Assembly (NCBI GenBank): GCA_038231795.1 | Contig: JBBRKR010000004.1 | Span: 68,651 to 132,650 of the forward strand | From: Acidimicrobiales bacterium | Lineage (GTDB): Bacteria; Actinomycetota; Acidimicrobiia; Acidimicrobiales; JBBRKR01 | Length of the DNA stretch: 64,000 nt | Direction: 5' to 3' | In this document: piece after piece, positions 1-64,000 of the stretch | How the letters are laid out: every line of letters begins with the position of its first letter | How positions within the stretch are numbered: the stretch's first letter is position 1 | The notes under the pieces: model-generated | Told to the model about the DNA's origin: nothing | The model's database searches: none | Seen by the model: only the letters and a program-made list of their open reading frames with translations | Made by a program: the position numbers and the translations under genes

Positions 1-905
1 TACACGTCTTCAACGGTCTCGGGTTGTTCGCCAATGGAAATGGCAATAGTGGTGAGCCCTACAGGACCCCCGCCAAAGCGCTCACACATGGCACTCAAAA
101 TGGCGCGGTCCACCTTGTCGAGACCTAGCGGGTCCACACCGAACACCTTGAGCCCGGCCTTGGCCGTGGCCACGTCCACGATGCCGTTGCCCCGCACTTC
201 GGCGTAGTCGCGTACCCGGCGCAACAAGCGGTTAGCGATTCGTGGCGTGCCTCTGCTTCGTCGGGCTACTTCGCTGGATCCAGCGGCGTCGATCTGTACA
301 TCAAGGATCGTGGCCGCACGACCGACAATCAACCCGAGATCGCTTGCCGTGTAGTAATCGAGGCGAGCCACGAGCCCGAACCGATCACGCAATGGCCCCG
401 TGATCAATCCCGTGCGCGTGGTGGCGCCGACCAACGTAAATTCGGGTAACTCCAAACGGATCGAACGAGCGGCAGGACCCTTGCCAATCACGATGTCGAG
501 TTGGAAATCCTCCATTGCGGGGTACAAAACTTCTTCCACTGCTCGGCTCAAGCGATGAATCTCGTCCACGAACAGCACATCGCCGGGTTCAAGCTTGGTG
601 AGGATCGCCGCCAAGTCGCCAGCGCGCTCGATAGCAGGGCCACTGGTCACGTGGAGACCAGCGTTCATCTCGGTGGCGATGATGTTGCTGAGCGTCGTTT
701 TACCGAGGCCTGGCGGGCCCGCGAACAGCAAATGATCGGCCGCCCGACCCCTCAATTTGGCGGCCTCCAGAATGATAGCGAGGTGCTCTTTCAGCTCGGC
801 CTGACCCACAAATTCGGCCAACGACTTCGGCCGCAACGACGTTTCTATGGATGTTTCTTCGTCGGCGGGAGTCACGACCACCGACAGGATTTCGTCACGA
901 GCCAC
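1..905 (-). CDS. ruvB: Holliday junction branch-migration helicase RuvB (3' end runs off the left edge of the window)
   Basis: Reverse translation from GTG at 905 gives [24 protein letters not shown] (Walker A) and [10 protein letters not shown] (Walker B). Lies directly downstream of ruvA in the ruvCAB order. Confidence 0.9.
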
Positions 906-907
906 GG

Positions 908-1537
908 CTATCGAGCCAATCGTTGCAGAGCTGCTCGCAACATGGCCGACGTGTCACCATCGGTAGCCAAATCGGAGGTGGCCTCCCGAATTTCCTCGAT
1001 CGAATACCCCAATGCACCAAGGGCCTCGCGCACCTCGGCTTTCGAGCCTCCGCTTGCTTTCGTTGCCGTCCGAGTACCGCTTGTTGCGGCGTTGGTGGCG
1101 ATCTCGATGGTGTCGGCGTCGAGCTTGATATCGGCCAATTTAGCTTTCAAATCGATCAACAATTTGGCTGCCGTTTTCTTGCCCACACCAGGCACTAAAC
1201 ACAACGCGGCAATGTCGTCTTCGGCGAGAGCTTCCCGCAGTGCCATCGGGGAATGGACGCCTAAAATTGCCTGTGCCAACGAAGGGACAACGCCGTGCAC
1301 TGATCGCAATGTCTCAAAACAAACCCGCTCATCGCGAGTCAAAAAACCGTACAGTTCCTGGTCGGTTTCTCGAAATATTTGACTGGTGAACATGAAAACT
1401 TCAGCGCCCGAACCGGCTTGTACGAAGGCAGCAATAGTGCTTGGCGTGACCGTTACTCGGTAGCCGATCCCCCCTATTTCGATGATCACCTCGTCGGAAA
1501 AACGATCAATAATTCTGCCCCGCAAACTGCCGATCAT
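908..1537 (-). CDS. ruvA: Holliday junction DNA-binding protein RuvA
   Basis: 209-aa ORF starting [30 protein letters not shown] with the HhH region [15 protein letters not shown]. Its start overlaps the ruvC stop. Confidence 0.9.
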
Positions 1538-2040
1538 GCGCGCACTGTACGGGAAATTGCTGGCGTGCCGAAACCGGCGTGGGCAAAATGAGTCAGCGCC
1601 AACGCCAGCGCGTCGGCGGCGTCGACTGGCTGCAAAGGCCCATCAATTTTCAACAGTGTGCGTACCATTTGCTCCATCTGGTCCTTGGATGCAGCACCCC
1701 ATCCGGCAACCGCTTGCTTGACCTGATTCGGGGTGTACTGGGCCACAGCACAACCTGCATTGACGGCTTCGGCGAGCGCGATTCCACTGGCCTGGCCAAC
1801 GCTCATGGCAGTGCGAACGTTGACCTGAAAAAACACTCGTTCCACCGCCACCACAGCAGGGCGGTACTCGCAAATCAGGCCGCGAATTTCGAGTTGCAAC
1901 TCCGCGAGGCGGGCTGGCAGTTCGTCGTCTTTCGACGTGCGTATCACCCCTGCAGCAACTGCTTTCATTGCCCCCGACGACCTCTCGACCACGCCATAAC
2001 CGCACCGAGTGAGTCCGGGATCGATGCCAAGTACGAACAT
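1534..2040 (-). CDS. ruvC: crossover junction endodeoxyribonuclease RuvC
   Basis: 168-aa ORF MFVLGIDPGLTRCGYGVVE..., a typical RuvC N-terminus, in operon position upstream of ruvA. Confidence 0.9.
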   Translation of the reverse strand: MFVLGIDPGLTRCGYGVVERSSGAMKAVAAGVIRTSKDDELPARLAELQLEIRGLICEYRPAVVAVERVFFQVNVRTAMSVGQASGIALAEAVNAGCAVAQYTPNQVKQAVAGWGAASKDQMEQMVRTLLKIDGPLQPVDAADALALALTHFAHAGFGTPAISRTVRA

Positions 2041-2050
2041 AAGTACGATC

Positions 2051-2704
2051 CTAGCCGTTTGCGAGCTTCGCCTTGAGCATATGTTTCACGCCCGCCCACT
2101 CACCGGGCATGATCGAAAAGTAGGCCGAATCGCGAGGCCCTAGGTCGTTATACCGGGGCATGCTCGACCGCAAAACACCCTCAAACTGTGCCCCAATGCG
2201 CAGAATGGCGGCACGCGATTGCATGTTGCGGGCATCGGTCTTGAGCTGCAACCGCTGTACGCCCCACGCCTCAAAAGCATGAGTGAGCAACAGCAGTTTG
2301 GCCTCAGTGTTGATTGGCGATCGTTGAGCTGATTTGGCGAGCCACGTGCTGCCGATTTCGGCGGCGTCTGGCATGTCGGTCACGTGGTTGCCAGCGTGGG
2401 CACTACGCCAATATTCGATGTTGAGAAACCGTGTGCTGCCAACAATGCGGCCCGTCGCCGCTGCCACGGTAACGAAGGGCAGCGATATCCCTGCCTCCCA
2501 GTCACTTAATGCGCTGTGTACGTACCGCTCACTGTCTCGTTCGTCGGCCGGCACCCAGGTGTAGTCGAACGTGGAACGGTCACGGTCTGCGCAAACCAGT
2601 AGCTGCGCAGCATGGTCGGGCGTCATTGGCTCGAGCCGCACATGTTGGCCAACCAGGGTTACCGACTCAAGAGATTTCATTTTTACATTCTTATACGACG
2701 TCAT
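2051..2704 (-). CDS. GNAT family N-acetyltransferase (RimJ/RimL-like)
   Basis: ORF 2051..2821. GNAT-like core RIVGSTRFLNIEYW...AEIGSTWLAKSAQRSPINTEAKLLLLTHAFE. Start placed at the internal ATG (MTSYKNVKMKS) so it does not overlap the divergent korA; 2680 or 2821 are alternatives. Confidence 0.75.
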   Translation of the reverse strand: MTSYKNVKMKSLESVTLVGQHVRLEPMTPDHAAQLLVCADRDRSTFDYTWVPADERDSERYVHSALSDWEAGISLPFVTVAAATGRIVGSTRFLNIEYWRSAHAGNHVTDMPDAAEIGSTWLAKSAQRSPINTEAKLLLLTHAFEAWGVQRLQLKTDARNMQSRAAILRIGAQFEGVLRSSMPRYNDLGPRDSAYFSIMPGEWAGVKHMLKAKLANG

Positions 2705-2767
2705 TGTTGGTCGCTGTGCTCTGTTAGGTTCAGGCCAACTTAGATATCGGTTACCGGGGGGTTTTCG

Positions 2768-4648
2768 ATGACGGACGTAGTTATTGGCCATGACGACGGC
2801 GTAACGCCCGAGGAATTGCACCGCGTGGTTTTACGATTTGCCGGGGACTCCGGCGATGGCATGCAACTCACTGGCGATCGGTTCACCAGTGTGAGTGCCT
2901 CCTTCGGCAACGACCTTTCGACGCTGCCCGATTTCCCCGCCGAGATCCGGGCCCCAGCCGGCACCGTCAACGGCGTGTCGAGCTTCCAAGTTCACATCAG
3001 CGATCACGACATCACCACACCTGGCGACGCCCCCAGCGTGTTGGTTGCTATGAACCCCGCCGCCTTGAAGGCCGACCTTCACCGCCTTGAGCCGGGTGGC
3101 ACGCTCATCGTGAACAGTGACAATTTCGAGCCCCGCGATCTATTGAAAGCTGAGTACACGTCGCACCCGCTTGAGGACGGTTCGCTCGATAGTTACAACC
3201 TCATCAAGGTGCCCATGACGATGCTCACTAAAGAGGCCACGCTGCCTCTTGGCATCAAAATGCGTGACGCAGAGCGCAGCAAAAACTTCTTTGCCCTTGG
3301 TCTCATTTCGTGGTTGTACACCAGACCCATCGACGGCACGTTGAAGTGGATCGATGATCGCTTCGCCAAAAACGAAATGGTGCGCAACTCCAACCGCGCC
3401 GCCTTTATGGCGGGGCACGCCTTCGGCGAGACCACCGACGCTTTCCCTCGCCCATACATTGTGCGCCCTGCCAAATTGCCGGCTGGCGAGTACACGAACG
3501 TCAGCGGCAACACCGCACTGGCGTGGGGTCTCATTGCTGCCGGGCAATTGGCGAAGCTTCCCATCATGCTCGGCTCATACCCAATCACACCGGCCAGCGA
3601 CATCTTGCACGAGTTGAGTAAGCACAAGAATTTTGGCGTGCGTACTTTTCAGGCCGAGGACGAAATTGCCGCCATTGGTTCTGCCCTTGGCGCCGCGTTT
3701 GCTGGCCATCTGGGCATCACCTCGACCTCTGGTCCTGGCGTTGCTCTCAAGAGCGAAACCATGTCGTTGGCCATCAGCTTGGAGCTTCCGCTCATCATTG
3801 TGGACATCCAACGCGGTGGCCCGTCCACTGGCTTGCCCACCAAAACTGAGGCCGCCGATCTCAACATTGCTCTCTATGGTCGCCACGGAGAAGCACCCCT
3901 TCCCGTGGTGGCTGCCTACTCGCCGAGTCAATGCTTCCATGCTGCAATCGAGGCCGTCCGGATTGCAGTCAAATACCGCACGCCGGTCGTGCTGTTGAGT
4001 GATGGATATTTGGCCAACGGGTCAGAGCCATGGCTGCTGCCCGATGTGGATTCTTTACCCGATATCAGCGTGCCGTTCGCCACCGAAATGAACCACACGC
4101 TCGACGACGGCACAGAGGTTTTCTTTCCCTACAAGCGCGATCCCGAAACGCTCGCACGACCGTGGGCCATTCCCGGCACACCAAAACTCATGCATCGTGT
4201 TGGCGGCATCGAGAAAGAGGACGGATCGGGAAATATCAGCTACACGCCCGACAATCACGACAAAATGGTGCGCCTTCGGGCCGCAAAAATTGCCGGAATC
4301 GCCAACGACATCCCGCCCGCAGAGGTCGTCGGAGACGCCGATGCCACATTGTGCGTGGTCTCGTGGGGCTCCACATGGGGCGCAGTTGGAGAGGCAGCCA
4401 AGCGAGTGCGCGCTGATGGTCACAAACTGGCGTGGATCCACCTCACTCACCTGAGCCCGCTCGCTCCCAACTTGGGCGAGTTGCTGGCAAAGTATCCGAA
4501 AATTCTGGTGCCGGAAATGAACCTCGGCCAGCTATGTCGCTTGCTGCGAGCCGAATTTTTGGTGCCCGCTCAATCGCTCAGCAAAGTGCAGGGCACGCCA
4601 TTTACCGCACGCGAATTGCAAACCGCCATCATGAAAGAGCTGTCATGA
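2768..4648 (+). CDS. korA: 2-oxoacid:ferredoxin oxidoreductase, alpha subunit (KorA-type)
   Basis: 626-aa ORF with LRFAGDSGDGMQLTG, GSYPITPASDILHELS and IVDIQRGGPSTGLPTK, followed by the beta subunit with an ATGA overlap. Confidence 0.9.
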   Translation: MTDVVIGHDDGVTPEELHRVVLRFAGDSGDGMQLTGDRFTSVSASFGNDLSTLPDFPAEIRAPAGTVNGVSSFQVHISDHDITTPGDAPSVLVAMNPAALKADLHRLEPGGTLIVNSDNFEPRDLLKAEYTSHPLEDGSLDSYNLIKVPMTMLTKEATLPLGIKMRDAERSKNFFALGLISWLYTRPIDGTLKWIDDRFAKNEMVRNSNRAAFMAGHAFGETTDAFPRPYIVRPAKLPAGEYTNVSGNTALAWGLIAAGQLAKLPIMLGSYPITPASDILHELSKHKNFGVRTFQAEDEIAAIGSALGAAFAGHLGITSTSGPGVALKSETMSLAISLELPLIIVDIQRGGPSTGLPTKTEAADLNIALYGRHGEAPLPVVAAYSPSQCFHAAIEAVRIAVKYRTPVVLLSDGYLANGSEPWLLPDVDSLPDISVPFATEMNHTLDDGTEVFFPYKRDPETLARPWAIPGTPKLMHRVGGIEKEDGSGNISYTPDNHDKMVRLRAAKIAGIANDIPPAEVVGDADATLCVVSWGSTWGAVGEAAKRVRADGHKLAWIHLTHLSPLAPNLGELLAKYPKILVPEMNLGQLCRLLRAEFLVPAQSLSKVQGTPFTARELQTAIMKELS

Positions 4649-5664
4649 CTGAGACTGTCGCACTCACCACGAAGAAGGATTGGACGTCTGACCAGGAAGT
4701 GCGGTGGTGCCCAGGTTGTGGCGACTACGGCATATTGCAGGCCGTCCAAACTCTCATGCCTGAATTCGGCGTCGACCCTCACAACACCGTTTTTATTTCA
4801 GGTATTGGTTGTTCGAGCAGATTCCCGTACTACATGAATACGTACGGCATGCACAGCATTCATGGGCGAGCGCCTGCCATCGCCACCGGTGTTGCTCTTG
4901 CCCGACCAGACCTCGATGTGTGGGTTATCACCGGCGATGGTGACGGGCTATCCATTGGCGGCAACCATCTCATTCACGCCCTACGTCGAAACGTGAACCT
5001 CACCATCTTGATGTTCAACAATCAGATCTACGGGCTAACCAAAGGCCAATTTTCGCCGACAAGCGAGGTTGGCAAAGTCACCAAGTCAACGCCCATGGGC
5101 TCCCTCGACGCGCCGTTTAACCCACTGTCGGTGGCACTTGGCGCAGAAGCATCTTTTGTGGCTCGCACCCATGACACCGACCGAAAACACATGACTGAAA
5201 TCTTTCGTCGAGCCCACGACCATCAAGGTGCAGCATTCGTGGAAATTTATCAGAATTGCAATGTGTTCAATGATGGGGCGTTCGACGACCTCCTAGTGAA
5301 AGATCGCCGTGCCGACATGTTGATCAACCTGAAGCACGGCCAACCCGTTCGATTCGGGTCCGATGACGACAAGGGCGTGGTCATGGGTTCCGACGGCCAA
5401 CTTCGCATTGTGTCCATTGCCGATGTTGGCGAAGATGCGTTACTTATTCATGATGAGCAACGGGCAGACCCGTCACTGGCGTTCGCTTTGGCTCGCCTAA
5501 GCCACGACGTTCACTCCCCCACTCCAATCGGCGTTTTCCGCGCCGTGGAACGTCGAGAATACGCAGGAGCGGTGGCAGCCCAGCTTGCAGAAGCCAGTGC
5601 TCGCAAAGGGCCAGGCGATCTCGGAGCACTGCTCCGCAGCGCCGGCACCTGGCACGTGGGATAG
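4645..5664 (+). CDS. korB: 2-oxoacid:ferredoxin oxidoreductase, beta subunit (TPP-binding, KorB-type)
   Basis: Start at ATG 4645 (MTETVALTTKKDW) overlapping the korA stop. Motifs WCPGCGDYGIL, GIGCSSRFPYY and ITGDGDGLSIGGNH. The upstream part of the 4432 ORF overlaps korA and is discarded. Confidence 0.9.
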   Translation: MTETVALTTKKDWTSDQEVRWCPGCGDYGILQAVQTLMPEFGVDPHNTVFISGIGCSSRFPYYMNTYGMHSIHGRAPAIATGVALARPDLDVWVITGDGDGLSIGGNHLIHALRRNVNLTILMFNNQIYGLTKGQFSPTSEVGKVTKSTPMGSLDAPFNPLSVALGAEASFVARTHDTDRKHMTEIFRRAHDHQGAAFVEIYQNCNVFNDGAFDDLLVKDRRADMLINLKHGQPVRFGSDDDKGVVMGSDGQLRIVSIADVGEDALLIHDEQRADPSLAFALARLSHDVHSPTPIGVFRAVERREYAGAVAAQLAEASARKGPGDLGALLRSAGTWHVG

Positions 5665-5667
5665 CGC

Positions 5668-6123
5668 CTATTTGGCGTTTCGGATTGCTTCAATTAGTTC
5701 GTCGGTGGGGCGGAACGTCAACCCCGCCACCGCTCGATGTACATATCGGATGATTCCCGAGCCGTCGATCACGAAGGCGCTGCGACGGGCGAAACCCAAG
5801 GGTCCTAAACAGCCATACAGCCCGAACACCTTCTTGTCCTCGTCGGCCAGCAGAGGAAACTTGAAGCCGCCCTGTTTGGTCGAAAATCCCTCATGGCTGT
5901 CGACGCTTTGCGGACTGATAGCCAGCACCTGGGCACCGACCGATTCAAACGTGCTCAAATTGTCGTTGTAACTGCACAGTTGCTTGGTACACACCGGAGT
6001 GTTGTCGCCAGGATAAAATGCCAGCACAACTGGGCTACCTGCGTATTCAGCCAGCGAATACAGGCGACCTGATGTGCCCGGCAAGGTGAATTCTGGGGCC
6101 TTATCGCCGATTCCTACTGCCAT
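5668..6123 (-). CDS. bcp: peroxiredoxin (Bcp-type thiol peroxidase)
   Basis: MAVGIGDKAPEFTLPGTSG...VVLAFYPGDNTPVCTKQLCS, with the peroxidatic Cys in the PVCT context. Start taken at the internal ATG at 6123. Confidence 0.85.
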   Translation of the reverse strand: MAVGIGDKAPEFTLPGTSGRLYSLAEYAGSPVVLAFYPGDNTPVCTKQLCSYNDNLSTFESVGAQVLAISPQSVDSHEGFSTKQGGFKFPLLADEDKKVFGLYGCLGPLGFARRSAFVIDGSGIIRYVHRAVAGLTFRPTDELIEAIRNAK

Positions 6124-6124
6124 C

Positions 6125-6874
6125 TCAAACCTCCACCATGTCCAGAATTGACTCCGGAATATCGAAATTGGTGTACACATCTTGCACATCGTCGTGATCG
6201 TCGAGAAGGTCCATCAACCGCAAGATCTTCTTGGCGTCCTCCACGTTGTCGACCTCGATCGTATTCGATGGCACCATTGCCAAGTCGGCAGAATCAACGG
6301 TAAATTCTGCAGCTTCTAAGGCGTCCTTGACCGCCATCGTGACTGACGGATCGCATAACACTCGCCAGAACTCTCCATCGTTGTCGATGTCATCGGCACC
6401 TGCTTCGATGGCGGTCATCATCACATCATCCTCCGAGAAGGTCATAGGCACTGTCACCACGCCGCTGCGTTTGAACTGCCATGCCACCGCACCCGGCTCA
6501 GCCATCGAGCCACCGGCCTTGGAAAAGATGCTGCGAATTTCGGCACCAGTACGATTGCGATTGTCGCTCAACACGTCAACCAAAATGGCCACCCCAGCGG
6601 AGCCGTACCCCTCGTACATAATCATTTCGTAATTGACGCCTTCAAGCTCGCCAGTGCCGCGCTTAATGGCCTTTTCAATGGTGTCAATCGGGACCGACGA
6701 CGAACGAGCCTTGGTGAACATGGTGCGCAGCGTGGCATTGGATTCCATATCCCCTCCACCTGCCCGCGCTGCCACTTCAATTTGGCGGATCAGCTTGGCG
6801 AAGAGCTTGCCACGCGCTTTATCCTTTGCCCCTTTTTGGTGCTTGATTGTTGCCCATTTGGAATGACCTGACAC
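6125..6874 (-). CDS. YebC/PmpR family DNA-binding transcriptional regulator
   Basis: 249-aa ORF starting MSGHSKWATIKHQKGAKDKARGKLFAKL, the hallmark YebC N-terminus. Confidence 0.9.
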   Translation of the reverse strand: MSGHSKWATIKHQKGAKDKARGKLFAKLIRQIEVAARAGGGDMESNATLRTMFTKARSSSVPIDTIEKAIKRGTGELEGVNYEMIMYEGYGSAGVAILVDVLSDNRNRTGAEIRSIFSKAGGSMAEPGAVAWQFKRSGVVTVPMTFSEDDVMMTAIEAGADDIDNDGEFWRVLCDPSVTMAVKDALEAAEFTVDSADLAMVPSNTIEVDNVEDAKKILRLMDLLDDHDDVQDVYTNFDIPESILDMVEV

Positions 6875-6890
6875 TGCAAACTCCTTGTGG

Positions 6891-7511
6891 CTATTGCTGA
6901 TGTGTTGCGGCTATGTGCGCGTCTACATACCGCAAAAACAATTGATGGATTCTGACATCTCCGGTCAGTTCGGGGTGGAACGCGGCCACCAAAACATTGC
7001 CCTGGCGGCACAACGCAGGGTGCCCATTCAACGATGCCAACACGTCAACATCGGGGCCAACCGAATCGACGATCGGCGCCCGAATAAACACCACTGGAAA
7101 TTCCGGTTCGCCAAACCCGGCCACGGGTATGGATTGTTCAAACGAATCGATTTGGCGACCATATCCGTTGCGACGAGCGGCGATGTCGATAGCACCGAAA
7201 AACCGTTGATCGGTACGGCCATCAAACACTGTGCTGGCCAAAAGAATCAGCCCTGCACACGTGCCAAAGGCAGGCATGCCGTCATGGAGCCGAGCATTTA
7301 CGGCGTCAAACATGCCGGAGGACTCCAGCAACATCGACATGGTGGACGACTCTCCGCCGGGAAAGACCATGGCGTCCACGTGAGCCAGCTGGTCGAGTGT
7401 TCGTACGCACACTGCCTCAACATCGAGACGGCGAAACATCGCTACGTGGGCGTCAAACGCCCCTTGAAGGGCGAGCACACCAATCCGTGGTGCCAAAGCG
7501 GCGTTGGTCAT
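6891..7511 (-). CDS. pdxT: pyridoxal 5'-phosphate synthase, glutaminase subunit PdxT
   Basis: 206-aa ORF with IGVLALQGAF, GTCAGLILLA and HPELT. Immediately downstream of pdxS. Confidence 0.9.
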   Translation of the reverse strand: MTNAALAPRIGVLALQGAFDAHVAMFRRLDVEAVCVRTLDQLAHVDAMVFPGGESSTMSMLLESSGMFDAVNARLHDGMPAFGTCAGLILLASTVFDGRTDQRFFGAIDIAARRNGYGRQIDSFEQSIPVAGFGEPEFPVVFIRAPIVDSVGPDVDVLASLNGHPALCRQGNVLVAAFHPELTGDVRIHQLFLRYVDAHIAATHQQ

Positions 7512-7544
7512 AGTGACCAGCTCCTGGGGGTTGCATGACGGAAG

Positions 7545-8429
7545 TCACCAACCCCGCTCAGCGAACTTCATGGCGTCGTCCATACCAATGCCCGTCATTG
7601 GGGCACCCAGATTTCGCGACACTTTGGCCAACAGGTCGGCATCGCGAAAATGGGTCGTGGCCTCCACAATGGCGCGAGCCCGAGGGGCAGGATCGTTGCT
7701 TTTGAAGATGCCAGATCCCACAAACACAGCCTCCGCGCCCAGTTGCATCGCCAACGCCGCATCGGCCGGGGTAGCAATACCACCAGCGCAAAACAACGGG
7801 ACTTGCAACTTGCCCGTCTCGGCGATTTCTTGAACTAGCGGCAGCGGCGCCTGCAGTCGCTTGGCCCATTCGAACAACTCGGCAGCATCGGCCTGAGTGA
7901 TCTTGCGAATGTCGCCCAAAATGGAACGCAGATGACGAACAGCCTCCACGATATTGCCGGTGCCGGCTTCACCTTTGGAGCGGATCAAGCATGCGCCCTC
8001 GCTGATGCGACGCAACGCTTCGCCCAAGTTGGTGGCGCCACACACAAACGGCACTGTGAACGCGAACTTGTCGATGTGATGCGTCTCATCGGCGGGCGTG
8101 AGCACTTCGGATTCATCGACATAGTCGACGCCCAAGGCTTGCAATATTTGCGCTTCAACGAAGTGGCCGATGCGGGCCTTCGCCATCACGGGGATAGTGG
8201 TGACAGCCTTAATGCCCTCGATCATCTCAGGGTCACTCATGCGCGCTACGCCGCCATCTCGACGGATGTCGGCGGGCACTCGCTCGAGGGCCATTACGGC
8301 AACCGCGCCAGCATCCTCTGCGATCTTCGCTTGGTCGGGGGTGACGACGTCCATAATGACGCCGCCTTTGAGCATTTCAGCCAATCCGCGTTTGATGCGA
8401 ATGGTTCCGGTGGTTTGGTCGTCAGCCAT
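7545..8429 (-). CDS. pdxS: pyridoxal 5'-phosphate synthase, lyase subunit PdxS
   Basis: 294-aa ORF with [26 protein letters not shown] and [11 protein letters not shown], a highly conserved PdxS sequence. Confidence 0.95.
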
Positions 8430-8449
8430 GGCTTGAGTCTAGGTCTCTG

Positions 8450-9541
8450 CTATCCGACAATCTTCACGGAATTCGAACGAGTCAACTCCACAAGAGCCTG
8501 TCCTGGAAGAATTTTGATCTCTTTGCCCTTGGGGTCGGTGAAGTGCCACCGGTCCGAGACTGATTTGCGGGTCCATGTGCCGTGAATCGCTGCCCCTCCG
8601 CTGAAGACCCACACGTCACCGCTGCCCACCCCATCGGCTTCTGGGCTCTTGGGCTCGTAGGAGGCATACGCGTACGGCGTTGCGGCCACAATGACCGTCG
8701 TTGGTGAGATGGCGTTTCCGGCCTCGTCTTCGTGCACGACACCATCGCGGCGGAACCGCTTATAGCTGTTGGTGACCTTGTCGTACTCATAGCGGATGGT
8801 GTATCCGCCGACCTGTACCTCGACTTTACTGACGGGCAGGCCACCATCGCCTTCCGGCAATTTCTTGCCCGGATCCACGTAGGTGAAGATGGCTGTCGGT
8901 GCCTTGGAGTCCTTCTCGGCTTGGGACCACAGGTCGCCAGCTTTCACAAATTCAGTATTGGCGTTACAACGCGAACCGGCACGGAAATAGCCAGATGCGT
9001 TTGATTCAGCGCCCCGGTCTTGCACGTTGGTGCCCCGAATTATTCCCTGCACAGATGGGTTGCCACCTGACCACGCGAAAATCGGCCGAGTGTACATTTC
9101 GACGTATTGAGCATCTGTCCCACGTCCGGAACGGATCGGGCCAATTGTGCCCGGGTCTTTGGAGTGAAATGCCACAAAGAAACGAGTGATATCGCCTTCC
9201 ACAATTTCCTCGGTTATGACATCAGCTTGCGAAAGTCCGACCTGAGGCCATGCGCATTGATCGTTCGAAATTTTGGCCACGATCGCGGGCCGGCCGGTGT
9301 TGCCGATGTCGGTCAAATTCACGGGAAGGCCAGTAAGGGGCCATACAGGCGCTGGTGCACCCGTCGTTGTCGTTGGCGGCGCGGTCGTCGAGGAAGCCGT
9401 CGACGTGGTCGTTGGCGCCGTGGTGGTCGTGGTAGTTGCGGGCTTCGCCGTCGTGGTGGTGACAGCTTTGGAGCTGCCGCTACACGCCGAAATGGCAAAT
9501 GGAATCACCGCGGCGATGAGTACAAGCTTTTTAGGGTTCAA
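8450..9541 (-). CDS. DUF3048-type secreted lipoprotein
   Basis: Signal/lipobox-like N-terminus (LIAAVIPFAISACSGS), a Thr/Pro-rich linker, then RPAIVAKISNDQCAWPQVGLSQADVITEEIVEGDITRFFVAFHS, typical of DUF3048. Confidence 0.7.
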   Translation of the reverse strand: MNPKKLVLIAAVIPFAISACSGSSKAVTTTTAKPATTTTTTAPTTTSTASSTTAPPTTTTGAPAPVWPLTGLPVNLTDIGNTGRPAIVAKISNDQCAWPQVGLSQADVITEEIVEGDITRFFVAFHSKDPGTIGPIRSGRGTDAQYVEMYTRPIFAWSGGNPSVQGIIRGTNVQDRGAESNASGYFRAGSRCNANTEFVKAGDLWSQAEKDSKAPTAIFTYVDPGKKLPEGDGGLPVSKVEVQVGGYTIRYEYDKVTNSYKRFRRDGVVHEDEAGNAISPTTVIVAATPYAYASYEPKSPEADGVGSGDVWVFSGGAAIHGTWTRKSVSDRWHFTDPKGKEIKILPGQALVELTRSNSVKIVG

Positions 9542-9605
9542 GATATTTCCTAACTGTGGGGCGCAGGAAGCCGCGCCTTTATGATCTATGCGACGCTCGA
9601 GATAT

Positions 9606-10514
9606 CTACATCTCTCGCAGCGCAGCGATCCGTTCCTCTAACGGAGGGTGGGTGTCAAACAAGCGGTTGAGGCGAGAAAGTTTGCCTTCTTCGTCGACGC
9701 GTGCAAGAGGCGATTCGATCCACATGTGAGCCGTGGCCCGTGACGCAGACGACGTAACCGTGGTGTCGTCACGAAGCTTTTCGAGAGCCGAAATAAGCCC
9801 TGGAGGGAACCGAGTGATTTCGATCGCACTGGCGTCGGCCAACGATTCACGGCGACGACTTATGGCGAATTGCATTGCTCTGGCGATGATTGGCGAAACG
9901 AGTAACAGTATGAAACCCAAAATGGCGATCGGCACGAACGAACTGTCGTTGTCGCGGTTATCACGCTTGGTGCGTCCGCCGCCCCACCACATCATGCGGA
10001 TAGCAAAGTCGCTCATCAAGGCAATGATGCCCACCATCGTGACGGCCAGGGTATTGACCAACGTGTCGTAATTCTTGATGTGGCTCAACTCGTGGGCCAA
10101 CACGCCTTCAAGCTCAACCCGATTCATCAAATTCAGCAAGCCTGTCGTGACCGCAATAGCACCATGCTCCGGATTTCGACCGGTAGCAAACGCGTTGGGC
10201 GCCGAATCTTCCACAATAAAGACACGAGGCTTGGGTATGCCTGCCCCAATGCACAGACCATCGACGAGGTTGTGCAATCGAGGGTATTCAGAAGGGTCTG
10301 CAGGTATCGCCCTACTCATAGCAAGCGCTATGGAATCAGACTTCCAATAGCTCAAAAATGCCGAGCCGATTGCGAAGACTGCCGCTATCACGAACGCAAT
10401 GGGACCGACACCCATGAGGTACTGCACGACCGTAGCGATCAGCAACACAAAGGCGACGAAACCAAGCGTTAGGAGGGCCGAGCGGCGCTTGTTGGAATTG
10501 ACTTGGTCGTACAC
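9606..10514 (-). CDS. htpX: zinc metalloprotease HtpX (M48 family)
   Basis: 302-aa ORF with N-terminal TM helices, the HELSH zinc motif (VLAHELSHIKNYD) and C-terminal FDTHPPLEERI. Confidence 0.9.
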   Translation of the reverse strand: MYDQVNSNKRRSALLTLGFVAFVLLIATVVQYLMGVGPIAFVIAAVFAIGSAFLSYWKSDSIALAMSRAIPADPSEYPRLHNLVDGLCIGAGIPKPRVFIVEDSAPNAFATGRNPEHGAIAVTTGLLNLMNRVELEGVLAHELSHIKNYDTLVNTLAVTMVGIIALMSDFAIRMMWWGGGRTKRDNRDNDSSFVPIAILGFILLLVSPIIARAMQFAISRRRESLADASAIEITRFPPGLISALEKLRDDTTVTSSASRATAHMWIESPLARVDEEGKLSRLNRLFDTHPPLEERIAALREM

Positions 10515-10526
10515 GAAACAGAGAGC

Positions 10527-11081
10527 CTAGAACTGGACCTTCACAGGCCCGCGTTCTGCTTCGTCGGTCTTGAAATATTCCCTCGCCGTGGCCTTCGCCA
10601 TTCCGGCTACGAGCGACGTGGGGAAGACCTGGATTTTAGTGTTGAGTTCCTGCACCGCGCCGTTGTAAAACTGCCGTGAATAAGCGATTTTGTCTTCGGT
10701 AGCTGTGAGCTCTTCCTGCAAGTTCAAGAAGTTGGTATTGGCCTTGAGGTCGGGATAAGCCTCGGAAAGAGCGAAGAGGCTCTTCAGGGTGCCCGACAGC
10801 GCATTTTCCGCACCAGATTGTGCGGCCGGTCCAGAGCCGCTTGCCGTCATTGCCGAATTGCGGGCGGCTACCACGGCTTCAAAGGTGTCCTTTTCATGGG
10901 CTGCGTAGCCCTTTACGGTCTCGACCAGGTTGGGGATGAGGTCGTAGCGGCGCTTGAGCTGCACCTCAACCTGAGCCCATGCGGCATCGACCTTGTTTTT
11001 CAGCCGGATGAGCCCGTTGTAGGCCATGACGAGGAACAGCCCGATCAGCACGATGACAGCAATGGCAATGATTACGCCCAT
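10527..11081 (-). CDS. lemA: LemA family protein
   Basis: 184-aa ORF with a single N-terminal TM, then YNGLIRLKNKVDAAWAQVEVQLKRRYDLIPNLVETVKGYAAHE, a LemA signature. The usual LemA-HtpX pairing is present. Confidence 0.85.
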   Translation of the reverse strand: MGVIIAIAVIVLIGLFLVMAYNGLIRLKNKVDAAWAQVEVQLKRRYDLIPNLVETVKGYAAHEKDTFEAVVAARNSAMTASGSGPAAQSGAENALSGTLKSLFALSEAYPDLKANTNFLNLQEELTATEDKIAYSRQFYNGAVQELNTKIQVFPTSLVAGMAKATAREYFKTDEAERGPVKVQF

Positions 11082-11121
11082 GAAGAATCCTTAACTCTCA
11101 AGAGGGTGTGGCACGAACAGG

Positions 11122-12216
11122 TCAGAGTCTATGACGCCGATTGATGGCTTGGTCGTACAGGTCGAGGTATTTCATGGCCAACTGGTCCATGTCGAACTCT
11201 CTGGCCCGAGACCTCCCTGATGCCACAAGCCGGTCGGCCAACTCGGAATCTTCCAGCACTCGAGTGAGGCCGAGCGCCAACGCGGTGGCATCCCCAGCTG
11301 GCACGAGTAGGGCATCAACGCCATCTCGCGCCACCCGGGCAAATGCTCCCAAATCGCTGGCCACGATCGGCGTCCCTGCCGCCATACCTTCCAGCAATAT
11401 CACACCAAAACTCTCACCGCCCAGATTTGGCGCACAGTACACATCGGCGCCTGCGAACAGGCTGAGGCGCTCCTCATCGGTCACCCGACCCAGCCAACTA
11501 ATCCGAGAGCCGCACTCCAAGGCATCCATTTTTTTGCGCAACGAGTCGGTCTGTTTGCCGTATCCGGCCACCCACAGATGGGTGTTGGCCGGGAGGTGCG
11601 GAAACGCGTCGAGTAACACATCGAGCCCCTTTCGAGGTTCGTGGCGGCCCAAAAATAGCACCGTGGGGTTCGTGGTGGGCCTCGGCGTTGCGTTGGCAAA
11701 ACGGTCGAACTCGATGCCATTAAACAGCGGCGTGTAGGTGCCCCGAAGATATTTTCGGGCCAGCTCCTGGGCATCAGGCGACACGGCGGCTCTGACGTGT
11801 ACAAGCTTGGCAAAGAGGTACACAAACGGGTGCAAAATTCGATACGGCGTGTTGTTACCTGCCGCATGGAACGTACCGACCTTTGGCAATCGTGAAAACA
11901 CCAGGGCGGCCAAGGTGGTTCCAGGGGCCAGCGGTTCGTGCAGATGCAACACATCGAACTTGCCGTTTTTTATGGCTTTTCGCGTGCGCCACACCGACGA
12001 AAAATTGAGCGCCAGTGGAGCGACCGATCCGTTTGTGGATGTAGGAATGCTCCTGCCAAGGGGCACCACAAAATTGGGGTAGTGGTCGTCGTCACATGGT
12101 GCGAGCACTATGGCATCGTGGCCCAGTCGTTGCAGCGAACGAGCCAAACCAAGGACTTGTTCTTGAACCCCGCCAGGTACCGAGAGGCTGTATGGACACA
12201 CCAAGCCGATTCGCAC
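11122..12216 (-). CDS. pimA: GT4 glycosyltransferase, PimA-like (phosphatidylinositol alpha-mannosyltransferase candidate)
   Basis: RIGLVCPYSLSVPGGVQEQVLGLARSLQRLGH N-terminus and a C-terminal GT4 E-x7-E region (ESFGVILLEGMAAG). Start set at GTG 12216; the ATG at 12291 would overlap the divergent M23 gene. Function inferred from family and synteny. Confidence 0.75.
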   Translation of the reverse strand: MRIGLVCPYSLSVPGGVQEQVLGLARSLQRLGHDAIVLAPCDDDHYPNFVVPLGRSIPTSTNGSVAPLALNFSSVWRTRKAIKNGKFDVLHLHEPLAPGTTLAALVFSRLPKVGTFHAAGNNTPYRILHPFVYLFAKLVHVRAAVSPDAQELARKYLRGTYTPLFNGIEFDRFANATPRPTTNPTVLFLGRHEPRKGLDVLLDAFPHLPANTHLWVAGYGKQTDSLRKKMDALECGSRISWLGRVTDEERLSLFAGADVYCAPNLGGESFGVILLEGMAAGTPIVASDLGAFARVARDGVDALLVPAGDATALALGLTRVLEDSELADRLVASGRSRAREFDMDQLAMKYLDLYDQAINRRHRL

Positions 12217-12277
12217 CCGTGAACGGTAGCGTGCCGATTGCCTGGCACAACGAGCGGCGCGCCGATAGGGTGGGACG

Positions 12278-13321
12278 GTGGCTATGTGCAAACGAGGTCC
12301 GAATCACCGGACCCACGTTGTTTTCGCAGCTCTGTTTGTGACGGCCACGATGGTTATCACCACTTTTGGATTTACGCCAGCAGCACACGCTGACGAGGGT
12401 GAGATCGCCGCCGCTCGGGCCCGTGCCAATAAAGCTTCGCAAGCACTGTCCGACGCCGAAACCGAACTTGCGAACGCACTCGATTCAATCGACAATCTGG
12501 CCGCTCGACGCGAGCAATTAATTGCCCGCCAACAGTCATTGGCCGATGAAGCTAAACGCGTCATTGTCCAACGCTATGTGCGCCCTGCCTCGAGTAGCGT
12601 GTTCGATGAAGACATCTCCCGATCAGCGCGGGTGGCGGTCTTGACCGCTGTTGCGCTCGGCACAACAACAGATGCGGTTGCCGAATTTAAAGCCACGTTG
12701 AGCGATCTCGCCTCTGTTGCTAAGCAACTCGATTCGGCGAGTAAGCAGCGCGACGAACTGCGCAAGAGCCTCGTCACAAAACGGGCCAACGTAGAACGCG
12801 AGCTTGCGCTACTCGAAGAAGCAGAGGCCAAGCGCCAAGAGGCTGCGGCTGTCCAACGTCAGCGAGAGGCAGCACTGCAAGACGCTCGGGACCGTCTATC
12901 GAAAGGCGATTTCGGCGCCGGAAATTCACCGATCGCCTCCGGTGATTGGATATGCCCCGTGCAAGGAGCTGTGAGCTTTGTTGACGATTTCGGTGTGCCG
13001 CGCCCCGGTGGACGCAAGCATCACGGCGTCGACATGATGGCCCAACAAGGCACACTCTTAGTGTCCCCCGTCTCGGGAGAACTTTCGTACGCAAGCGAAG
13101 ACCTAGGCGGCAACACATATTGGCTTCAGGGCGATGACGGGCTCGTGTATTTCGGTGCCCATCTCGAAAATTTGGGCACAGGCGGACGCGTTGATGCTGG
13201 AGTGGTGATTGGCACGGTAGGTATCACCGGCGACGCCACCGCGTATCACTTGCATTTCCAAATCGGCGAGCCGGGCGGCGGCTGGTACAACCCGTACTCC
13301 ACCCTCACCCAGTACTGCTAG
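12278..13321 (+). CDS. M23 family metallopeptidase with N-terminal coiled coil (paralogue 1)
   Basis: Signal/TM region, a long Ala/Glu/Arg-rich coiled coil, then the C-terminal M23 core HHGVDMMAQQGT...GDATAYHLHFQI. Confidence 0.85.
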   Translation: MAMCKRGPNHRTHVVFAALFVTATMVITTFGFTPAAHADEGEIAAARARANKASQALSDAETELANALDSIDNLAARREQLIARQQSLADEAKRVIVQRYVRPASSSVFDEDISRSARVAVLTAVALGTTTDAVAEFKATLSDLASVAKQLDSASKQRDELRKSLVTKRANVERELALLEEAEAKRQEAAAVQRQREAALQDARDRLSKGDFGAGNSPIASGDWICPVQGAVSFVDDFGVPRPGGRKHHGVDMMAQQGTLLVSPVSGELSYASEDLGGNTYWLQGDDGLVYFGAHLENLGTGGRVDAGVVIGTVGITGDATAYHLHFQIGEPGGGWYNPYSTLTQYC

Positions 13322-13341
13322 GCCTCGTTTACCGGTTGCGT

Positions 13342-14748
13342 CTATCGGGCTGGTAGCAGCAGCCGCACGTCGGTGTCGAGGACCGATCCCGCCATGCGAT
13401 CACGAGCCCTAGCTGGCGTATTGGTGAAGGCAATTTCGCGATGGAGCGCGGCCAACGAGCCCGCCGGAGCATGGTGATCGACCATGGTGCACGCCAACTC
13501 TATAGAACCATCTGCATGCATTTTGACGTCGATTGACCGCATCTGGCTGGGGTAGTCGATTACAGAACAGGTGGTGATTTCCCAGTAACCGCCCGATGGG
13601 GTGGGCCGGGGCACAACAGCGTTGATATGACGATGCCCAACCAGCCACGCTACGACGCATCCATAGCGCGAAATCACCTCGCTCGGACCATAAGCGAGGT
13701 CGCGATCGGCAGGGTTACCGCGCGAGTTAGTGAGTGATTCGCTGCCATGGTGGCTCGCCACGACGGCTAATCGCCCGGGGATCGAGGCCACCTCATCCAG
13801 ACGAGCTTCGAGCCAGTCCATCTGGAGGCGGCTGGTGCTTCCCTGAAAATCACCTTGTGGGTGATTGGTGTCAAAGATCACGATCCGGACGTATTCGAGA
13901 TCGATAATCGTATCGCCGGGTGCGGGGGCCGAGGAGGCAAGGTCGTAGCCACGTGCGCCGTGCAGCCGGTGGGCCGCAACCCATTCGGGGGCATCAATTG
14001 CTCGACGATCAGGGTACGCCTCAATCGGGTTGCCGGGACCTGCAGAGAAGCGGTCGGGGAAGTCTAAAAACTCGGCCAGAGGGTCCTCGGCAACGACTGT
14101 TGACGACCGACCAAATCCCTTGTGGTCGCCCACAGCAATTGCTTCGAGTTCGGCATTGGTGATCGCCGTTCCTTGGCGCAACACGTCGTGGTTACCAATC
14201 ACGCTCGTCCACGGAACGGGAATTCCAGGCGACGTCACTGGCTCGCTTGCGGCCTCGACAAACGGTTGCCCAGCCGGCCAACTCGCCCGCCAACGCCCAG
14301 CGTTGGCACCGGTGTCGGGGAGCCAAAACGGCCACTCCGGCGACGAATGTATCCGGTGGTCATGCACGCCACCACGGGCATCAAACTGGGCGACGCCCCC
14401 CGTCATCACGGCGAGGTAGGCATCAAGTTCATTGCGTTGGGCATTGTCAATGTTGTCGCCAGTCGAAATCACCAGGTCGCACGGACGTCCTATATCCCCA
14501 TTGAAATCTGACTCGTTGAGGCGCTCAATATGGGCAGCCAACGCAGGCAACGTGAGCGCCTCGTATGGGCGGTGCATATGGATGAGCGGCTTCCAAATTG
14601 GTTCGTTGGCGAGGAGTTCAACCCACTCACTACGAGCTGGCGAGACCGTGTCCATTACATGTAAATCACTCATATGCACGAGTCGACACAAGATTTCGCC
14701 TGCATCGATACCGTGATCGACGCCGCCGAGCTCGCCTCGCACTAGCAC
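13342..14748 (-). CDS. metallophosphoesterase family protein
   Basis: 468-aa ORF with calcineurin-like motifs in order: HMSDLHV, TGDNIDN, VIGNHDV, ASHHG and VGHRH. Confidence 0.8.
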   Translation of the reverse strand: MLVRGELGGVDHGIDAGEILCRLVHMSDLHVMDTVSPARSEWVELLANEPIWKPLIHMHRPYEALTLPALAAHIERLNESDFNGDIGRPCDLVISTGDNIDNAQRNELDAYLAVMTGGVAQFDARGGVHDHRIHSSPEWPFWLPDTGANAGRWRASWPAGQPFVEAASEPVTSPGIPVPWTSVIGNHDVLRQGTAITNAELEAIAVGDHKGFGRSSTVVAEDPLAEFLDFPDRFSAGPGNPIEAYPDRRAIDAPEWVAAHRLHGARGYDLASSAPAPGDTIIDLEYVRIVIFDTNHPQGDFQGSTSRLQMDWLEARLDEVASIPGRLAVVASHHGSESLTNSRGNPADRDLAYGPSEVISRYGCVVAWLVGHRHINAVVPRPTPSGGYWEITTCSVIDYPSQMRSIDVKMHADGSIELACTMVDHHAPAGSLAALHREIAFTNTPARARDRMAGSVLDTDVRLLLPAR

Positions 14749-14750
14749 TG

Positions 14751-15746
14751 TTAGTTGCCTTGTGCCCCGAGGTGCTTATCGAACTCGTCGACTACCAATC
14801 CTGCGCCGTATGGGACCGACCGCAAGCCATTCATCACGGCCACTAAACACTTGTCGCGTAGACGTTCCAGATCACGAACGTCCATACCATTGGCTTGAGT
14901 ATCGGATTGGTCGCACAGTGTGTCGAGGAGCTCATCAGTGAGTTCCGGGACATCAGTGAGCTTGGTCCAAGGCCATTGCAAGGTGGGGCCGAATTGGGCC
15001 ATGAAGTGGCGCATTCCCGCTTCTCCTCCCGCAATTCGGTACGTTAAAAATGTTCCCATAAAGCTCCACCGAAGCCCAGCGCCATATCGAATGGCGTCGT
15101 CGATCTGCTCTACGGTCGCTACACCGTCATTGACCAACCACAAAGCCTCACGCCACAACGCTTCCAGCAATCGGTCGGCCACGAAGCCGTCGATTTCTTT
15201 GTTGAGACGCAAGGGTTTCATGCCGACTGATGCATAGACCGCCACTGCTCTATCGAGCGCGGCACTCGTGGTCTGCGACCCTCCCACGACCTCCACGAGC
15301 GGCAACAAATACACCGGATTGAATGGATGGCCGACCACCAGCCGACCGGGATGCGTCATCTCCGATTGGATGGCGCTGGGCAGCAACCCAGACGTGGACG
15401 AGCCGATTACTACATGGTCAGCGGCGGTTTCACTGGCGGCGGCCAAAATCGATTGCTTGAGTTCAAGGCGCTCAGGTGCTGATTCCTGAATGAAGTCCAC
15501 GCCCTCGCAAGCGGCTTCGATTTCACGTACGACGGTCACCGCGCCAGTTGCTGGCAACGGTGACGTGTACAACAACGCCGTCGCCTGCCGAGCGTTGGCC
15601 ATCATTTCGGCGACTTTGCGCTCGGCTTGGGGATCGGGGTCGTACAGCTTCACGTCGATGCCGTTGAGAGCAAACCGAGCAGCCCATCCCCCGCCGATTA
15701 CACCGCCCCCCAAAAGACCAATCGTATTGACACCAGCAGAATTCAT
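14751..15746 (-). CDS. 3-hydroxyacyl-CoA dehydrogenase family protein (L-carnitine dehydrogenase-like)
   Basis: N-terminal Rossmann fold IGLLGGGVIGGGWAARFALNGIDVKLYD plus an HADH C-terminal domain. Its stop abuts the start of nothing, and its start overlaps the stop of the upstream BKACE gene. Confidence 0.75.
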   Translation of the reverse strand: MNSAGVNTIGLLGGGVIGGGWAARFALNGIDVKLYDPDPQAERKVAEMMANARQATALLYTSPLPATGAVTVVREIEAACEGVDFIQESAPERLELKQSILAAASETAADHVVIGSSTSGLLPSAIQSEMTHPGRLVVGHPFNPVYLLPLVEVVGGSQTTSAALDRAVAVYASVGMKPLRLNKEIDGFVADRLLEALWREALWLVNDGVATVEQIDDAIRYGAGLRWSFMGTFLTYRIAGGEAGMRHFMAQFGPTLQWPWTKLTDVPELTDELLDTLCDQSDTQANGMDVRDLERLRDKCLVAVMNGLRSVPYGAGLVVDEFDKHLGAQGN

Positions 15747-16639
15747 CAGCGCTTCACCAATTTCAACTTCTCGCGCACGGCCTGTGGGCCCATGATCGAC
15801 ACGTTCATGCCGTCCAGAATCTTGGTTGCTTTTTCGACCAACTGGGCGTTGGTGGCGAGCTGGCCGCGCCCGGAATACAAGTTGTCTTCAAGACCGACCC
15901 GCACATTGCCACCGTGCATCACGGCCATGGCCACGAACGGCAGCTGCATGCGGCCAATTGAAAATGCCGAGAACGTGCTGCCGGCCGGCAGTCCATTGAC
16001 CATGGCAGCGAACGTGAGCGGATCATCTGGCGCTCCGTACGCTATTCCCATGCACAGCTGGATCATTACGGGATCATCGATAAGACCCTGAGCGACCATT
16101 TCTTTCACGCTGATCAGATGGCCGGTATCGAACACTTCGAGCTCGGGACGCACGCCCAATTCCTGAACGCGACGAGCCATCGTGCGCAACACAGCTGGCG
16201 TATTGACCATCACATAATCACCACCCGAACCGAAATTCATCGAGCCGCAGTCCAACGTGCAAATTTCGGGGAGTAGCGCCTCAACATGGTTGAGCCGCTC
16301 GGTGGCGCCAGCCATATCGGTACCCACCTCGTCGAGCGGGAGCGGCTTCTCGTCGCTACCCAACACCAAATCGCCGCCCATACCGGCGGTGAGATTGATC
16401 ACCACATCGACATCGCTGGCCCGAATGCGTTCGACAACTTCTGCGTACAGCCCAACATCACGAGAGCCGACTCCCGTTTGAGGGTCGCGCACATGTATGT
16501 GCACGATGGCCGCTCCTGCTCGAGCGGCATCAAGGGCTGAGTTGGCGATCTGTTCTGGCGTTACTGGTACGTGCTCGCTCTTGCGAGTGGTGTCGCCAGA
16601 GCCAGTGACGGCACACGTGATGAACGTTTCCCAATTCAT
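15746..16639 (-). CDS. 3-keto-5-aminohexanoate cleavage enzyme family (BKACE/DUF849)
   Basis: 297-aa ORF MNWETFITCAVTGSGDTTRKSEHVPVTPEQIANSALDAARAGAAIVHIHVRD, a typical BKACE N-terminus. Confidence 0.85.
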   Translation of the reverse strand: MNWETFITCAVTGSGDTTRKSEHVPVTPEQIANSALDAARAGAAIVHIHVRDPQTGVGSRDVGLYAEVVERIRASDVDVVINLTAGMGGDLVLGSDEKPLPLDEVGTDMAGATERLNHVEALLPEICTLDCGSMNFGSGGDYVMVNTPAVLRTMARRVQELGVRPELEVFDTGHLISVKEMVAQGLIDDPVMIQLCMGIAYGAPDDPLTFAAMVNGLPAGSTFSAFSIGRMQLPFVAMAVMHGGNVRVGLEDNLYSGRGQLATNAQLVEKATKILDGMNVSIMGPQAVREKLKLVKR

Positions 16640-16668
16640 AATTACTCCCCTATCTCAAGTGCCTCAGG

Positions 16669-17502
16669 TTAGCCGTGCGGGCGTGATCTTTCGACGACGT
16701 CCATCCCCATCGAAGCGTGCCACGCAAACATGGCCCGGCTCACCCTGAGCCGATCCAAACGTTGCCCCCACTCGCTCCCCGCAATCATCGACTCGCCGCT
16801 TAGCGGTGCCTCTACGGTCACGCTGAATTGATCTGGCAGTGGTGCAGCCCTACGAGCAATTTCGACAAGACCTTCAAGGTCGCGTTCCCACGAATGCACG
16901 TTGACGCCATCTGCCGTGCGGCCAGCTACCGCCGCCATTCGAGGACCGTTGGCACCGACAATGATTTGCGGCACACGACATGGATTGGCCAGGCCGACGG
17001 GCTGGCGAAATGTGGCTGTTGACGATTCGTATGCGGTGTCGCCACCCCACAACGCTTTGAGATAACCAACAGTGTCGGCCATCTGTTGACGACGTTGTGC
17101 CGCGCTGCTCGTGGCCACACCAAGCATGGTGAGTTCAAGCGAGTACGGGGATTCTGGCCCCGCGCCGGCACCCAAACCGAGGAGGAATCGCCCGTCGCTC
17201 AAGTTGGCCAATGTGGTCGATGCCGTTGCAATATGGGCTCCTAGACGAGTCGCTGCGTTAATCACCAACGGGCCAAATTCGACACGTGACGTCGACATGG
17301 CAATCATGGTGAGAGCGCTCCACACATCGAGCGATGAATGGCCACCAAGCACAGAGCCTGACAAATGGTCGTAGGTCCAAACGCCATCGAAACCGACCTC
17401 CTCAGCGAGGCCGACAGCATCAATAAATTGCTGCGGCGACAGATCAACTGGATTGATGACAATATCGATTTTCACTCCCAGATTCTCCACGATTCGCTGC
17501 AC
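16669..17502 (-). CDS. LLM-class (luciferase-like) F420-dependent oxidoreductase
   Basis: 277-aa ORF with FDGVWTYDHLSG and LGLGAGAGPES, typical of the LLM class. Confidence 0.8.
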   Translation of the reverse strand: MQRIVENLGVKIDIVINPVDLSPQQFIDAVGLAEEVGFDGVWTYDHLSGSVLGGHSSLDVWSALTMIAMSTSRVEFGPLVINAATRLGAHIATASTTLANLSDGRFLLGLGAGAGPESPYSLELTMLGVATSSAAQRRQQMADTVGYLKALWGGDTAYESSTATFRQPVGLANPCRVPQIIVGANGPRMAAVAGRTADGVNVHSWERDLEGLVEIARRAAPLPDQFSVTVEAPLSGESMIAGSEWGQRLDRLRVSRAMFAWHASMGMDVVERSRPHG

Positions 17503-17567
17503 ATGTTCGCGACTCTCGTACGGTCGCCGTCGCCAAAATATCGTTATGCAGCATTCGCGGAAGTGAC

Positions 17568-17705
17568 TTGCACACGTACCACCGGCACGGATTTTCCACG
17601 GATGCTCGCTACACCGTTGGCCATGAAGCGGTCGGAGAAGTCGTCGAGATCGGCAGTTCGGTATGCAAATTCAAGATCGGCGATCGAGTACTCGTCGCCG
17701 GCTCG
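17568..17705 (+). pseudogene. remnant of a zinc-type alcohol dehydrogenase (GroES-like ADH_N fragment only)
   Basis: Plus-frame translation HTYHRHGFSTDARYTVGHEAVGEVVEIGSSVCKFKIGDRVLVAG matches the ADH signature GHE-x2-G-x5-G-x2-V...GDRV. No upstream or downstream ADH sequence follows. Confidence 0.5.
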
Positions 17706-17855
17706 AAGCGAGCCCGGCTCGATCCGATCCATCGGCAGATAGCCACGCGTAAACGCCATTCAGCCAATCGTGGCCATTACCGGCGATCTCTCACGTCTTG
17801 TCGTAGATGCGGGCTGCTACGGTGTGGTGATCGTGTGATCGAGTGGAGGACGAAC

Positions 17856-18173
17856 ATGGGAGAGAAGGGGCTTGCGGACGCTGCTAGTTCCATGGTGCCC
17901 ACCGCATCGCCGGGCGTGGCCCAACAGGCGGCATCTTTTGTGGCGCGCGGCGCCGCGGATTTCGGCACCGACGTCGCCACGGCCGTCAAGACCGTTGCGG
18001 TAGTGGCTGTGGCCGAGAAAGTGGTGACTACGTCGCGCGGACGTATGCATGGTGACGGCACCGCCGACGACGACGCCGAGACTACGGCTGACGGCGCCGG
18101 CGATGTCGGCTCTGGCGCGGAGACCACCCCGCCAACTGCGCACAACTCGACCAATGGTGAGCCCCAAGCCTGA
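17856..18173 (+). CDS. small acidic Ala/Thr/Gly-rich hypothetical protein (106 aa)
   Basis: ATG preceded by GGAGGA 5 nt upstream. G/C-rich third codon positions. Its stop TGA lies 1 nt before the GTG of the next gene. No family recognised. Confidence 0.4.
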   Translation: MGEKGLADAASSMVPTASPGVAQQAASFVARGAADFGTDVATAVKTVAVVAVAEKVVTTSRGRMHGDGTADDDAETTADGAGDVGSGAETTPPTAHNSTNGEPQA

Positions 18174-18174
18174 C

Positions 18175-19317
18175 GTGCTTCGTTCGGCCCGATCAGCTCG
18201 ATCCCGCCGGTCGCCACGCGATCGGCGGCTCGGCGTAGAGCACGAGTACCGGCTGCTGCGCGGCTCCGAGGTGGTTGACGCCCGGCAGCTCATCCCGACG
18301 CTGCCGCTCGATGGCTCTCTGCTCGATCCGGGGGATCCACTTGCCGTGCGGGGAGAATGGGGTGGCGTCATCACCGCCGACGGCATGGAAGCGGAGATCG
18401 TGACGCCGCCATGCCGTCTCGGCGTCGATAGCCTTCGTCGAGTGGTCGACGCGGCGGCGACTGGCCATGCCGTGCTGACCTCGGCGCTACCTGCCGACGT
18501 CTGCCTGCAGGGCTACTCGACGCATTTGAACGTCGAGGTGACCGACAAGGCCTGCCGGTCGACCGCACTGCTCGTCGCGCGACGGTTCGCACCTGCACTG
18601 ATGCTATTCGATCGTCAGGATTCGCCGGGGCTGTTAATCCGACCGCGGCACCGGCGCCTTGAGCTTGGATACGACCACATTGATGGCGAGGCGCTTCATG
18701 CCGCGCTGGTGCTGGCGATCGGGGCGGCCGCAATGTGCGAACGCGCTGCCCGGTCGCGCGCGGCGCGCAGGGTGCTTCCGCCCGAGCTCCGGCTGCACGT
18801 GGTGCCGTCGCCGCAGCGCTACGGCTGGTACGTCGACCGCCGCGCCGGTGGCCAGGACCTGTACGAGTGCGGTCGCGCCACTGTCTTCCAAACGATATCG
18901 GGCTCCAGCATTACTGCCCAGGAGTTACTTGAGGAGGTGTGGACGTGCGCTCGCGCCGCATTGGACGCACTACTGCCGCACGCGGACGTTGCTCTCGTTG
19001 ACGAGATGGTGGAGGGCCGACACCCGTTGCGATCTGAGGTCACTACGGTCGAGCCCTACGTGGTCGCCGCCAACCCACGGGTAGAGTATGCCCCGTCGGT
19101 TCTGGCCCGCCGTGATCGAGGGGAGGTAGTGCTCACGACAGTCGCCGCCACCTGGCACGCATTGGTGCTCCGTGCCGAACGGGGCGCCGACGTGCGCTGG
19201 ATCCGCGTGCCCGGCGAGCACGTCGACGACTTCCTGCGTTCGGTCGACTCGGGTCATATCGATGCATGGCTGGCGGGGCAGTTCGGGCGCACGATCATGC
19301 GTGGGGGAATGGCGTGA
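18175..19317 (+). CDS. glutamine-synthetase-like carboxylate-amine ligase superfamily protein (GCS2/amidoligase/Pup-ligase-like), divergent
   Basis: N-terminal LGVEHEYRLL resembles the G-[IV]-E-x-E nucleotide/metal motif of YbdK/GCS2, amidoligase_2 and PafA/Dop. Later GYSTHLNVEV resembles the His motif of the same fold. Start uncertain (GTG 18175, ATG 18154 or 18049). Confidence 0.5.
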   Translation: MLRSARSARSRRSPRDRRLGVEHEYRLLRGSEVVDARQLIPTLPLDGSLLDPGDPLAVRGEWGGVITADGMEAEIVTPPCRLGVDSLRRVVDAAATGHAVLTSALPADVCLQGYSTHLNVEVTDKACRSTALLVARRFAPALMLFDRQDSPGLLIRPRHRRLELGYDHIDGEALHAALVLAIGAAAMCERAARSRAARRVLPPELRLHVVPSPQRYGWYVDRRAGGQDLYECGRATVFQTISGSSITAQELLEEVWTCARAALDALLPHADVALVDEMVEGRHPLRSEVTTVEPYVVAANPRVEYAPSVLARRDRGEVVLTTVAATWHALVLRAERGADVRWIRVPGEHVDDFLRSVDSGHIDAWLAGQFGRTIMRGGMA

Positions 19318-20042
19318 GCCGGGCAACTCCTTTTGACGCGGTGGTCAGCACGGCGCCGCCGCGCCGACGCGACGTGCTGGCACCGGAACGCGACGTCAGT
19401 CGCGGGCGCTACGGGGGCGAGCGAGGCCGCGATGCGAAGCGCACGCACCACGACGACCGTCGCCGGCTGCGTCGCTTCCGCCCCTGGCACGCTGTCGCCG
19501 GTTTAGCCGTCGTCGCGGTGGGTACGGCTGGGGTGGTCGTTGCCAGCTCGCGTGGCAGCTCGAGCGCGGTCGTCACCACCAGCAGCGCACCGCCGACGAC
19601 CGTGACCCCGACCACCACCATGAGCCCCGAGAGCCAGCTGGCCAAGTCGCTCGCTGCCACCTATCACGCAGTCCAGACGTTCACCGATGGCAACTCCAAC
19701 TTCCCGGTCGGGACAGTCAGAAACTTCGACATCATTTTCACGACGGCCTGTGTCGACACCGTCTGCACCATGCGCTCCAAAGGGTTGTACGACGTCGGCG
19801 CAGTGATCTCAGGTGAGCAAGTGACCATCGATGCCACTCCGACCGAGCCGTGCCCGGTGGCCTCTGGCGTGACGGGCCAAATCACCGACATCTTCCACAT
19901 GGTGTTGCGAGTCACGCATACGCAGAACGGCACCCCGGACCAGTTGACCGGCATTATCGCCGTGTCGTCGCCGGATGCCGCGAAGTGCAACACGACGAAC
20001 GATCCAGTCGCCTCGTCGATCGTCCTCACACGGGTTGCGTGA
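19314..20042 (+). CDS. membrane-anchored hypothetical protein (Arg-rich cytoplasmic N-terminus, one TM, Thr/Ser linker, Cys-containing ectodomain)
   Basis: GTG 19314 overlaps the ligase stop (GTGA). TM segment WHAVAGLAVVAVGTAGVVVA, then SSAPPTTVTPTTT and a roughly 140-aa domain with 4 Cys. No family recognised. Confidence 0.5.
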   Translation: MSRATPFDAVVSTAPPRRRDVLAPERDVSRGRYGGERGRDAKRTHHDDRRRLRRFRPWHAVAGLAVVAVGTAGVVVASSRGSSSAVVTTSSAPPTTVTPTTTMSPESQLAKSLAATYHAVQTFTDGNSNFPVGTVRNFDIIFTTACVDTVCTMRSKGLYDVGAVISGEQVTIDATPTEPCPVASGVTGQITDIFHMVLRVTHTQNGTPDQLTGIIAVSSPDAAKCNTTNDPVASSIVLTRVA

Positions 20043-20262
20043 CGTCCGCGCATTCGGGCAGTCCTCCCGTCGGCGACACTACGACCGCTCGCCGGTAGGC
20101 ACCCAGGCGCGCAATCGAGTCAGCCAGCGCAACCCCCAATGGCCATTAGCGGATTCGGTCGTTTGGACCGTCGACGCGCTGTTTGTTCAGTCACAAGCGA
20201 ACCATTGCACGACATAGGTGGGTCAATGTGAAGCTCGGCTCATCATCGGCGCCTAGCCATGC

Positions 20263-21096
20263 TCAGTCGAACTGGTCGAACCACGCGGTGTCAAGAACTG
20301 TCTTTGTGCGCAAGCCCAAACCCTTTGCCTCGACGAGCTCCCATATTCGTTGCCCGTCAATCAGGTTCACGTGTGGCGTGGTGTCCGTCGCTGCCTTGCG
20401 TGCCGCTTGCGAAAACGATCCGAGTGTCACAAAGACCGCCCGCTCGGCTCCCTTTGACGCGGCGTCCCGCTGGAACAGGGCGACGTCCCTGCGCTCAATG
20501 TTCGAACGCGACCCCTCCAGGTTGTATCGCTTGATTTGTACGGCGACCCTGTCGGCAAGTATTTCGCTGACGAGAGCGAGCCCGATCGCATCAACGCCCT
20601 CATCAGCTGGGCCACCAGTGCGGACGAGTTCCATTCCGTAGCTCTTCAAGAGATACACGACGAAGTCCTCGAAACCCCGGGGTGTGAGCGCGTGCAGGCG
20701 GGCGAGCGGTCTGGTCGATCATCACCGCTGTTGGCTTCTGTCGAGCGCGAGCCCTACGGACGCGGCGGTCATCTCGTCGACTGCGTCGCGTGCCTCCGCG
20801 TCGGGCAGGGAGAGCACGCGCTTGCCGTCGGCGGACAGGACGTAAAGGCCACGCTGCGGCGTCTCGACGAGCCCTCCGAGCTTGTTGTACGAGCGCGCCC
20901 AAGCCATACGATCGAGCAAGATCGAGTCGCCCGGCCGGTTTGGATACTCGACGGAGACGGCGACGTCATCGAACGCCATGTTCTCCACAATCCAGGCGGT
21001 GATCTCCCTGGCATGAGCGGTTCCACCAAACGCCTGCACGGCTCGGAGGGCTGGAAGAAGAAAGTCCTTGTACGGCGGCAGGTCTGAAGGCTCCAC
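20263..21096 (-). pseudogene. mrr: Mrr-type restriction endonuclease interrupted by tandem in-frame stops
   Basis: N-terminal ORF (20722..21096) is an Mrr_N winged helix (PYKDFLLPALRAVQAFGGTAHAREITAWIVE). The same frame continues after TGATGA (20719-20724) as LTPRGFEDFVVYLLKSYGMELVRTGGPADEGVDAIG...RAVFVTLGSF, the Mrr catalytic core. Confidence 0.75.
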
Positions 21097-21199
21097 GCGA
21101 GGAACGCCAAACGATGAACCGTGCAGGTATCGACTCCCGTATCACCACTCTGTGGTGGCCATCCCTTCGACCAATTTCAGTATGTGGCGCCGAATCCCG

Positions 21200-21360
21200 T
21201 GCCGGTGCGATTCACCGATGACCATCGCCGAATGCCACGCGAACATTGCCCGGCTGGCCCTGAGCCGATCGAGACGTTGCCGCCATTCGCTCCGTGGACG
21301 AACCGACTCGCGAAAATTCCCCTCAGCAATGGCACGACGAATCAGAACGCCGCTCGTCGG
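21200..21360 (-). pseudogene. 3'-terminal remnant of a second LLM-class oxidoreductase gene
   Basis: Minus-strand translation ...RESVRPRSEWRQRLDRLRASRAMFAWHSA parallels the C-terminus of the intact LLM gene (GSEWGQRLDRLRVSRAMFAWHAS). Nucleotide similarity runs 21230-21293 versus 16712-16778. Confidence 0.55.
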
Positions 21361-21377
21361 TCGAAAACCGGGCGTCT

Positions 21378-23195
21378 CTATTCTTCTGAGAACCGTCTGG
21401 ACTTGGTGGCCTTACCCCGAATTGTGGCGCTCTTGAGCGCATCGAGAACCGTGTCGACAGCACCTGACGGCACGCCGACAACGGAGAACCGATCCGAAAT
21501 GCTGATGGGGCCAATCTGGCGTCCTGACAGGTTGGATTCGTTGGCGATCGCCCCCACAAGGTCATTGGGACGGATGCCGTCTTTGCGGCCCAGCGCAATA
21601 TAAATGCGCGCCACATCGCCATCGTTTTCGTGGCGCGGGCGTGCGGCTCCATCGCGTGGGCCACGATCCGAAAACTCGCGTGGCTTTCGATCTTCACTAC
21701 CGCCGGAGCGACCCCGATCTTCACTTCCACCGGAGCGACCCCGGTCGTCGCTATTCCCTGAACGACCCCGGTCGTCATACGACTTGCCCTTTGGCCCCTT
21801 GCGATCGGAGTACATCGTGGGGTCGGGGATCTCGCGCTCGTCGACTGTGGCACCGGTGGCCAAATGCGCCAGTTTGATAGCAGCCAACGCGATATCGGCC
21901 ATGTCGTGCTCGCCCGTCAACGCATCGAGCACGCCCGAGTAATCACCAAGGTCGTCGGCGGCCAGCGCCTCCTTGATGGTCCCAATAGTGATTTCGATTT
22001 GCCGCTTACGAAGGTCGGCAACCGTCGGCACTTTCTCCACGGAGATCTTCTGCTTCGTGAGGCGCTCGATGTTGCCAAGCAGCCGTTGCTCGCGGGGCTC
22101 CGCCAACGTGATGGCAACACCCAAACGACCAGCGCGTCCAACGCGACCAATGCGATGCACATACGACTCAGGAGCAGACGGCACGTCGTAGTTGACCACG
22201 TGACTTAGCTGCTCTATATCGAGACCGCGAGCAGCCACATCGGTGGCCACCAACAGGTCGGTGACGCCGTTGCGCAAGCGAGTCATCACCTTGTCACGCA
22301 TCTCTTGGGTCATGCCACCGTGCAACGATTCAGCTCGGTAACCGCGGCCGTTCATTGTCTCGGTGAGCTCGTCGACCTCTGTGCGGGTACGGCAAAACAC
22401 GATTGCAGCCACGGGTGATTCAACATCCAGAATGCGGCCCAACGCAGCGGGCTTGTGTGAGCGCTGCACGATATACACGCTCTGCCTGACCAGTTGTTTG
22501 CCCGGCTTCGAATCACCCAAACCAATTTGAATTTTTAGCGGGTCATTGAGGTGGCGTTTGGCAATAGAGTTGATGCGTGGCGGCATGGTGGCCGAAAACA
22601 GCACGGTCTGGCGTTCGCTTGGCGTGGCTTTGAGGATTGCTTCAATGTCGTCGGCGAAGCCCATGTCGAGCATTTCGTCGGCTTCGTCGAGCACCACAAT
22701 TTCGATGTCATCGAGGGGCAACGTGTTGCGAGCAATATGGTCGAGCGCCCGGCCGGGTGTAGCCACCACGATGTGAACGCCGGCCGCCAGTTCCTTAAGT
22801 TGACGAAAAATCGGCTGGCCACCGTAGATCGGCAGCACCTTGGCGCCGAGGTCGCGACCGTATTTGTAAATTGCTTCCGACACCTGCATCGCCAGCTCAC
22901 GAGTAGGTACGAGCACCAACGCCATTGGCACCGCTGGCTTAGCGGATTTACCAGTCGAGCGCTGCAAACGCTGCAAGATCGGCAATGCAAATGCAGCAGT
23001 TTTGCCAGTGCCCGTGGCCGCTTGCCCGATCAGATCGCGCCCGTCGATCATGAGCGGAATCGTCTCGCGCTGGATCGGAGTCGGTTCTTCGTAGCCAAGC
23101 GTGTGCAATGCACTCAAAAGTTCTTTGCGGAGACCAAGATCCTCAAACGTGGTGAGGACTTCGGGTTCATCGGTTATTTCGCGAGGGGGATTCAC
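21378..23195 (-). CDS. DEAD-box ATP-dependent RNA helicase with C-terminal DbpA-like RNA-binding domain
   Basis: 605-aa ORF with the Q motif, AQTGTGKT-like GQAATGTGKTAAF, VLDEADEML (DEAD), SAT, HRIGRVGRAG, and a C-terminal ARIYIALGRKDGIRPNDLVGAI domain. Confidence 0.9.
   Translation of the reverse strand: MNPPREITDEPEVLTTFEDLGLRKELLSALHTLGYEEPTPIQRETIPLMIDGRDLIGQAATGTGKTAAFALPILQRLQRSTGKSAKPAVPMALVLVPTRELAMQVSEAIYKYGRDLGAKVLPIYGGQPIFRQLKELAAGVHIVVATPGRALDHIARNTLPLDDIEIVVLDEADEMLDMGFADDIEAILKATPSERQTVLFSATMPPRINSIAKRHLNDPLKIQIGLGDSKPGKQLVRQSVYIVQRSHKPAALGRILDVESPVAAIVFCRTRTEVDELTETMNGRGYRAESLHGGMTQEMRDKVMTRLRNGVTDLLVATDVAARGLDIEQLSHVVNYDVPSAPESYVHRIGRVGRAGRLGVAITLAEPREQRLLGNIERLTKQKISVEKVPTVADLRKRQIEITIGTIKEALAADDLGDYSGVLDALTGEHDMADIALAAIKLAHLATGATVDEREIPDPTMYSDRKGPKGKSYDDRGRSGNSDDRGRSGGSEDRGRSGGSEDRKPREFSDRGPRDGAARPRHENDGDVARIYIALGRKDGIRPNDLVGAIANESNLSGRQIGPISISDRFSVVGVPSGAVDTVLDALKSATIRGKATKSRRFSEE
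21688..21775 (-). repeat. 27-nt tandem repeat (about 3 units) inside the helicase linker, encoding DDRGRSGNS/DDRGRSGGS/EDRGRSGGS
   Basis: Plus strand cgatcttcactaccgccggagcgacccc / gatcttcacttccaccggagcgacccc / ggtcgtcgctattccctgaacgacccc. The protein reads SYDDRGRSGNSDDRGRSGGSEDRGRSGGSEDRKPRE. Confidence 0.85.
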
Positions 23196-23241
23196 CGTGC
23201 CAGGTTAATGGTTTTGGTAGCCAGGCACGCCGATAGCCGCT

Positions 23242-24420
23242 TCACATCGAAAAACGTCGAACTCGATGCTTGTTCAATTCAGCAGCCAACTCAGCCGGTG
23301 ACCATCGTTGGTCAAGGGCGCGCCGCACAACATCGGATTGCGCATCTGGCGTCAAGCCGCCAACAGGCGGATCGAAATCCAGGTTGGTGGGAAAGGCATA
23401 TCCTTCTGCGCTGGCTGCGACCACGTTGTCGACATCGCGAGGCGTGAATCCTCGTTGTTGGGCATCCAACAACGCTGGATAAATCGCATCGATCATTCGA
23501 TAGCGGTCGACCGATTCCATCGCCCTTCCGAACGCGGACGACACTTGAAGGAGGTTGGCCATACGGCGGGTATTGGGGGTGAGGTTGGTGCCCGCTCCGT
23601 GCAGAACTGCTGGATTGAAGAAGGCCACATCGCCATTCTGAAGTGGAACCTGAACAAAGTTTTTAGCGAAATAATTTTCGAATTCAGGCAACCGCCACGC
23701 CACATACCCAAACAAATACTTGTGCGAATGCGGCAAATACATCGTAGGCCCGGTCTCAATCGGCATGTCGCAGTGGGCCACGGCACCTTGCAGGGTGAGC
23801 AGCGGGCTCATCGCGTGAACCTGCGATGGGAATCGCTCGGCAACAGGTTGGGTGAGAAATCCAAGGTGGTAATCGCGATGCGGCTTTTGCGCTTCGCCGC
23901 CCGGATTCACCACATTTAGTTGCGAGGTAATTTGATAGTTCGGGCCTAACCAAGCTTCGGAAACAATCGCCAAAATGTCGTTGCGGTAATAATCCACAAA
24001 TACTTCGGGGGCCTGTACGGCTAGGCGTTCGAGGGCATTCCACACGCGGTCGTTGCCTCCCGGCTTGGCGAAATGATCTCCCGACTGTGCACCACTATGA
24101 TGTTGATCGTCGACCATTTTCTGAAACTCGATCGTGGCCCGATCCACCACACTGCGATCGGGAAATGCGTTCCTGAAAATCACTACTCCTGGCCCATCAC
24201 CAAGCGCCATCGCGAGTTCTGACTGGACGGCACGTCGACCAATGTAAGTGGCGGCCATCGCCACGACATGCGCCGATTCATACGTCACCACGCCGTTGTC
24301 CAGACATGAAGCATTGGGGTAGTCGGCTATGTCCGTCGAAATCGAACAAATATCGTTAAGATCGGCCACGTGGCAGTCCGTGGCTGCGATCCACTGAGGC
24401 GAAACCTTCTTGCCGTTCAC
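23242..24420 (-). CDS. phytanoyl-CoA dioxygenase (PhyH) family Fe(II)/2-oxoglutarate oxygenase
   Basis: 392-aa ORF with QKPHRDYHLGF (H-x-D), later HSHKY and NPAVLHGAGTN. Family-level call only. Confidence 0.7.
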   Translation of the reverse strand: MNGKKVSPQWIAATDCHVADLNDICSISTDIADYPNASCLDNGVVTYESAHVVAMAATYIGRRAVQSELAMALGDGPGVVIFRNAFPDRSVVDRATIEFQKMVDDQHHSGAQSGDHFAKPGGNDRVWNALERLAVQAPEVFVDYYRNDILAIVSEAWLGPNYQITSQLNVVNPGGEAQKPHRDYHLGFLTQPVAERFPSQVHAMSPLLTLQGAVAHCDMPIETGPTMYLPHSHKYLFGYVAWRLPEFENYFAKNFVQVPLQNGDVAFFNPAVLHGAGTNLTPNTRRMANLLQVSSAFGRAMESVDRYRMIDAIYPALLDAQQRGFTPRDVDNVVAASAEGYAFPTNLDFDPPVGGLTPDAQSDVVRRALDQRWSPAELAAELNKHRVRRFSM

Positions 24421-24427
24421 CAGCCGA

Positions 24428-24955
24428 ATGCTAGCCGCAGCGCCCGTCCTGAAGTTCTCGCCAACTACATTCGACGGGGTGAACGCGCGACGGTCCGGTG
24501 ATGGCTTTATTCGGTGCAGTGATGGACACGTGCGGTGGGGCGTCTACGGCGCGGCAGGCGTTGTCTTTGTGTGGCGCGATGCCGACAACGTGGACCGAGT
24601 GATGCTCCAACTGCGTTCCCAATTTTCCCACGAGGGAGGCACATGGTCGTGTGCGGGTGGCGCTTTGGACGAGGGTGAAACGCCGTACCAAGGAGCATTG
24701 CGAGAAGCATCCGAAGAAGTCGGTTTTGCCCCCGACGACCATACTGTCCTCGGCGACTATGAGTTCGTGCCCGCTACCGATTGGACCTACACGACAATCG
24801 TCATTCAAGTAGGCGCGCCATTCGGCGAGTCGATGAACTTTGAAACCGACGCCGTGATGTGGACGGCGGTTGACGAGGTGTCAACACTCCCACTTCACGC
24901 CGGGTTCGCTGCCGCTTGGCCGCACGTCCACGCCATTATCACGGCTGACCGCTAA
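24428..24955 (+). CDS. NUDIX hydrolase
   Basis: Nudix box GGALDEGETPYQGALREASEEVG. Start at ATG 24428; TTG 24410 is also possible. Confidence 0.85.
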   Translation: MLAAAPVLKFSPTTFDGVNARRSGDGFIRCSDGHVRWGVYGAAGVVFVWRDADNVDRVMLQLRSQFSHEGGTWSCAGGALDEGETPYQGALREASEEVGFAPDDHTVLGDYEFVPATDWTYTTIVIQVGAPFGESMNFETDAVMWTAVDEVSTLPLHAGFAAAWPHVHAIITADR

Positions 24956-24968
24956 CGGCGCTGGCCAG

Positions 24969-26210
24969 TCACTCGGACTTGCGTGGGCGGCGAATCGCGG
25001 TGCCAGAATTCAGCGAAGCTTTGTCGCCTGCGGCACGCCCAGCGTGCCACCCCGCAGCGTTACTCATGCGAGGCCTGACCGTTTTCATTTTCGGAAACGC
25101 ATGTGTCACCGCTTCATCTACGTCGGCTTCACGTTGATGCAACACCACCACAAACGCAGTACCAAACTCGGCTTCGGCTTCCGTCGCAGATGCATTCACA
25201 ACCTCGGCCAATCGTTCGCCGATCCGGCTAGCGAATGCGACAAGAAACGTGCTCCGAAACGACCTCGTGCGGGTGACCCCCGCCTCGTTGATAAGGCGAC
25301 CAGCGATCACCATGGCATGAGTGGCCTGGGCTAGAAGAGATGTAAACAACATGTCGACAACCGCGAGATCAGTGGGAAATCCGAACACGGTGACAAACCC
25401 GAAATCCGACTGCAGCACCACTCGGCATCGATTGGCACGAGCCACCGCATTGACCAACGACGACTTTGCATCGATGTACGGCGGATCGAGATGAATACGC
25501 ACAGCCGCGGCGCCAGCACTGGCACCGTGGTTGCTGGCAGCCAGCATTGCTACATCGATTGAAAATCGCGTCATCAATTGTTGCGCTTTTTCGGTAAACG
25601 CGTCGGCCTCTTCAACGAAATCAGTGGATTCAGCTTTGGCCAACAACGCCCGAATTCGGGCCAACAATTTGGCATCAATCGATTGCGATCCATCTGATGC
25701 CCTGGAAGCCGCAGCACCGGGACCCGGCGGCGGGATCAGAGTCGGCAAAACAGGCAGATAAGTTAGGCGTGCCAATAACTCCATGGCCTGTTCGACGACA
25801 GTGCGCACGTTCAGGCCAGTGGCATTGACCACCACCGCCAGCCAACCGTTGCGCAGCTGGTGTCGCTTTTCCCACCAAGCTCCCAATTCCTCAAGTTGTG
25901 AAACCCACTCTGGGTGCATTGGCACGTCGTTGTCGAGCACGGCGTCACTGCCGATGGCAGCCGCCGCAACGATTGCGTGGCTGGGCGAGTCAAGCCGTCG
26001 CACAACGCTGCACACATCGGCTGGCTGCCAACCGGACCGCCACAGCCGCCGCAACGCTAGTGACATCTGCCCTTCGAGCTCGCTCGATAACTCGTTGCCA
26101 CGCTCCCCTGTACCACTGTCGGTCGCCACGATGTGATCAATCCACACGTCGTAGCTATCGAGGTCATGAGTGAGGTAAGCCGACACTGCCGTAGCGATCA
26201 TGTCGGCCAT
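24969..26210 (-). CDS. DUF2786 domain-containing protein
   Basis: Start at ATG 26210 (MADMIATAVSAY). Central LLARIRALLAKAESTDFVEEADAFTEKAQQLMTRFSI is the DUF2786 signature. The ORF extension up to 26693 overlaps the acyltransferase gene and is rejected. Confidence 0.7.
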   Translation of the reverse strand: MADMIATAVSAYLTHDLDSYDVWIDHIVATDSGTGERGNELSSELEGQMSLALRRLWRSGWQPADVCSVVRRLDSPSHAIVAAAAIGSDAVLDNDVPMHPEWVSQLEELGAWWEKRHQLRNGWLAVVVNATGLNVRTVVEQAMELLARLTYLPVLPTLIPPPGPGAAASRASDGSQSIDAKLLARIRALLAKAESTDFVEEADAFTEKAQQLMTRFSIDVAMLAASNHGASAGAAAVRIHLDPPYIDAKSSLVNAVARANRCRVVLQSDFGFVTVFGFPTDLAVVDMLFTSLLAQATHAMVIAGRLINEAGVTRTRSFRSTFLVAFASRIGERLAEVVNASATEAEAEFGTAFVVVLHQREADVDEAVTHAFPKMKTVRPRMSNAAGWHAGRAAGDKASLNSGTAIRRPRKSE

Positions 26211-26260
26211 CGATGGCAGTTCCCGTTGCGAGGTGAACGGAGGCAGGTTACGCGCCACTT

Positions 26261-27169
26261 CTACGACGTGTAGCCAGGGTCGCTTGGCCAGTTGGGTTGA
26301 AAGAGGTGCCACTGCTCGGGCGCCTGGCGGATCAAAAATTCGAGTTCGTTGGCCAGGCTTTGCGTGACCCTGGCCACGTCTTCGCGTAACGATCCTGTGC
26401 GAGTGAGATCCAGAGGTGGCCGAATGATGGCGTGATGGTGTTTGCGTCCCCGGAAATAACAGGCTACGGGCAAGATCGGCGCCCCCGATCGCAACGCCAG
26501 CATGGCGGGGCCTGATGGCAACGTGGTGCGTTCGCCAAAAAACTCGACCGACGTGCCGCCTTTGCTGATATCTCGATCGCACAATAGACATACGATCTCG
26601 TTGTCTTTCAAAGCTTTGGCGATAACCGCTCCCGCACTGGGTCCCAGAGGCACAACTCGCATGCCGTAGTTTTCGCGAAGGCCCTTGAACCAATCAAAGA
26701 GATCCGGCGGCTCCAACGCTTCCACGACAACGGTAATTTTGTACCCCTGATCGGCAATCCACCGCCCAGCACACTCCCATCCGCCGAGGTGCGGCAACGC
26801 GAAAATTACGCCGTTGCCCTTGGCCAATGCATCGTCAATATGGTGGGTCCCATCACGGGTGAAATTTGCATCAATCTCCAGTTTCGAGGCGTCGGTTATT
26901 CGAAATGCCTCCACCCAATACCTGGTGTAACTCTCAAACGATTCGGCCACCAACGACCGCATTCGGGCTGGGGAAACATCGGCTCCAACTACCCGCTTGA
27001 TATTGCGTTCGACCACGTGGCGCTTTTCGCGCAGCATTGGCGCCAGTGATGCTCCAACCACATTGGGCAACACGTTGGCTAGCGGCCCTGGCAACAGGCG
27101 GGCAGCGAGCGCCCCCGACCGATACAGCGCGGTAATCCCGCTAGGAAATGTGTTGTTACGCTCCATCAC
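26261..27169 (-). CDS. lysophospholipid/lauroyl acyltransferase family (PatA-like phosphatidylinositol mannoside acyltransferase candidate)
   Basis: 302-aa ORF with IFALPHLGGWE (acyltransferase His motif) and LCDRD. Positioned directly downstream of pgsA, as in mycobacteria. Confidence 0.8.
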   Translation of the reverse strand: MMERNNTFPSGITALYRSGALAARLLPGPLANVLPNVVGASLAPMLREKRHVVERNIKRVVGADVSPARMRSLVAESFESYTRYWVEAFRITDASKLEIDANFTRDGTHHIDDALAKGNGVIFALPHLGGWECAGRWIADQGYKITVVVEALEPPDLFDWFKGLRENYGMRVVPLGPSAGAVIAKALKDNEIVCLLCDRDISKGGTSVEFFGERTTLPSGPAMLALRSGAPILPVACYFRGRKHHHAIIRPPLDLTRTGSLREDVARVTQSLANELEFLIRQAPEQWHLFQPNWPSDPGYTS

Positions 27170-27201
27170 TTACTCAGAATCGGTGCCAGAAACAGAGCTT
27201 G

Positions 27202-27885
27202 TTACTTACGGCGAGCTGCAGCCCGTTGCCGCACTGTTCGAGAAACAGTCGACGACGGCCGGTACTGGCGACGCTTGATGGCTAACGCCTCTAGCAGCGG
27301 CGGCACATTGGACGCTTGACGCCACACCTTTACGAACCGTTGAATAGCGGTGATGGTGCTGAGCACCAACATGACCCACAACACTTGGTAGAGAAACCGG
27401 TCAAATAGCAAGCCGAGGGCCAATACGATGATTCGTTCGGCCCGTTCCATAAGGCCGCCTTTGGCGTCGTACCCCAGCGATTCGGCCTTGGCCCGCATGT
27501 ATGAGATCGTGGCCGATACAGCCAAAATTGCGAACGGCAACAGCGCATAGTGGGGGCCCTTGACGGTATCGAGATGCCACGCCACACCACCAAGCAACAA
27601 TGAGTCGGTGATTCGATCAGCTGTCGAATCGAAGAAGGCTCCCCGAGGTGAAGCGCTACCTGAAGCCTTGGCTACTGCTCCATCGAGCAAGTCAGGTAAA
27701 GCGGAAAGCACCAACAACAGCAGGCCCAATTTCAGAGCGCCACTTCCGATAGCGACGGCGGCGCCACACGCCACCACGAGGCCGAGGGCAGTGAGATGAT
27801 CGGCAGTAATACCTGTCCGTTTCAGGCCGTGACCCACGGGGACAAGACCCTTCTCGATACCTACTTTGAAGCGACCGTCAAACAT
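27202..27885 (-). CDS. pgsA: CDP-alcohol phosphatidyltransferase (phosphatidylinositol phosphate synthase-like)
   Basis: CDP-OH_P_transf motif D-x2-DG-x2-AR...G-x3-D-x3-D visible as LPDLLDGAVAKASGSASPRGAFFDSTADRITD. Multiple TM helices. Confidence 0.85.
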   Translation of the reverse strand: MFDGRFKVGIEKGLVPVGHGLKRTGITADHLTALGLVVACGAAVAIGSGALKLGLLLLVLSALPDLLDGAVAKASGSASPRGAFFDSTADRITDSLLLGGVAWHLDTVKGPHYALLPFAILAVSATISYMRAKAESLGYDAKGGLMERAERIIVLALGLLFDRFLYQVLWVMLVLSTITAIQRFVKVWRQASNVPPLLEALAIKRRQYRPSSTVSRTVRQRAAARRK

Positions 27886-27963
27886 GGATCAAAGGCTAGC
27901 CGCCTCAGGCACGGATGCCGAGAATCGACATGCTCCCGAAGATCGCAACGGCGCGCCAGAAAC

Positions 27964-28485
27964 TCAGTCGTATTCCGACCAGTCTTCCGGGTTGGCCTCA
28001 ACGAGGTGATCCACAACATGGCCATCGACACCATCGATAAGCGCGAATCCTCGTTGCGTGGGCGGCTCGTCGGCCGAGTAGCACAACACACGCCACGTCG
28101 GGCGGCTACGAAACCCTCTGCCTGACAGCTGGGCAGAAGCATGGCCTACCGGGAATCCAACGGCCTTCGATGCTTCGACCAACGCACTTGTCTCGGTAAT
28201 GGTGAGGTCCCATGCCGTGACAAAATGATGGATCCCCATAGCCGCCAACGCGATCGCTCCCCACAACGTGCCGTTGTTGACCAACACGGGCGACGAATTT
28301 CGCGTGGCGATGTACAAGGCCAACAGAACTACTGCTGATCCCAGATACATCATTGCTGGGCCTCGACGACGCTTCACATTGGGGAACTGGTACGGCCCCA
28401 CGAAGGCGCTCAGATCGAGATCCTGCGGCAGTGAGTCAACGTGGTCGGGAGCTACCGTTTCGGGCTCGCTCGGCGTTTGGGTCAT
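27964..28485 (-). CDS. hypothetical membrane protein (2 TM helices)
   Basis: 173-aa ORF whose start overlaps the HIT gene stop. TM segments MMYLGSAVVLLALYIA and LWGAIALAAMGIHHFV. No family recognised. Confidence 0.55.
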   Translation of the reverse strand: MTQTPSEPETVAPDHVDSLPQDLDLSAFVGPYQFPNVKRRRGPAMMYLGSAVVLLALYIATRNSSPVLVNNGTLWGAIALAAMGIHHFVTAWDLTITETSALVEASKAVGFPVGHASAQLSGRGFRSRPTWRVLCYSADEPPTQRGFALIDGVDGHVVDHLVEANPEDWSEYD

Positions 28486-29027
28486 TTCCCAACCTTAGTT
28501 GAAGCACCCTCGACCGCCGCCCAGGCTGAGCGCAGTTTGCTCAGAGTGAGGGGCAACGACTCTGGCATCACTCGTGTGGTGGCGGTGGCGGTCATGAAAT
28601 TGGAATCAGCGCTCCAACGAGGCACCACATGTACATGCAGATGACCTGGCACGCCAGCCCCGGCCGCCTCGCCGAGGTTCATCCCAAGGTTGACGCCCTC
28701 TGGCTTGTAGGCATGCTTGATCGCTTTGACGGATGTGGTAGTCAAAGAAAATAATTCGTAATGTTCGCTTGGCGTAAGAGATTCAAGGTCGCCAATTTCC
28801 CGATACGGCATGATCAATACGTGCCCGGAGTTATACGGATAGGCGTTCAAAATCACGAAGCACATTTCCCCGCGATACAGAATGTACGTGTCGTCATCCG
28901 GCATGCCCGACGCCAGGATTCGGGTAAACACGGATCCCGTTTGATCGGGTCCTGGCAAGTTGCCACCTTGGCTAGCCGAAGCAATGTACTCAGCCCGCCA
29001 TCCAGCCCACATCTGTTGCCATGTCAT
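28482..29027 (-). CDS. HIT family protein (Ap4A phosphorylase-like)
   Basis: Histidine triad GHLHVHVVPRW. Position between thrS and pgsA matches the mycobacterial arrangement. Confidence 0.85.
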   Translation of the reverse strand: MTWQQMWAGWRAEYIASASQGGNLPGPDQTGSVFTRILASGMPDDDTYILYRGEMCFVILNAYPYNSGHVLIMPYREIGDLESLTPSEHYELFSLTTTSVKAIKHAYKPEGVNLGMNLGEAAGAGVPGHLHVHVVPRWSADSNFMTATATTRVMPESLPLTLSKLRSAWAAVEGASTKVGK

Positions 29028-29047
29028 CTAGCTCAACGACCCGATAC

Positions 29048-31030
29048 TCACGAACGAGCGGCGATCTCGGCCGTAGCCCGAGCCACAAAATCAGCAAGCG
29101 GCACACCTCGCTCGACTTCGCCGCCTCTCGGGTTCACGCCCACCGATTTCCCGGCCACATCGTCGTCGCCGACCACCAGTATGTACGGAATTTTCTGTGT
29201 TTTCGCTTTTCGAATCCGATTGCCCAGCTTCTCATCGGCGGCATCAATTTCAACGCGCACACCAGCCGATTTGAGCGTGGAAGTTACTGACGCCGCGTAC
29301 TCTTCGTGAGCCTCAGTGACCGCCAACACGGATACCTGTACAGGCGCCAGCCACATGGGGAATGCACCGGCGAAGTGTTCTACCAATACGCCGAAGAACC
29401 GTTCCACAGAGCCGAAAAGGGCCCGATGCAACATGATTGGCCGATGGGGTTTGTTGTCGGCACCTACGTACTCCAAATCGAATCGTTCGGGAAGGTTGAA
29501 GTCGTACTGAATTGTGGACAGCTGCCACTTACGACCAATGGCGTCTTGCACCTTGATGTCGATCTTGGGGCCGTAAAATGCGGCCCCACCTTCATCGACT
29601 GTAAACGGAATTTCTTCGGATACCAAGGCCTCGCGCAGGAACTCTGTGGCGTTGGCCCAACCTTCATCTGTGCCCACCGATTTTTTGGGATCGCGTGTCG
29701 ACAGCATGGCTTCGAATGAGTCAAAGCCAAACGCCCGCAACACTGAGGTAACGAATGCCAATAGGCCTTTGATTTCGCCACCTGCTTGTTCTTGGGTGCA
29801 GAAAATATGGCTGTCATCTTGCGTGAACCCACGAATGCGCAGCAACCCGTGAAGGGTGCCCGCCCGCTCGTAGCGATACACCGTCCCCAGCTCAAACAAA
29901 CGCACAGGTAGCTCGCGATAACTGCGATGCCGGCTGCGATAAATCAACGTGTGCATTGGGCAGTTCATGGGCTTGGGGTAGTACACCCCATTGTCCATTT
30001 CCATCGGCGGATACATGCCGTCTGCATAGAAGTCGAGATGTCCAGATGTCTGAAAAAGTCTTGCGTTAGCCAGGTGAGGGGTGAATACGAAGTCGTAGCC
30101 ACCATTCTCGTGACGGTCCCGGCTGTAGTCCTCCATGTGTTTGCGAATCAACGCACCCTTGGGGTGCCATACGCACAATCCGCCACCCAACTCCTCCGGG
30201 AAACTCAAAAGGTCGAGTTCGACGGCCAGTTTGCGATGGTCGCGTTTGGCGGCCTCTTCTAGCCGTACTAGGTGCTCGGTGAGCTCTGTTTTGGTAGCCC
30301 AAGCCGTGCCATAAATACGTTGCAGCATGGGGCCTTTCTCGTTACCTCGCCAGTAGGCACCAGCCACCTTCATGAGCTTGAAATGACCCAGTTTCGCGGT
30401 CGATGGCACGTGGGGGCCAAGACATAAATCCACGAACGAATCACTGTTGCGATACACGCTGACCACGCCGTCGCTACTCACCTCGCCAGAATCCACTGCA
30501 TCGGCAGCGGCCGACGCGGCACGCTCAATGATCTCGCATTTGTAGGGCTGATCGCCGAAGAGCGCCATCGCATCGGCAGCCGACATGTCGGACCGCACGA
30601 ATGGTTGATCAGCCTTCACAATTTCGGTCATACGGGCCTCAATGCGCTCGAGGTCTGTTTCAGAGAATGTGCCCTTGTTGGGCAGTTCAAAGTCGTAGTA
30701 AAAGCCATCCTCAATCGCTGGACCAATGGAGAATTTCGCCCCCGGCCACAGCTGGATCACCGCTTGAGCCAACACATGGGCCGTGGAGTGTCGCAAAACA
30801 TGCCGGCCACCATCGGACTCTGCTGTGATAATCGAGACCACTGCCCCATCGGCCAACGGCCTGGTCAGATCCCATTCCTCACCATTCACAACAGCGGCGA
30901 CAGCGGCTTTGGCTAGGCCACGGCCGATCGAGGCGGCCAGGTCACCAGCGGTGGCGCCGTCATCGAGTGATCGCTGCGAGCCGTCGGGAAGGGAAATGAG
31001 CAATGACATGCCGCCAGGGTAATGGCCCAC
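29048..31030 (-). CDS. thrS: threonine--tRNA ligase
   Basis: 660-aa ORF with a TGS domain, editing-domain HSTAHVLAQA, and class II core YRYERAGTLHGLLRIRGFTQDDSHIF. True start may be the ATG at 31009 (MSLLISLPDG). Confidence 0.95.
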   Translation of the reverse strand: MGHYPGGMSLLISLPDGSQRSLDDGATAGDLAASIGRGLAKAAVAAVVNGEEWDLTRPLADGAVVSIITAESDGGRHVLRHSTAHVLAQAVIQLWPGAKFSIGPAIEDGFYYDFELPNKGTFSETDLERIEARMTEIVKADQPFVRSDMSAADAMALFGDQPYKCEIIERAASAAADAVDSGEVSSDGVVSVYRNSDSFVDLCLGPHVPSTAKLGHFKLMKVAGAYWRGNEKGPMLQRIYGTAWATKTELTEHLVRLEEAAKRDHRKLAVELDLLSFPEELGGGLCVWHPKGALIRKHMEDYSRDRHENGGYDFVFTPHLANARLFQTSGHLDFYADGMYPPMEMDNGVYYPKPMNCPMHTLIYRSRHRSYRELPVRLFELGTVYRYERAGTLHGLLRIRGFTQDDSHIFCTQEQAGGEIKGLLAFVTSVLRAFGFDSFEAMLSTRDPKKSVGTDEGWANATEFLREALVSEEIPFTVDEGGAAFYGPKIDIKVQDAIGRKWQLSTIQYDFNLPERFDLEYVGADNKPHRPIMLHRALFGSVERFFGVLVEHFAGAFPMWLAPVQVSVLAVTEAHEEYAASVTSTLKSAGVRVEIDAADEKLGNRIRKAKTQKIPYILVVGDDDVAGKSVGVNPRGGEVERGVPLADFVARATAEIAARS

Positions 31031-31080
31031 ACCATTTCAACCTCGCAAATTGTGGGCCCATGCCGATTTTGGCAAGCTCG

Positions 31081-31791
31081 TCAGGCGATTTTTGCTAGCT
31101 CGGCAGGCAGTGCCTCGGCCTTTTTTGTGGCGTACTCGTGAACATACACCTGGTCCGTCAGCTCACGGATTTGGTACATCAATTCGTCGGTTATCGAACG
31201 CAATAACAACGGGTTGTCGTTACCGTGGCGGCGACGATGACGATCCACATCGATCGGTGCGCCAATTTTGATGGTTGCCCGTTTGAATGGCCTCGGCATA
31301 CGGGCGTCAGGTGGTTGTATTTCGCGTGTACCCACTATGCCGATCGGGATAATCGGGGAATTCGTTCGTAACGCCAATCGGGCAGCACCGGTGTGGCCTT
31401 TGTACAAAAGTCCCGTCCGCGAGCGAGTGCCCTCGGGAAAAATCCCAAACAGCTGGTTGCGTTCGAGCACCTGCTGAGCCGCACTTAGGGCCGCTTCGGC
31501 AGAATCGCCACCCGATCGATCAATAGGAATCATCCCGACGGCCGGAAAGAGGTATTTCGTCTGCCAAGAATCCATGTATTCCGCTTTACCTACAAACGTG
31601 ATTTGGCGCGGCAGTCGCATGAGCAAAAACGCCGAATCGAGAAAGCTCACATGATTCGGGCACAAAACAGCGCCGCCGTGAGCTGGGAGGTTTTCCAGCC
31701 CTTCAAACTTGATGCGCCAAAACGCATGGGTAAGCGGCTTGCCGATTGCTCTGGCAAGTTTGTAACCCCGGCCGATCTGCGCGTTGCCCAT
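31081..31791 (-). CDS. 1-acyl-sn-glycerol-3-phosphate acyltransferase (PlsC family)
   Basis: H-x4-D motif CPNHVSFLDS and FPEGTRS. Confidence 0.85.
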   Translation of the reverse strand: MGNAQIGRGYKLARAIGKPLTHAFWRIKFEGLENLPAHGGAVLCPNHVSFLDSAFLLMRLPRQITFVGKAEYMDSWQTKYLFPAVGMIPIDRSGGDSAEAALSAAQQVLERNQLFGIFPEGTRSRTGLLYKGHTGAARLALRTNSPIIPIGIVGTREIQPPDARMPRPFKRATIKIGAPIDVDRHRRRHGNDNPLLLRSITDELMYQIRELTDQVYVHEYATKKAEALPAELAKIA

Positions 31792-31866
31792 ACCCGCGCA
31801 TTCTTACCTAGTTGGTCGCCCTCCGCATGCGCGCACGGCGATTTTCACCGGCCGCTAACAGTTTGC

Positions 31867-33000
31867 TCAATGAAATATGATGCCGAGCAGCTCAGCAGCG
31901 GCCACAACGTCGTATCCAATGGCTGCACCCTGATCGATGGCAGCAACCGCTCCGGGGCCATCAAGATCATTGTCAAGACATGCTCGAACCTCATCGAGCA
32001 CGTTGCCGCCAACACCATGGCGACCAGAAATCCACCTATGCAGGCGAGCTGTAGCTTCGGGCATGAGGTCGTTGTTCCATTCCCATTCGTCGCGGTAGTG
32101 CTTGTTCAAAATCACTAGGCGAATAGCGCGGGCGTCCCACTCCTTGCGCAACTCACTCACGAACACCAAGTTGCCAAGACTCTTCGACATTTTTTCGCCG
32201 TCCATGCTGACCATGGCGATGTGCATCCAGTGCTTCACAAATGGCGCACCGGTGGCCGCTTCGGATTGAGCGCGCTCACATTCATGGTGGGGAAAAATGA
32301 GGTCTGATCCCCCGCCGTGCAGATCGATGGTGGGTCCCAAATCACGAAGCGCCAAGGCAGAGCATTCGATGTGCCAGCCGGGCCGCCCTGGACCCCATGG
32401 GGTGTCCCAGCTTGGTTCGTCGGCGGCGCTTGGATGCCAGAGAACAAAATCCAGCGGATGGCGTTTGTTGGGGTCGTCCACGTTGCCACCGCGCTGGCGG
32501 GCGTAGTCAAGCATTTGCTCCTGCGAGTAGTTACTGATCTCGCCAAATGTCGTGATGGTACTGATGTCGAAATAAACGCTCCCGCCCGCCACGTAGGCGT
32601 TTCCCGCTTGGATGACGCCGGCGATGAGCTTGCGAATTTCCGAGATCGCCGACGAGGCACGGGGCTCCGAAAACACGGGAAGATTGTTGAGAGCAATCAT
32701 GTCGCTATTGAATCGAGCCTCTTCGGCAGCCGCCAGATCCAGATAATGAACGCCGAGCTGGCGGGCCTTAGCGAACAAGGGATCATCCACATCGGTGACG
32801 TTGCGTACGCACTTAATGGTGTGTCCACGATCGATCAGGCGGCGTTGTAGTACGTCATATTGGGTGTATACCGTGGCGTGCCCAAAATGGGTGGCGTCAT
32901 ATGGGGTAATCCCGCACGTGTACATCAGCACTTCAGCGCTGGGCGTGAAATCGACGATTTCGCGGCGTGCCGTATCGAACAGACGCATGTGTTGATTCAC
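31867..33000 (-). CDS. mshC: L-cysteine:1D-myo-inositol 2-amino-2-deoxy-alpha-D-glucopyranoside ligase (mycothiol ligase)
   Basis: CGITPYDATHFGHATVY, NVTDVDDPLF, GRPGWHIECSA, GGGSDLIFPHHE and KMSKSLGN. Short CysRS-like length, as expected for MshC rather than CysS. Confidence 0.85.
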   Translation of the reverse strand: MNQHMRLFDTARREIVDFTPSAEVLMYTCGITPYDATHFGHATVYTQYDVLQRRLIDRGHTIKCVRNVTDVDDPLFAKARQLGVHYLDLAAAEEARFNSDMIALNNLPVFSEPRASSAISEIRKLIAGVIQAGNAYVAGGSVYFDISTITTFGEISNYSQEQMLDYARQRGGNVDDPNKRHPLDFVLWHPSAADEPSWDTPWGPGRPGWHIECSALALRDLGPTIDLHGGGSDLIFPHHECERAQSEAATGAPFVKHWMHIAMVSMDGEKMSKSLGNLVFVSELRKEWDARAIRLVILNKHYRDEWEWNNDLMPEATARLHRWISGRHGVGGNVLDEVRACLDNDLDGPGAVAAIDQGAAIGYDVVAAAELLGIIFH

Positions 33001-33656
33001 GTCGTTTTGATGCCGTTCAGTTTGGGAGCAACACGAGTCTTATAACGCACGTTGAGTTGAAGTAGCACGGCAGTGAACGCCTCAATGGCAGTGGCATTCG
33101 ACAGTTCTCCAGCGTCAAGCGGGCGGCACCCGGGAATTTTGCGGACAATTTCGCTGACTTCGTTGGTCGCATCTGGGTCGTCCGAGCAGATCAAAACATC
33201 GGAGTCGATCGGCTCGCCGAGGTGGCCGAGCTCGGTCGCAGGCAGGTGATGAAACGCGGCCACAACACGACACGATGGGACTGCAGCTTGGACGTGCGCA
33301 GCCACTGAACCACGTGGCGGCAACAACGGCTGGAACTCAGACCCCACGCGCACCAGCGCGTTCGCCATCGAAATCACGATCTTGCCCCGAAGCTGTGGCT
33401 CCAATGACCGAGCGGTTGTGGCCGCGGAATCCCATGGGGTAGCCAGCACGATCAGATCACATTCGGCAGCAGCCAGGTTGTCGCCATAACCGACGCTCAA
33501 CGTGGCATCCGGCCAGCGCTCTAGGACACTATCGCGGGCTTCGAGTGCTTTGTATTTGGAGCGAGATCCAATGATCACGTCGTATCCCACCGACGCTAAA
33601 CGAGCGCCAAGCGCCGTGCCCGCAGGACCAGTTCCACCAACAATTCCAATGCGCAT
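32997..33656 (-). CDS. NADPH-dependent F420 reductase-like oxidoreductase
   Basis: MRIGIVGGTGPAGTALGARLASVGYDVIIGSRS Rossmann N-terminus, typical of the NpdG family. Start set at the ATG at 33656. Confidence 0.7.
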   Translation of the reverse strand: MRIGIVGGTGPAGTALGARLASVGYDVIIGSRSKYKALEARDSVLERWPDATLSVGYGDNLAAAECDLIVLATPWDSAATTARSLEPQLRGKIVISMANALVRVGSEFQPLLPPRGSVAAHVQAAVPSCRVVAAFHHLPATELGHLGEPIDSDVLICSDDPDATNEVSEIVRKIPGCRPLDAGELSNATAIEAFTAVLLQLNVRYKTRVAPKLNGIKTT

Positions 33657-33738
33657 GCGCCAACATTTGCACACTGCGCGAGCCAAGGCCGACTCGGGGT
33701 GACCATGCCCACCGCCATAGAGCGGCCATTATGGGGAC

Positions 33739-34719
33739 ATGGCGTTTTTTCTTCGGGTGCGTGGCTGGTTCGCGCACTCGTTCTGGCACATCGCCGGGTG
33801 GATGGCGATCGTGCCGTGCTCGTTGGTGCTGGTGTGCCGGTTCACGGGCTACATGCCCAGGACGTTGATCATCGGGCTTGTCGCAGTCACATTGATTGTG
33901 GTGCTCCCCGCCTATCTGGTACTTGTCGTTGCTGTGTTCGGCCGCCACCGCGTGCTCGCGATTGCCGCTGCTGCAGTATGTCTTGTGCACGCCGGACTTT
34001 TTTTCTCGCGACTGGGTTTTGGCGATGCGCCATCGCACACACCCGGCAGGGCCACAATTCGCGTTTTCGAAGCCAACGTGTTGTATCTCAACAAGGATCT
34101 CACCCAGATCGGCCGTGAAATTTCGATGGCGGCGCCCGATGTGTTGGTGATCGAAGAGCTGACGCCGCGCGGCCTCGCTCAGTTACGCGACAGTGGTGCG
34201 CTCAGCGCTTTCCCTTTTTCGGTGGAACGCGAGGAAAATAGCCCCTCCGGAACAGCCATCTTCGCCAAATGGCCGCTCGTGGATCGCCGTGATCCGCTGT
34301 ATACATTGAATGCGCTACTGGGGGCAACGTTGAAACACCCCAGCGGCGATATCGAGGTCTACTCGGTGCACGTCCACTCGCCGACCAGCAGCCGCCAATC
34401 GTGGGCCACACAACTCGCCGACCTCAAACGGCTGTTTGCCACGTACACGGGTAAGCCAACAATCATGGCCGGCGACTACAACGCAACCGTTGACCACAAA
34501 CCGCTTCGCGACCTACTTGATATTGGCGTGTTCGACGCCAATGAAGCTACCGGGCGGGAATTAGCTGGCTCGTGGCCGAACCACACCGCCCTGTGGCCAG
34601 TGATGTTGATCGATCACATCATCGTGACCGGCGGCATCAAACCGTTGCATACCTTTGAAGGGCAGGGCGTCGGAAGCGACCACCGTCCGCTGATTGCCGA
34701 CGTGGAGTTGCCTGGTTGA
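33739..34719 (+). CDS. endonuclease/exonuclease/phosphatase (EEP) family protein with N-terminal TM region
   Basis: About 3 N-terminal TM helices, then an EEP domain (IRVFEANVLYLN ... GSDHRPLIADVEL). Confidence 0.75.
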   Translation: MAFFLRVRGWFAHSFWHIAGWMAIVPCSLVLVCRFTGYMPRTLIIGLVAVTLIVVLPAYLVLVVAVFGRHRVLAIAAAAVCLVHAGLFFSRLGFGDAPSHTPGRATIRVFEANVLYLNKDLTQIGREISMAAPDVLVIEELTPRGLAQLRDSGALSAFPFSVEREENSPSGTAIFAKWPLVDRRDPLYTLNALLGATLKHPSGDIEVYSVHVHSPTSSRQSWATQLADLKRLFATYTGKPTIMAGDYNATVDHKPLRDLLDIGVFDANEATGRELAGSWPNHTALWPVMLIDHIIVTGGIKPLHTFEGQGVGSDHRPLIADVELPG

Positions 34720-34733
34720 GTACGGTTAGCGCC

Positions 34734-35504
34734 ATGGGAATTCTGGATGGCAAAAACCTACTGATCACCGGCGTCCTGACCGACGCGTCATTGGCATTTG
34801 GCGTGGCCGAGATGGCACAAAACCAAGGTGCCAACGTAATCTTGACCGGAGCAGGGCGCGGACTGTCGCTCACCCAACGCACGGCGCGCAAGCTTCCCCG
34901 CCCCGCAGAAGTGTTCGAGTTAGATGTCACGAACGATGAACAACTGGGCGCCATTGCCGGTCTGATCGGCCAGCATTGGGACCATGTTGATGGCGTGTTG
35001 CATGCCATTGGCTTTGCTCCCGCCGCCTGTTTGGGTGGCGATTTCATGGTCGCTCAATGGCCAGATGTGGCCACGGCGATGCAAATCTCGGCCTATTCGC
35101 TCAAGGCTCTCACCGAATCGGTTTTGCCTCTCATGACCACCCATGGCGGCAGCATTGTGGGTTTGGATTTCGACGCCACTGTGGCCTATCCCGCCTACGA
35201 CTGGATGGGCGTGTGTAAAGCGGCTCTTGAATCTTGCTCGCGGTATTTGGCCCGCGACCTTGGTAAGTATCAGATCCGAGTCAACATGGTGGCTGCCGGC
35301 CCTATTCGCACGATGGCTGCCAAATCGATACCTGGATTCTCGGCATTCGAAGACGCCTGGAATGGTCGTTCGCCGCTTGGCTGGGACGTCAATGATTCAT
35401 CTGCGGTAGCTAAAGCGTGCGTGGCCATGATGAGCGACTGGTTCCCTATGACCACTGGTGAAATGGTGCACGTCGACGGCGGCTATCACGCCATCGGGGC
35501 GTAG
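34734..35504 (+). CDS. fabI: enoyl-[acyl-carrier-protein] reductase (NADH), FabI/InhA type
   Basis: MGILDGKNLLITGVLTDASLAFGVAEMAQNQGANVILTG closely parallels the InhA N-terminus. Y...K catalytic region (YDWMGVCKAALES). Confidence 0.85.
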   Translation: MGILDGKNLLITGVLTDASLAFGVAEMAQNQGANVILTGAGRGLSLTQRTARKLPRPAEVFELDVTNDEQLGAIAGLIGQHWDHVDGVLHAIGFAPAACLGGDFMVAQWPDVATAMQISAYSLKALTESVLPLMTTHGGSIVGLDFDATVAYPAYDWMGVCKAALESCSRYLARDLGKYQIRVNMVAAGPIRTMAAKSIPGFSAFEDAWNGRSPLGWDVNDSSAVAKACVAMMSDWFPMTTGEMVHVDGGYHAIGA

Positions 35505-35542
35505 CGCTTCATGCGCCTACGGGTATTTGAACAGACTGTTCA

Positions 35543-35884
35543 TTAGTCGGCGAAGTACTTTGGATTGGCCACCGCGAGCTTGTCGGCCACGCTCAGTTTG
35601 ACCGAGGCCAACACCTCTGTCCATCGGTCATCGAGCTCGCCACTACGAATTGCGTGTGCCAATTCTGCGTCGGAAGTGCATCCGAATTGAGCCAGCCGCC
35701 CTATGTGCTCGGCGTTATGAACTTCGCCGCTTTCAAGTTCACGTTCCACTATTTTGAGGACATTGATGGCCACTCTGGTGTGAAAATTCACACGTCCTTG
35801 CGTCGATGCCATCACATCTAATTCGAGAAATTCTCGAACGGCTTCGACCAATTGCGAAGCGCTGGGGACGTCATGAACTGTCAC
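35543..35884 (-). CDS. small conserved hypothetical protein paired with the upstream phosphotransferase (DUF6285-like, name tentative)
   Basis: 113-aa ORF overlapping the stop of the phosphotransferase gene by 4 nt. SASQLVEAVREFLE N-terminus. Confidence 0.55.
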   Translation of the reverse strand: MTVHDVPSASQLVEAVREFLELDVMASTQGRVNFHTRVAINVLKIVERELESGEVHNAEHIGRLAQFGCTSDAELAHAIRSGELDDRWTEVLASVKLSVADKLAVANPKYFAD

Positions 35885-36867
35885 GACAAAAGCTCCAGAA
35901 GGTCATATTCGTTTTCGCACACTCGACGGCCAATCGCTGCCAATTCCACCGAACGACGGAGCCCGGTGAGGTGAGCGTTGGTCTGCATGATGCACATAAT
36001 CCCCCACTTGAGCGTGCCCAAAATTTCCCACCAACGCACAACATCTGGATCGACTGCCATACCGGAAGCTTCGCGGTAGGAGTCGAAGAGTGTTTGATAT
36101 TCGCCAAGCCCTGCCACGGGTGCTCTGCCACCGAATCGCCATGCCCGCACACACAGCCAACCGAGATCTTCCATGGGGTCACCCAAGTGCGCCAATTCCC
36201 AGTCGATGATCGCCGCCAATCCTTCATTGCCGACGATTACGTTGCCGAGCCGCAAATCGCCGTGCACGAGTGACGCCTCTCGTGCCGGTGGCTTGTTGCC
36301 GGCGAGGTATTTGAATCCCAGCTCAAAAGCGGGATGGGCGTAGCCGAGCGTGTCGAGCACCAAGCGGTAATTCTCGACCTGATCAACCTCCGCCAAGTGA
36401 CCGACCTGCGACGTGGGAACGGCGTGCAATTTCGCAGCCGCCCGACCCAAATCACCCACCAGATTTTGCCGAGCAACTGCGAATTGGGGGTCGCGTTGAA
36501 TCTTGCGAGCAATAGTTTCACCGGCCACGAACGAGGTGAGCAGAAACGGCGCGCCGAGCACCTCCACGCCGCCATCACAGGCGTACATATGGGCCACTGG
36601 CACCCCGGCAGCTTCGACTGCTGCCAACACGGCTCCCTCGGCCTTCATCCCCGCCCCAGAGCCTCCCGCTCCTTCCAGCACAACACGGCCTCGCTGCAAA
36701 ATCATCTCATGCTCTACGCCGTCGGCAACAGCAACACATCGCCACGTCTCCCGACTGGCACCGCCCGACAGTTGTGTCAAGGTCGTGAGCTCGATATCCG
36801 ACTTTTCCAGGGCAAGAGCAACAACTGGCAAGAGCCGATCACGCAGGTCACTTGGTGGATGGGTCAC
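35881..36867 (-). CDS. phosphotransferase family protein (APH/choline kinase fold)
   Basis: Catalytic HGDLRLGNVIV and IDWELAHLGDP motifs. Confidence 0.8.
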   Translation of the reverse strand: MTHPPSDLRDRLLPVVALALEKSDIELTTLTQLSGGASRETWRCVAVADGVEHEMILQRGRVVLEGAGGSGAGMKAEGAVLAAVEAAGVPVAHMYACDGGVEVLGAPFLLTSFVAGETIARKIQRDPQFAVARQNLVGDLGRAAAKLHAVPTSQVGHLAEVDQVENYRLVLDTLGYAHPAFELGFKYLAGNKPPAREASLVHGDLRLGNVIVGNEGLAAIIDWELAHLGDPMEDLGWLCVRAWRFGGRAPVAGLGEYQTLFDSYREASGMAVDPDVVRWWEILGTLKWGIMCIMQTNAHLTGLRRSVELAAIGRRVCENEYDLLELLS

Positions 36868-36909
36868 CGCTGCAATCTACGCGTCGCCTCACCACGGCGC
36901 GCCGTTGGA

Positions 36910-37992
36910 CTAGCAGTACTTGCTAATCGTTTCGAAGGGATCGATTTTGCCGTTGGGGGTGCGGATCTCGAAATGAAGATGGGTACCGGATCCCTTGGCA
37001 TCGCCGTCGTCGCCCACGTAACCAATCACAGTGCCCGCCTTCACAAAACCATCTGGACCTTCGTAGCCCTCCAGATGTGTTCCGAAATACACGTTGCCGT
37101 CGACACCACGCAAGAAGAACGACCGGCCGCCAACGTTGACTGAACGATGTTGCACATCGCCATCCACGACAGCCACCACTGGTGTGCCTCGAGGGGCAAA
37201 CATGTCATTGCCTTGATGACGCCAACCTTGTGGCCTTGGCTCGCCATAATCGTCGGAGAACGCCACGGGGCCTTGCACGGGGCACACCCATTCCCCACCG
37301 CCACCAATGATGATCGGAGGAGAAGGTTGGCTTGCCCCGCCACCCGAAGAGTTGCCACTGCCTGACGAGCTACCGCTGCTCCCCGAATTCGAAGGACCGC
37401 TCTCGGCTGCCGCCCGACGCGCTGCCGCTTCCTTGGCGGCCGCTTGGCGTTGACGCTCGGCTTCATCGGCACGACGTTGCTGCGCCAGTTCAAGACCGGC
37501 CAGCTCAGTTTCGACTTCAGCCTGGCGTTCTCCAAGCAAGAATTCGTTGTTGGCCTCTTCGCGTTTCAGGTCGGCCAATCTTTTCTCCCGACGGTCGCGA
37601 TCGGCCGTGAGAGCCTTAAATTCCGAGACCGATTCTGCGGACTGTGATCCAACTACTTCGAGCAACACATCCCGGCGGGCGCCCTTTGTGAGGTCGTCGG
37701 TGGCCAACACGCTCGCCCCTGAGCCGCCGCGCACGTATTGGTTCACCAACGTATTGCGAACCGAATCACGAATCTCAGCCACCCGGGCGTCGACCGTCTT
37801 TTGTTGAGATTCCAGTTCTGCAATTTGCTGGGCCAACACACCGCCCCTATTTTCGGCGGCGGCTCGCTCTCGTGCCGCCTGAGCAGCCCGGTTTCGGGCA
37901 TCTGATACGCCTCCATCATCGGCGTGGGCGATACCGGGTGTCCACACGAAACCAAGCGCGACGACAAGACATATGACAGCAAAACGGCGCAT
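36910..37992 (-). CDS. M23 family metallopeptidase with N-terminal coiled coil (paralogue 2)
   Basis: Signal peptide MRRFAVICLVVALGFVWTPGIAHA, coiled coil, Ser/Gly linker, and M23 core HQGNDMFAPRGT...GSGTHLHFEI. The C-terminus ...ETISKYC resembles paralogue 1 (...STLTQYC). Confidence 0.85.
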   Translation of the reverse strand: MRRFAVICLVVALGFVWTPGIAHADDGGVSDARNRAAQAARERAAAENRGGVLAQQIAELESQQKTVDARVAEIRDSVRNTLVNQYVRGGSGASVLATDDLTKGARRDVLLEVVGSQSAESVSEFKALTADRDRREKRLADLKREEANNEFLLGERQAEVETELAGLELAQQRRADEAERQRQAAAKEAAARRAAAESGPSNSGSSGSSSGSGNSSGGGASQPSPPIIIGGGGEWVCPVQGPVAFSDDYGEPRPQGWRHQGNDMFAPRGTPVVAVVDGDVQHRSVNVGGRSFFLRGVDGNVYFGTHLEGYEGPDGFVKAGTVIGYVGDDGDAKGSGTHLHFEIRTPNGKIDPFETISKYC

Positions 37993-38024
37993 GAGTCGCC
38001 AAGGCTACCCCCTCACGTGGCACA

Positions 38025-39905
38025 GTGCTGCTCGTGCCTGCTGTAGCCAACCCGCCCTTCGGCGCGGTCGCCCCTACCCAGACGGCCGTCAATGAGCCAG
38101 CGCCAGAGCATCCGTTCGAGCCCGTCAACGTTCGATTGAATAGCCACGAGCCACGAGCGAACATCGATCCTGATCGATCCAAGAAGTGGATCCGTCGAGT
38201 AATGCCAATACTTTTGGCCCATAAATTGCTGTTTTTCTCCAGCATTTTTGCCGCCGTCATCGCGTTAGGCAGCCAGGTCGCTATTCCACGAATAATGGGC
38301 GCTGCCATCGATCATGCGCTCACCAAAAAGACCGTGGGACTCAGCGTGTACGTGACGGCGATTTTGATCGTGGGCACTACTCGTGCCGTGTTGACGTTCG
38401 CCTACCGGCAAGGCATGTACCGCATGGCGTGGGAAATCGAGACTGATCTCCGAAGCCTGATGTATCGCCACATGTCGAAGCTCAGCTTCGATTTCTACGA
38501 TCGAGTGCAATCGGGCCAACTCATTTCGCGGGCCAACTCCGACATTCGCAGCATGCAGCTATTTCTCAGTTTTGCCCCGTTCTTAAGCCTGTCGATTATC
38601 AGCTTTTTCGGGGCATTGGTGTACATGTTGAGCATCCACGTGGGGCTCACGTTTGTGGCGATCGCCACCGTGCCGCTCGTGTATTGGAGCGGCGTGAAGC
38701 TACGAAATCTCAGCTTTCCCGTCAGTTGGATCGTGCAATCCAGGATGGCCGAAATCACCACGGTGGTCGATGAAAACATCACGGGCATGCGGGTGGTGCG
38801 AAGTTTCGCCGCCGAGAAATCTCAGATCAAGGTGCTCGCAGCCGCCGCCCGAAAACTGCGGTGGGCCACCGTCTTACAAAACAATGCGCGAGCAAAATAC
38901 GGGCCGTTCATGGAGAATCTGCCTCGCCTCGGACTGGCTGCAGTGCTGCTCTACGGCGGTCGACTGGCTATCGACGGCACAGTCACAATCGGTCAAATTG
39001 TGGCCTTCAACGCCTATGTGGTGATGCTGCAAGCACCATTTCGAATGCTGGGTTTCATGCTCATGTTGGGTCAACGAGCAGCTGCTTCGGCTGAACGAAT
39101 TTACGAAGTGCTCGACGAGGTTCCTACTATCGCCGAGCGGCTCGGCGCCATTGATCTCATCTCACCGCGTGGCGCTGTCACGTACAGTGATGTCAGTTTC
39201 GGGTATAACTCGACCGATCCAGCCAGTGCCATTTTGCGACACTTTTCTCTTCACATCGAGCCGGGAGAATTTGTGGCCATCGTGGGCAGAACGGGAAGCG
39301 GGAAATCTACAATCGCTCGCCTTATGCCCCGTTTTTACGACGTCAACACGGGGTCCATCAGTATCGATGGACACGATGTACGCCAGCTCACGCTTCCCAG
39401 TTTGCGGGCCGCAGTCAACGTGGTTCTCGACGAAGCATTTCTGTTTTCGGCCACCATTCACGACAACATTGCCTATGGCCGCCCGGGCGCCAATCGAAGC
39501 GACGTGATCGCCGCCGCTACCGCCGCGCAAGCTCACGATTTCGTGACCGATTTGCCGGACGGTTACGACACGATCATCGGTGAGCGGGGATACACATTGT
39601 CGGGCGGCCAGCGTCAACGACTAGCGATCGCCCGCACTCTGCTCATCAACCCAGCCATCGTGGTGTTCGACGACTCGACAAGCGCCATCGACGTCACCGT
39701 GGAGGAACGCATCCACGAAGCAATCACCAAATTGTCGGCCAATCGCACCACGATCGTCATAGCCCACCGGCTTTCCACGATTGCCATGGCCCGACGAGTG
39801 ATTCTGCTCGAAGATGGACGAGTTGCGGCCGACGGAACGCATAGCGAATTGATGGAATCGTCGTCGGTATATCGCGAAATTCTCATGGCAAGCAGCGCCG
39901 ACTAA
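38025..39905 (+). CDS. ABC transporter ATP-binding/permease protein (exporter half-transporter 1)
   Basis: Six-TM ABC_membrane domain, Walker A GRTGSGKST, signature LSGGQRQRLAIAR, Walker B VVFDDSTSAID. Start uncertain (GTG 38025 or a later TTG/GTG). Confidence 0.85.
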   Translation: MLLVPAVANPPFGAVAPTQTAVNEPAPEHPFEPVNVRLNSHEPRANIDPDRSKKWIRRVMPILLAHKLLFFSSIFAAVIALGSQVAIPRIMGAAIDHALTKKTVGLSVYVTAILIVGTTRAVLTFAYRQGMYRMAWEIETDLRSLMYRHMSKLSFDFYDRVQSGQLISRANSDIRSMQLFLSFAPFLSLSIISFFGALVYMLSIHVGLTFVAIATVPLVYWSGVKLRNLSFPVSWIVQSRMAEITTVVDENITGMRVVRSFAAEKSQIKVLAAAARKLRWATVLQNNARAKYGPFMENLPRLGLAAVLLYGGRLAIDGTVTIGQIVAFNAYVVMLQAPFRMLGFMLMLGQRAAASAERIYEVLDEVPTIAERLGAIDLISPRGAVTYSDVSFGYNSTDPASAILRHFSLHIEPGEFVAIVGRTGSGKSTIARLMPRFYDVNTGSISIDGHDVRQLTLPSLRAAVNVVLDEAFLFSATIHDNIAYGRPGANRSDVIAAATAAQAHDFVTDLPDGYDTIIGERGYTLSGGQRQRLAIARTLLINPAIVVFDDSTSAIDVTVEERIHEAITKLSANRTTIVIAHRLSTIAMARRVILLEDGRVAADGTHSELMESSSVYREILMASSAD

Positions 39906-41854
39906 TGGGTATGGGAGGCCCTCCGGCTGGATCGCCCTTCTCTGCCCCGAACGGCGGCTCCGGCTTGCCTTTTGGCGGTATACCGACAGAGATGCAAGAA
40001 CGAGTCGAACGGCTCCTCGCTCATGAACCACACCACGAGGAGCCAGCTGTCACGTTTGCAGCTGTCGATCCCGACCAACGCCCGTTCACATTGCTGAATT
40101 TCTTGAGGCCTCACAAGAAGCCGATCGCTGTCGCCCTTGGTTTGGTGGTCGTGGAAACCCTGGCCTCACAGGCTGGTCCGTTCCTCACCCAGCTCGGCAT
40201 CGACAACGGCATCCGAGCCAAATCTTTGTCGACTTTGTGGACCGTGACGCTGATCTATGTGGGCACCGTCGTGCTCGCAACGATTGTCGGCACCGTGCGT
40301 TTGCGATTCACCGGTCGATTTAGCGAGGCGCTCATGGAGTCACTGCGCATCAGAGTGTTCTCCCACCTCCAACGCCTCAGCATTGATTACTTCACAGAGG
40401 AAAAATCGGGCCGCATTCTGACTCGCATGACCTCCGACATCGAAGCCCTCAACGTGCTCTTTCAAGAGGGCCTCCTGTCGCTTGCGGTGCAGGGACTGTC
40501 GTTGCTCGTGGTGACAGTCATGCTGCTGCGTATCAACGTGGGTTTGGCGTTCCTGGTGATCGGCATCATTTTGCCGACGATGTTGGCCCTTACGTGGTGG
40601 TTCCGCACGGCTAGCGAACGGGGCAATGCCGTGGTGCGTGACCGCATCGCCGACGTGATGGCCGATCTATCCGAGAGCCTGGCCGGTATCAGAATTGTGA
40701 CTGCGTTTAACCGACGCCGACACAACATCGTCAACCACCAAAACGTATTGGGTGACTACCGGGCCGCCAGCTTGCACGTGGCCAGAATCGGTGCCGCGTA
40801 CGCTCCCGGCGCTGAGTTTGTGGGCATCATCGGGCAAGCCGTCGTGCTGGCCGTAGGCGGCCGAATGGTGATTCGCGGCCAACTCACGCTTGGCCAATTC
40901 ACGGCATTGGTGTTGTATCTCGGAAACTTCTTTGCCCCTATTCAACAACTTGTACAGCTGTACACGACGTACCAACAAGGCCAAGCGGCTGTGGCAAAAT
41001 TGCGTGATTTACTCGCTATTTCGCCTTCTGTTCCAGAGTCACCAGATGCCGTCGAATTGCCGCCCATTTCGGGCGCAATCACGATCGACGACGTCACCTT
41101 CGGGTATCAGCCAGATCGCCCTGTACTGCATAATTTGACGCTCAACATTGCTCCAGGGGAGGTCGTCGCGTTTGTCGGCGCAACAGGCGCGGGGAAATCC
41201 ACGATCGCCAAATTGGTCACCCGTTTTTACGACGTCACGAGTGGCTCGATCACCGTCGACGGCTTTGATGTGCGCGACGTCACCTTCGAGTCGTTGCGTC
41301 GCCAACTTGGTGTAGTGCCTCAGGAACCGTTCCTGTTCGCCGGTTCAATACGAGATAATTTGTCGTTTGGGCGCCGAAACGTGTCAGAAGCCGATCTCAA
41401 CGATGCCGTCGATGCAGTAGGGCTCCGAGACCTCGTAAACCGTCTTCCCGACGGCCTCGACGCACCGTGTCACGAGCGGGGCAGTTCCCTGTCGGCCGGC
41501 GAACGTCAGCTATTGGCATTGGCAAGAGCATTCCTTTCCCGACCAAGAGTACTCATCTTGGACGAGGCCACGTCGAACCTCGACCTGGCATCAGAATCGT
41601 TGATCGAGAAGGCTCTTGACGTGGTCCTCGCCGGCAGAACAGCCATCGTGATTGCCCACCGGCTGGCCACAGCAATGCGCGCCGACCGGATTGCGGTAAT
41701 CGACGTCGGACGCCTAGTCGAACTTGGAACACACACCGAATTGGTGAGACTCGGCGGCAAATATGCCGCCATGTATGCCACCTACATGCAGCACACCCAA
41801 CTTGCACCTGGGATCAACGAACTATCACCGCAGGGGCAATTTGAAAATGATTGA
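39905..41854 (+). CDS. ABC transporter ATP-binding/permease protein (exporter half-transporter 2)
   Basis: Start overlaps the previous stop. Walker A GATGAGKST, signature LSAGERQLLALAR, Walker B LILDEATSNLD. Confidence 0.9.
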   Translation: MGMGGPPAGSPFSAPNGGSGLPFGGIPTEMQERVERLLAHEPHHEEPAVTFAAVDPDQRPFTLLNFLRPHKKPIAVALGLVVVETLASQAGPFLTQLGIDNGIRAKSLSTLWTVTLIYVGTVVLATIVGTVRLRFTGRFSEALMESLRIRVFSHLQRLSIDYFTEEKSGRILTRMTSDIEALNVLFQEGLLSLAVQGLSLLVVTVMLLRINVGLAFLVIGIILPTMLALTWWFRTASERGNAVVRDRIADVMADLSESLAGIRIVTAFNRRRHNIVNHQNVLGDYRAASLHVARIGAAYAPGAEFVGIIGQAVVLAVGGRMVIRGQLTLGQFTALVLYLGNFFAPIQQLVQLYTTYQQGQAAVAKLRDLLAISPSVPESPDAVELPPISGAITIDDVTFGYQPDRPVLHNLTLNIAPGEVVAFVGATGAGKSTIAKLVTRFYDVTSGSITVDGFDVRDVTFESLRRQLGVVPQEPFLFAGSIRDNLSFGRRNVSEADLNDAVDAVGLRDLVNRLPDGLDAPCHERGSSLSAGERQLLALARAFLSRPRVLILDEATSNLDLASESLIEKALDVVLAGRTAIVIAHRLATAMRADRIAVIDVGRLVELGTHTELVRLGGKYAAMYATYMQHTQLAPGINELSPQGQFEND

Positions 41855-42908
41855 ATCTCATTACATACAAACGGCTGACCTTCGCGTGCATTACCTTGCA
41901 AGTGGTCCACTCGATGGGAAACCTGTTGTTTTCGTCCATGGCTTCCCTCAAACTTCGCATCAATGGCGCCATCAACTCCAGGCGTGCGGGGAGGCCGGCT
42001 TTCGGGCGTACGCTCCCGACAATCGCGGTTTCGGGCGTACCGAAAAACCTAGAATACGCATCAGCAGAGCGCTTCTCGGTGACGACGTCGTACGTTTTCT
42101 CGATGCCGTAGGGATCGAGAGTTGCCACCTTGTGGGCCACGATTGGGGTGGCATCATTGCCTTCAAAGCGGCGATCGATCATCAAGCAAGATTCGAAACA
42201 ATTTCTCTTCTCGACACTCTGTGCACGATGTGGTCGCCCATGGCCGTTCATGGCTATTGGTTCAAAGCCCACGGCTACTCCGAACGATTTTTCGAGAGTC
42301 ACGCCAGCGACTTCATCAACGTGCTTTTTGGCGGAGCCGACGCCTCAGCGCTGGGGTCGATGCCGGATTCTCCGTGGATTATTCCGGCAGGTATCCGTGA
42401 TCAGCCCACCTGGATTAGCAACAATGACCTTGCCCACTATGCGGACAGTTTCGCTGACCCCGACGTGTGGTTTCACGCCATTCAGTACTACCGCTATGGC
42501 CTGCCGTTCCACCGCGTAGTCGCCGATTCAGACGCCCCTCGGGGCGAGGCTTACGTGGCTCTCGACGAAGCCGAAGTGGGAGCCATTTGGCTTCACGACG
42601 GCAGCATATTTACCTCGCCCGGCTACACCATCGATTCCGGCCCCGTGTTTTACGACTTCGGCCCCGAAGATCGTCACAAGCAATTCGCGGCACCAGCACT
42701 CTGGTTGTACGGAAGTTACCTGGGCGGAAATAGCGGCCAACCGGAAGGCCAAACGGTTGCGCCCACAGGCAATCCATTTGTGGATCAATTTCCTCGGTAC
42801 TTCCCCGACCTTCGCACCCGATCGGTGAATGGCGGCCACTTCCTCGGTGAAGAGTCACCAGAGTTCGTGAGTGCCACCCTCGTGGATTTTTTTAATGGCA
42901 CCATCTGA
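41847..42908 (+). CDS. alpha/beta hydrolase (epoxide hydrolase/haloalkane dehalogenase-like)
   Basis: Start ATG 41847 (MIESHYIQTADLRVHY) overlapping the ABC stop. HGFPQTSHQWRHQ and nucleophile elbow GHDWGG. Confidence 0.8.
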   Translation: MIESHYIQTADLRVHYLASGPLDGKPVVFVHGFPQTSHQWRHQLQACGEAGFRAYAPDNRGFGRTEKPRIRISRALLGDDVVRFLDAVGIESCHLVGHDWGGIIAFKAAIDHQARFETISLLDTLCTMWSPMAVHGYWFKAHGYSERFFESHASDFINVLFGGADASALGSMPDSPWIIPAGIRDQPTWISNNDLAHYADSFADPDVWFHAIQYYRYGLPFHRVVADSDAPRGEAYVALDEAEVGAIWLHDGSIFTSPGYTIDSGPVFYDFGPEDRHKQFAAPALWLYGSYLGGNSGQPEGQTVAPTGNPFVDQFPRYFPDLRTRSVNGGHFLGEESPEFVSATLVDFFNGTI

Positions 42909-43695
42909 TTCCGTTCCCGCGCTCATTTTGCGCGACGTCACGTTGATCCGAGACAACATAACAATCGTGCACGAGTTGAATTGGGAGGTGCGCGCGGATC
43001 AGCGCTGGGTAGTTCTCGGCGCCAATGGGTCAGGCAAAACCAGCCTGGTGAGCATGGCGTCGCTCTATACCCATCCGTCGTCTGGAGAAATTGAAATTTT
43101 GGGCGAACGTCTCGGCCATACCGACGTTCGCGTGCTCCGGCGTTCAATCGGCCTCGCATCATCGACACTGCGCGATCAACTTCGCCCCGACCTGACGTGC
43201 GCTGATGTTGTGATGACGCAAAAATATGCCGCACTCGAGCCGTGGTGGCACACGTACACACCAGACGATCGAGAACGAGCCCACCATCTGCTTGAACAAA
43301 TGGGGCTGGCCAATATGGGCGCCCGCACCATCTCCTCGCTGAGCTCAGGAGAGCAGCAACGGGTACTTCTGGCCCGAAGCCTCATGAATCAGCCCGGCCT
43401 CGTGCTCCTGGACGAACCAACGGCGGGGTTGGATCTGGGCGGACGAGAGCAGCTCGTAACCACGTTGGCAACTCTTGCAGCCGACCCCCACGCCGCACCT
43501 GTGGTTCTCGTGACCCATCACGTGGACGAGATCCCTCCCGGCTTCACTCACCTGCTGTGTCTACGCAAGGGCCACGTTGTGGCCAGCGGCTCGCTTGCCC
43601 AAACGCTCACTGAGGCCACGTTGGAAGCCACCTATGACATGCCACTACGCCTGGAAAAACGGGATGAACGATACGTGGCTTGGCTGCCGCGCTAA
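42895..43695 (+). CDS. stand-alone ABC transporter ATP-binding protein
   Basis: Walker A GANGSGKTS, signature LSSGEQQRVLLARSL, Walker B VLLDEPTAGLD. No adjacent permease on this strand. Confidence 0.8.
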   Translation: MAPSDSVPALILRDVTLIRDNITIVHELNWEVRADQRWVVLGANGSGKTSLVSMASLYTHPSSGEIEILGERLGHTDVRVLRRSIGLASSTLRDQLRPDLTCADVVMTQKYAALEPWWHTYTPDDRERAHHLLEQMGLANMGARTISSLSSGEQQRVLLARSLMNQPGLVLLDEPTAGLDLGGREQLVTTLATLAADPHAAPVVLVTHHVDEIPPGFTHLLCLRKGHVVASGSLAQTLTEATLEATYDMPLRLEKRDERYVAWLPR

Positions 43696-44939
43696 CAGCG
43701 AGTGAAGTTCAACGTCAAAGATTTCAACCCACGCAAGATAAAGCTGGGTTCATATTCAAGCGCGTTGCCCGCCGCCAATTCGATCGATTCGACTCTGTTC
43801 GCCAAACACTCAACCGCCACAATGGCCTCTGCCCGAGCCAATGCCGCGCCCAAGCAAAAATGAATTCCTGAGCCAAAGGCAATGTTGCGTTTGAGGTTCG
43901 CTCGGCTAGGCGAGAATGCATCGGGGTCGGTAAATAGCGATTCATCGCGATTCGCAGAGCAGTACATCAACACCGCCATTGAGCCTTTGGGTATAAGGGT
44001 TCCCGCCACTTCGACGTCTTCTGTCACAGCCCGAAACATCCCTTGGGTGGGAGTGGAAAGCCGTAGCGCCTCTTCGACCACATCGGCGGCACGGCCAGGC
44101 TCCGCACGTAACCTTGCCCACTCGGCAGGGTGCTCAGCCAACAGGCGAAGCGACTCGGTAATCAACTTGGTGGTGGTTTCATTTCCGGCCACCAAAATCT
44201 GTTGCAAGATAGAAAGCAGCTCGGCCGTCGTCAGCAGTTGGGCCTCGCCAGCATCGTTGTCAATGGTGGCGTTCACCAGATCGCTGAGCAGGTCACCAGT
44301 GGGGTGCGCACGTCGAATTTCTAACTCAGCGGCGAAATAGTGCTGGAACTCCACAATGCCCAACGCCGCTTCGATACGGCGGTCGTCGTCGGGCATAGCC
44401 CCAATGGTGGCAATCGAGTCGTCGCTCCACCTTTTGAAATCGCCCTTGCGATCGCGGGGCACGCCGAGAGCGTCGGCGATCACCTGAACAGGCAAACCCA
44501 CTGCGAATTGTTTGACCACTTCCACGACGCCGTCATCGATGAACTCGTCGATGAGTGCCTCGGTAACAGCCACCATGGTGGGCCGCAAAGCAGCGACTCG
44601 AGACGGCGTGAACGCCTTGTTCACGGTGCTGCGGTATCGGGTGTGCTCAGGAGGGTCGGCGGTAAGCATGGTCGACACTGGCGGATAACCCGTCTTGGCG
44701 ATCTCAACCAACCTGGTGTTCACAGGGCCATCGGCACCAGGGCCAAAACTGCTGAATCGATTCGAGAACGCCTTGGTATTTCGAGCGCAGGCAACCACGT
44801 CTTCGTATCGGGTCACTAGATAGATCGGCATTCCCGACACTTGAAACACCGGTTGCGTCGATCGCATGGCCTCATAGAAAGGAAATGGGCATTGCTGCGT
44901 CTGGGCGTCAAACAGGTTGAACTGGGCCAAATCGGTCAT
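43692..44939 (-). CDS. cytochrome P450
   Basis: 415-aa ORF with the I-helix AGNETT, ExxR (EEALRL) and heme loop FGSGIHFCLGAALAR. Confidence 0.9.
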   Translation of the reverse strand: MTDLAQFNLFDAQTQQCPFPFYEAMRSTQPVFQVSGMPIYLVTRYEDVVACARNTKAFSNRFSSFGPGADGPVNTRLVEIAKTGYPPVSTMLTADPPEHTRYRSTVNKAFTPSRVAALRPTMVAVTEALIDEFIDDGVVEVVKQFAVGLPVQVIADALGVPRDRKGDFKRWSDDSIATIGAMPDDDRRIEAALGIVEFQHYFAAELEIRRAHPTGDLLSDLVNATIDNDAGEAQLLTTAELLSILQQILVAGNETTTKLITESLRLLAEHPAEWARLRAEPGRAADVVEEALRLSTPTQGMFRAVTEDVEVAGTLIPKGSMAVLMYCSANRDESLFTDPDAFSPSRANLKRNIAFGSGIHFCLGAALARAEAIVAVECLANRVESIELAAGNALEYEPSFILRGLKSLTLNFTRC

Positions 44940-45373
44940 AAGGCGGAAACTAGCTCAACCAATCGGCTTTTGGCCTTGTTGATCTCGCTTTGTAACACAG
45001 GTTCCATCAACGGACCGAAAAGCGATCCCGAATATTCCAGACGCATCGTGACGTCGGTGTGCGGCGACGTGGCATCTTGCGCTTGCAACGAAACGCTGAG
45101 TCGCCACATTCCATGACTACGCCCGTCGAGCTCGTGGCGCTCGAATATCACCGACTCATCGCGCAATTCTGTACGAGTCATGCGAAGCCGTTTCGACCGG
45201 GCCAGAGGGCCCAGGCGTGCCTGCAAAACCACCTGCCACGCATCATCGCCTTCTGGTTCCACTGCCTTCACGATGTCGAGCCAGTTGGGATAGCTCGACA
45301 AATCGTCGACGACTGTATGGACTACACGCCGCTGGCGAGGAATGACCACTGATGCCACAACATTCACGCCCAA
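44936..45373 (-). CDS. SRPBCC (polyketide cyclase/dehydrase-like) family protein
   Basis: 145-aa ORF 4-nt-coupled upstream of the P450. Size and the YPNWLDIV-type N-terminal region fit SRPBCC. Family-level guess. Confidence 0.55.
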   Translation of the reverse strand: MGVNVVASVVIPRQRRVVHTVVDDLSSYPNWLDIVKAVEPEGDDAWQVVLQARLGPLARSKRLRMTRTELRDESVIFERHELDGRSHGMWRLSVSLQAQDATSPHTDVTMRLEYSGSLFGPLMEPVLQSEINKAKSRLVELVSAL

Positions 45374-45440
45374 AGTATGCCCGCTTCCGGGTCGTCACTT
45401 TGCAATGAGCAAACGCACCGGGCCAATAGCTCGCCCGGAG

Positions 45441-47081
45441 CTAGCCAGCTGTCGTGGTGGTGGTGGTTTGGCCTACAACAGTGGTGGTCACACCGGTAAT
45501 CGCATCTTTGATGGTAGGAGCCAATGTGCCGAGTTCATAGGGAGGCAGACCGGCGGCCACTCGTTTGGCCACCTCGTCGGCGATGCGCAAAATGGGGTAT
45601 GGGTTAATCGCTACTCCGCCGCCCGGATGGATTTCGAAATGCAAGTGAGGTCCTTCAGCATTGCCAGTAGTGCCACAGTAACCGACGACCTCACCGCCTT
45701 TGATGGCCTGTTGTTGGTGAAGTCCCACGGCGTACTCGCTCAAATGGGCGTAGTAGTAATAGGTGCCAGAAACGCCGGCCAACCAAATCGAGTTGCCGCC
45801 AAGTGGATTCACCCAAACCTTCTCGATGATTCCGGTCTCGGAGGCCAACAGAGCAGTACCCAACTCGCAATTTATATCAGTTCCTTGGTGCACATGGGCG
45901 AACGGCGTGCCGATCATGCGTGGGGCCCCAAATGTGTCGGTGAACGTATGCTCACCTGCCACAGGGAACACAAATCCGTCGACGGCAACTTCGCCGCCTG
46001 CCTCAAGCGACAGGACCGTTTGCCGCAAAACGCCAAGGTATTTGTCTTCATCAGCAAGGTGGATCCGCAACATCTGCACCTGGCGGCTCACGTGACGGCT
46101 TGTGTCGTACATCGCCAATTGCGCTTCTTCAACTTTGACGAGTGCGGCCTGGTAGGTCTTCAGGGCCCGATGATCGCCATCGAGTACGGCGCCAAACATG
46201 GTGCGGCGGGTTTGGGCTTGCAACGGGCTGGCCGCGTCGAGAGTTGAGTTCACTTCCAACGAGGAGCCTCTGACATACGACATCACGGATCGGTCAATGA
46301 ATACTTGTTTTGCCTCGTCAACCTTGTGTTGTAACGCCAAAATCGCATTGTTGGCGGTAACACGTTCGACGCCGAGTAACCGATACCGCTCCTGCATCGC
46401 AATAACGTCATGGGCTGAAATCTCACGCGCAGCCAGTGCATCGTCAAGGTTTTTTTTGGCCTTCTTCAGCAATGCAGCACTTACCTCCGGGTTGACCACG
46501 GCCACCTGCGGCAGCGTCGAAGCAATGGGGTTCGTCGCAATTGGAGGGGCCTCGGCAATGGCGTCGCCGTGCTTGTTGGGGTCACAGGGGTCGACTGGCA
46601 GCGTCGTCGCAGGCGCCAACGGATCGACAGTCGTGCTCGCAGTACTCGTGGTGCTCGTGGTGGATGGGGTGCTCGTCACTTCGGTGGTCGTCGTCGTTGA
46701 TGCGGAAGTTGACGACGCGCCGGCATCTACATTGGGACCACCAGTCGTTGACACAACTGGCACCGCAACAGTGGTTGTAGTGGTCGAAGTGGTACTCGAT
46801 GTTGTCGTCGTACTCGTAGCCACCGGCGAAAGGCACGGCACAGTGGTGGTCGTCGTATCGCCAACCAAAGTTGATGACGAAGACAGAGCGACTGACGTGG
46901 TCGAGGTGGATTCCGCTGCAGTGGCGGAGGAACTTGCAACGATCAGAAGGACAGCAACGCCAACGGCGTGCCACGCTTGCACACCACGCCGTCGATTGTT
47001 CACATGTGCTCTATCGGTCATTACTACCCCAACATCAAAACGCTTTACCAAAAATTCGTTAGAACTCACCGTAGTTGGCAA
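45441..47081 (-). CDS. M23 family metallopeptidase with Thr/Ser-rich region and coiled coil (paralogue 3)
   Basis: TM/signal region (WHAVGVAVLLIVASSSA), long T/S-rich low-complexity stretch, coiled coil, and M23 core HQGTDINCELGT...NAEGPHLHFEI. The likely true start is the ATG at 47021 (MTDRAHV). Confidence 0.85.
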   Translation of the reverse strand: MPTTVSSNEFLVKRFDVGVVMTDRAHVNNRRRGVQAWHAVGVAVLLIVASSSATAAESTSTTSVALSSSSTLVGDTTTTTVPCLSPVATSTTTTSSTTSTTTTTVAVPVVSTTGGPNVDAGASSTSASTTTTTEVTSTPSTTSTTSTASTTVDPLAPATTLPVDPCDPNKHGDAIAEAPPIATNPIASTLPQVAVVNPEVSAALLKKAKKNLDDALAAREISAHDVIAMQERYRLLGVERVTANNAILALQHKVDEAKQVFIDRSVMSYVRGSSLEVNSTLDAASPLQAQTRRTMFGAVLDGDHRALKTYQAALVKVEEAQLAMYDTSRHVSRQVQMLRIHLADEDKYLGVLRQTVLSLEAGGEVAVDGFVFPVAGEHTFTDTFGAPRMIGTPFAHVHQGTDINCELGTALLASETGIIEKVWVNPLGGNSIWLAGVSGTYYYYAHLSEYAVGLHQQQAIKGGEVVGYCGTTGNAEGPHLHFEIHPGGGVAINPYPILRIADEVAKRVAAGLPPYELGTLAPTIKDAITGVTTTVVGQTTTTTTAG

Positions 47082-47238
47082 ACAATTCGAAAATCATCCA
47101 AGCAAGAAATAACCCACTTAGCGAGACAACGTTAGTCACTTTAGGTGTTTTTGATTGCGCTCCAAGTCTTTCGTAAAGGTTTGTCTCACGCCACCGATGA
47201 CTCGGGCCCGGTCGTTGACGCTACGTTCTCAGAACAGG

Positions 47239-48162
47239 TCAGTGGTAGCCGAGTTCGGTGCGCCATGAGTGGCGCGGAGCGAATCCAACAAGGCGCTTGG
47301 CCTTGTCGTTGGCGTAAAACGTGGCGTCGCGACCCATCTCGCCACGACGGGGCACACCGGCGTAGAAACGTTCGTAGACCTCGTCGCTCGTCATGCCGAC
47401 CGACATGTCGTCGTTGGCGACGTTGAAGACCTCGTAGCCGAGGCCATCGGTTCCCAAGCAGCAGTCGACCATGTGTCCCAGATCACGAGCATCGATGTAG
47501 GCAAAGATGTTGCGGCGCCGAAGGCCAGGGTCGGCGAGAAACGCTGGGAAGTTGATTTCGTACTCGTGCGGCTCGATCACGTTGTTGATCCGCAACCCGT
47601 AGATGTCGATACCGGTGCGGGCCTGGAAAGATCGCGCCGTCGCCTCGTTGACGACTTTCGACATCGCGTAGCTGTCGTGCGGAACAGTTGGGTGGTCCTC
47701 ATCGATCGGGACGTATTCGGGCCGAACCTCGCCGTCAGCGAAGCAGATCCCGTACGTGGTCTCGGAGCTCGCGAATACCACCTTGCGGATCCCCAACTTC
47801 ACCGCCGCGTCGATGACGTTGTACGTGCTAAGCGTGTTGACTCGGAAGGTCTCGTTGTCGGGCCGAACCAGGATCGCCGGGATCGCCGCGAAGTGGACGA
47901 CAGCGTCGTACCTCGGGACACCAGTGCCGGCTTCCAGCTCGTCGAAGCCCGCATACCCGGAAAGAGCGTTGAACACCTGACCGGCGTCGGTCAGATCGAT
48001 GCGAAGGTCGGCGACGCCCTGGTGTCCGAGCGCCACCAGGTCTCCGTTGACCACCCGGTGTCCCTGCTCAACGAGATGGCGGATCGCATGCCGACCGGCT
48101 TTGCCGCTGCCACCAGTGAAGAAGACTCGCACACCCCAGACGCTAACACGGCGGACTGACAA
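47239..48162 (-). CDS. NAD-dependent epimerase/dehydratase family protein
   Basis: VFFTGGSGKAGRH Rossmann motif and YAMSKVVNE (YxxxK). Start could be GTG 48132. Confidence 0.8.
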   Translation of the reverse strand: MSVRRVSVWGVRVFFTGGSGKAGRHAIRHLVEQGHRVVNGDLVALGHQGVADLRIDLTDAGQVFNALSGYAGFDELEAGTGVPRYDAVVHFAAIPAILVRPDNETFRVNTLSTYNVIDAAVKLGIRKVVFASSETTYGICFADGEVRPEYVPIDEDHPTVPHDSYAMSKVVNEATARSFQARTGIDIYGLRINNVIEPHEYEINFPAFLADPGLRRRNIFAYIDARDLGHMVDCCLGTDGLGYEVFNVANDDMSVGMTSDEVYERFYAGVPRRGEMGRDATFYANDKAKRLVGFAPRHSWRTELGYH

Positions 48163-48234
48163 TCGGTCACCAAGTCAAATCTTGGTCTGGGCCAGTCGGC
48201 CACGTCAGTTGTGCATCGAGGCTACGGTGCAACC

Positions 48235-49194
48235 ATGTCTACTGAGCTTCCGGTGCTGTTCTTCGATCGCGATCTGCCTGAGGACTTCCGCGATCTCGTC
48301 CACGGTCGCGCCGTACCCGTCGGGCCCGATCCCTCCGACCTCGCTCGAGCCGACGCTGTCGTCGCCGGAATGCATCGGTGGGATGCCCAGTCGATGGCCG
48401 CCGGCCCGCGCCTGCGAGTGATCTCGCGGACCGGCGTGGGCTACGACACGGTAGACGTCGCCGCAGCTACGGCGGCCGGCATTACCGTGTGCTACGCCCC
48501 GATGGCACCGACGGTGTCGACGGCCGAGCACACAATCGCCCTAATGATGGCCGTCACCAAGTTCCTGCGCTCAGCGCATGACAGAGCCCGCGACGGCCTC
48601 GGCGGCGGCCCGGCAACCGCACTGGAACTCGACGGACGGACGTTGGGGCTGCTCGGTTACGGACGCATCGCTCGCCGTGTCGCGGTCGTGGGCAAGGCAC
48701 TGGGCATGACCGTGATCGCTCATGATCCGCTCGTCGCCCACGACGATTCTGGCGTCACGCGACTCGTGGCCTTCAACGAACTCTTCGAAGGCAGCGACGT
48801 GCTGTCGCTGCACGCACCGGCCACGTTGGCGACGCGTCATGTGGTGAACACCTCGACCCTCGCGATGATGCGGCCAGGCGGCTACGTGATCAACTGCGCC
48901 CGCGGTGGCCTAGTCGATCAGGACGCGCTGCTGCTCGCGCTCGACACCGACCACCTCGCCGGCGCCGGTCTCGACGTCACAGAACCCGAACCACTGCCAC
49001 TCGGACATCCTCTGCTCACCCATCCCCGAGTGATAATCACGCCGCACATAGCGTCGGGCACGGTAGCTGGGCGCCGCCGCTTGTACGAGCACGCGATCGA
49101 CAACGCGCTCACTACATTGGCGGGCACACCCACCAACGTCGTACCCGAACAGGTTGACCGGCAAAGCGCCGCTCCGACCGACCGGACCGGCTGA
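48235..49194 (+). CDS. D-isomer-specific 2-hydroxyacid dehydrogenase family protein
   Basis: NAD motif GLLGYGRIARRVA, plus NCARGGLVD and ITPHIAS. Confidence 0.85.
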   Translation: MSTELPVLFFDRDLPEDFRDLVHGRAVPVGPDPSDLARADAVVAGMHRWDAQSMAAGPRLRVISRTGVGYDTVDVAAATAAGITVCYAPMAPTVSTAEHTIALMMAVTKFLRSAHDRARDGLGGGPATALELDGRTLGLLGYGRIARRVAVVGKALGMTVIAHDPLVAHDDSGVTRLVAFNELFEGSDVLSLHAPATLATRHVVNTSTLAMMRPGGYVINCARGGLVDQDALLLALDTDHLAGAGLDVTEPEPLPLGHPLLTHPRVIITPHIASGTVAGRRRLYEHAIDNALTTLAGTPTNVVPEQVDRQSAAPTDRTG

Positions 49195-49227
49195 CACTGG
49201 TCACGTGGCCGTGGTAGAACAGTTCCT

Positions 49228-50004
49228 ATGAACCTTCGAGAACTGTGGTCCGACCAGCAACCGACCTTTGGAGCATGGCTCACCGTCGCCTCGCCCGTCA
49301 GCGCCGAAGCAACGGCACGGGTCGGGTTCGACTACGTGTGCGCCGACAACCAACACGGGGCGATGGACTACCAGGCGACGGTCGGCATCGTGCAGGCCGT
49401 GCTGCTCGCAGGATCACGCCCGATTGCCCGGGTCCCGTGGAACGAGCCAGGAGTCATCGGCAAAATGTTCGATGCCGGATGCGAAGGCGTCGTGGTCCCA
49501 ATGGTCAACACAGTCGCCGAAGCCGAGGCCGTGGTGCACGCCAGCCGCTACCCACCACTGGGCGAGCGAAGCTTCGGGCCAGTGATGGCGAGCATGCGCG
49601 TTGCAGACTACTCAGCCACGGCCAACGACCAACTTGCCGTAATCCCGATGATCGAAACTTCGCAGGCAGTGCGCAACATCGACGACATCCTTGCCGTTCC
49701 CGGCATCGACGCCATCTACGTCGGGCCAGCCGATCTCTCACTCAGCCTCGGGTTGCCACCCGGTAACAACGACGACCGGGAAGAGTTCACCGAGGCACTG
49801 CTGACCATCGTCGCAGCATGCCGGCGCGCTGGCGTGGTGCCAGGAATCCACTCCACCGGTGCTCTGGCCGAGCGCCGGCTACAGCAGGGATTTCACATGA
49901 TCACCGTGTGTGGGGACATGCTGGCCATGCGGACGCGCATGGCCGAGGAACTCGCCCAGGCTCGCGGCGCTGAACGCCCCGACGGCACCAAGTCGATCTA
50001 CTGA
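49228..50004 (+). CDS. HpcH/HpaI family aldolase
   Basis: 258-aa ORF with GFDYVCADNQHGAMDY, VPMVNTVAEAE and IETSQAVRNIDDI, typical of HpcH/HpaI. Confidence 0.85.
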   Translation: MNLRELWSDQQPTFGAWLTVASPVSAEATARVGFDYVCADNQHGAMDYQATVGIVQAVLLAGSRPIARVPWNEPGVIGKMFDAGCEGVVVPMVNTVAEAEAVVHASRYPPLGERSFGPVMASMRVADYSATANDQLAVIPMIETSQAVRNIDDILAVPGIDAIYVGPADLSLSLGLPPGNNDDREEFTEALLTIVAACRRAGVVPGIHSTGALAERRLQQGFHMITVCGDMLAMRTRMAEELAQARGAERPDGTKSIY

Positions 50005-50017
50005 CGCTCTGTGGGGT

Positions 50018-50195
50018 GCGACGCAATGAAGGCGGACAATCCTCGTGCTTTGAAAAAGAGACACACACATTGACCGAGCAGGCTCGCAAACAATTCCCTG
50101 AGCCGGTCAAAGGTCGTATTTTTGGCAACGAGAGCGGATCCTTTGGGAGGGCTTACAAACCCTCCCGAACACCTGAAACACTTGTTGAATGTCGG
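50018..50195 (+). repeat. structured repeat family, copy R5 (full length, diverged)
   Basis: Aligns with R3 and R2 over 5' arm GGCGGACAATCCTCGTGCTTTGAAAAAGAGAC, internal hairpin TTGACCG(50070-50076)/CGGTCAA(50104-50110), degenerate palindrome, 3' hairpin GGGAGGG(50145-51)-cttacaaa-CCCTCCC(50160-66), and tail CGAACACCTGAAAC. Lies between convergent genes. Confidence 0.8.
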
Positions 50196-50270
50196 TGCTG
50201 AGAAGTCCATACGCGAGCTACACGTCGGTGGCATTAGCCGGACCGCCGCCCTCCGCTTGCCGCCGACAGA

Positions 50271-50669
50271 TCAGATCTCGGCGATGACGTCGATCTCGAT
50301 CAGGCTCCGTGGATCGAAAAGCGACTGCACGCCGTACATCGTTGTGCTGGCGGTGGGCCAGTTTTCACCGAACACCTCTCCCAGGCCAGCGAACAGGCCC
50401 TCTGCCATCGACGGTTCCCAGCCCACAATGAGAAGGTTCATCCTCACGACATCGTCCCATGTGGCACCACCGGCAGCCAACGCTATTTCGACATTGCGCA
50501 GAGCCTTCGCAGCTTGCGACGCGAGGTCCGACCCAACGACTACACCGTCGGCGCCGACACCGGTCTGCCCAGCGATATACACACGACGAGTGTCAGACGC
50601 AATGACAACGTGCGCGTAGCCCACAGGCTTCACAAGCCCAGCAGGACGGATTATTTTCTCGATGCTCAT
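50271..50669 (-). CDS. RidA family protein (YjgF/endoribonuclease L-PSP fold)
   Basis: MSIEKIIRPAGLVKPVGYAHVVI...VYIAGQTGVGADG. Start set at the ATG at 50669. Confidence 0.8.
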   Translation of the reverse strand: MSIEKIIRPAGLVKPVGYAHVVIASDTRRVYIAGQTGVGADGVVVGSDLASQAAKALRNVEIALAAGGATWDDVVRMNLLIVGWEPSMAEGLFAGLGEVFGENWPTASTTMYGVQSLFDPRSLIEIDVIAEI

Positions 50670-50754
50670 TCCCGCAGTGTAATCACGGGCGTGAAGCGGT
50701 TCGTCGAGTAGCTCGGAGTCTCGCGGGTTGATCCGGGTCTGCGAGGCTACGTAC

Positions 50755-51729
50755 ATGCGCTATCGACGACTGGGCCGGACCGCTCTCCAGGTCAGCGAGC
50801 TGTGCCTCGGCACGATGAACTTCGGGCCCCAGACGCCCGAGGAAGAGTCGTTCGCGATCATGGACCGCGCCGTTGAGCTCGGAATCAACTTCTTCGACAC
50901 CGCGAACCGGTACGGCGGTGACAAGGGTGCCGGTGCCACCGAGTCGATTATCGGACGTTGGTTCGCCCAGGGCGGCGGCCGGCGGAACAAGATCGTCCTG
51001 GCGACGAAGCTATTCGGAGCAATGTCCGAGTGGCCCAATGACGGCCGACTCTCAGCGCGTCACATCCGCATGGCCTGTGAGGAGAGTCTGCGGCGGATGC
51101 AGACCGACCACATCGACCTTTACCAGATGCACCACGTTGATCGGACGGCACCATGGGAAGAGGTCTGGCAGGCGATGGACACCTTGATCCAGCAGGGCAA
51201 GATCACCTATGTCGGAAGCAGCAATTTCGCCGGCTGGCACATCGCTCGAGCCAACGAGGCTGCTGCCCGCCTCCACACGCTCGGACTGGTCAGCGAGCAG
51301 AGCCACTACAACCTCCTCGTCCGGACCGTCGAACTCGAGGTGCTGCCGGCGTGTCGCGAATACGGCGTTGGCGTCATCCCGTGGAGCCCGCTCTCGAGTG
51401 GCCTGCTCGGCGGCGTGCTTGGCGACTCGGACCGCGCTCGACGCCAGTCCCCCCAATCGTTGAAGCGGATCGACAAGCTGCGCCCGCAGCTGGAGCGATG
51501 GGAGATGCTGTGCGCTGACCTCGCTGAGGAGCCCGCAGCTGTGGCGTTGGCTTGGCTTCTCGCCCAAGATGGCGTCACCTGCCCGATCATCGGCCCCCGC
51601 ACCGTTGGCCAGCTCGACGGCGCGTCGCTGCGCTCTTTGGAAGTCACGCTTGATCCCGACACGCTACAAGCGATCGACGCCATCTTCCCCGGCCCCGGCG
51701 GCACTGCGCCCGAAGCGTACGCCTGGTAG
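50755..51729 (+). CDS. aldo/keto reductase
   Basis: MRYRRLGRTALQVSELCLGTMNFG, FFDTANRYG, and IDLYQMHHVD. Confidence 0.9.
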   Translation: MRYRRLGRTALQVSELCLGTMNFGPQTPEEESFAIMDRAVELGINFFDTANRYGGDKGAGATESIIGRWFAQGGGRRNKIVLATKLFGAMSEWPNDGRLSARHIRMACEESLRRMQTDHIDLYQMHHVDRTAPWEEVWQAMDTLIQQGKITYVGSSNFAGWHIARANEAAARLHTLGLVSEQSHYNLLVRTVELEVLPACREYGVGVIPWSPLSSGLLGGVLGDSDRARRQSPQSLKRIDKLRPQLERWEMLCADLAEEPAAVALAWLLAQDGVTCPIIGPRTVGQLDGASLRSLEVTLDPDTLQAIDAIFPGPGGTAPEAYAW

Positions 51730-51830
51730 CCGGTTCAACCGCGGCGAGCATCTGCTTCCCCGATTTCGCAGCGCCCCGGCGACCGTAACTGATGTGGCTA
51801 CCGGCGAGCATGCCGTTTATGGTGACCAGC

Positions 51831-52604
51831 ATGAACAGCCACTATCTTCCGTCGTTCTCCCTCGCGGGTCGGGTGGCTCTTGTCACCGGTGCGAGTCGCG
51901 GTATCGGGCGCGGGTTGGCCGAGGCGTTGGCTGCGGCCGGAGCGACGGTCGCCGTCACGGCCCGTGCGCGTGAAGACGCCCACGCTGTCGCAGATTCCAT
52001 CGTCACGGCGGGCGGTGTCGCCTCATCGCACACCCTCGATGTTCGCGATGTGGGGTCCATTCGGGCAGCGATCGAGGAGGTGGTCGATCGCTTCGGACGG
52101 CTCGACATTCTTGTCGCCAACGCAGGGCTCGGAGCCAACCATGCTGCCACCGACGTTACCGAGAACGACTGGGACGAGATGATGGCGGTCAACTCGAAAG
52201 GTCTGTTCTTCACGGCCCAAGCTGCTGGCAGGGTGATGGTCAACCAGGGGTGGGGCCGCATCATTGCGATTAGCTCCCAGGCTTCGTTAGTCGGCATTCG
52301 CGATCACGTCGTCTACTGCGCGTCGAAGGGTGCGGTGAACCAGATGGTGAGGGTTCTCGCCCTCGAATGGGGCGCGAGCGGAGTGACGGTGAACGCAGTC
52401 GCCCCCACGTTCATCTACACGCCGGGCACCGCCGATCGCCTCGATGACCCTGCGTACAGACGTACAGTCGTCGAACGGATTCCAATGGGCAAGGTCGGTG
52501 AGATTGCCGATGTCGCGGGGGCGGTGGTCTTCCTCGCGTCAGACGCGGCAGCCATGGTCAACGGTGTGATCCTGCCCGTCGACGGAGGTTGGACAGCGCA
52601 GTAG
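51831..52604 (+). CDS. SDR family oxidoreductase
   Basis: ALVTGASRGIGRG cofactor motif, NAG, and YCASKGAV catalytic motif. Confidence 0.85.
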   Translation: MNSHYLPSFSLAGRVALVTGASRGIGRGLAEALAAAGATVAVTARAREDAHAVADSIVTAGGVASSHTLDVRDVGSIRAAIEEVVDRFGRLDILVANAGLGANHAATDVTENDWDEMMAVNSKGLFFTAQAAGRVMVNQGWGRIIAISSQASLVGIRDHVVYCASKGAVNQMVRVLALEWGASGVTVNAVAPTFIYTPGTADRLDDPAYRRTVVERIPMGKVGEIADVAGAVVFLASDAAAMVNGVILPVDGGWTAQ

Positions 52605-52614
52605 ATCCCCACCC

Positions 52615-52660
52615 TCGGTTTTGATCGGGAAGGGTTACCGCACACCTGGAACAACTCGGG
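52615..52660 (+). repeat. possible short degenerate fragment of the repeat family (3' tail only)
   Basis: CCGCACACCTGGAACAACTCGG resembles the tails of R3 (CCGAACACCTAAACAAACTGG) and R5 (CCGAACACCTGAAACACTTG). The match is short and could be chance. Confidence 0.3.
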
Positions 52661-53177
52661 ATCCCGCTTCGAGCAAACGAGCTCAAAATAGCCGTTCACG
52701 ACGTTGTCGAAGTATTACGTCGGTATGACACATGGCAGTCCCCCGGCTGCCCTAGCAGGCGCCTTCAGCGTCGCCGACTCGGCCCCCGATAGCCGTCCCA
52801 TGTCCTTGGACCGGCGATCTGGGAAGAGAATGATGTCGATCTCGGCCCGGTTCCGCGCTCACGCAAGCGTCGATAGGTCCGCTCATTCCCGCACGATCCG
52901 ATCGCTCCGGACCATCTCTTGACAATCCGAAAACGTCGTTCGAGTCGCTAGCACAGCCAGGTACGGGGTCTCGTTCGGTCTGCTGGCGGTCGGCGTGGCG
53001 GGATAGTGGTGATCCGTGTAAATGTCAGGCAGGATGCGTTCGCGCGATGATGCTTCCCGCCCTCGTGCCACTACGTACAGCTTCACCGCCGGCAACTGGA
53101 TCGTCTACGACTTCGACTGGGCCAACGCCAACTGATGCCAGGATTGCCCGTCGTACTTCAGCCCCTAATGCCAATCC

Positions 53178-53661
53178 CTACCTTGACGCCAGCCGACCTT
53201 CGCTGCTAGCCGCGAAGTAGCAGGGGTACATGGCGGCTAGTTGGTCGGTGCCGCAATATTTGCACTTCGTCGCTGCTGGCACCAGGTCGTTGGACAAGCA
53301 TGCCGGACACGTCTTGACCGGGGCTGGCGAGCCGAACACAGTGACGCCTCGCTTCGCCGAGATTGCCTTGTACGGGATCACGATGGCGAAATACAACACG
53401 GCCACGAACACGATGAAGTAGATGACCGCAGAAATAAACGAGCCGAAATCCAAGAAGGTCTTGGCGTTGCCAGCGTCGCCTAGTTGTACGCCAAGCCCTG
53501 CCGCACTTTTACCCTGAACACGGTTCAGCAATGGATTGATCATGAAATCTGTGAAACGCCTTGATCAGCGTGCTGACTGCTAGCGCAACCATCAAGCCGA
53601 TCGCGATGACAATGACGTCACCGCGCAACAGAAAGTTCTTGAAACCCTTGATGATCGAATT
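53178..53661 (-). pseudogene. mscL: large-conductance mechanosensitive channel MscL with C-terminal zinc-ribbon-like tail; frameshifted and lacking a canonical start
   Basis: Upper ORF ...SIIKGFKNFLLRGDVIVIAIGLMVALAVSTLIKAF and lower ORF MINPLLNRVQG...FISAVIYFIVFVAVLYFAIVIPY...CPACLSNDLVPAATKCKYCGTD together make an MscL. The frames differ. Removing one base near 53553 restores KAFTDFMINPLLNR. The first codon is AAT/ATC where ATG is expected, after a GGGAGA Shine-Dalgarno sequence. Confidence 0.7.
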
Positions 53662-53899
53662 TCTCCCTACTGTGAGGTACTCGGGAATACGCACCTCAGC
53701 AGTACCCCAACTACACATCAACCTGGCTGTGGGGATGGAGCTTGGTGGGGCTTCGAACTTATTCAAGGTCTTCTTCATCGCCAAAAGAACGGGCATGAGC
53801 GACACCATGACCGGGTGGTTTGCCGCGTCGGCCTCCTGACCGGGCAAGGGGCCAACTTCCAACTTCCCACCTGACACAAACACCCGTCCCAGCATCCGC

Positions 53900-54025
53900 C
53901 CAGTTGCTGAGCAACTCGACGGCCAGAATTTCCACTGAGCAGATCAAACGTTGCAAATTTGGCAACGATCAGTGGACCTTATGGAACAGCTTTCAAACCC
54001 CACTCGCCGACCAGTACAACATCGC
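53900..54025 (+). repeat. structured repeat family, copy R1 (lacks the 5' arm)
   Basis: Hairpin AGTTGC-tga-GCAACT (53902-53916), CACTGAGCAGATCAA, palindrome GTTGCAAATTTGGCAAC (53950-53966), then GATCAGTGGACCTTATGGAACAGCTTTCAAACCCCACTCGCCGACCAGTACAACATCGC. Confidence 0.85.
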
Positions 54026-54050
54026 AGATGGCTTCAAACGAGGAACCGCT

Positions 54051-54455
54051 CGTCCGTCAATGAGTTTTGAATGCTCCGACACCGTTTGGGAATATTACGT
54101 GTCCGCTGTCGATGGGTTCGTGACGGTCACACCAGAGTACAACTACTCGACGTCCGGAGCGCTCAAAAATGCGCTGGACTACCTGTATCGAGAGTGGAAC
54201 GACAAGGCGGTCGGTTTCGTGTCCTACGGCAGCACTGGTGGAACTTGAGCTGTAGCACACCTCCGCCTCATCGCCGCTGAGCTCAAGCTTGCCGACGTGC
54301 GTGGGCAGGTTGCGTTGACGCTCGGCAGCGACTTCGAGGAGTACCGCACGTTCGTCCCAAACGAACGTGCTCGGCGATCGCCAGACGCCGTGCTCAGCGA
54401 GGTCCTCGCCTGGTCAACCGCACTCGCTGGTCTCCGCACAGCCCAGGAGAAATGA
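54051..54455 (+). pseudogene. NADPH-dependent FMN reductase, 5'-truncated and carrying an in-frame TGA
   Basis: RPSMSFECSDTVWEYYVSAVDGFVTVTPEYNYSTSGALKNALDYLYREWNDKAVGFVSYGSTGGT-TGA(54246-54248)-AVAHLRLIAAELKLADVRGQVAL... The Rossmann N-terminus (roughly the first 55 residues in homologues) is missing. The stop sits where homologues have Arg (CGA). Confidence 0.7.
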
Positions 54456-54536
54456 CGCTCGTCCACCTCGACCCGATCGGAAGCGTGTCAGTTCGCAGCC
54501 CCGGCCGGCCTTGGCGCTGCCTGGGAACCAGCAGCG

Positions 54537-54625
54537 TTACATTACGGACAGTTGATCGGTAACGCAGTATTTGCATTTCGTCGCGGCCGGCGCTGGATGG
54601 GGTGCAGCGAGACACCGAGCCCCAA
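54537..54625 (-). pseudogene. second, 3'-terminal remnant of an mscL-like gene (zinc-ribbon tail only)
   Basis: Minus translation FGVGARCLAAPHPAPAATKCKYCVTDQLSVM-stop parallels FGSPAPVKTCPACLSNDLVPAATKCKYCGTDQLAAM of the gene at 53178. Nucleotide similarity is visible (AGTTGATCGGTAACGCAGTATTTGCATTTCGTCGC versus AGTTGGTCGGTGCCGCAATATTTGCACTTCGTCGC). Confidence 0.55.
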
Positions 54626-54637
54626 CCCCGAATTATG

Positions 54638-54814
54638 CGCGAACGTAGACGAGAATGGACTGCTCCTTTGGGTTTGAAACAAGCGACGAACGTTATGTGG
54701 CGATCGAACACGCGCCACATACTCTGAACAGGTAAAACGTTGCAAATTTGGCAACAACTGGTGGGCCTTTTGGGACGACGTTCAAACCCCACTCCCCGAC
54801 CGGTCCAACGTCGG
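54638..54814 (+). repeat. structured repeat family, copy R2 (full length)
   Basis: 5' arm CTCCTTTGGGTTTGAAACAAGCGAC, hairpin ATGTGGCG(54695-54702)/CGCCACAT(54713-54720), palindrome GTTGCAAATTTGGCAAC (54739-54755), then AACTGGTGGGCCTTTTGGGACGACGTTCAAACCCCACTCCCCGACCGGTCCAACGTCGG. Confidence 0.85.
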
Positions 54815-54954
54815 ATTCACCGGCCGGACGTCGAGTTCTTAGTTGTTGAGTACAAGGGTGGAAGTGCGAAGCCGGTCGTCGGGACCTCCGATTCACGGAC
54901 GTCGCCCGAGTTACCCATCGTCGATGTAATGCTTGCTATACCGCAACTATTGCT

Positions 54955-55467
54955 ATGGTGCACGACGTGGCGAGAGAAGCGAGAGGCGATCCGATGTCGA
55001 TCGACAAGAACGCCGAGGACGCAGTTGTTTCCCTGGTGCTGACCACATCGAGGGCGTTGGTCGGTGTTGCAGCCCGATCGCTGAGCACACTCGGCGACGA
55101 TGTCACGCTGCCGCAGTATCGGGGCCTCGTTATCTTGGCGGCCCGCGGCCCCCAGGGCGTCGGCGCACTCGCCCAGGCCCTGTCCATCCATCCGTCGAAC
55201 GCAACCCGATTGTGCGATCGGCTTGCCCGCAAGCAGTTGATCGAACGTCACGTCTCGCAGGAGAGTCGCCGGGAAGTCACGGTGGCTGTGACCAGCGCTG
55301 GGAGGCAGCTACTGGCGGCAGTGACGAAACAGCGAGCGTCCGAGATCCGTGCGATCGTGCGCCTCATGCCGGTTGGTCAGTGGCCGCAAGTGGTCGGCGC
55401 TCTCGGTGTCTTTGCGGACGCTGCCGGCGAAGCGCCCGACGATGCGTGGAAGCTGGGTTGGACATGA
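54955..55467 (+). CDS. MarR family transcriptional regulator
   Basis: LPQYRGLVILAARGPQGVGALAQALSIHPSNATRLCDRLARKQLIER is a MarR winged HTH. Its stop overlaps the ClC start (ATGA). Start may be ATG 54994. Confidence 0.85.
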   Translation: MVHDVAREARGDPMSIDKNAEDAVVSLVLTTSRALVGVAARSLSTLGDDVTLPQYRGLVILAARGPQGVGALAQALSIHPSNATRLCDRLARKQLIERHVSQESRREVTVAVTSAGRQLLAAVTKQRASEIRAIVRLMPVGQWPQVVGALGVFADAAGEAPDDAWKLGWT

Positions 55468-56810
55468 ACTCCTCAAACTGGCTGCCTACGCACCGGCGCG
55501 AGGAACTTAGGGCGATAGCCACCCGCTCGCATCAGGTGGTGACCTTCGCGGCCGCGGTCGGCGTCATCACGGGATTGCTGGTCGCAGGGTTCGACCGCCT
55601 CGTCGTCGACGTTTTGATCGATCGGGTGCTGAAACTGTCGCCGTGGCTGATCGCATTCCTCCCCGGCATCGGTCTACTCGTTGCGTTCGCGTCACGTCGG
55701 TTCATAGGTGGTGGGGTTTCGGCATCCACAGCCGATGAGTATCTGCACGCGTTCCATGACAGGGAATATGTACTTGGGTGGCGGCCGTTCGTGGCCCGCA
55801 TGGTCGCGGCCGTCGCAACACTCGGTGCGGGCGGTCCAATGGGTTTGGAAGGCCCATCTATGTACTCCGGCGCCGTTTTCGGTTCCGCGCTGCAACGGCG
55901 TTTCCCGAGAGTTTTTGGGCAAGCAGACCGACGGATTCTGCTGGTCGCCGGCGCAGCGGCAGGAGTGGCGGCAATCTTCAAGGCGCCCGCCACTGGCGCC
56001 GTCTTCGCACTCGAAGTCCCCTACCAGGACGACTTGGCCCGTCGGATGTTGCTCCCCGCTTTGGTCGCCAGCGCGACCGGCTACCTCACGTTCGCCGCAA
56101 TCAACGGCACTACGCCGCTGTTCCACATCGAGAGTACCGCAGGGTTCGTTCTCCGTGACTTGCTCGGCGCGGTCGGGGTTGGATTGATCGCCGGTGTCGG
56201 CGCCCGCGGGTTCTCATGGATGCTCCGCAGGGCCAAGTCCTTGGCCGGCAAACCCCATCCAGTGTTCGGTGCCGTCGCCGCCGGCGTCGGGTTCGCAGGG
56301 ATGTTTGGCCTCGGACGCCTGCTCACCGGGCAGTCGCTGATGGTCGGCGCCGGCTATCAGGTCGTCGCCTGGGCATCGATCCCAGGACGCACAATCTGGC
56401 TGCTACTGGCGGTGCTTGCCCTTCGTTGCCTTGCGACCTCGGTCACCGTCGCAGGCGGCGGAGTCGGTGGTCTATTCATCCCGCTCGTGGTGAGCGGAGC
56501 GCTTACCGGTGCCGTCATCGGTACTGCGATCGACCAGTTCGACCTCAACCTGTTCATAATCGTCGGCGTCGCCGCGTTCCTGGGCGCCGGATACCGGGTC
56601 CCGCTGGCGGCGGTCGTGTTCATCGCCGAAACCACCGGACGACCCACCTTCGTCGTGCCCGGTCTTCTTGCGGCCGTCGCCGCGGAGTTGATGATGGGTA
56701 CCTCCTCGGTCACCAAGTATCAGCGGATCACCACCGTCACACTCTCAAGATCCCCCACGGAGGAGACCGCCAGGCTCGACGACGAACTGGAGAGCGGCCA
56801 CGACTCGTAA
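55464..56810 (+). CDS. voltage-gated chloride channel (ClC) family protein
   Basis: Polytopic membrane protein with GPMGLEGPSMYSG (G-x-E-G-P selectivity motif), GAGYRVPLAAVVFIAE and GGLFIP. Confidence 0.85.
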   Translation: MNSSNWLPTHRREELRAIATRSHQVVTFAAAVGVITGLLVAGFDRLVVDVLIDRVLKLSPWLIAFLPGIGLLVAFASRRFIGGGVSASTADEYLHAFHDREYVLGWRPFVARMVAAVATLGAGGPMGLEGPSMYSGAVFGSALQRRFPRVFGQADRRILLVAGAAAGVAAIFKAPATGAVFALEVPYQDDLARRMLLPALVASATGYLTFAAINGTTPLFHIESTAGFVLRDLLGAVGVGLIAGVGARGFSWMLRRAKSLAGKPHPVFGAVAAGVGFAGMFGLGRLLTGQSLMVGAGYQVVAWASIPGRTIWLLLAVLALRCLATSVTVAGGGVGGLFIPLVVSGALTGAVIGTAIDQFDLNLFIIVGVAAFLGAGYRVPLAAVVFIAETTGRPTFVVPGLLAAVAAELMMGTSSVTKYQRITTVTLSRSPTEETARLDDELESGHDS

Positions 56811-56929
56811 GGCGCCACACAGACGAGCACGGACCTTCCACCGATCGATCCGACCAACCCGGTGGGGCGATTCACGCACCGACAACCCGATGCAGACCGC
56901 CAGCGGATCCTTAACTCGTTGGCGGTCGG

Positions 56930-56985
56930 ACAACATAGGCATTGGCTAGGTCGGGTCTGCACTTAAAACACCTGCCAGGTGGGTT
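56930..56985 (+). repeat. possible internally deleted fragment of the repeat family
   Basis: ACATAGGCATTGGCTAGGTC resembles ACATAGGATCTGAGTAGGTACC of R3. AACACCTGCCAGGTGGGTTG resembles the R3 tail AACACCT...GGTAGGTGGGGG. Weak. Confidence 0.3.
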
Positions 56986-57034
56986 GATGCGGCGGTCGCT
57001 CGTGACCCCAAGCGCCGTTCGCATCGGTCTGGAC

Positions 57035-57117
57035 CCGTGCCAAGGACCGCCAGCCTGTTCACCCCGGAGGAAACGGGACAGCTTTCAAAACCCGCTCTCC
57101 GAACAGCGCAACGCTGG
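57035..57117 (+). repeat. structured repeat family, copy R6 (3' half)
   Basis: CGGAGGAAACGGGACAGCTTTCAAAACCCGCTCTCCGAACAGCGCAACGCTGG. Nested pairing CGGAG(57065-69)..CGGG(57074-77)/CCCG(57091-94)..CTCCG(57097-101). Confidence 0.7.
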
Positions 57118-57518
57118 CATCGCCCGTCGGCATCCCCGACCACACTGCCGCTGCCCACCTACAGCACCACGGGATAGCCCGACGTCCCTCGACCCGCGCA
57201 AGATGATCGACGTGGAGGTAGATGCACTCCCCACGACAATGCTCGGCAGTACAGATTGCGCTGCGCTCGTGGCGCAATGTTGCGACAACGCTCGCGGGGT
57301 ATGGGTCTGTGAGCACCGCATCACCATCACGGACGCAGCCGGCACCATCATCGAGAGCGATGAAGAGACTGGGGCAGCGGATGCGGGCATCTCAGTCCGC
57401 ACAGGAGGCACGGTTCGATATCGGTCGAATCCATCGCCGGGTTCTGGACGTTCGCGATCGTCCGTCGGAGGCTCTGGTGTCTTCGAATTGGGGGATTAGC
57501 GAGACTAGCGTCGCTGGC

Positions 57519-58199
57519 ATGAGCGAAATCGATCACGCCGCGATACACCGAGGTGTACGTGTCCGCATCACAGCTCTCGTGTGCGAGCTTTCGGAGGAGA
57601 TGCTTGATTTCGTTGCGCCCGCAACCCCGGAGTGGCGGGTTCGCGATGTTGTGGCCCACCTCGCGGGTGGCGCGGCTGACGTTGTATCCGGCAACCTCGC
57701 CGATGTGGCGAGCGATTCCTGGACCGGCGCTCAGGTAGATGCCCGGAGGAACCTGACGGTCGGCGAGGTACTCGATGAGTGGGCACGTTGCAGTGCGATC
57801 GTCGAGCCGCTCATCGCGACGTTCGACCCGCTTCTGCGCGCCATGCTGCTGACAGACGCGGTTACGCACGAGCATGATCTGCGCGGTGCGCTCGGGGTTG
57901 CAGGTGAGCGCGAATCCGATGCGATTGCGTACGCATTCCGCGGTGTTTCCGGTGGTATCGGAGCGCAACGCGGCGATACAGGCGCGCTGCGCATCCTGCA
58001 CGAGGCTGGCGAGTCGGTCGTCGGAACCGGCGCACCGACGGCCACGGTGCACACGACGCGTTTCGAGATCGTTCGGGCGAGCGTCGGTCGCCGCTCCTAC
58101 GAGCAGATCAAGGCGTGGGATTGGGAGGGCAATAGTCAACCAGAAACCGTGGTGCTCGCACGGTTCGCTCCCGCGCGGCTCACCCCGCTCGAGGAGTAG
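57519..58199 (+). CDS. maleylpyruvate isomerase family mycothiol-dependent enzyme (DinB/MDMPI fold)
   Basis: Start at ATG 57519. EWRVRDVVAHLAGG and DAVTHEHDLRGALG are typical of the TIGR03083-type family. Confidence 0.7.
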   Translation: MSEIDHAAIHRGVRVRITALVCELSEEMLDFVAPATPEWRVRDVVAHLAGGAADVVSGNLADVASDSWTGAQVDARRNLTVGEVLDEWARCSAIVEPLIATFDPLLRAMLLTDAVTHEHDLRGALGVAGERESDAIAYAFRGVSGGIGAQRGDTGALRILHEAGESVVGTGAPTATVHTTRFEIVRASVGRRSYEQIKAWDWEGNSQPETVVLARFAPARLTPLEE

Positions 58200-58223
58200 A
58201 TCCATCCCCGGATCGAGCACCGT

Positions 58224-58900
58224 TCATGACGTCCCACTCAGCGAGTTTGCAGGCCCGACTTCGCATAGACCAGCACGCAGAGCCGGCGTTATACGAGTGG
58301 TCTGTGCCTTTGAAACGCGCCGGGCGGGTACATCGACGGCGCCGACCCCCTGAACCCCGAATCGAGCGAGAGACGCAGTGAGGAAGCGACTCGGTCGGCG
58401 ATCTGCGCAAGCCCGATCGAGTCGAGACGGAACTGTTGCGTTGTCGGATTGCGTCAGCCGCCGGAGTCGGTATGTGGTGTCGATGTCGAATTCGTAGTGA
58501 TTGCGGCGAATGTTCTGGATCAATTCTTGGCCCCTGACGACGGTGCTCGCGGTGCCGTGGCGTGTCAACCTGCGCGTCATTCGGAGTATTGTGACACGCG
58601 TCCAGTACCAGCTCGTCAATCGCTCTCACCAAACCCGCTGGCCGGTCGGTGACCACCTCACTCGGTTGGCCACGCAAACGCCGGTGGCCAATGCTGGTCG
58701 ATCGCCACCGTGGAGGAGACCAATGCAAGAGCACCGAGGACGAAAGGGAAGGGACGAACCACAAGCCGGTGCGCAACGAATCGCGAAGCCGAGCCACTCC
58801 CACGCTTCCCCGTTCGCAAGTTGAGGTTCGGTCGCATTCCACACCGCAACTATCAACCATCCATAGCGCACCCAGAAGAGGCACTTCGGCACCGGACTCG
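58224..58900 (-). pseudogene. probable decayed membrane-protein gene (coding signal scattered over three minus-strand frames)
   Basis: Overlapping minus ORFs carry TM-like pieces (LRTGLWFVPSL / PFVLGALALVSSTVAIDQHW / LFWVRYGWLIVAVW). No single frame stays open. Family unknown. Confidence 0.25.
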
Positions 58901-58960
58901 ACCGTGCCGGCGGAGTAGCGTTTCGTCCAGAGGGTTGTCCTCACGAAACGGAGTAACGAC

Positions 58961-59572
58961 ATGACTAGTTTCCGCCAACTGCACACCGGCGCCATGGCCG
59001 TCGCGAGCGACGGCGACGTCGGGTCGGTCGTGGCGCTCGTAGTCGATCCAACCACTCGGACCGTGACCCACCTCCTCGTAAAGAACGCGAACGTCCCCGC
59101 AAGCAGCCGGGTCGTCCCCGTAGAATACATACGATCAACCGAGCACGAGCGCGTCCTGCTCGACCTCACACGGGCGGAAGTGCTCGACGAGCAGCGATTT
59201 ATTCAACCCGAGTGGATCCCTGTCGAGCCCTACCCGAAGGGCTTCATGAGCTACTGGCTACAGGGCGGCCAGTCGTTCGCGGTTAGCGAGCACCTGCCAA
59301 GCCAGGGCGACCTCGCTCTCCGCAAGGGGGTCGAGGTCCGTTCGAGCGACGGCCACCACCTCGGAACGGTCGACGAGATCCTCGTCGACGACACCGGCTC
59401 TATCAAGCAGTTCGCCCTCCGCGAAGGACACCTCTTCGGCCACCGTACCGTCATCGTCCCGATCGATCAGGTGCAAGCGATGAACGAGCATTTCATCCAG
59501 CTCGGCATCGACCGCTCAACTGCCGAGCAACTGGCCAGCGAGAACCTGGGCGGGCCTGCTACCAGCCGTTAG
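58961..59572 (+). CDS. PRC-barrel domain protein (two PRC barrels)
   Basis: 203-aa ORF with VASDGDVGSVVALVVDPTTRTVTHLLV and SSDGHHLGTVDEILVDDTGSIKQFAL, two PRC-barrel-like units. Confidence 0.75.
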   Translation: MTSFRQLHTGAMAVASDGDVGSVVALVVDPTTRTVTHLLVKNANVPASSRVVPVEYIRSTEHERVLLDLTRAEVLDEQRFIQPEWIPVEPYPKGFMSYWLQGGQSFAVSEHLPSQGDLALRKGVEVRSSDGHHLGTVDEILVDDTGSIKQFALREGHLFGHRTVIVPIDQVQAMNEHFIQLGIDRSTAEQLASENLGGPATSR

Positions 59573-59888
59573 TGAACATTTGGTGCCACCACAAAGACCG
59601 GTCGATCAGTAAACTCGAGGAGGTGTTCGGTCTGGCTCCCGACGTGGCGGCTCCCCAGCCGTCGGCCATCCGGGCGACCTATGATGATCAAATCCGCGCA
59701 CTCTGTACGGCATTGGCCAGGACGGTCCTACCGAATACAAGTACACACCCGCGCCCTGGTTGGCGGGATCGACGTGAACGCGATCGACCGATTGGACCTG
59801 CCATCACTGTGTCACATAACGCCGGATCGGGCGCTCGTGCCACGCTGTCGAGGACGGCCGGCGGCGGAACTCCGAGGGCGCAGCGTTC

Positions 59889-60433
59889 CTAGGCTCGTGT
59901 GACCGGCAGTACCGTCGGGCCACGGATCGATAGCGATCGCTTCCATTCTGTCGTTGCCGGATCGAGCTGGTAGTCGCCGAACGCTTCCAGGAATGCGGGG
60001 ATTGCGACCCGGAGCTCGAGGCGGGCGAGTGAAGCGCCCAGGCAGTGGTGAATACCATGACCGAACGACAGCGGCTTAGGGTCGGGGCGGTCGAGTCGGA
60101 GCTTGTCGGCGTCGGGCCAGCGTCGGACAGTTGAGAATAGGGCCGGACGTCCATCAAAACGTTCACCGCCGAACTGACCGACAACTCCGGCGAACGGAGC
60201 AGTTCGAGCGCCTCGTCGTACCCGACCACGAACCACCGGCGAAACACCTTGTGGTAATAAACCTGGCCGTACTTTTGGCGCACCGCCTCGAGCGATCGAT
60301 ACGGATCGACGTAGTAGTCCGGGTCGAACGGACTCTCATCGTGCGTCAGCCGGAACAGCGCATGCGCAAGCCGAGGCCGTTTGGCCAAAAGTCGAACAGC
60401 AGGAATGGCGATCTGTTCGATGCGCATCGTCAA
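59889..60433 (-). pseudogene. cytochrome P450 with a large internal deletion and frame change
   Basis: N-terminal part PFDPDYYVDPYRSLEAVRQKYGQVYYHKVFRRWFVVGYDEALELL (frame of 59804..60433). C-terminal part WPDADKLRLDRPDPKPLSFGHGIHHCLGASLARLE (frame of 59889..60236). Together they span about 545 bp, where the intact P450 at 43692 needs 1248 bp. Confidence 0.75.
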
Positions 60434-60869
60434 CTGACTCCCTGCGTCTCAGCGTCGCCTCGGCGGCGGCGTCCTAGCCCTACCAACGGCAGACGATCAG
60501 CCAGGTCGGCCTTAGCTCTTCCTCCGCGATTGCGGTGTTGCCTCGAATGGTCAGCTGGGCTCATATCGGGACGTCAGCCGTATCGCGATCGATGCGACCA
60601 AGTGGTTGGTGCTGGTGCGTGGCATGCTGACCGGGCTGGCTTCTGCCCGACGGTGTAGGTGGTTGCGTGATGACAACGAGGTCAAGCCGCTGTCCGACGT
60701 CTGATATCACCGCCTCTCGGCTCGCCTCGACTGCGATAGACCTCGCAGAATGAGAAGCATCTGGTAGCGCAGATAGCTCGCCGGAAGCGAGCGCGCATCC
60801 GGCGATCTGCGCCGAGAGGATGCGCTGGGCGGCTGCGGCGCCGGGGCCGGCTCCCCGAACCTGAGACTA

Positions 60870-61050
60870 GGCAGACATCAGTGGCGGAGGACCAATCCTC
60901 AGGGTTTGAAAGAAGCGACAGACAACATCACTACCGGACTCGGGACATAGGATCTGAGTAGGTACCACGTTGTAATTTTGACAACGATCGGTGGACTTTA
61001 CGGGACGGCTTTCAAACCCTTCCGAACACCTAAACAAACTGGTAGGTGGG
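60870..61050 (+). repeat. structured repeat family, copy R3 (full length)
   Basis: 5' arm with AGGGTTTGAAAG (60901-60912), palindrome variant GTTGTAATTTTGACAAC (60969-60985), GATCGGTGGACTTTACGGGACGG, CTTTCAAACCCT (61009-61020), and tail TCCGAACACCTAAACAAACTGGTAGG. Confidence 0.85.
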
Positions 61051-61099
61051 GGTGTCGAACGTCTCGCCGCCCGCCATTCGGGCCTTCGGAATCCATCAC

Positions 61100-61220
61100 G
61101 ATGCCGCACCGCGCCCGCGGCCAACAACACCCGGCAGCTCACCGGAGCGCTGCCACGCAACGACGCGATCTCACGATTCAGCTGCTCGCCAAGAACCCAC
61201 GCGGTGACGAGTTCAGTCAT
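61100..61220 (-). pseudogene. N-terminal fragment resembling a cryptochrome/photolyase-related (COG3046-type) protein
   Basis: ATG at 61220 followed by MTELVTAWVLGEQLNREIASLRGSAPVSCRVLL, the (V/I)LGDQL start typical of that family. The reading frame then runs into repeat R3. Confidence 0.35.
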
Positions 61221-61316
61221 GGGTCGACGTCTTTCTGGCGGCGGGGATTCGACAGGTATAGTAAAGATCGTGTTCGCGACCCACGCCTGCAAAACCAAAC
61301 GTCGGTGACTTGCGGC

Positions 61317-62228
61317 ATGTTGATCCGAGAGCTGCAGGACAAGGTCGTCGCGTCGACGGTGGCGCTGTTCTCGCACGGTCCCCAACCACTCGCCAACACC
61401 CTTGACTTCCGTGGCGATCCTGGACTGCTCGGCCCGGACTCAGTGTCATGGCGAGTCATCGGCGACGCCGCCGCATTCGTTGGCGGCATCCGCGCGCTAC
61501 TCGTTCAGACAGCCCATCCCGAAGTGGTCGCAGGGGTGGAACAGCATTCACGGTACCGATCCGACCCGCTCGGCCGCTTGTCACGAACCTCGGTGTACGT
61601 CACCGAAACCACCTACGGCGCGCTCCCCGAAGTCAACGCGGCGGTCGCCGCCGTCCGGCGAGCTCACGGACCGGTGCATGGTCAATCCGAACGCGACCGG
61701 GCCTATAGCGCCGGGAACCCAGCGATGGCGGCCTGGGTGCACAACGTGCTGACCGATTCTTTCCTCTCGGCGTACCAAACGTTTGGGCCGTGCCCGCTCA
61801 GCGTGAACGAGGCCGACCGGTTCGTCGCCGAGCAGACGCGGATCGGGGCATTGCTCGGCGCTTCGCCGCTCCCATCCACCGCCGACGAGCTCGCTTGTTG
61901 GATCGTCGAGCACCCGGCACTCGCAAGTACCCGCGACCAGTCAGCGGCGGTCGAGTTCCTGCGCAATCCGCCGCTTCCCATCCCGGTGCGAGTCGGCTAC
62001 CGCCTGCTCTTCCAGGCTGCGGTAACAACCATCCCTACCGTCATTCGCAACATCACCGGGTTGACCCCGGCCCGGGGTGCGACCCCGGTCGGGACCGCCG
62101 CCGTTCGCAGCTTGCGATGGGCCCTCGGTTCTTCGCCTTCGTGGCATCTTGCGCTCGTACGGACCGGGGCACCGGTGCCTGCGGGCATGTTCCGTCAACC
62201 ACTGCCCGCCGCTCGAGACATTGAGTAG
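61317..62228 (+). CDS. DUF2236 (MpaB-type oxygenase) family protein
   Basis: Start ATG 61317 (MLIRELQDK). GPDSVSWRVIGDAAAFVGGIRALLVQTAHPEVVAGV is the DUF2236 signature. Confidence 0.8.
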   Translation: MLIRELQDKVVASTVALFSHGPQPLANTLDFRGDPGLLGPDSVSWRVIGDAAAFVGGIRALLVQTAHPEVVAGVEQHSRYRSDPLGRLSRTSVYVTETTYGALPEVNAAVAAVRRAHGPVHGQSERDRAYSAGNPAMAAWVHNVLTDSFLSAYQTFGPCPLSVNEADRFVAEQTRIGALLGASPLPSTADELACWIVEHPALASTRDQSAAVEFLRNPPLPIPVRVGYRLLFQAAVTTIPTVIRNITGLTPARGATPVGTAAVRSLRWALGSSPSWHLALVRTGAPVPAGMFRQPLPAARDIE

Positions 62229-62255
62229 GGTATTTTGACTCGGGAGGTGCAGGCC

Positions 62256-62717
62256 GTGTCACGGGAACCGAAGGCGGTAGCAGAAGGCCAGGACGAGCGG
62301 TTGCAACGAGCGATCGGCATGGCTGTAGAGGTGCGGGCGAGCGCTTACGCCCGCTACTCCGGGTTCGCGATGGGCGCCGCAGTGGTCGGCATCGACGGGC
62401 GCACGACGCGCGGCGTGCTCGTGGAGAACGTGTCCCTCGGTCTGTCTATGTGCGCCGAGCGCGTTGCGATGTTCTCTGCGGTCACCGAGGCGATCGCGCC
62501 TGTGGTGCTCGCCTTGTGCGCGCCGAGAACGGGAGGCCAACTCACGTTTCCTTGCGGGGCGTGCCTGCAGGTCGGTCTCGAGGTCGCCGGCACAGAGCTA
62601 CTGGTCGTTGCTGTCGATCCCGACGGCGCTTATGACTGGGCGCCACTCGTGACGTTGCTGACTCGAGCGCCGAAGCGGCACACCCCGGTCACGGGACCGA
62701 GGGCCCCGACAAAATGA
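62256..62717 (+). CDS. cdd: cytidine deaminase
   Basis: GTG 62256 preceded by GGGAGG. YSGFAMGAAV, zinc ligand motifs CAERVA and PCGACLQ. Confidence 0.75.
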   Translation: MSREPKAVAEGQDERLQRAIGMAVEVRASAYARYSGFAMGAAVVGIDGRTTRGVLVENVSLGLSMCAERVAMFSAVTEAIAPVVLALCAPRTGGQLTFPCGACLQVGLEVAGTELLVVAVDPDGAYDWAPLVTLLTRAPKRHTPVTGPRAPTK

Positions 62718-62924
62718 TCGGTCGCCGGGCAACCGGCTACGCTCCACGACCAGGAGCGCCCTTCCTCGAAGCGCGGCGGTTGCGGCAAGGTGCAGCGCGT
62801 CGTCGGAGGGCGAGGGGCTCAAGAAGCAACCGATCCACCGCGAGTTCGGTCTCGGCAGCTTCGATAGCGACCATGTCCGATGGGCGCCCACCTACCCATC
62901 TTGCCGCGACATCCCGGCGATACG

Positions 62925-62965
62925 ACACGGACCCTTCGTATCTTTCGAACCCTGCCTCCGAATAG
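62925..62965 (+). repeat. structured repeat family, fragment R7 (3' hairpin region), abutting R4
   Basis: CACGGACCCTTCGTATCTTTCGAACCCTGCCTCCGAA parallels GGTGGACTTTACGGGACGGCTTTCAAACCCTTCCGAA of R3. Confidence 0.6.
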
Positions 62966-63060
62966 GTCAAATAGGCCGATCTCGTTTTGATTTCTACGAC
63001 ACCGAGTGGACCTTATGGGACGGCTCTCACGCCCCATTCCCCGACATGTGCAACGTCGCC
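62962..63060 (+). repeat. structured repeat family, copy R4 (degenerate palindrome plus 3' half)
   Basis: ATAGGTCAAATAGGCCGATCTCGTTTTGATTTCTACGACACCGAGTGGACCTTATGGGACGGCTCTCACGCCCCATTCCCCGACATGTGCAACGTCGCC. Confidence 0.8.
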
Positions 63061-63329
63061 TCGGCTGCGCTGAGATCGACACCATTATCAGCAATTATCA
63101 ATCCGGGCGCTCGTCCCGCGCGATCGCCAAACTCATAGGCGTCCACCGATCGCGAAAGCGCTCCAATCACGGGCATAAGCGCAGATATGGGTACGTAGGC
63201 CGAGAGACCGATGGCGCAGATCTGTGGGAGGGTGTTCTGCACGGAAACCCGACGCCACTTTCTCCCGGGGCGCATAGCCGGGTCTGTTTAAGGCAGCTGG
63301 CTCAATCGCAGCACATGGGTGTCCAGTGA
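63006..63329 (+). pseudogene. ORF that initiates inside repeat R4 and contains an HTH-like segment (transposase/resolvase-type); probably a remnant
   Basis: VDLMGRLSRPIPRHVQRRLGCAEIDTIISNYQSGRSSRAIAKLIGVHRS. The pattern x-I-x2-Y-x-S-G-x-S-x-RAIAK-x2-GV-x-RS is typical of HTH_7/IS-type N-terminal HTH domains. The rest is Arg/His-rich junk, and its 3' end overlaps the convergent SDR gene. Confidence 0.3.
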
Positions 63330-64000
63330 GACGACCTCGTCAGCCCGTGCGGCGAGTTCGTGCCAGTCGTCGACCGCTGCCCTGATGTAGCGGCCCGAGA
63401 GGGCGTCCAACATCCCAGAGTCGATATCCGTGATCAGATCCAAGGACTTGTCGACCGGCGTCCATGTGTCCGCGTCGTCCCACACGTGGGCGAAGGCGGC
63501 CGCGGTCATGTCGGTCTTCACCATTCCAGGAGAAATCGCGAAAACCCGGACCCCAGCACTGTGACATTCACCGGCAACCGCTTCGGTAAAGCGGTTCACC
63601 GCGGCTTTGCTCGCCATGTAGGCAGAGGTGAGAAGCCCGTCGTTGTCGAGTCCCACCGGAAAGGTTGCCGCACCGGAGGAAAGGTTGATGATCCTGCCGC
63701 TGCCTCGCGCCATCATCGGCGCAAGCACTGCTCGGGTGCACAAGTAGGTGCCCCGCACGTTGATTTCGAACACCTGCCACCAATCCGACTCCGTCAGCTC
63801 CCAAGTCTTGCCGCTGCCCCCTGACACGGCCGCGTTGTTCACCAGCAGATCCGGCACACCCAACTCGTCCATAATATGCCCGAATACTGCCTCGACGGCG
63901 ACGGGATCGGCGACGTCCAGGACGAATGGAACGGCACCGGATCGACCCGCGACCTCGTTGAGATCGGTCTCCGAGCGCCCGATCGCCGCCACCGTCAGGC
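63288..64000 (-). CDS. SDR family oxidoreductase (5' end beyond the right edge of the window)
   Basis: LVNNAAV, NLSSGAA and YMASKAAVNRF catalytic motif. The Rossmann N-terminus is not within the window. Confidence 0.8.
   Translation of the reverse strand, partial: LTVAAIGRSETDLNEVAGRSGAVPFVLDVADPVAVEAVFGHIMDELGVPDLLVNNAAVSGGSGKTWELTESDWWQVFEINVRGTYLCTRAVLAPMMARGSGRIINLSSGAATFPVGLDNDGLLTSAYMASKAAVNRFTEAVAGECHSAGVRVFAISPGMVKTDMTAAAFAHVWDDADTWTPVDKSLDLITDIDSGMLDALSGRYIRAAVDDWHELAARADEVVSLDTHVLRLSQLP

Follow-up and report, generated by a model that had tools for sequence, protein, structure and literature searches.

The cassette occupies positions 17856..20042 of the window (the whole 64,000-nucleotide stretch of DNA that was analysed) and, as read from the sequence, consists of three closely packed genes on the + strand. 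Gene 1 (17856..18173) starts with an ATG at 17856 and ends with a TGA at 18171-18173; its product of 105 amino acids, ending ...NSTNGEPQA, is identical to that in the NCBI annotation of the source assembly. A Shine-Dalgarno-like GGAGGA (17845..17850, + strand) lies 5 nt 5' of the ATG, and nearly all gene 1 homologues have a GGAGG-type purine run ahead of the start. Gene 2 (18175..19317; 380 residues) starts with a GTG at 18175, 1 nt past the stop of gene 1, and gene 3 (19314..20042; 242 residues) with a GTG at 19314 that overlaps the stop of gene 2 (GTGA). NCBI chose alternative starts for both, ATG 18154 for gene 2 (387 residues, P0001; 20-nt overlap with gene 1) and ATG 19266 for gene 3 (258 residues). 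The features listed in the earlier note (three-gene cassette, GGAGGA, GTG and GTGA junctions, two motifs in gene 2, ectodomain with four Cys) are all present in the sequence.

The cassette is a GC-rich island (0.64-0.68, compared with 0.55-0.60 in the flanks), a characteristic that the earlier note missed. It is located between a truncated ADH gene on one side and a split Mrr restriction gene on the other. No mobile-element genes flank the cassette in the window, a scan of 17300-20400 gave neither a sigma-70-like promoter nor an intrinsic terminator, and Mpa/ARC, pup and proteasome genes are absent from the 64-kb window.

Gene 2 contains the sequences LGVEHEYRLL (residues 19-28) and GYSTHLNVEV (113-122), from which a glutamine synthetase (GS)-like ligase fold, shared with YbdK/GCS2, the amidoligases and PafA/Dop, had tentatively been proposed, without close resemblance to any of these families. 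The lack of resemblance holds. Gene 2 has no match in Pfam or NCBIfam at E≤10, PF04107, PF12224 and PF03136 included, and a phmmer search of PDB sequences gave nothing relevant. A profile hmmsearch built from 58 relatives retrieved no PafA or Dop chain from the PDB sequences at E≤10. A match to a beta-1,3-glucanase (E 0.21) in these PDB searches was regarded as chance. With hhalign, the gene 2 family (profiles of 58 and of 205 sequences) was compared with a small PafA/Dop alignment, rebuilt from PDB alignments and from an M. tuberculosis PafA sequence (validated by its match to 4b0t at E 7.6e-155). The probability of 0.6-0.7% was not significant, and the low-stringency alignment was collinear at three motifs.

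There are 65 close homologues of gene 2, and the distant ones amount to at least 1000 representatives at 50% identity. They belong to Actinomycetota and Chloroflexota, with several paralogues in some single genomes, and carriers in culture include Nakamurella endophytica, Blastococcus, Knoellia and Oryzobacter. We found no description of the cassette or of the gene 2 family in the literature on the motif, on PafA/Dop-like families and on amidoligases. As judged from these searches, gene 2 is a member of a large, undescribed and unannotated enzyme family.

Support for the fold came from structure instead of profiles. The AlphaFold (AF2) model of gene 2 has a pLDDT of 93.4 and a pTM of 0.91, and Foldseek against the PDB identified Dop (5lrt; E 1.8e-8, TM 0.57) as the best match, followed by PafA-Pup (4bjr; E 2.2e-8). 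The Dop and PafA matches range from E 2e-8 to 1e-6 with a probability of 1.00 (top 9 at E≤1e-6), after which come γ-glutamylmethylamide synthetase (GmaS), glutamine synthetases and plant GCL (E 1e-4 to 1e-2, TM 0.3-0.4). All of the top 25 matches are Dop, PafA, GmaS, GS or GCL, and the GCL-type enzymes in the top 50 are plant GCL 2gwc (E 3e-3) and the bifunctional 3ln6 (E 1.5e-2). The model thereby supports a GS-type carboxylate-amine ligase fold, with its cradle of curved antiparallel sheet and backing helices, nearest to PafA/Dop, and bears out the original assignment.

The presumed metal, ATP and catalytic positions of gene 2 are kept in 201-208 of 208 relatives (counts are over up to 208 diverse relatives sharing at most ~50% identity), and all conserved motif positions sit on strands of the central sheet in the AF2 model. 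The first core strand (model strand 18-29) carries G20-V-E22-H-E24 (18232..18246, + strand), which conforms to the GhExE signature of the superfamily on core strand 1 (Iyer et al., 2008, PMC2588565); G is found in 202/202, E22 in 201/202 and E24 in 202/202 aligned members, and this region presumably provides Mg/ATP ligands. A beta-hairpin (65-69/72-76) contains T67-A-D69-G-M-E72-A-E74-I-V-T-P78-P79 (18373..18411, + strand), where D69 (207/208) is the presumed catalytic Asp and E74 (208/208) the presumed metal-binding Glu; E72 is kept in 193/208. The D(+5)E(+4)P spacing equals that of Dop D94...E99...P103, and by motif and by the non-significant collinear hhalign alignment the hairpin would correspond to that of Dop.

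On core strand 4, the stretch G113-Y-S-T-H117-L-N119 (18511..18531, + strand) corresponds to GCH155ENY of Dop and, at its His, to the [HD]x[NH]-type motif defined for this strand (PMC2588565). S115 is present in 208/208 and H117 in 207/208 relatives; the second motif position, 119, conforms only in part, with Asn in 83 (the window protein included) and Ser in 125. The last two core strands (152-158 and 161-167) hold S150-P-G-L-L-I-R156-P-R158-H-R-R161-L-E163-L-G (18622..18669, + strand), which we compared with RRLH241VIIGD of Dop. R156 is conserved in 206/208 relatives, and R158, R161 and E163 in 208/208 each; the Arg cluster presumably binds phosphate, with E163 as a metal ligand. Judged by their spacing, the motifs together line up with the Mg ligands (E8, E10, E99, H155 and H241) and the catalytic D94 of Dop.

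We infer, in the absence of activity data, that gene 2 encodes an active enzyme. Activity has never been shown and no sequence-profile link to active enzymes exists, which would suit a membrane receptor in which gene 2 is a scaffold domain without catalytic activity. However, the expected metal, phosphate and substrate positions are kept in nearly every relative, the opposite of a pseudoenzyme pattern, and we find a dead domain hardly credible.

Beyond the catalytic core, the C-terminal part of the model forms a small alpha/beta domain (residues ~310-372; 19102..19290, + strand) with four strands and two helices. The same domain is N-terminal in the Oryzobacter/Knoellia subfamily (P0031 16-84 versus gene 2 310-376, E 5e-5). 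The Foldseek alignments with Dop span ~500 columns, and no residue-level equivalence of the C-terminal domain was shown.

The PafA/Dop enzymes that act with Pup in Actinobacteria (PF03136, PF05639) are the best structural neighbours of gene 2, and share with it GhExE, the D...E...P spacing, the strand-4 His and the Arg cluster; both also have a small extra domain at the C-terminal end, though not one shown to be equivalent. In contrast, there is no detectable sequence-profile similarity, and the last metal ligand is a Glu (E163) in gene 2, as in GS and GCL, but His241 in Dop. GS, GmaS and GCL (PF04107, PF12224) have the fold, the active-site signature and the Glu on the last core strand in common with gene 2, although the structural matches are weaker and profile matches are lacking. 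Unlike the gene 2 family, these enzymes are soluble, use free amino acids as substrates and have no small-protein partner. The other new GS-like families described by Iyer et al. lack Pup-like ORFs (PMC2588565).

Gene 3 encodes an Arg-rich tail, one hydrophobic helix, a Ser/Thr/Pro linker and, after the linker, an extracytoplasmic domain (19626..20039, + strand) with exactly four Cys. The transmembrane helix, W58..S79 (19485..19550, + strand), was located from the sequence and a hydropathy scan. Because an Arg-rich stretch precedes it, the positive-inside rule would place the N-terminus inside and the C-terminus outside. Against Pfam, NCBIfam and PADLOC, gene 3 gave only weak, sub-threshold matches driven by the TM helix. 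Most relatives of gene 2 encode a single chain of cytoplasmic enzyme, linker, one TM helix and a variable Ig-like ectodomain (TIG, He_PIG, fn3 and Flg_new_2 occur at this position). Residues 90-240 of gene 3 match the C-terminal part of one such fused protein (P0047; E 2e-15), with the four Cys kept. On the strength of this homology, gene 3 is the split-off linker, TM helix and ectodomain of a chain that is single in most relatives.

Two linear motifs recur in the cytoplasmic tail. L22-A-P-E-R-D-V-S-R-G-R32 (19377..19409, + strand; family consensus LLxPERDPxTGR) is found both in the linker of fused relatives and, where the chain is split, in the N-terminal tail of the gene 3 homologue. R39-D-A-K42-R (19428..19442, + strand) contains the only lysine of the tail, in an R-x-x-K motif that reads mostly R-P-G-K in the family and is sometimes repeated. 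Among linker lysines, 121/180 have Arg at -3. At least one Lys is present in the 70 residues before the TM helix in 101/103 fused proteins (exactly one in 47), and family-wide there are 0.33 Lys per 100 residues in the enzyme part versus 2.16 in the linker; gene 2 itself, with 380 residues, contains 47 Arg and a single Lys. However, the positive-inside rule alone could account for the Arg-rich tail and its lysine.

Membrane-anchored Pup ligases have been described in Plesiocystis and Rhodopirellula (Iyer, Burroughs and Aravind, 2008, PMC2588565). They resemble the present family in that a PafA-type ligase is located at the cytoplasmic membrane face, and in that its link is with a membrane-protein gene, not with the proteasome. 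Yet they are true PafA-family enzymes with canonical Pup, to which gene 1 is unrelated, and their anchor is a four-helix insertion in the catalytic domain. In the present family the anchor is either one C-terminal helix or the separate gene 3, and an ectodomain comes after it.

The PknB-like receptor Ser/Thr kinases of Actinobacteria combine an N-terminal cytoplasmic enzyme, an Arg-rich juxtamembrane linker, one TM helix and a variable ectodomain, and occur as paralogues. The gene 2 family has this topology and the several paralogues per genome in common with them. This is an analogy only: the catalytic domain and chemistry are unrelated, and sensing by genes 2 and 3 has not been shown.

The product of gene 1 is rich in Ala, Gly, Asp and Thr and free of Cys. 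Its GC content by codon position (0.71/0.60/0.72) resembles that of gene 2, and 176 homologous database proteins, none of them annotated, were identified. Because of this codon-position pattern and because homologues exist, many beside gene 2 homologues, the comparison indicates that gene 1 is a genuine gene and not a chance ORF. Proteins of the family are 51-155 residues long (A 17%, G 14%, D 9%, T 9%) without Cys or Tyr, and are predicted, from composition only, to be intrinsically disordered. Gene 1 has no Pfam profile match, Pup (PF05639) included, and none in NCBIfam.

The sole invariant stretch of the family is the N-terminal M-G-E-K-G-(N/L/I), encoded in the window by 17856..17873 (+ strand; M-G-E-K-G-L), with E-K-G as the invariant core. 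Of the homologues listed, 115/120 start with MGEKGN. Six-frame translations of 82 gene 2 loci contain xGEKG[NLIVM] 56 times, always heading the small ORFs of the family, 55 of which begin with ATG, GTG or TTG (the exception, in L050, has GAG); the reversed motif occurs 0 times in the same translations. Since the synonymous codons of the motif vary freely among homologues, conservation acts at the protein level, and the idea of an RNA or translation signal was set aside. The last residue varies among the 120 homologues (S, G, A, R, T, P and others), and the window protein ends in GEPQA without GG[QE]. The conserved end is the N-terminus, not the acidic C-terminus. The arrangement of an enzyme gene beside a small, disordered, acidic protein with one sharply conserved terminus is that of the Pup system, but the terminus is the N-terminal MGEKG in gene 1 and the C-terminal GGQ/GGE in Pup.

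Several reactions at this terminus were set aside. Two variants start with MEKGN and lack Gly2, while E, K and G5 are kept, which speaks against the Gly2 alpha-amine as the reacting group. Deamidation of Asn6, as performed by Dop on Pup, was dismissed because several clades, and the window protein too, have Leu or Ile at this position. A lasso-like head-to-side-chain ring would need an acidic residue at a consistent place, and there is none.

A conserved N-terminus followed by a variable remainder would also suit a ribosomal peptide natural product, in which gene 1 is a precursor with an N-terminal recognition leader and gene 2 makes an amide cross-link. Amide-forming ligases mature other peptide classes, such as the graspetides. 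Yet the disorder, the lack of Cys and Tyr, the range of lengths and the absence of a repeated core pattern in gene 1 do not fit a precursor, no protease or exporter is conserved nearby, and a head-to-side-chain ring is made unlikely by the MEKGN variants and by Ilumatobacteraceae variants without an acidic residue near the N-terminus. We consider such a product very improbable.

Genes 1 and 3 do co-occur with gene 2 homologues elsewhere, gene 3 being fused in most of them. A gene 1 homologue is located within 4 kb of a gene 2 relative in 58/82 loci, and the order gene 1-gene 2-gene 3 is also found in an Acidimicrobiia MAG (L001) and in Nakamurella endophytica (L082). The translational coupling of gene 1 to gene 2 proposed for the cassette is not universal; the two genes are co-directional, divergent or convergent depending on the locus. 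Genomes with two gene 2 paralogues encode two distinct gene 1 proteins, and several enzyme/partner pairs can occur in one genome. Conversely, gene 1 was not found within 4 kb in ~30% of the 82 loci, among them those of the closest relative of gene 2 (L002/L003/L006, 62% identity), and one locus has gene 1 and a gene 3-like protein without gene 2 within 5 kb. No natural fusion of genes 1 and 2 was found among 207 relatives. The best reading is that gene 1 is a dedicated small partner of the gene 2 enzyme, its disorder being inferred from composition.

The loci with no gene 1 nearby leave room for a membrane-anchored small-molecule ligase, of the gamma-glutamyl-amine or glutamate-cysteine type or similar, in which gene 1 stays outside the active site as an adaptor, chaperone or inhibitor. 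Most families of the superfamily make small molecules (PMC2588565), and GS, GmaS and GCL are among the structural matches. However, an invariant six-residue N-terminus on an otherwise freely drifting protein speaks for direct chemical or active-site recognition, metabolic enzymes do not usually carry variable Ig-like ectodomains, and biosynthetic neighbours are not conserved. A small-molecule ligase therefore seems rather improbable. Across the 82 loci there are no conserved neighbour families beyond genes 1 and 3, and specifically none for small-molecule biosynthesis or use, proteases, exporters, the proteasome or known defence. The Pup system, in contrast, is linked to Mpa/ARC/proteasome genes; the gene 2 family further differs from it in being membrane-tethered with a variable ectodomain, in having several enzyme/partner pairs per genome and in including Chloroflexota.

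A further alternative is a surface-sensing conflict or defence module, in which the ectodomain senses contact with a phage or competitor, the ligase responds, and the module was acquired horizontally in this genome. The position of the cassette as a GC island between truncated ADH and split Mrr restriction genes, the highly variable ectodomains and the several paralogues per genome would suit such a role. PADLOC is negative for genes 1 and 2, however, and with no conserved tie to known defence genes in the 82 loci and no mobile-element genes in the flanks we give this reading very little weight.

Drawing on the observed fold, catalytic-residue conservation, gene 2/gene 3 fusion, gene 1 association and motif, and lysine distribution, our best explanation, held tentatively and with slightly less than even confidence, is that the three genes specify a membrane ligase that joins the gene 1 N-terminus by an isopeptide bond. 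Genes 2 and 3 together would form a receptor-like membrane enzyme: gene 2 the cytoplasmic ATP- and Mg-dependent carboxylate-amine ligase domain, gene 3 the juxtamembrane tail, TM helix and outward-facing domain. We infer that the reactive end of gene 1 is the N-terminus, because no other part is invariant, because its conservation acts on the protein and because it stands at the head of the ORF in every case. The gene 2 enzyme would most likely recognise the Glu-Lys-Gly N-terminus and form the bond there.

In pupylation, PafA joins the disordered protein Pup to lysines after phosphorylating the Glu at the end of Pup (PMC8599861), and PafA is reported to pupylate itself at one lysine (PMC4783102). 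In the preferred version of our explanation, ATP would phosphorylate the Glu3 side-chain carboxylate of gene 1, and a lysine would then attack it, in the first place the only lysine in the juxtamembrane tail, that of R-x-x-K. Tagging would thus resemble that by Pup, except that the tag has the opposite polarity. Almost equal in likelihood is the converse version, in which an activated Glu of the PERD motif would be attacked by Lys4 of gene 1. To our knowledge, the known enzymes of the superfamily activate a glutamate whose alpha-carboxylate is free, and the internal position of Glu3 in gene 1 counts against the explanation. ATP use, the ligase versus hydrolase direction, the residues joined and signalling by the ectodomain are inferred, with no experiment and no model of a complex behind them; a single-sequence model of a gene 1 + gene 2 chimera (pLDDT 35) was uninformative on docking of the N-terminus.

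The chemistry could also be confined to gene 1. In this alternative, which is unlikely but deserves attention, gene 2 adds a small group to Glu3 or Lys4, or removes one, without protein conjugation (for example gamma-glutamylation, amidation or Dop-like amide hydrolysis), and gene 1 is a messenger or regulator, so that a sensor enzyme and its cognate small protein behave like a two-component system. Every gene 2 paralogue has its own distinct gene 1, as in cognate signalling pairs, and such separate partners are more easily understood as cognate substrates or regulators than as a general tag. The topology resembles that of receptor kinases with variable ectodomains, the best single structural match is the hydrolase Dop and not the ligase PafA, and the gamma-glutamyl-amine ligases (GmaS) rank third among the structural neighbours. 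What this alternative leaves unexplained is the lysine depletion of the enzyme and the R-x-x-K and PERD motifs of the tail; nor is a gene that makes or uses a small-molecule substrate conserved nearby.

Ligation of gene 1 remains our preferred explanation. A function in peptide or protein tagging, suggested in the earlier note, is still an inference, now strengthened by the N-terminal motif of gene 1 and the lysine pattern. Because a Pup-enzyme-like fold is combined with a membrane partner and a small disordered protein, the cassette may represent a second bacterial protein-tagging system. The fuller claim, that it is a second, independent prokaryotic conjugation system in which TM ligases attach gene 1 via its N-terminal Glu-Lys to the juxtamembrane lysine or other targets, with a polarity the reverse of that of Pup and ubiquitin, is rather unlikely as a whole.

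Apart from pupylation, we know of no case in which a GS-fold ligase uses a small disordered protein as a tag for proteins. Pupylation was called 'rather distinctive' in the 2008 survey in which the fold of PafA was defined (PMC2588565). In the cassette family, which has at least 1000 representatives (50% identity) from two mostly monoderm phyla, a PafA/Dop-like enzyme comes with a small disordered protein of its own. Cultured carriers exist and the gene 2 of the window encodes a soluble protein of 380 residues; the key experiments are therefore straightforward. The system may also offer a proximity-labelling tool that complements the PafA-based PUP-IT, with a tag reactive at its N-terminus. 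If proteins are ligated, Pup-like tagging would no longer be a one-off, and the family would provide a testable intermediate or sister system for the origin of pupylation from metabolic ligases. The transmembrane 'receptor ligase' would then be a new coupling of the cell surface to the cytoplasm, and, if the conjugation reading is true, extracellular events would be relayed inward by protein ligation and not by phosphorylation.

The cassette (window positions 17856 to 20042, forward strand) consists of three genes. Gene 1 runs from an ATG at 17856, with GGAGGA 5 nt upstream, to a TGA at 18173 and encodes a small protein of 105 residues, a call identical to that of the source-assembly annotation. 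Gene 2 possibly starts at a GTG at 18175, 1 nt past the gene 1 stop, and ends at 19317 (380 residues), and gene 3 possibly starts at a GTG at 19314, in a GTGA overlap with the gene 2 stop, and ends at 20042 (242 residues). The source-assembly annotation uses an in-frame upstream ATG at 18154 for gene 2 (387 residues) and an ATG at 19266 for gene 3 (258 residues). Whichever of the two sets of starts is taken, neighbouring genes touch or overlap. The earlier note had placed the same three ORFs, quoted the peptides LGVEHEYRLL and GYSTHLNVEV from gene 2, and described an Arg-rich N-terminus, a single TM helix, a Thr/Ser linker and four cysteines in gene 3; we found all of these in the sequence, the linker being rich in Ser, Thr and Pro.

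The gene 2 product has no match in Pfam or NCBIfam even at E ≤ 10, none in PADLOC, and no relevant match among PDB sequences with either the single sequence or a 58-sequence profile. A word-indexed search returned only 65 relatives, all ‘hypothetical’; an exhaustive profile search with the family raised this to at least 1000 representatives (clustered at 50% identity), and 592 have E ≤ 1e-30. We modelled the protein with AlphaFold2 on the family alignment (mean pLDDT 93.4, pTM 0.91) and compared the model with the PDB using Foldseek. It matches the depupylase Dop (5lrt, E 1.8e-8, TM 0.57; also 7oxy, 7oyh, 7oxv, 7oy3, 9cku and 4b0r) and the Pup ligase PafA (PafA-Pup entry 4bjr, E 2.2e-8). Lower matches are to gamma-glutamylmethylamide synthetase (GmaS), many glutamine synthetases (GS) and plant glutamate-cysteine ligase (GCL), with E from 1e-4 to 1e-2. 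The GS-like ligase fold that the earlier note had proposed is thus right, and, judging from this confident model, the nearest solved relatives are two pupylation enzymes, Dop and PafA. Profile-profile comparison of the family with a small PafA/Dop alignment was not significant (probability <1%), and gene 2 therefore represents a separate family in the superfamily, outside the PafA/Dop family PF03136. In a subfamily from Oryzobacter and Knoellia (P0022, P0031, P0034, P0037, P0038 and P0044, from loci L021, L027, L028, L038 and L079), the small C-terminal domain has moved to the N-terminus (residues 16-84 of P0031 match residues 310-376 of the window protein, E 5e-5), a domain relocation or circular permutation.

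The features described for the superfamily are a GhExE motif in strand 1, acidic residues in strands 2 and 3, [HD]x[NH] in strand 4 and catalytic residues in strand 6 (Iyer et al., PMC2588565). In Dop, E8, E10, Y92, E99, H155 and H241 are Mg ligands, D94 is catalytic, and R90 and R227 bind phosphate (Cui et al., PMC8599861). We counted the conservation of four gene 2 motifs over 208 divergent family members: G20-V-E22-H-E24 (E22 in 201/202, E24 in 202/202), T67-A-D69-G-M-E72-A-E74-I-V-T-P78 (D69 in 207/208, E74 in 208/208), S115-T-H117-L-N119 (S115 in 208/208, H117 in 207/208, position 119 N or S) and R156-P-R158-H-R-R161-L-E163 (R156 in 206/208; R158, R161 and E163 in 208/208). All four sit on central-sheet strands of the model. 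The spacing of the hairpin motif is exactly that of Dop D94-x4-E99-x3-P103, and in a permissive, non-significant hhalign alignment with PafA the GhExE motif, the D...E...P hairpin and the His motif are collinear. E163 stands at the place of Dop H241, where Glu is the ancestral state, as in GS and GCL. These correspondences were drawn by motif, without superposition. Such conservation speaks for a working enzyme, although the activity itself remains inferred.

Half of the gene 2 relatives are proteins of 590-1260 residues, and 103 of them have a hydrophobic helix after the enzyme domain, followed by varied Ig-like modules (TIG, He_PIG, fn3, Flg_new_2). The gene 3 ectodomain (residues 90-240) matches the C-terminal part of one such fused relative, P0047, with E 2e-15 and all four cysteines conserved. 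The cytoplasmic tail of gene 3 likewise mirrors the linker of the fused forms, with a ‘PGL(Y/F)D’-like stretch (TPFDAV in the window) followed by LLxPERDPxTGR (VLAPERDVSRGR in the window). Judged by these alignments, genes 2 and 3 encode the two pieces of a single protein. The Arg-rich stretch ahead of the helix implies that the N-terminus is inside and the C-terminus outside. The unit is therefore receptor-like, a membrane protein whose enzyme head lies in the cytoplasm.

The distribution of lysines along this unit is uneven. The window enzyme has 1 Lys against 47 Arg in its 380 residues, compared with a Lys content of 0.6-4.6% for the products of neighbouring genes. Per 100 residues, the 103 fused relatives have 0.33 lysines across the enzyme part and 2.16 over the 90 residues leading up to the helix; past the helix the figure is 1.13. 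The 180 linker lysines have Arg at -3 (121), Pro at -2 (57) and Gly at -1 (79), giving ‘R-P-G-K’, and 101 of the 103 proteins contain at least one lysine in the 70 residues ahead of the helix (exactly one in 47). Linkers of seven relatives (P0131, P0144, P0157, P0201, P0202, P0205 and P0207) repeat R-P-G-K or R-F-G-K two to four times, tandem-like. Split gene 3 tails carry the same RxxK motif, as RDAK (window and locus L002), RRDK (L001) and RSDK (Nakamurella endophytica), and K42 is the sole lysine of the window tail.

We searched the flanks of 82 loci of gene 2 relatives with gene 1 and its L001 homologue, and then iterated. The homologues fall into several classes with unalignable bodies, and their only invariant part is the N-terminal M-G-E-K-G, followed mostly by N, by L (window, L001) or by I (Ilumatobacteraceae). 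An ORF of 51-155 residues with such a start is present at 57 of the 82 loci, or 58 including an MGEKGD variant. In six-frame translations of the loci, all 56 occurrences of xGEKG[NLIVM] are ORF starts, 55 of them at ATG, GTG or TTG (GAG in L050), and the reversed motif does not occur. All four Gly and both Glu, Lys and Asn codons are used in the motif, so selection acts on the peptide. Run against 5.8 billion proteins, a profile of the family matched 176, all of them unannotated and 72-112 residues long; among the matches listed, 115 of 120 start with MGEKGN, and the other five, with the motif slightly inside, probably have a mis-called start. The family is rich in Ala, Gly, Asp and Thr, lacks Cys and Tyr, and has a variable C-terminal residue.

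The association of the three genes considered in the earlier note recurs in other genomes, with the window order also found in L001 and N. endophytica. Elsewhere gene 1 is divergent from gene 2 (L056, L059, L061, L062, L078), convergent and downstream of it (L021, L027, L028, L038, L046), or in a divergent operon with a gene 3-like gene (L064, L067, L070, L071, L077; around 2800-3860, reverse strand). A gene 1 class starting MGEKGN(I/V)TSEEL directly precedes a 257-residue gene 3-like membrane protein in these last five loci and in L083 (5001-6012), where no gene 2 was found within 5 kb. Several MAGs contain two gene 2 paralogues (L023/L042, L009/L062, L024/L030, L027/L049, L064/L070), each with its own gene 1 where one is visible; these gene 1 proteins, as in the first two pairs, differ in their bodies and share the N-terminus. 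About 30% of the 82 loci have no gene 1 within 4 kb. These include the closest relatives of the window's gene 2 (L002, L003 and L006, 62% identity), which keep genes 2 and 3 with the RDAK lysine and four cysteines, yet an MGEKG ORF is absent from the surrounding 4-5 kb or so. No other conserved gene family was found near the 82 loci. Counted over 76 loci, gene 2 relatives occur in Acidimicrobiia (about 24, including the closest match, from an Acidimicrobiaceae MAG), other Actinomycetota (about 32, including cultured Blastococcus, Knoellia and Oryzobacter), Chloroflexota (18; Limnocylindria, Dehalococcoidia, Anaerolineae, Chloroflexia, Thermoflexaceae), and one MAG each of Acidobacteriota and Myxococcales. 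The cultured N. endophytica was reached separately, via gene 1.

The cassette region (17600-20000) is a compositional island, with a GC content of 0.64-0.68 against 0.55-0.60 on either flank. Directly upstream of gene 1, and in the same stop-to-stop frame (17460-18170), lies a truncated N-terminus of a zinc-type alcohol dehydrogenase (ADH_N, PF08240, E 5e-12; 17529-17702, forward strand); no intact gene surrounds it, and the fragment has the look of a leftover gene piece bordering the island on its left. Just downstream, a Mrr-type restriction enzyme is spread over two reverse-strand ORFs (20263-20658, Mrr_cat, E 6e-19; 20722-21096, Mrr_N, E 7e-14) and is probably a disrupted gene. The island and the flanking remnants suggest horizontal acquisition of the cassette. 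A DEAD-box helicase further downstream (21378-23195, reverse strand) has near-perfect repeats in its C-terminal tail (DDRGRSGNSDDRGRSGGSEDRGRSGGSED); one also lies just downstream of the Blastococcus gene 2 homologue (L004), which may be coincidence. A 75-residue stop-to-stop frame (57908-58132, forward strand) ends in GGQ as Pup does, probably by chance; its Arg/Gly-rich sequence is unlike Pup.

The cassette combines a conserved PafA/Dop-like site, a dedicated gene 1 protein, disordered by its composition and invariant only in its terminal Glu-Lys-Gly, a lysine-stripped enzyme, and a tail with a conserved PERD glutamate and an RxxK lysine. The best explanation for this combination is that an isopeptide bond involving the gene 1 N-terminus is formed at the expense of ATP, with all chemistry inferred and none shown. 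In the scheme we favour, the side chain of gene 1 Glu3 would be activated and then attacked by the tail lysine or by other target lysines, which would be Pup chemistry with the tag polarity reversed. The converse, in which the PERD glutamate would be joined to gene 1 Lys4, is almost as plausible. The free Gly alpha-amine (MEKGN variants exist) and Asn6 (L and I variants exist) are disfavoured as reacting groups and not required; a head-to-side-chain ring in gene 1 is disfavoured, its acidic partner not being consistent. Some observations do not fit isopeptide formation. Glu3 is internal, whereas the Glu that known enzymes of the superfamily activate has its alpha-carboxylate free; the loci lacking a nearby gene 1, and L083 lacking a nearby gene 2, do not fit either. 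A structural model of the gene 1-gene 2 pair (pLDDT 35) carries no information on contact either way.

The cassette would work most like PafA/Dop with Pup, yet falls outside that family by membership tests. In contrast to that system, it has no PF03136-type profile match, no Pup and no proteasome linkage, its small protein is conserved at the opposite terminus, and its enzyme is tethered to the membrane via a C-terminal helix. Plesiocystis and Rhodopirellula have Pup ligases inserted in the membrane, which differ in being true PafA proteins with canonical Pup (PMC2588565). No description turned up in full-text literature searches on the motif, on families resembling PafA/Dop or Pup, and on GS-like amidoligases, and no library names gene 1 or gene 2. 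The variable ectodomain and the paralogous cognate pairs suggest, by analogy, that the cassette may have a sensing role. Its ligase belongs to a new GS-fold family, the small-protein partner is likewise new, and the architecture is receptor-like; that the cassette is a conjugation system in its own right is a genuine possibility.

Follow-up and report, generated by a model that had tools for sequence, protein, structure and literature searches.

Repeats in an Acidimicrobiales genome as probable junctions of a decayed array of small, integrase-less cassettes

Chains of genomic islands downstream of one small-RNA gene (tRNA or tmRNA) are known from the ssrA-GIs of Dehalococcoides (PMC3146451) and from Islander-type islands (PMC4383910), in which same-orientation copies of the gene's 3' end bound each island, insertion occurs at the T-loop or 3' end, an open reading frame runs across the att site and old islands decay in place. 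The repeats that we analyzed in a 64-kb window (the whole stretch of Acidimicrobiales DNA studied here), together with related loci, resemble these systems. Unlike those islands, which encode DsiB serine or tyrosine integrases (PMC3146451, PMC4383910), the cassettes here are nearly all recombinase-free, and the repeat appears to be a diverged, nucleotide-invariant tRNA mimic that serves at the same time as the start of a conserved helix-turn-helix (HTH) gene and has a second copy 141 nt downstream. Prochlorococcus tycheposons (bioRxiv 10.1101/2020.12.28.424599) are likewise anchored on a tRNA, with successive integrations displacing older elements into the island, scattered partial tRNAs and degenerate remnants, and adaptive cargo; tycheposons bring their own tyrosine recombinase and replication genes, whereas the cassettes here are 1-6 kb long and hold only an HTH gene and cargo. 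The cassettes also fit the trait of cis-mobilizable elements (CIMEs), being flanked by att sites and free of integrase, other recombination or transfer genes, and as in CIMEs and accretion they lie in tandem at one attB (reviewed in PMC5704250). CIMEs are held to be decayed ICEs or IMEs (PMC5704250). Here, unlike in CIMEs, the integrase-less form is the rule over many taxa; it also has a junction module and a conserved gene of its own, suggestive of a dedicated life style.

Chromosomal integron arrays contain many short, promoter-poor cassettes of unrelated functions, often toxin-antitoxin or defence genes, in one orientation. As in these arrays, similar recombination-site repeats separate the cassettes described here, which do not carry a recombinase; unlike in integrons, there is no intI, attI or Pc, the RYYYAAC...GTTRRRY arrangement is missing, a tRNA gene serves as the anchor and each cassette has an HTH gene. 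We rejected an integron because no integrase was found in the window and the sites are not of the attC type; their arms, GGGTTTGAA/TTCAAACCC, stand in the order opposite to attC, and most loci have a direct upstream box.

The repeat family, first noted in a preliminary description as copies R1 to R7, was reproduced by direct-repeat search and alignment. HMMs from non-window loci only gave six matches in the window (nhmmer, E 1e-6 to 1e-22), all on the + strand, at 50047-50262, 53925-54000, 54669-54789, 57041-57101, 60897-61076 and 62916-63029, and none in positions 1-50 kb, even at E≤10, which bears out the earlier statements that the copies share one strand and are absent from the first 50 kb. 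GC content shifts from ~0.58 to ~0.63 near 48 kb of the window. Every window copy is a pseudogene fragment, with unrelated cargo genes in between, and all yield tblastn matches to a family of ~163-aa HTH proteins; because every HTH copy is a pseudogene, the window array is a fossil.

A copy comprises at most three parts, namely a junction module, a core and the 5' coding stretch of the HTH gene. In the junction module (~110 nt), a TTCAAACCC box in inverted or direct orientation lies upstream of CTGAnCAGG and of the palindrome GTTGY-N7-RCAAC; no sigma-70-type promoter was predicted in this module. The core, GTGGACCTTATG-GGACGGCTTTCAAACCC, aligns to the reverse complement of the tRNA-Val 3' end and contains the start codon of the HTH gene. 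An intact cassette reads, from left to right, core, remainder of the HTH gene, variable cargo and a right-end module of ~110 nt, in which a third box, again in direct or inverted orientation, stands with CTGACCAGG and the palindrome GTTGT-N7-ACAAC. MGRLSNP is the peptide encoded by the box, of which the gene contains a second copy exactly 141 nt further on; box A and box B are spaced by 141 nt in 51 of 58 cases, and long and short forms of the unit differ by this 141-bp box-to-box segment. On the gene strand the 9-mer TTCAAACCC has 212 occurrences and on the opposite strand 11, with 2.8 expected per strand. The earlier suggestion of a shared leader or 5' module is supported in that one gene family's leader and 5' module form part of the repeats. 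The two subfamilies proposed at the same time are real and reflect two tails of a single ancestral unit, CCCTCCCGAAC for box A and CCCCAC.CC.GAC...CAACG for box B; R1, R2 and R4 are short forms in which box A and box B are fused.

All copies in the window lie on the + strand. R5 (50047-50262; nhmmer E=5e-20) has a type-2 junction module, a degenerate core, box A and a decayed box A-B linker, with an inverted box GCTTTGAAAAAGAGA at 50047-61, CTGAGCCGGT at 50098-107, the palindrome at 50113-29 and box A at 50146-62 (tblastn match to P0040, NPPEHLKHLL). This leftmost copy has the module and not a flank|core junction, which counts against reading the repeats as a cassette array. Its cargo (50271-52604; all cargo genes but the last were assigned by Pfam) includes RidA-like (- strand), aldo/keto reductase and SDR genes (both +), and is followed by an isolated HTH-body fragment (HTH1 end and HTH2 start) without a 5' module at 52634-52726 (tblastn to P0012 residues 118-148, E=0.006), as which a weaker fragment reported at 52615-52660 proved real. 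R1 (53925-54025; nhmmer E=4.5e-14) consists of a partial module, the core GTGGACCTTATG, a box A/B-fused box and a box-B tail, with CTGAGCAGAT at 53935-44, the palindrome at 53950-66 and the fused box at 53984-54000; its gene is cut off after RRPVQHR (tblastn match QLSNPTRRPVQHR). It is flanked by cargo remnants (53178-54280), namely mscL in two frames on the - strand, with MscL profile positions 1-34 and 38-97 in two separate ORFs, and an FMN-reductase fragment on the + strand that covers only FMN_red positions 67-117. R2 (54657-54862; nhmmer E=8e-20) retains a full type-2 module, core, fused box and ~30 decayed HTH codons, with the inverted box at 54669-86, CTGAACAGGT at 54724-33, the palindrome at 54739-55 and the fused box at 54773-89 (tblastn match GRRSNPTPRPVQRRIHRPDVEFLVVEYKGG, E=3e-7), and precedes genes for a MarR regulator and a ClC chloride channel (54955-56810, +).

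R6 (56930-57197; nhmmer E=9e-7) is a module-less long-form remnant with linker, box B (57076-92) and HTH fragments with an internal deletion, matched by both P0001 and P0040 over 57001-57197 in tblastn. A second weaker fragment, 56930-56985, is also real and was read by eye as its box A-B linker remnant, outside all profile matches. The cargo after R6 (57222-59572, +) encodes an MDMPI_N-like protein (mycothiol maleylpyruvate isomerase N-terminal; a weak, sub-threshold match) and a PRC-barrel protein. R3 (60889-61120; nhmmer E=2.5e-22, and tblastn) has a full type-2 module, core, exact box A and decayed linker, with the inverted box from 60901, CTGAGTAGGT at 60954-63, the palindrome at 60969-85 and box A at 61003-19 (0 mismatches); its cargo (60978-62717, +) includes an MpaB/Lcp-type oxygenase and a cytidine deaminase. 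R7 and R4, previously listed as separate copies, are both real and together form one unit, in which core and box follow a type-1 module (62916-63329; nhmmer type-1 HMM E=8e-15). This unit comprises a decayed type-1 module, the core GTGGACCTTATG, a fused box and a frameshifted HTH pseudogene, with a direct box CTTTCGAACCC at 62942-52, a palindrome remnant at 62984-63000 and the fused box at 63018-34; it matches P0040 over 63018-63203 (tblastn E=1.5e-17) and, by blastn, a junction at 11157-11259 of the related contig L034. The last cargo gene, an SDR (63262-64000, -), matches the same contig at 95.4% over 740 bp (megablast).

The nine tRNAs found in 60 related loci are without exception tRNA-Val genes that lie downstream of the HTH gene on the minus strand; in 9/9 the module abuts the tRNA-Val 3' end at GTGG, without an HTH gene behind it. 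L034 has the layout flank | HTH1 | module-HTH2 | module-tRNA, with module and tRNA-Val at 13905-14049, and its counterpart of window positions 63262-64000 (740 bp, 95% identity) is followed by ~300 bp and then a module fused to tRNA-Val. Because no tRNA lies inside the 64-kb window itself, we infer its tRNA-Val anchor from homology to L034. The core is alignable with tRNA-Val 3' ends except for a 5-nt insertion and a different acceptor part; the common core, with its acceptor part ACCTTAT, is not a simple displaced tRNA-Val fragment, a point against the cassette reading. At the left junction of another locus (L074) an authentic 16-nt tRNA-Val end is fused to the box, partial tRNA-Val fragments occur at L025:2048 and in R2, and a sister subfamily, GRYSNP, carries TTCGAACCC, the authentic T-loop sequence. 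Judged by sequence, the core is a putative mimic of the tRNA-Val acceptor/T-arm end, read on the opposite strand. Homology is lost 0-3 nt from GTGG in six independent locus pairs, a precision of endpoints shared by independent insertions, and in two other pairs the difference is the 141-bp box-to-box segment.

The core is also protein-coding, the box being the ATG and GRLSNP start of the tandem HTH family. Residues 1-60, which include the second box, are predicted to be disordered and are followed by two three-helix, paired-like HTH domains; in structure these come closest to the DNA-binding domains of Cbp1, Tc3, Mos1 and SETMAR and to the Pax paired domain. The tandem three-helix HTH is shared with the bipartite HTH of Cbp1 and Tc3/Mos1 (PDB 2lvs, 1u78), which reads ~20-bp repeats (CRISPR repeats or transposon ends); this similarity is weak in sequence and fold (E 1e-3 to 1e-2, TM ~0.3-0.4), and the catalytic domain is absent here. 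Across ~90 related loci (the related sequences are mostly metagenome contigs or MAGs) the box is fixed at the nucleotide level, and protein identity is ~43%. In 44 distinct genes (median 43% amino-acid identity), chosen by ≤2 mismatches in box A and ≤3 in box B, one codon each is used for GGA CGG CTT TCA AAC in box A, the same codons vary in ≤3/44 genes in box B, and 3-6 codons serve for other invariant residues. Taken alone, this count is circular because the genes were chosen by box match; loci retrieved with a degenerate peptide pattern, for which codon choice was therefore not preselected, provide independent evidence for nucleotide constraint.

We consider it probable that small integrase-less cassettes formed a tandem array, now decayed, with the repeats as their junctions; related arrays are anchored on the tRNA-Val 3' end. 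On the best reading of the sequences, the array was built through site-specific recombination at tRNA-Val. Each new cassette would insert at the tRNA and shift older ones outward, so that the junctions would share one orientation; the link of the repeats to mobile DNA and the meaning attached earlier to their uniform orientation are supported. Since the tRNA-like docking sequence is also the start of the HTH gene, the locus is read as a gene-capture hotspot and not as a structured-RNA family. The HTH protein may bind the boxes as an accessory or regulatory factor, and the right-end module would serve as operator and promoter for the HTH gene only in a circle or at a cassette-cassette junction. 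Cargo is heterogeneous, with 134 Pfam families in 116 neighbouring ORFs, among which no recurrent recombinase or transposase was found (IS110 occurs twice). An integrase lies next to arrays only in the L017 group and in L036, where, in L036 alone, a truncated Xer-like gene stands beside tRNA-Val. The L017 core is adjoined by a tyrosine integrase and an HTH_17 (excisionase-type) gene, and this one configuration, int and xis adjoining a cassette, is the sole lead for mobilisation by an integrase-bearing neighbour. Circles, empty sites and excision products were all absent from what we saw, which weighs against the cassette reading.

The 12-nt long-range inverted repeat, the palindrome and the 3' hairpin of the preliminary description are present where it had placed them, but its reading as a selected RNA secondary structure or switch did not hold. 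The RNAalifold covariation term is positive (+0.63), with a double change in one pair only, and a pair-count test performed no better than shuffles (237/500 do as well), which leaves covariation unsupported and speaks against the RNA reading. The long-range helix is invariant apart from breakage in decayed copies, and its pairing cannot form in the 11 of 17 de-duplicated long-form loci with a recognisable upstream box in which this box is direct rather than inverted. The 'unrelated hairpins' 5' of the palindrome are not conserved outside the window, and Rfam gave no match, even at E≤10. A structured RNA family was rejected for want of covariation support and of an Rfam match, and for the direct upstream boxes. 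The same evidence, together with the module's position beside the tRNA, where there is no mRNA to regulate, makes it improbable that the repeats are a cis-acting RNA leader or switch for HTH translation, whose 5' arm would pair with the post-start box as an alternative to the 3' hairpin, although the 9-12 nt inverted repeat and T-arm-like hairpin occur in the window and ~10 other loci and rare A/T-ending codons are fixed at the mRNA start. A MITE or an IS/Tn7-like transposon end, with the boxes as transposase-binding sites, seems scarcely credible. Several ~17-nt boxes per unit and an HTH fold similar to transposase DNA-binding domains would suit it, and Tn7-like elements also home beside tRNA genes; however, the two ends of the unit are unlike each other and are not inverted copies, the core is a coding 5' end, the left end has no fixed terminal sequence immediately outside GTGG, informal inspection noticed neither terminal inverted repeats nor target-site duplications at copy boundaries, and IS110 (2/116 neighbour ORFs) is the sole transposase family seen more than once, and we rejected this candidate.

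Local duplication and decay of autoregulated HTH paralogues, without site-specific mobility, would make the repeats a shared promoter, operator and 5' end; this fits a DNA-binding HTH protein, the dimer-operator-like look of GTTGT-N7-ACAAC beside the start codon and the frequent limitation of inter-locus homology to the HTH gene itself. We regard it as rather unlikely, given that the module is fused to tRNA-Val without an HTH gene behind it in 9/9 cases, that the gene occurs with or without the module with a break exactly at GTGG, that box nucleotides are identical across proteins of ~43% identity and that the cargo of different copies is unrelated. Homologous recombination, in which DNA is swapped in via the HTH gene, module and tRNA as anchors with no dedicated recombinase, is unlikely as well. 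In its favour, the cassettes encode no recombinase in cis, RecA-mediated exchange could make use of conserved blocks as long as 500-600 bp, and modules are alike within one array (L034). Against it, six locus pairs have breaks clustered ≤3 nt from GTGG, conservation of the box and of its 141-nt phasing goes far past the needs of homology anchors, and the core mimics a tRNA end, like attP sites.

The reading of the repeats as cassette-array junctions can be extended, tentatively and with considerable doubt, to an undescribed platform for gene capture, integron-like and anchored on tRNA-Val, in Acidimicrobiia and related Actinomycetota, where an HTH 'adaptor' on three T-arm-mimic boxes recruits a recombinase. 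Integrase-less cassettes would each bring their own paired-like HTH adaptor, the three invariant boxes would lie at about -81 or -108, +12 and +153 from the crossover point, the recombinase recruited by the adaptor would be trans-acting or host-supplied, and circularisation would bring the right-end operator/promoter to the HTH gene. Island arrays anchored on tRNA genes are known, and the array described here would represent a variant with integrase-less cassettes and a tRNA mimic that encodes part of an HTH gene.

Repeat searches and alignment recovered the repeat family of the preliminary description, whose copies (R1-R7) all lie on the + strand between 50018 and 63060 of the window (GC about 59%). 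Two profile HMMs built solely from genomes other than that of the window matched it at six places, all on the + strand with E-values of 1e-6 to 1e-22 (50047-50262, 53925-54000, 54669-54789, 57041-57101, 60897-61076 and 62916-63029), and left the first 50 kb empty at E<=10, in agreement with the reported lack of copies there. R7 and R4 belong to the family as described, and they form one unit rather than separate copies. One of the weaker fragments proved to be part of an HTH gene body (52634-52726), while the other (56930-56985) is read by eye as the linker remnant of R6. No Rfam family matched the window, either at the gathering threshold or at E<=10.

A gapped pattern derived from the repeats and searched in GTDB genomes identified five loci, all in soil MAGs of Acidimicrobiales or Acidimicrobiaceae. 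The unit extends further at the related loci L006 and L003 than it does in the window: a 5' arm and a palindrome precede a 17-nt box tailed by CCCTCCCGAAC, and after about 115 nt comes a second box, tailed by CCCACCCCGAC..CAACGCC, ahead of an HTH ORF. Protein searches led to a family whose members stand alone, are about 163 aa long and have the N-terminus MGRLSNPPE, a second G(R/Q)LSNP 47 residues on, and a C-terminal part made up of two HTH domains and the motif IRPRRGW. Because these proteins begin with MGRLSNPPE, ATG-GGACGGCTTTCAAACCC represents the start codon followed by GRLSNP. Each window copy has a tblastn match to this family and all are truncated or frameshifted, so that at least seven pseudogene remnants, all from a single gene family, are present in the window. 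The two subfamilies proposed earlier do have distinct tails, which are explained as those of box A (at the gene start) and box B (141 nt downstream); R1, R2 and R4 are short forms in which boxes A and B are fused. Pfam and NCBIfam returned generic HTH matches alone for the protein, and AlphaFold predicted residues 1-60, spanning both boxes and their linker, to be disordered, followed by two three-helix HTH domains. The best structural matches were the CRISPR-repeat binder Cbp1, the DNA-binding domains of the Tc3, Mos1 and SETMAR transposases, and the Pax paired domain; the recognition helix, H-R-x-T-V-x-x-H-L, is invariant. Identity with IS630 or IS3 OrfA was ruled out, as the homologs are stand-alone proteins of about 163 aa without a DDE domain. 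A sister subfamily (L096, L099, L103, L104 and L105, for example at L105 6121 and 8451) starts with (V/M)GRYSNPD, coded by GGACG-YTAYTCSAACCC, which is nearer to the true tRNA T-loop; synonymous variation is present in this subfamily, and the second box is absent from the loci inspected.

A scan of metagenomes for degenerate peptides (MGRLSNPPE whatever its codons, and one helix pattern) yielded 80 loci, in which box A is nearly always the identical 17-mer, every box occurrence is on the gene strand, and boxes A and B are 141 nt apart in 51 of 58 cases. Among 44 distinct genes with a median amino-acid identity of 43%, the box A codons GGA CGG CTT TCA AAC are each the only codon used, a count that leans on the unbiased peptide-pattern retrieval of loci since these genes were picked by box match. 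The same codons vary in at most 3 of the 44 genes in box B, and other invariant residues are encoded by three to six synonymous codons. For the 9-mer TTCAAACCC, the gene strand has 212 occurrences and the opposite strand 11, with 2.8 expected per strand. These sequence patterns indicate that the boxes are constrained as DNA rather than as protein. In viral contigs a 20-mer had no matches, and three matches to the 17-mer lack an HTH gene behind the box and were therefore put down to chance.

At most loci the sequence 5' of box A is a module of about 110 nt, in which a third box is followed by CTGACCAGG(G) and by the palindrome (C)GTTGT-N7-ACAAC(G); GTGGACCTTATG comes 3-6 nt later. The third box is direct in type 1 modules (CTTTCAAACCC) and inverted in type 2 modules (GGGTTTGAAAGAAGCGAC...GAGCGATCGGACACG), which include R2, R3 and R5 of the window and loci L003, L006, L028, L040, L070, L071 and L079. 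The long-range helix previously regarded as selected RNA structure is the type 2 third box paired with box A, and is therefore impossible in type 1, where the third box is direct. Neither covariation test favored such a structure: the RNAalifold covariation term was +0.63 with a single double change, and 237 of 500 shuffles matched the pair count. In the palindrome the outer 5 bp are retained and the centre is variable, a pattern more in keeping with a protein-binding site than with a hairpin. Readings of the family as attC/integron, REP or MITE elements were likewise ruled out by its anatomy. A promoter scan of the module predicted no sigma-70-like promoter. In type 1 modules (e.g., L034 11154-11168 and L002 about 2830-2860) a small TTCG-loop hairpin followed by a T-rich run (ACACCTTCGGGTTCTTTTTC) lies directly 5' of the upstream box, and resembles a terminator of the cargo before it.

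The module also occurs without an HTH gene behind it, as at L007 and L034, where GTGG is the point of fusion with the 3' end of an opposite-strand tRNA. ARAGORN identified nine tRNAs in 60 loci. Every one is a minus-strand tRNA-Val (anticodons GAC, TAC or CAC) lying downstream of the HTH gene, and the module adjoins the tRNA end in 9/9. Locus L034 illustrates the order: flank, first HTH gene, module with second HTH gene, and module with tRNA-Val. When the core (the segment in which the start codon lies) is compared with the reverse complement of tRNA-Val 3' ends, GTGG, the acceptor, GGGAC, TC[G/A]AACC and CCCGA align, except for a 5-nt insertion in the T-loop, and the 'GRYSNP' sister subfamily retains the authentic TTCGAACCC. 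In addition, L074 is a short-form allele of the L007 locus whose left junction consists of flank, GTGGGCACGACGGGAC and the remaining box, the 16-mer being a true tRNA-Val(GAC) end. The alignment, the sister subfamily and this junction collectively point to a tRNA origin of the core.

Six independent locus pairs (L017/L026, L069/L082, L029/L035, L037/L039, L055/L064 and L042/L044) are 90-99% identical across the gene, and this similarity ends 0-3 nt left of GTGG, in some cases with the module upstream in one partner and unrelated sequence in the other. In L007/L074 and L052/L078 the difference is precisely the box-to-box segment, a 141-bp long/short polymorphism. In the L017 group the core is adjoined by genes for a tyrosine integrase and an HTH_17 (excisionase-type) protein; an integrase beside every cassette was ruled out, as phmmer with the L017 integrase recovered its own group alone. 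Elsewhere, Pfam searches found no recombinase in ORFs directly upstream of the HTH gene or within arrays, none beyond the tRNA except a truncated Xer-like gene in L036, and no recurrent recombinase in one batch of 116 neighbour ORFs. The L036 gene (16889-17761, +) encodes a truncated Xer/integron-type tyrosine recombinase with SAM_4 and Phage_integrase domains, and lies beyond tRNA-Val (16764-16839, -), divergent from the array, at a junction with an additional GTGGGCGCTGA fragment; this integron-like layout is a single occurrence.

Within the window, the HTH remnants are interleaved with unrelated cargo genes: RidA-like, aldo/keto reductase and SDR; a split mscL with an FMN-reductase fragment; MarR and a ClC channel; a PRC-barrel protein and a protein with a weak, sub-threshold MDMPI_N match (mycothiol maleylpyruvate isomerase N-terminal); and an MpaB-type oxygenase, cytidine deaminase and a second SDR. 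The mscL gene (53178-53895, -) is divided between two ORFs that overlap in different frames (MscL profile 1-34 and 38-97), and is therefore a frameshifted pseudogene inside the array; the NADPH-dependent FMN reductase (53820-54280, +) is represented by its middle alone (profile positions 67-117), read through from the R1 remnant, and is thus a truncated cargo gene. Cargo is highly heterogeneous, given the 134 Pfam families in the 116 neighbour ORFs. Toxin-antitoxin and defence-type genes are frequent in cassettes of related loci (Phd/ParE, Phd/YoeB, MNT, HEPN_Swt1; L007 5744-6294, L025 1401-2044, L026 9579-11847), and L002 adjoins a gene read by eye as a UvrD-like helicase. The last SDR gene (63262-64000) is 95.4% identical to L034 12930-13669, about 300 bp ahead of the L034 module and tRNA-Val, and the R7+R4 unit matches the L034 junction 5' of the second HTH gene. 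By this sequence comparison the window probably ends just short of a tRNA-Val, and 48-64 kb would hold seven or more cassettes in a fossil array, whose uniform orientation would follow from orientation-specific insertion at one site. Near 48 kb the GC content increases from about 0.57-0.59 to about 0.60-0.64. Since the first repeat lies about 2 kb further right, the genes for the 2-hydroxyacid dehydrogenase and the HpcH aldolase may likewise have been imported as cargo; another, separate GC-rich region (0.63) occupies 16-20 kb. Loci L027-L106 are mostly contigs of 1-5 kb, and the many contig ends within about 100 nt of the box suggest that the repeat breaks short-read assemblies. An 849-aa ORF in L003 (5849-7276) with about five tandem 285-bp repeats (92-98% identity; by eye, FN3-like 'PPSSDGGSTVTGYRVTPF' units) is unrelated to the arrays.

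We propose that the core, HTH gene, cargo and right-end module form a cassette moved by site-specific recombination inside the 16-nt GTGG..GGGAC segment, with a recombinase acting in trans. Older cassettes would be displaced outward by accretion at the tRNA, the paired-like HTH protein would recognise the boxes, and the fixed 141-bp phasing may mirror the architecture of a nucleoprotein complex. The module would serve as operator and promoter of the HTH gene, and do so only in circles or where two cassettes meet. We are highly confident in the description (unit anatomy, DNA-level box constraint, exclusive tRNA-Val junction, GTGG-clustered breakpoints and long/short polymorphism), and regard the mechanism as reasonably probable.

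A literature search on the motif and on tRNA-Val arrays in Actinobacteria returned analogues only, and the motif was not found. The closest are the Dehalococcoides ssrA islands, which are tandem, bounded by ssrA 3'-end repeats and inserted in the T-loop, with an ORF across attL (PMC3146451), together with tycheposons (bioRxiv 10.1101/2020.12.28.424599), cis-mobilizable elements and accretion (PMC5704250) and the general tDNA-island principle (PMC4383910). Unlike these, the tRNA-Val cassettes regularly lack an integrase; their att mimic is nucleotide-invariant, doubles as the beginning of a gene and has a second copy exactly 141 nt on; and their dedicated HTH gene and junction module are conserved in many taxa. 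The arrays resemble integrons in logic, but lack every defining integron feature. To our knowledge, integrons have not been reported in Actinomycetota.

Annotation calls for caution, as 'structured repeats' and an N-terminal 'MGRLSNPP' are here DNA-level signals, neither RNA nor protein motifs. The invariant 17-nt box would on this model be a clean case of an att site turned protein-coding gene start; it provides a simple probe for arrays in metagenomes, and may explain contig breaks. If the proposal is correct, widespread soil and freshwater actinobacteria would build tRNA-Val variable regions, holding metabolic, resistance, toxin-antitoxin and defence genes, from minimal recombinase-less cassettes, and these arrays would fill an integron-like role in Actinomycetota.

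Follow-up and report, generated by a model that had tools for sequence, protein, structure and literature searches.

Repeats in an Acidimicrobiales accessory segment as probable boundary modules of a decayed tandem array

The actinomycete integrative elements pSAM2 and SLP1 possess long att identity segments, which cover the 3′ end of a tRNA gene. CIMEs are att-flanked units without recombination genes of their own; they form tandems with related elements and arise when site-specific accretion is followed by deletion, the known examples being from Firmicutes. Tandem accretion of integrative elements and CIMEs derived from ICEs and IMEs have been reviewed (PMC5812530, PMC5704250). In tycheposon islands, partial tRNAs flank the integrated elements, successive integrations push older ones inward and degenerate remnants accumulate; in Prochlorococcus, integration occurs at the 3′ side of tRNAs, and cargo together with additional att-type repeats fills the islands (bioRxiv 10.1101/2020.12.28.424599).

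The repeats in the 64-kb window (the whole stretch of DNA analysed here) are interpreted as modules that mark the boundaries of co-oriented cargo units in a foreign island undergoing decay, not as a jumping element. As in tycheposons, related Acidimicrobiia loci display tRNAs that are whole or reduced to the 3′ half, an excisionase alongside a tyrosine integrase, and cargo units separated by co-oriented repeats. In contrast to tycheposons, the repeat has a length of about 170 nt, far beyond that of a partial tRNA, it comprises a conserved trailer together with the 5′ end of a conserved gene for a double helix-turn-helix (HTH) protein, its core is not recognisable as a tRNA fragment, and the host belongs to a different phylum than Prochlorococcus. 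Moreover, the window itself is devoid of tRNA genes, and five related queries detected no remnant of an integrase, excisionase or transposase in it; the connection to tRNA and integrase is therefore drawn from homologous modules in other genomes. As in CIMEs, the units would be att-flanked, would lie in tandem with relatives after loss of their recombination genes, and would go back to accretion and subsequent deletion; a difference is that no conjugation or mobilisation genes were seen here. Host phylum, a tyrosine recombinase integrase, a tRNA 3′ end as target and att identity beyond the tRNA are shared with pSAM2 and SLP1, but the typical replication and transfer genes of these elements were not found, and the present arrays consist of small cargo-only units. 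Integron cassette arrays are similar in that co-oriented, recombination-site-like repeats divide small cargo units. However, intI and attC boxes are absent here, gene orientations are mixed and the arrays are anchored at tRNA genes.

Repeat copies and anatomy of the module

The repeat family is real and comprises six copies, which all lie on the plus strand inside the GC-rich segment at 50–63 kb. No further copy was found elsewhere in the 64-kb window.

47239–64000, no strand: foreign GC-rich accessory segment holding all copies (62–66% GC, GC3 0.7–0.8).
50022–50190, plus strand: full junction module R50k (nhmmer E 3e-44, sequence, fold); L-part 50022–50133, junction GCGG 50134–50137, then type-B core LGGLTNPPEHLK...
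53931–54025, plus strand: partial module R1 (nhmmer E 7e-20, model positions 76–167; sequence; translation); 3′ half of the L-part including hairpin CGTTGCAAATTTGGCAACG, GTGG 53972–53975, type-A core MEQLSNPTRRPVQHR; HTH gene body deleted.
54644–54865, plus strand: full module R2, the repeat itself at 54644–54817 (nhmmer; HMM positions 35–63, weak); L-part 54644–54760, GTGG 54761–54764, type-A core reading GRRSNPTPRPVQRR, and a decayed remnant of the first HTH domain to about 54865 (PDVEFLVVEYKGG versus TDVEIDHLVLEYQTG in locus L014).
57066–57197, plus strand: weak partial copy and weak HTH remnant (HMM 67–95, i-E 0.04).
60876–61049, plus strand: full module R3 (nhmmer E 1e-48, sequence, fold); L-part 60876–60990, GTGG 60991–60994, type-B core GRLSNPSEHLNKL; HTH gene body deleted.
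62934–63329, plus strand: R7+R4 (nhmmer, HTH_38, HMM 40–77 with i-E 3e-5); type-B core remnant (about 62945–62975), 3′ half of the L-part (about 62975–63005), GTGG 63006–63009, ATG at 63015, type-A core MGRLSRPIPRHVQRRL, then what is left of HTH domain 1 (63039–63152).

The full module of about 170 nt is composed of a non-coding L-part of about 110 nt, the GTGG junction and the core. The L-part starts with a small hairpin and GGGTTTGAAAG, contains a conserved GAGCGAnCGGACA block and ends in the terminal hairpin CGTTGyAAwTTTGrCAACG. The core, (A/G)CCTT ATG GGA CGG CTT TCA AAC CC..., provides the ribosome site as well as the first codons (MGRLSNP...) for a 149-aa double-HTH protein, whose family is found in metagenome genomes of Acidimicrobiia (57 homologues, typically of 149 aa, nearly all with the MGRLSNP start). 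Correspondingly, the 3′ part of the window repeat codes for MGRLSNP..., followed by HTH remnants which differ in length. The weak copy at 57066–57117 is the remnant of an internal (second) core of the two-motif HTH gene, EETGQLSKPALRTAQR, and lacks an L-part; it reaches an nhmmer E of only 0.18, yet reads EETGQLSKP, as compared to EETGRLSNP in the second motif of the family genes. R7 and R4 had been described in the first-pass annotation as paired partial copies followed by an HTH remnant, which is confirmed by the HTH_38 and HMM matches listed above. The partial copy at 62934–63063 contains an 11-nt insertion, and the R7+R4 ORF continues out of register to 63329. The core of R50k, a module situated between the convergent HpcH aldolase and RidA genes, holds a perfect 7-bp inverted repeat (GGGAGGG-N8-CCCTCCC). 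A further motif, TTTCAAACCC, occurs three times per module, once inverted; speculatively, the HTH protein may bind this motif and serve the element in regulation or as an accessory factor.

An 11-bp inverted repeat near the two ends (GGGTTTGAAAG...CTTTCAAACCC), together with the broken genes adjoining the copies, would be compatible with a small non-autonomous transposable element, MITE- or IS-like, which underwent many insertions with adjacent deletions. However, such an element is very improbable. The inverted repeat does not reach the edges but lies about 15 and 25 nt inside them, and pairwise identity among the copies amounts to merely 67–81%. The copies are all co-oriented and restricted to the island, and a transposase linked to the repeat was found in none of 60 loci. 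Neither target-site duplications nor shared flanking tetranucleotides, which had been suggested as a check, were found at the copies. Lacking terminal inverted repeats, target-site duplications and transposase, the co-oriented and island-confined repeat gives no support to the initial proposal of an element that inserts and then promotes adjacent deletions. As a conserved protein gene has its 5′ end in the 3′ part of the repeat, IS or MITE identity was rejected.

On the plus strand, folding surpasses that of shuffled sequences in two of the three full copies (z −2.1 and −2.3), both the ribosome site and the start codon would fall inside a long-range helix, and the T-G pair of the conserved hairpin is tolerated only in plus-strand RNA. 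These properties would suit a structured non-coding RNA, conserved for its structure either as a cis-regulatory leader of the HTH gene or as a tRNA trailer RNA, which we nevertheless consider quite improbable. The third full copy folds no better than shuffles (z +0.2), the position of the inner hairpin is not conserved, and no Rfam match was obtained even to E 5. In an RNAalifold analysis of 20 family members, only the invariant 5-bp hairpin was kept, with no compensatory pair. There is no support for the module as a structured RNA.

The module at tRNA genes of related Acidimicrobiia

A genome scan for the hairpin yielded 26 loci. Nine of these belong to Acidimicrobiia and carry the whole element, often in several co-oriented copies. 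The L-part up to GTGG represents a constant end, whereas its right neighbour varies: whole tRNA-Val, tRNA-Ala or tRNA-Leu genes on the opposite strand, a 3′ half, scars or the HTH gene. A whole tRNA-Val(TAC) adjoins the L-part in L003 and L025, while in L021 and L013 only the 3′ half of the tRNA follows, from the anticodon loop onward. Similarly, L051 has a whole tRNA-Ala(CGC) beside the L-part; in L042, L049 and L050, the 3′ half of this tRNA occupies that place. In L024, the adjoining tRNA-Leu is accompanied by a stacked acceptor-end scar, and in L043 the HTH start is separated from the L-part by three stacked scars of the tRNA-Val end; stacked scars of this kind measure 12–20 nt. The L-part lies beside tRNA 3′ ends and 3′ halves as at an attachment-site remnant. 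Compared with the reverse-complemented 3′ end of tRNA-Val, the core shows no significant similarity (p 0.1–0.9), and only the register GTGG-N7-GGGAC is common to both.

In L034 and L035, backbone is followed by a partial L-part with an intact HTH gene, a primase-like gene, an excisionase, a tyrosine integrase, tRNA-Val and again backbone. Here the HTH gene is the distal gene of a xis/tyrosine-integrase element at tRNA-Val, which displays the 7-bp sequence CGGGTGG at both ends. The contiguous L-part-core-HTH arrangement of L034 is split in L032 (HTH 6083–6541, L-part 10927–11013) by 4.4 kb of cargo, and both pieces keep the same 28-nt core. L032 is circularly permuted relative to L034, with this shared core as the pivot. 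In L032 and L025, arrays of at least three co-oriented modules with a spacing of 2–5 kb can be observed, and co-oriented modules in related genomes divide cargo units of about 2–5 kb. Recombination involving the copies, the other process proposed in the first-pass annotation, is likely, as indicated by the permutation between L032 and L034 and by the stacked tRNA-end scars at the L-part of L043 and L024.

A non-mobile paralogous family would attribute the same arrangement to ancestry. The repeat would then be promoter, leader and 5′ end of HTH regulator genes, duplicated segmentally with their neighbours and later turned into pseudogenes, and the tRNA would mark the ancestral location with no site-specific recombination involved. 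In the L-part, a TAATTT box and a GGTGGA ribosome site are plausibly spaced relative to the ATG, the differing lengths of the HTH remnants suit independent decay, two units resemble a duplication that takes in the flanking mscL, and the window lacks an integrase. However, one and the same L-part end occurs in combination with four different tRNA genes, with 3′ halves of tRNAs and with stacked scars of tRNA ends, an integrase element is bounded by an intact HTH gene, L032 and L034 are circularly permuted around the 28-nt core, and cores retain DNA-level conservation even when lacking the ATG (L041, L052). A non-mobile origin is thus rather unlikely.

Hardly any credence is given to an integron-like cassette array, with the module as an attC-like folded site and an integron-type integrase encoded elsewhere. 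Co-oriented sites do divide small promoter-less or mixed cargo units, toxin-antitoxin and resistance-type cargo is present in related arrays, and an imperfect inverted repeat surrounds a variable part. However, RYYYAAC/GTTRRRY boxes are absent, the central part of the module is better conserved than its ends, cargo genes occur in both orientations and the window contains no IntI-like gene. The sole linked integrase, that of L034, shows the domain set usual for phage integrases and is located beside an excisionase at a tRNA.

With respect to the L-part of an integrative unit, L034 suggests a model in which it is the chromosomal flank of the tRNA and would not be duplicated by each integration. 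L032 and L025 suggest that it travels with the unit, which fits the window; against this, L034 has no L-part between integrase and tRNA. Neither an excised circle nor an empty site was observed.

Truncated genes and probable erosion at unit borders

Pseudogenes are common throughout the GC-rich segment. The following lie in its repeat-bearing part:

53227–53655 (approximately), minus strand: first mscL, frameshifted near 53540 (Pfam MscL split over two frames).
54087–54456, plus strand: FMN reductase pseudogene (homology to intact P0058).
54501–54625, minus strand: second mscL remnant, about the last 29 codons and a 38-nt trailer.
60152–60433, minus strand: cytochrome P450, N-terminal approximately 95 residues (PDB matches).
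61103–61220 (approximately), minus strand: photolyase-related remnant (DPRP, PF04244), N-terminal approximately 37 codons (homology).

Three truncated genes have their broken end about 20–65 nt from a repeat copy. The FMN reductase pseudogene matches its closest intact homologue, P0058 (190 aa), with 83% identity from residue 68 (window position 54087) and thus lacks the N-terminal 67 of 190 residues; DNA homology spans 54098–54430, and an in-frame TGA is found at 54246–54248. This truncation adjoins R1 as initially reported, but the gap is about 60 nt instead of about 25 bp, since R1 ends at 54025 and protein homology starts at 54087. The second mscL piece (54501–54591) is 76% identical to 53189–53280 (E 1e-9). 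Its minus-strand reading, ...PAATKCKYCVTDQ, leaves only about the last 29 codons and the trailer, and the break (about 54614–54625) faces the 5′ edge of R2 at a distance of 20–30 nt, in agreement with the earlier description. Likewise, the N-terminal photolyase-related stub beside R3 was recovered: residues 3–39 correspond to the N-terminal start of DPRP (PF04244) proteins (57% identity, E 7e-5), and the break and the 3′ edge of R3 are about 55 nt apart. The P450 fragment, in turn, has a broken end which faces no repeat; its 16 PDB matches are all P450 N-termini (best E 0.005), and the remainder is lost or out of frame. By our own rough binomial, calculated after the fact for about six independent break points, 12 repeat edges and 13.3 kb, three of about six break points within 65 nt of a repeat edge correspond to p of about 0.004.

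The window probably holds a tandem array of degraded integrative units, in which the truncations are deletions that took the HTH gene or unit ends plus neighbouring cargo. After formation of the array, every HTH gene would have been deleted or eroded; frameshifts and nonsense mutations are present (mscL, FMN reductase). Starting at a unit end or inside the HTH gene, which was dispensable, deletions would have run into adjacent cargo, leaving truncated genes against the surviving part of the module. In two cases, the FMN reductase and the photolyase-related gene, truncation and repeat "end" are better explained as two sides of one deletion, which would have taken the HTH gene body and then entered the neighbouring cargo gene; adjacency would therefore be partly inherent in how the repeat boundary is defined. 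With the repeats as unit-boundary modules, the broken genes alongside would represent erosion at unit borders, an already familiar pattern. The original notion that the repeat shapes the accessory segment holds insofar as the copies mark its places of rearrangement.

The first mscL is the cargo gene at the end of the unit preceding R1. It is frameshifted relative to intact 142-aa homologues, to which it is 93–94% identical, and its DNA is 87.6% identical to L056–L058, where the 142-aa gene is intact. Two units share the mscL 3′ end and the module and would thus be paralogous units which have lost different parts. Apparently intact cargo of the segment includes genes for an epimerase, a 2-hydroxyacid dehydrogenase, HpcH aldolase, RidA, an aldo-keto reductase, an SDR, MarR, a ClC channel, a maleylpyruvate-isomerase-like gene, a PRC-barrel gene, MpaB, cytidine deaminase and a second SDR.

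Repeat copies in the window and the make-up of the module

Repeat finding, combined with a profile search built on the three longest copies, revealed six repeat copies in the window, all of them on the forward strand. When the whole 64 kb was searched, no copy was found outside a segment that starts near 47.2 kb, extends to the end of the window and displays a G+C content of 62–66% versus 57–58% in the housekeeping part. Pairwise identity among the copies is only 67–81%, and two kinds of 3' end can be distinguished, type A (...NPTPRPVQRR) and type B (...NPPEHLK).

Repeat copies detected by the profile search
50022–50190, forward strand: full copy, type B (50.1 kb)
53931–54025, forward strand: partial copy R1, type A (54.0 kb)
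54644–54817, forward strand: full copy R2, type A (54.8 kb)
57066–57117, forward strand: partial copy, weak match, type A (57.1 kb)
60876–61049, forward strand: full copy R3, type B (61.0 kb)
62934–63063, forward strand: partial copy, type A (63.0 kb)

Copies in other genomes show that the 5' part of the repeat, about 110 nt in length and here termed L-part, is non-coding. From 5' to 3' it contains a small hairpin, then GGGTTTGAAAG and a GAGCGAnCGGACA block, and finally two further hairpins, the first poorly conserved and the second invariant. Within the L-part, the box TAATTT and the site GGTGGA are spaced like a promoter and a ribosome site and may act as such, while GGGTTTGAAAG is an 11-bp inverted partner of the core. 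The core follows a GTGG junction and reads (A/G)CCTT ATG GGA CGG CTT TCA AAC CC..., corresponding to the ribosome site and the first codons (MGRLSNP...) of a helix-turn-helix (HTH) gene. Intact versions of this gene in loci L015, L028, L032 and L034 of other genomes encode a 149-aa protein, which contains two HTH domains (HTH_7/HTH_38) and ends with ...IRPRRGW. Its 57 homologues are nearly all metagenomic, the sole one with an organism name belonging to Acidimicrobiales. As a speculation, the protein might bind a thrice-repeated TTTCAAACCC motif. No copy in the window is able to encode the full 149-aa protein; every HTH gene is eroded, each to a different extent, and the best remnant (63039–63152) covers HMM positions 40–77.

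In some members of the HTH family the GRLSNP motif is doubled, being present at the N-terminus and again just ahead of the first HTH (L014; twice in L025). This doubling explains the two types of 3' end, the absence of an intact gene from the window and the head-to-tail pair R7/R4 at 62.9–63.3 kb. The latter had been described as two partial copies followed by an HTH remnant, and indeed what is left of a type-B core is followed there by an L-part reduced to its 3' half, a core of type A and a clear HTH domain 1 remnant. R1 and R2 look like products of deletion between the two motifs (GGGACGGCTTTCAAACCC at the DNA level). Preservation of GGGACGGCTTTCAAACCC at synonymous positions and in copies devoid of the ATG (L041 and L052) suggests that it constitutes a DNA-level site. 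The 18-nt GGGACGGCTTTCAAACCC occurs twice, about 140 nt apart and in one reading frame, at 6481–7000 of L014 and at 3729–4097 and 6063–6400 of L025 (minus strand), and window positions 62945–63060 are listed alongside these as a site of the doubled motif.

Several further observations concern the same segment. In the 50-kb copy, the type-B core harbors an inverted repeat whose 7-bp arms match perfectly and are separated by 8 nt (GGGAGGG CTTACAAA CCCTCCC, 50145–50166), a geometry like that of tyrosine-recombinase core sites; the other copies have one mismatch. An AT-rich stretch devoid of genes at 46980–47240, coinciding with a jump in G+C and GC3, probably marks the left border of the foreign segment; neither a module copy nor a tRNA fragment was recognised there. 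In a plasmid collection, 49–64 kb found no match. Exact-protein searches returned no record for MarR or the terminal SDR, and HpcH matched solely a 2.9-kb contig assembled from reads. Two stretches inside the array are unassigned, namely 52604–53227, in which an HTH-family match at 52634–52726 is very weak (i-E 0.11), and 56810–57066, which immediately precedes the core remnant at 57.1 kb and may contain the first half, now decayed, of the HTH gene at that position.

The first option of the first-pass annotation was an element which inserts and then promotes deletions nearby. Such a transposable repeat, a MITE or an IS, is unlikely, as the inverted repeat is subterminal with none at the exact ends, the sequences on either side of each full copy, inspected by eye, reveal no shared target-site duplication, a transposase was not found, all copies point the same way and lie in the same segment, and the start of a gene makes up half of the repeat. 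An ORF at 58224–58619 (minus strand, 131 aa), situated in a region without assignable gene (58200–58960), appeared transposase-like by eye and was rejected as an IS remnant for want of Pfam or NCBIfam support.

Truncated genes beside the copies

Three broken gene ends face a repeat edge at a distance of 20–65 nt, in line with the earlier observation that truncated genes adjoin the repeats. According to a rough, post hoc binomial estimate, the probability that three of about six break points lie that near one of 12 edges is about 0.004.

Gene remnants facing a repeat edge
from 54087: FMN reductase, beginning at the position equivalent to residue 68 of its closest intact relative
54501–54625, minus strand: second mscL piece, about the last 29 codons and the trailer
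61103–61220, minus strand: photolyase-related gene, matching residues 3–39 of DPRP-family proteins (PF04244)

The FMN reductase beside R1 is truncated as proposed, judged from its alignment with P0058, the closest intact relative (190 aa, 83% identity), and the gap between the two, given earlier as 25 bp, is nearer 60; the remnant also contains an in-frame TGA at 54246–54248. The cut of the second mscL copy at R2 and the reduction of the photolyase-related gene to its N-terminus by R3 were both recovered. The first mscL copy is frameshifted relative to intact 142-aa homologues with 93–94% identity, and the P450 can be recognised only over about 95 residues at its N-terminus.

Since the breaks of the FMN reductase and the photolyase-related gene are located on the HTH side of the core, each can be attributed to one deletion, and the apparent end of the repeat and the break of the gene would be the same event. 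Such a single deletion would take the body of the HTH gene and run on into the next gene. The mscL remnant is situated at the other edge, that of the L-part, and its position could reflect chance or selection for an intact L-part.

In the genomic contexts of the closest intact FMN reductase (L055) and mscL genes (L056–L060), homology to the window does not extend past the borders of the genes, and these loci lack the module. Comparison with these intact relatives confirms the truncations and does not provide synteny. The intact mscL homologues with 93–94% identity overlap tail-to-tail with a tyrosine recombinase gene (Phage_int_SAM_1 and Phage_integrase; L056 2314–3796, L057 1103–2516). No remnant of this integrase is found in the window, where homology stops at the borders of mscL.

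Features adjoining the L-part in related loci

Searching 185,579 species genomes for the conserved hairpin CGTTGYAAWTTTGRCAACRA yielded 26 loci, nine of which are Acidimicrobiia metagenome-assembled genomes. The rest of the element is confined to these nine, often with several copies within 8 kb, which are co-oriented in every multi-copy locus. Across the loci, the end of the L-part up to GTGG is constant and its right-hand neighbour is variable.

Features following the L-part
L003, L025: whole tRNA-Val(TAC), opposite strand
L021, L013: 3' half only of tRNA-Val, from the anticodon loop onward
L051: whole tRNA-Ala(CGC)
L042, L049, L050: 3' half of tRNA-Ala(CGC)
L024: tRNA-Leu(TAA) behind 15 nt that duplicate its acceptor end
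L043: three stacked 10–14-nt tRNA-Val end scars, then the HTH start
remaining loci: HTH gene

The tRNA-Val 3' half in L021 and L013 is the classical remnant of tRNA-gene integration. Between the L-part and the next feature, tRNA acceptor-end fragments of 10–20 nt, each starting with GTGG, can be observed in tandem stacks (L043 at about 1700–1800, minus strand; L024 at 2810–2860 and 170–230), which look like scars of repeated recombination at a tRNA 3' end.

In L034, L035 and L038, a conserved backbone of NAGPA, UbiA, FAD oxidase and SDR genes is followed by a partial L-part with an intact HTH gene, variable genes, a primase-like gene, an excisionase, a tyrosine integrase and a tRNA-Val (minus strand), after which the backbone resumes. 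CGGGTGG stands at either end of the stretch between HTH start and integrase end. L028 shares the NAGPA-UbiA backbone and the same HTH gene, but its DNA differs on both flanks of the latter. The L-part, core and HTH gene, contiguous in L034, are split in L032 into an HTH part (6083–6541) and an L-part (10927–11013) with 4.4 kb of transporter cargo in between, and the same 28-nt core (GTGGACCTTATGGGAGGGCTTTCAAACC in L034) is present at both places. In terms of sequence, this arrangement corresponds to the circular permutation expected if a circle of L-part, core, HTH gene and cargo had used its core to recombine with a target resembling that core; it is the most informative of the comparisons and the sole indirect sign of excision or integration. 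L032 and L025 contain at least three co-oriented modules at intervals of 2–5 kb, with toxin-antitoxin, acetyltransferase, transporter and regulator genes as cargo, and the array of L025 terminates at tRNA-Val. L034 suggests that the L-part is a chromosome flank; L032, L025 and the window suggest that it travels with the unit. That the copies merely belong to a purely paralogous, non-mobile family of regulators is rather improbable, as tRNA halves, scars and permutation would be left unexplained.

A tRNA 3'-end register can be imposed on the core (GTGG, 7 nt, GGGAC, then TC(G/A)AACC past an insertion of 4–5 nt), the window cores having only the GTGG-N7-GGGAC register in common with tRNA ends. 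Local alignment to three tRNA-Val sequences was not significant against shuffles; accordingly, the core is not claimed to be a decayed tRNA 3' end and the likeness is treated as a positional analogy only. A structured RNA is not supported either: RNAalifold on 20 family members retains only the invariant 5-bp hairpin, without covariation. Rfam yielded nothing, either for the whole window at the gathering score or for 49.5–64 kb at E up to 5, and single-sequence folds of the module had a mixed outcome.

A probable decaying array of cargo units

Most likely, the window segment represents an array of units, each composed of core, HTH gene (where retained), cargo and L-part, with junction modules between them.

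Proposed units of the array
50.1–54.0 kb: RidA, aldo-keto reductase, SDR, mscL
54.0–54.8 kb: FMN reductase remnant, mscL remnant
54.8–57.1 kb: MarR, ClC
57.1–61.0 kb: isomerase-like gene, PRC-barrel gene, P450 remnant
61.0–63.0 kb: photolyase-related remnant, MpaB, cytidine deaminase
from 63.0 kb: further unit

The first two units are paralogous, both ending with an mscL 3' end and a module and having lost different parts. Decay of the array is directly visible in the erosion of the HTH genes, the frameshift in mscL and the nonsense codon in the FMN reductase. The repeat copies are thus most likely junction modules of a decaying tRNA-type island. Of the proposal that an element shapes this segment, recombination at the copies stands and the inserting element does not. 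Truncated genes next to repeats are what erosion at junctions between units would be expected to produce and give no evidence for a deletion-promoting transposon, and the finding explains both assembly and present decay of the accessory segment.

The connection of the window with tRNA and integrase is made solely through homology of the module with other genomes. ARAGORN detects no tRNA in the 64-kb window; since the array reaches the window edge, a tRNA could lie beyond 64000. No site-specific recombinase is found among the ORFs scanned at 47–64 kb, and tblastn of the window with two related integrases, the excisionase, the primase-like protein and two transposases gave no match. An integron cassette array fails as an explanation: by eye the module is devoid of RYYYAAC...GTTRRRY attC boxes, the window contains neither intI nor any other integrase, and the gene orientation does not fit.

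Tandem accretion of integrative elements with later loss of recombination genes produces the same overall pattern as this array. In tycheposon islands, partial tRNAs flank integrated elements, newcomers push older ones inward and remnants accumulate (bioRxiv 10.1101/2020.12.28.424599), which matches our reading. The overall pattern is hence already known. A narrow literature search (genomic islands, tRNA, integrase) found no description of such mobile elements in Acidimicrobiia. It is conceivable, albeit a long shot, that they possess an undescribed integron-like, tRNA-anchored cassette system, in which small cargo units lacking a recombinase would be captured and shuffled in trans via a site of about 170 nt (L-part and core); the core would double as the start of the double-HTH protein, which would bind the thrice-repeated motif and control junction recombination or expression. 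If the units are mobile in trans, the module would offer a means of following gene flow in a lineage that is abundant in soil and freshwater and known mostly from metagenomes. The L-part hairpin together with GTGGACCTTATGGGACGGCTTTCAAACCC can serve as a sequence tag for island and unit borders in Acidimicrobiia.

Elsewhere in the window, two 90-nt direct repeats with 79% identity (16707–16796 and 21222–21311) enclose a 4.4-kb stretch with a G+C content of up to 67% (18–20 kb). CTGAGCCGATCCAAACGTTGCC, present in both, is similar to a portion of the L-part. Situated among housekeeping genes, this stretch may be a second, separate insertion with att-like repeats.
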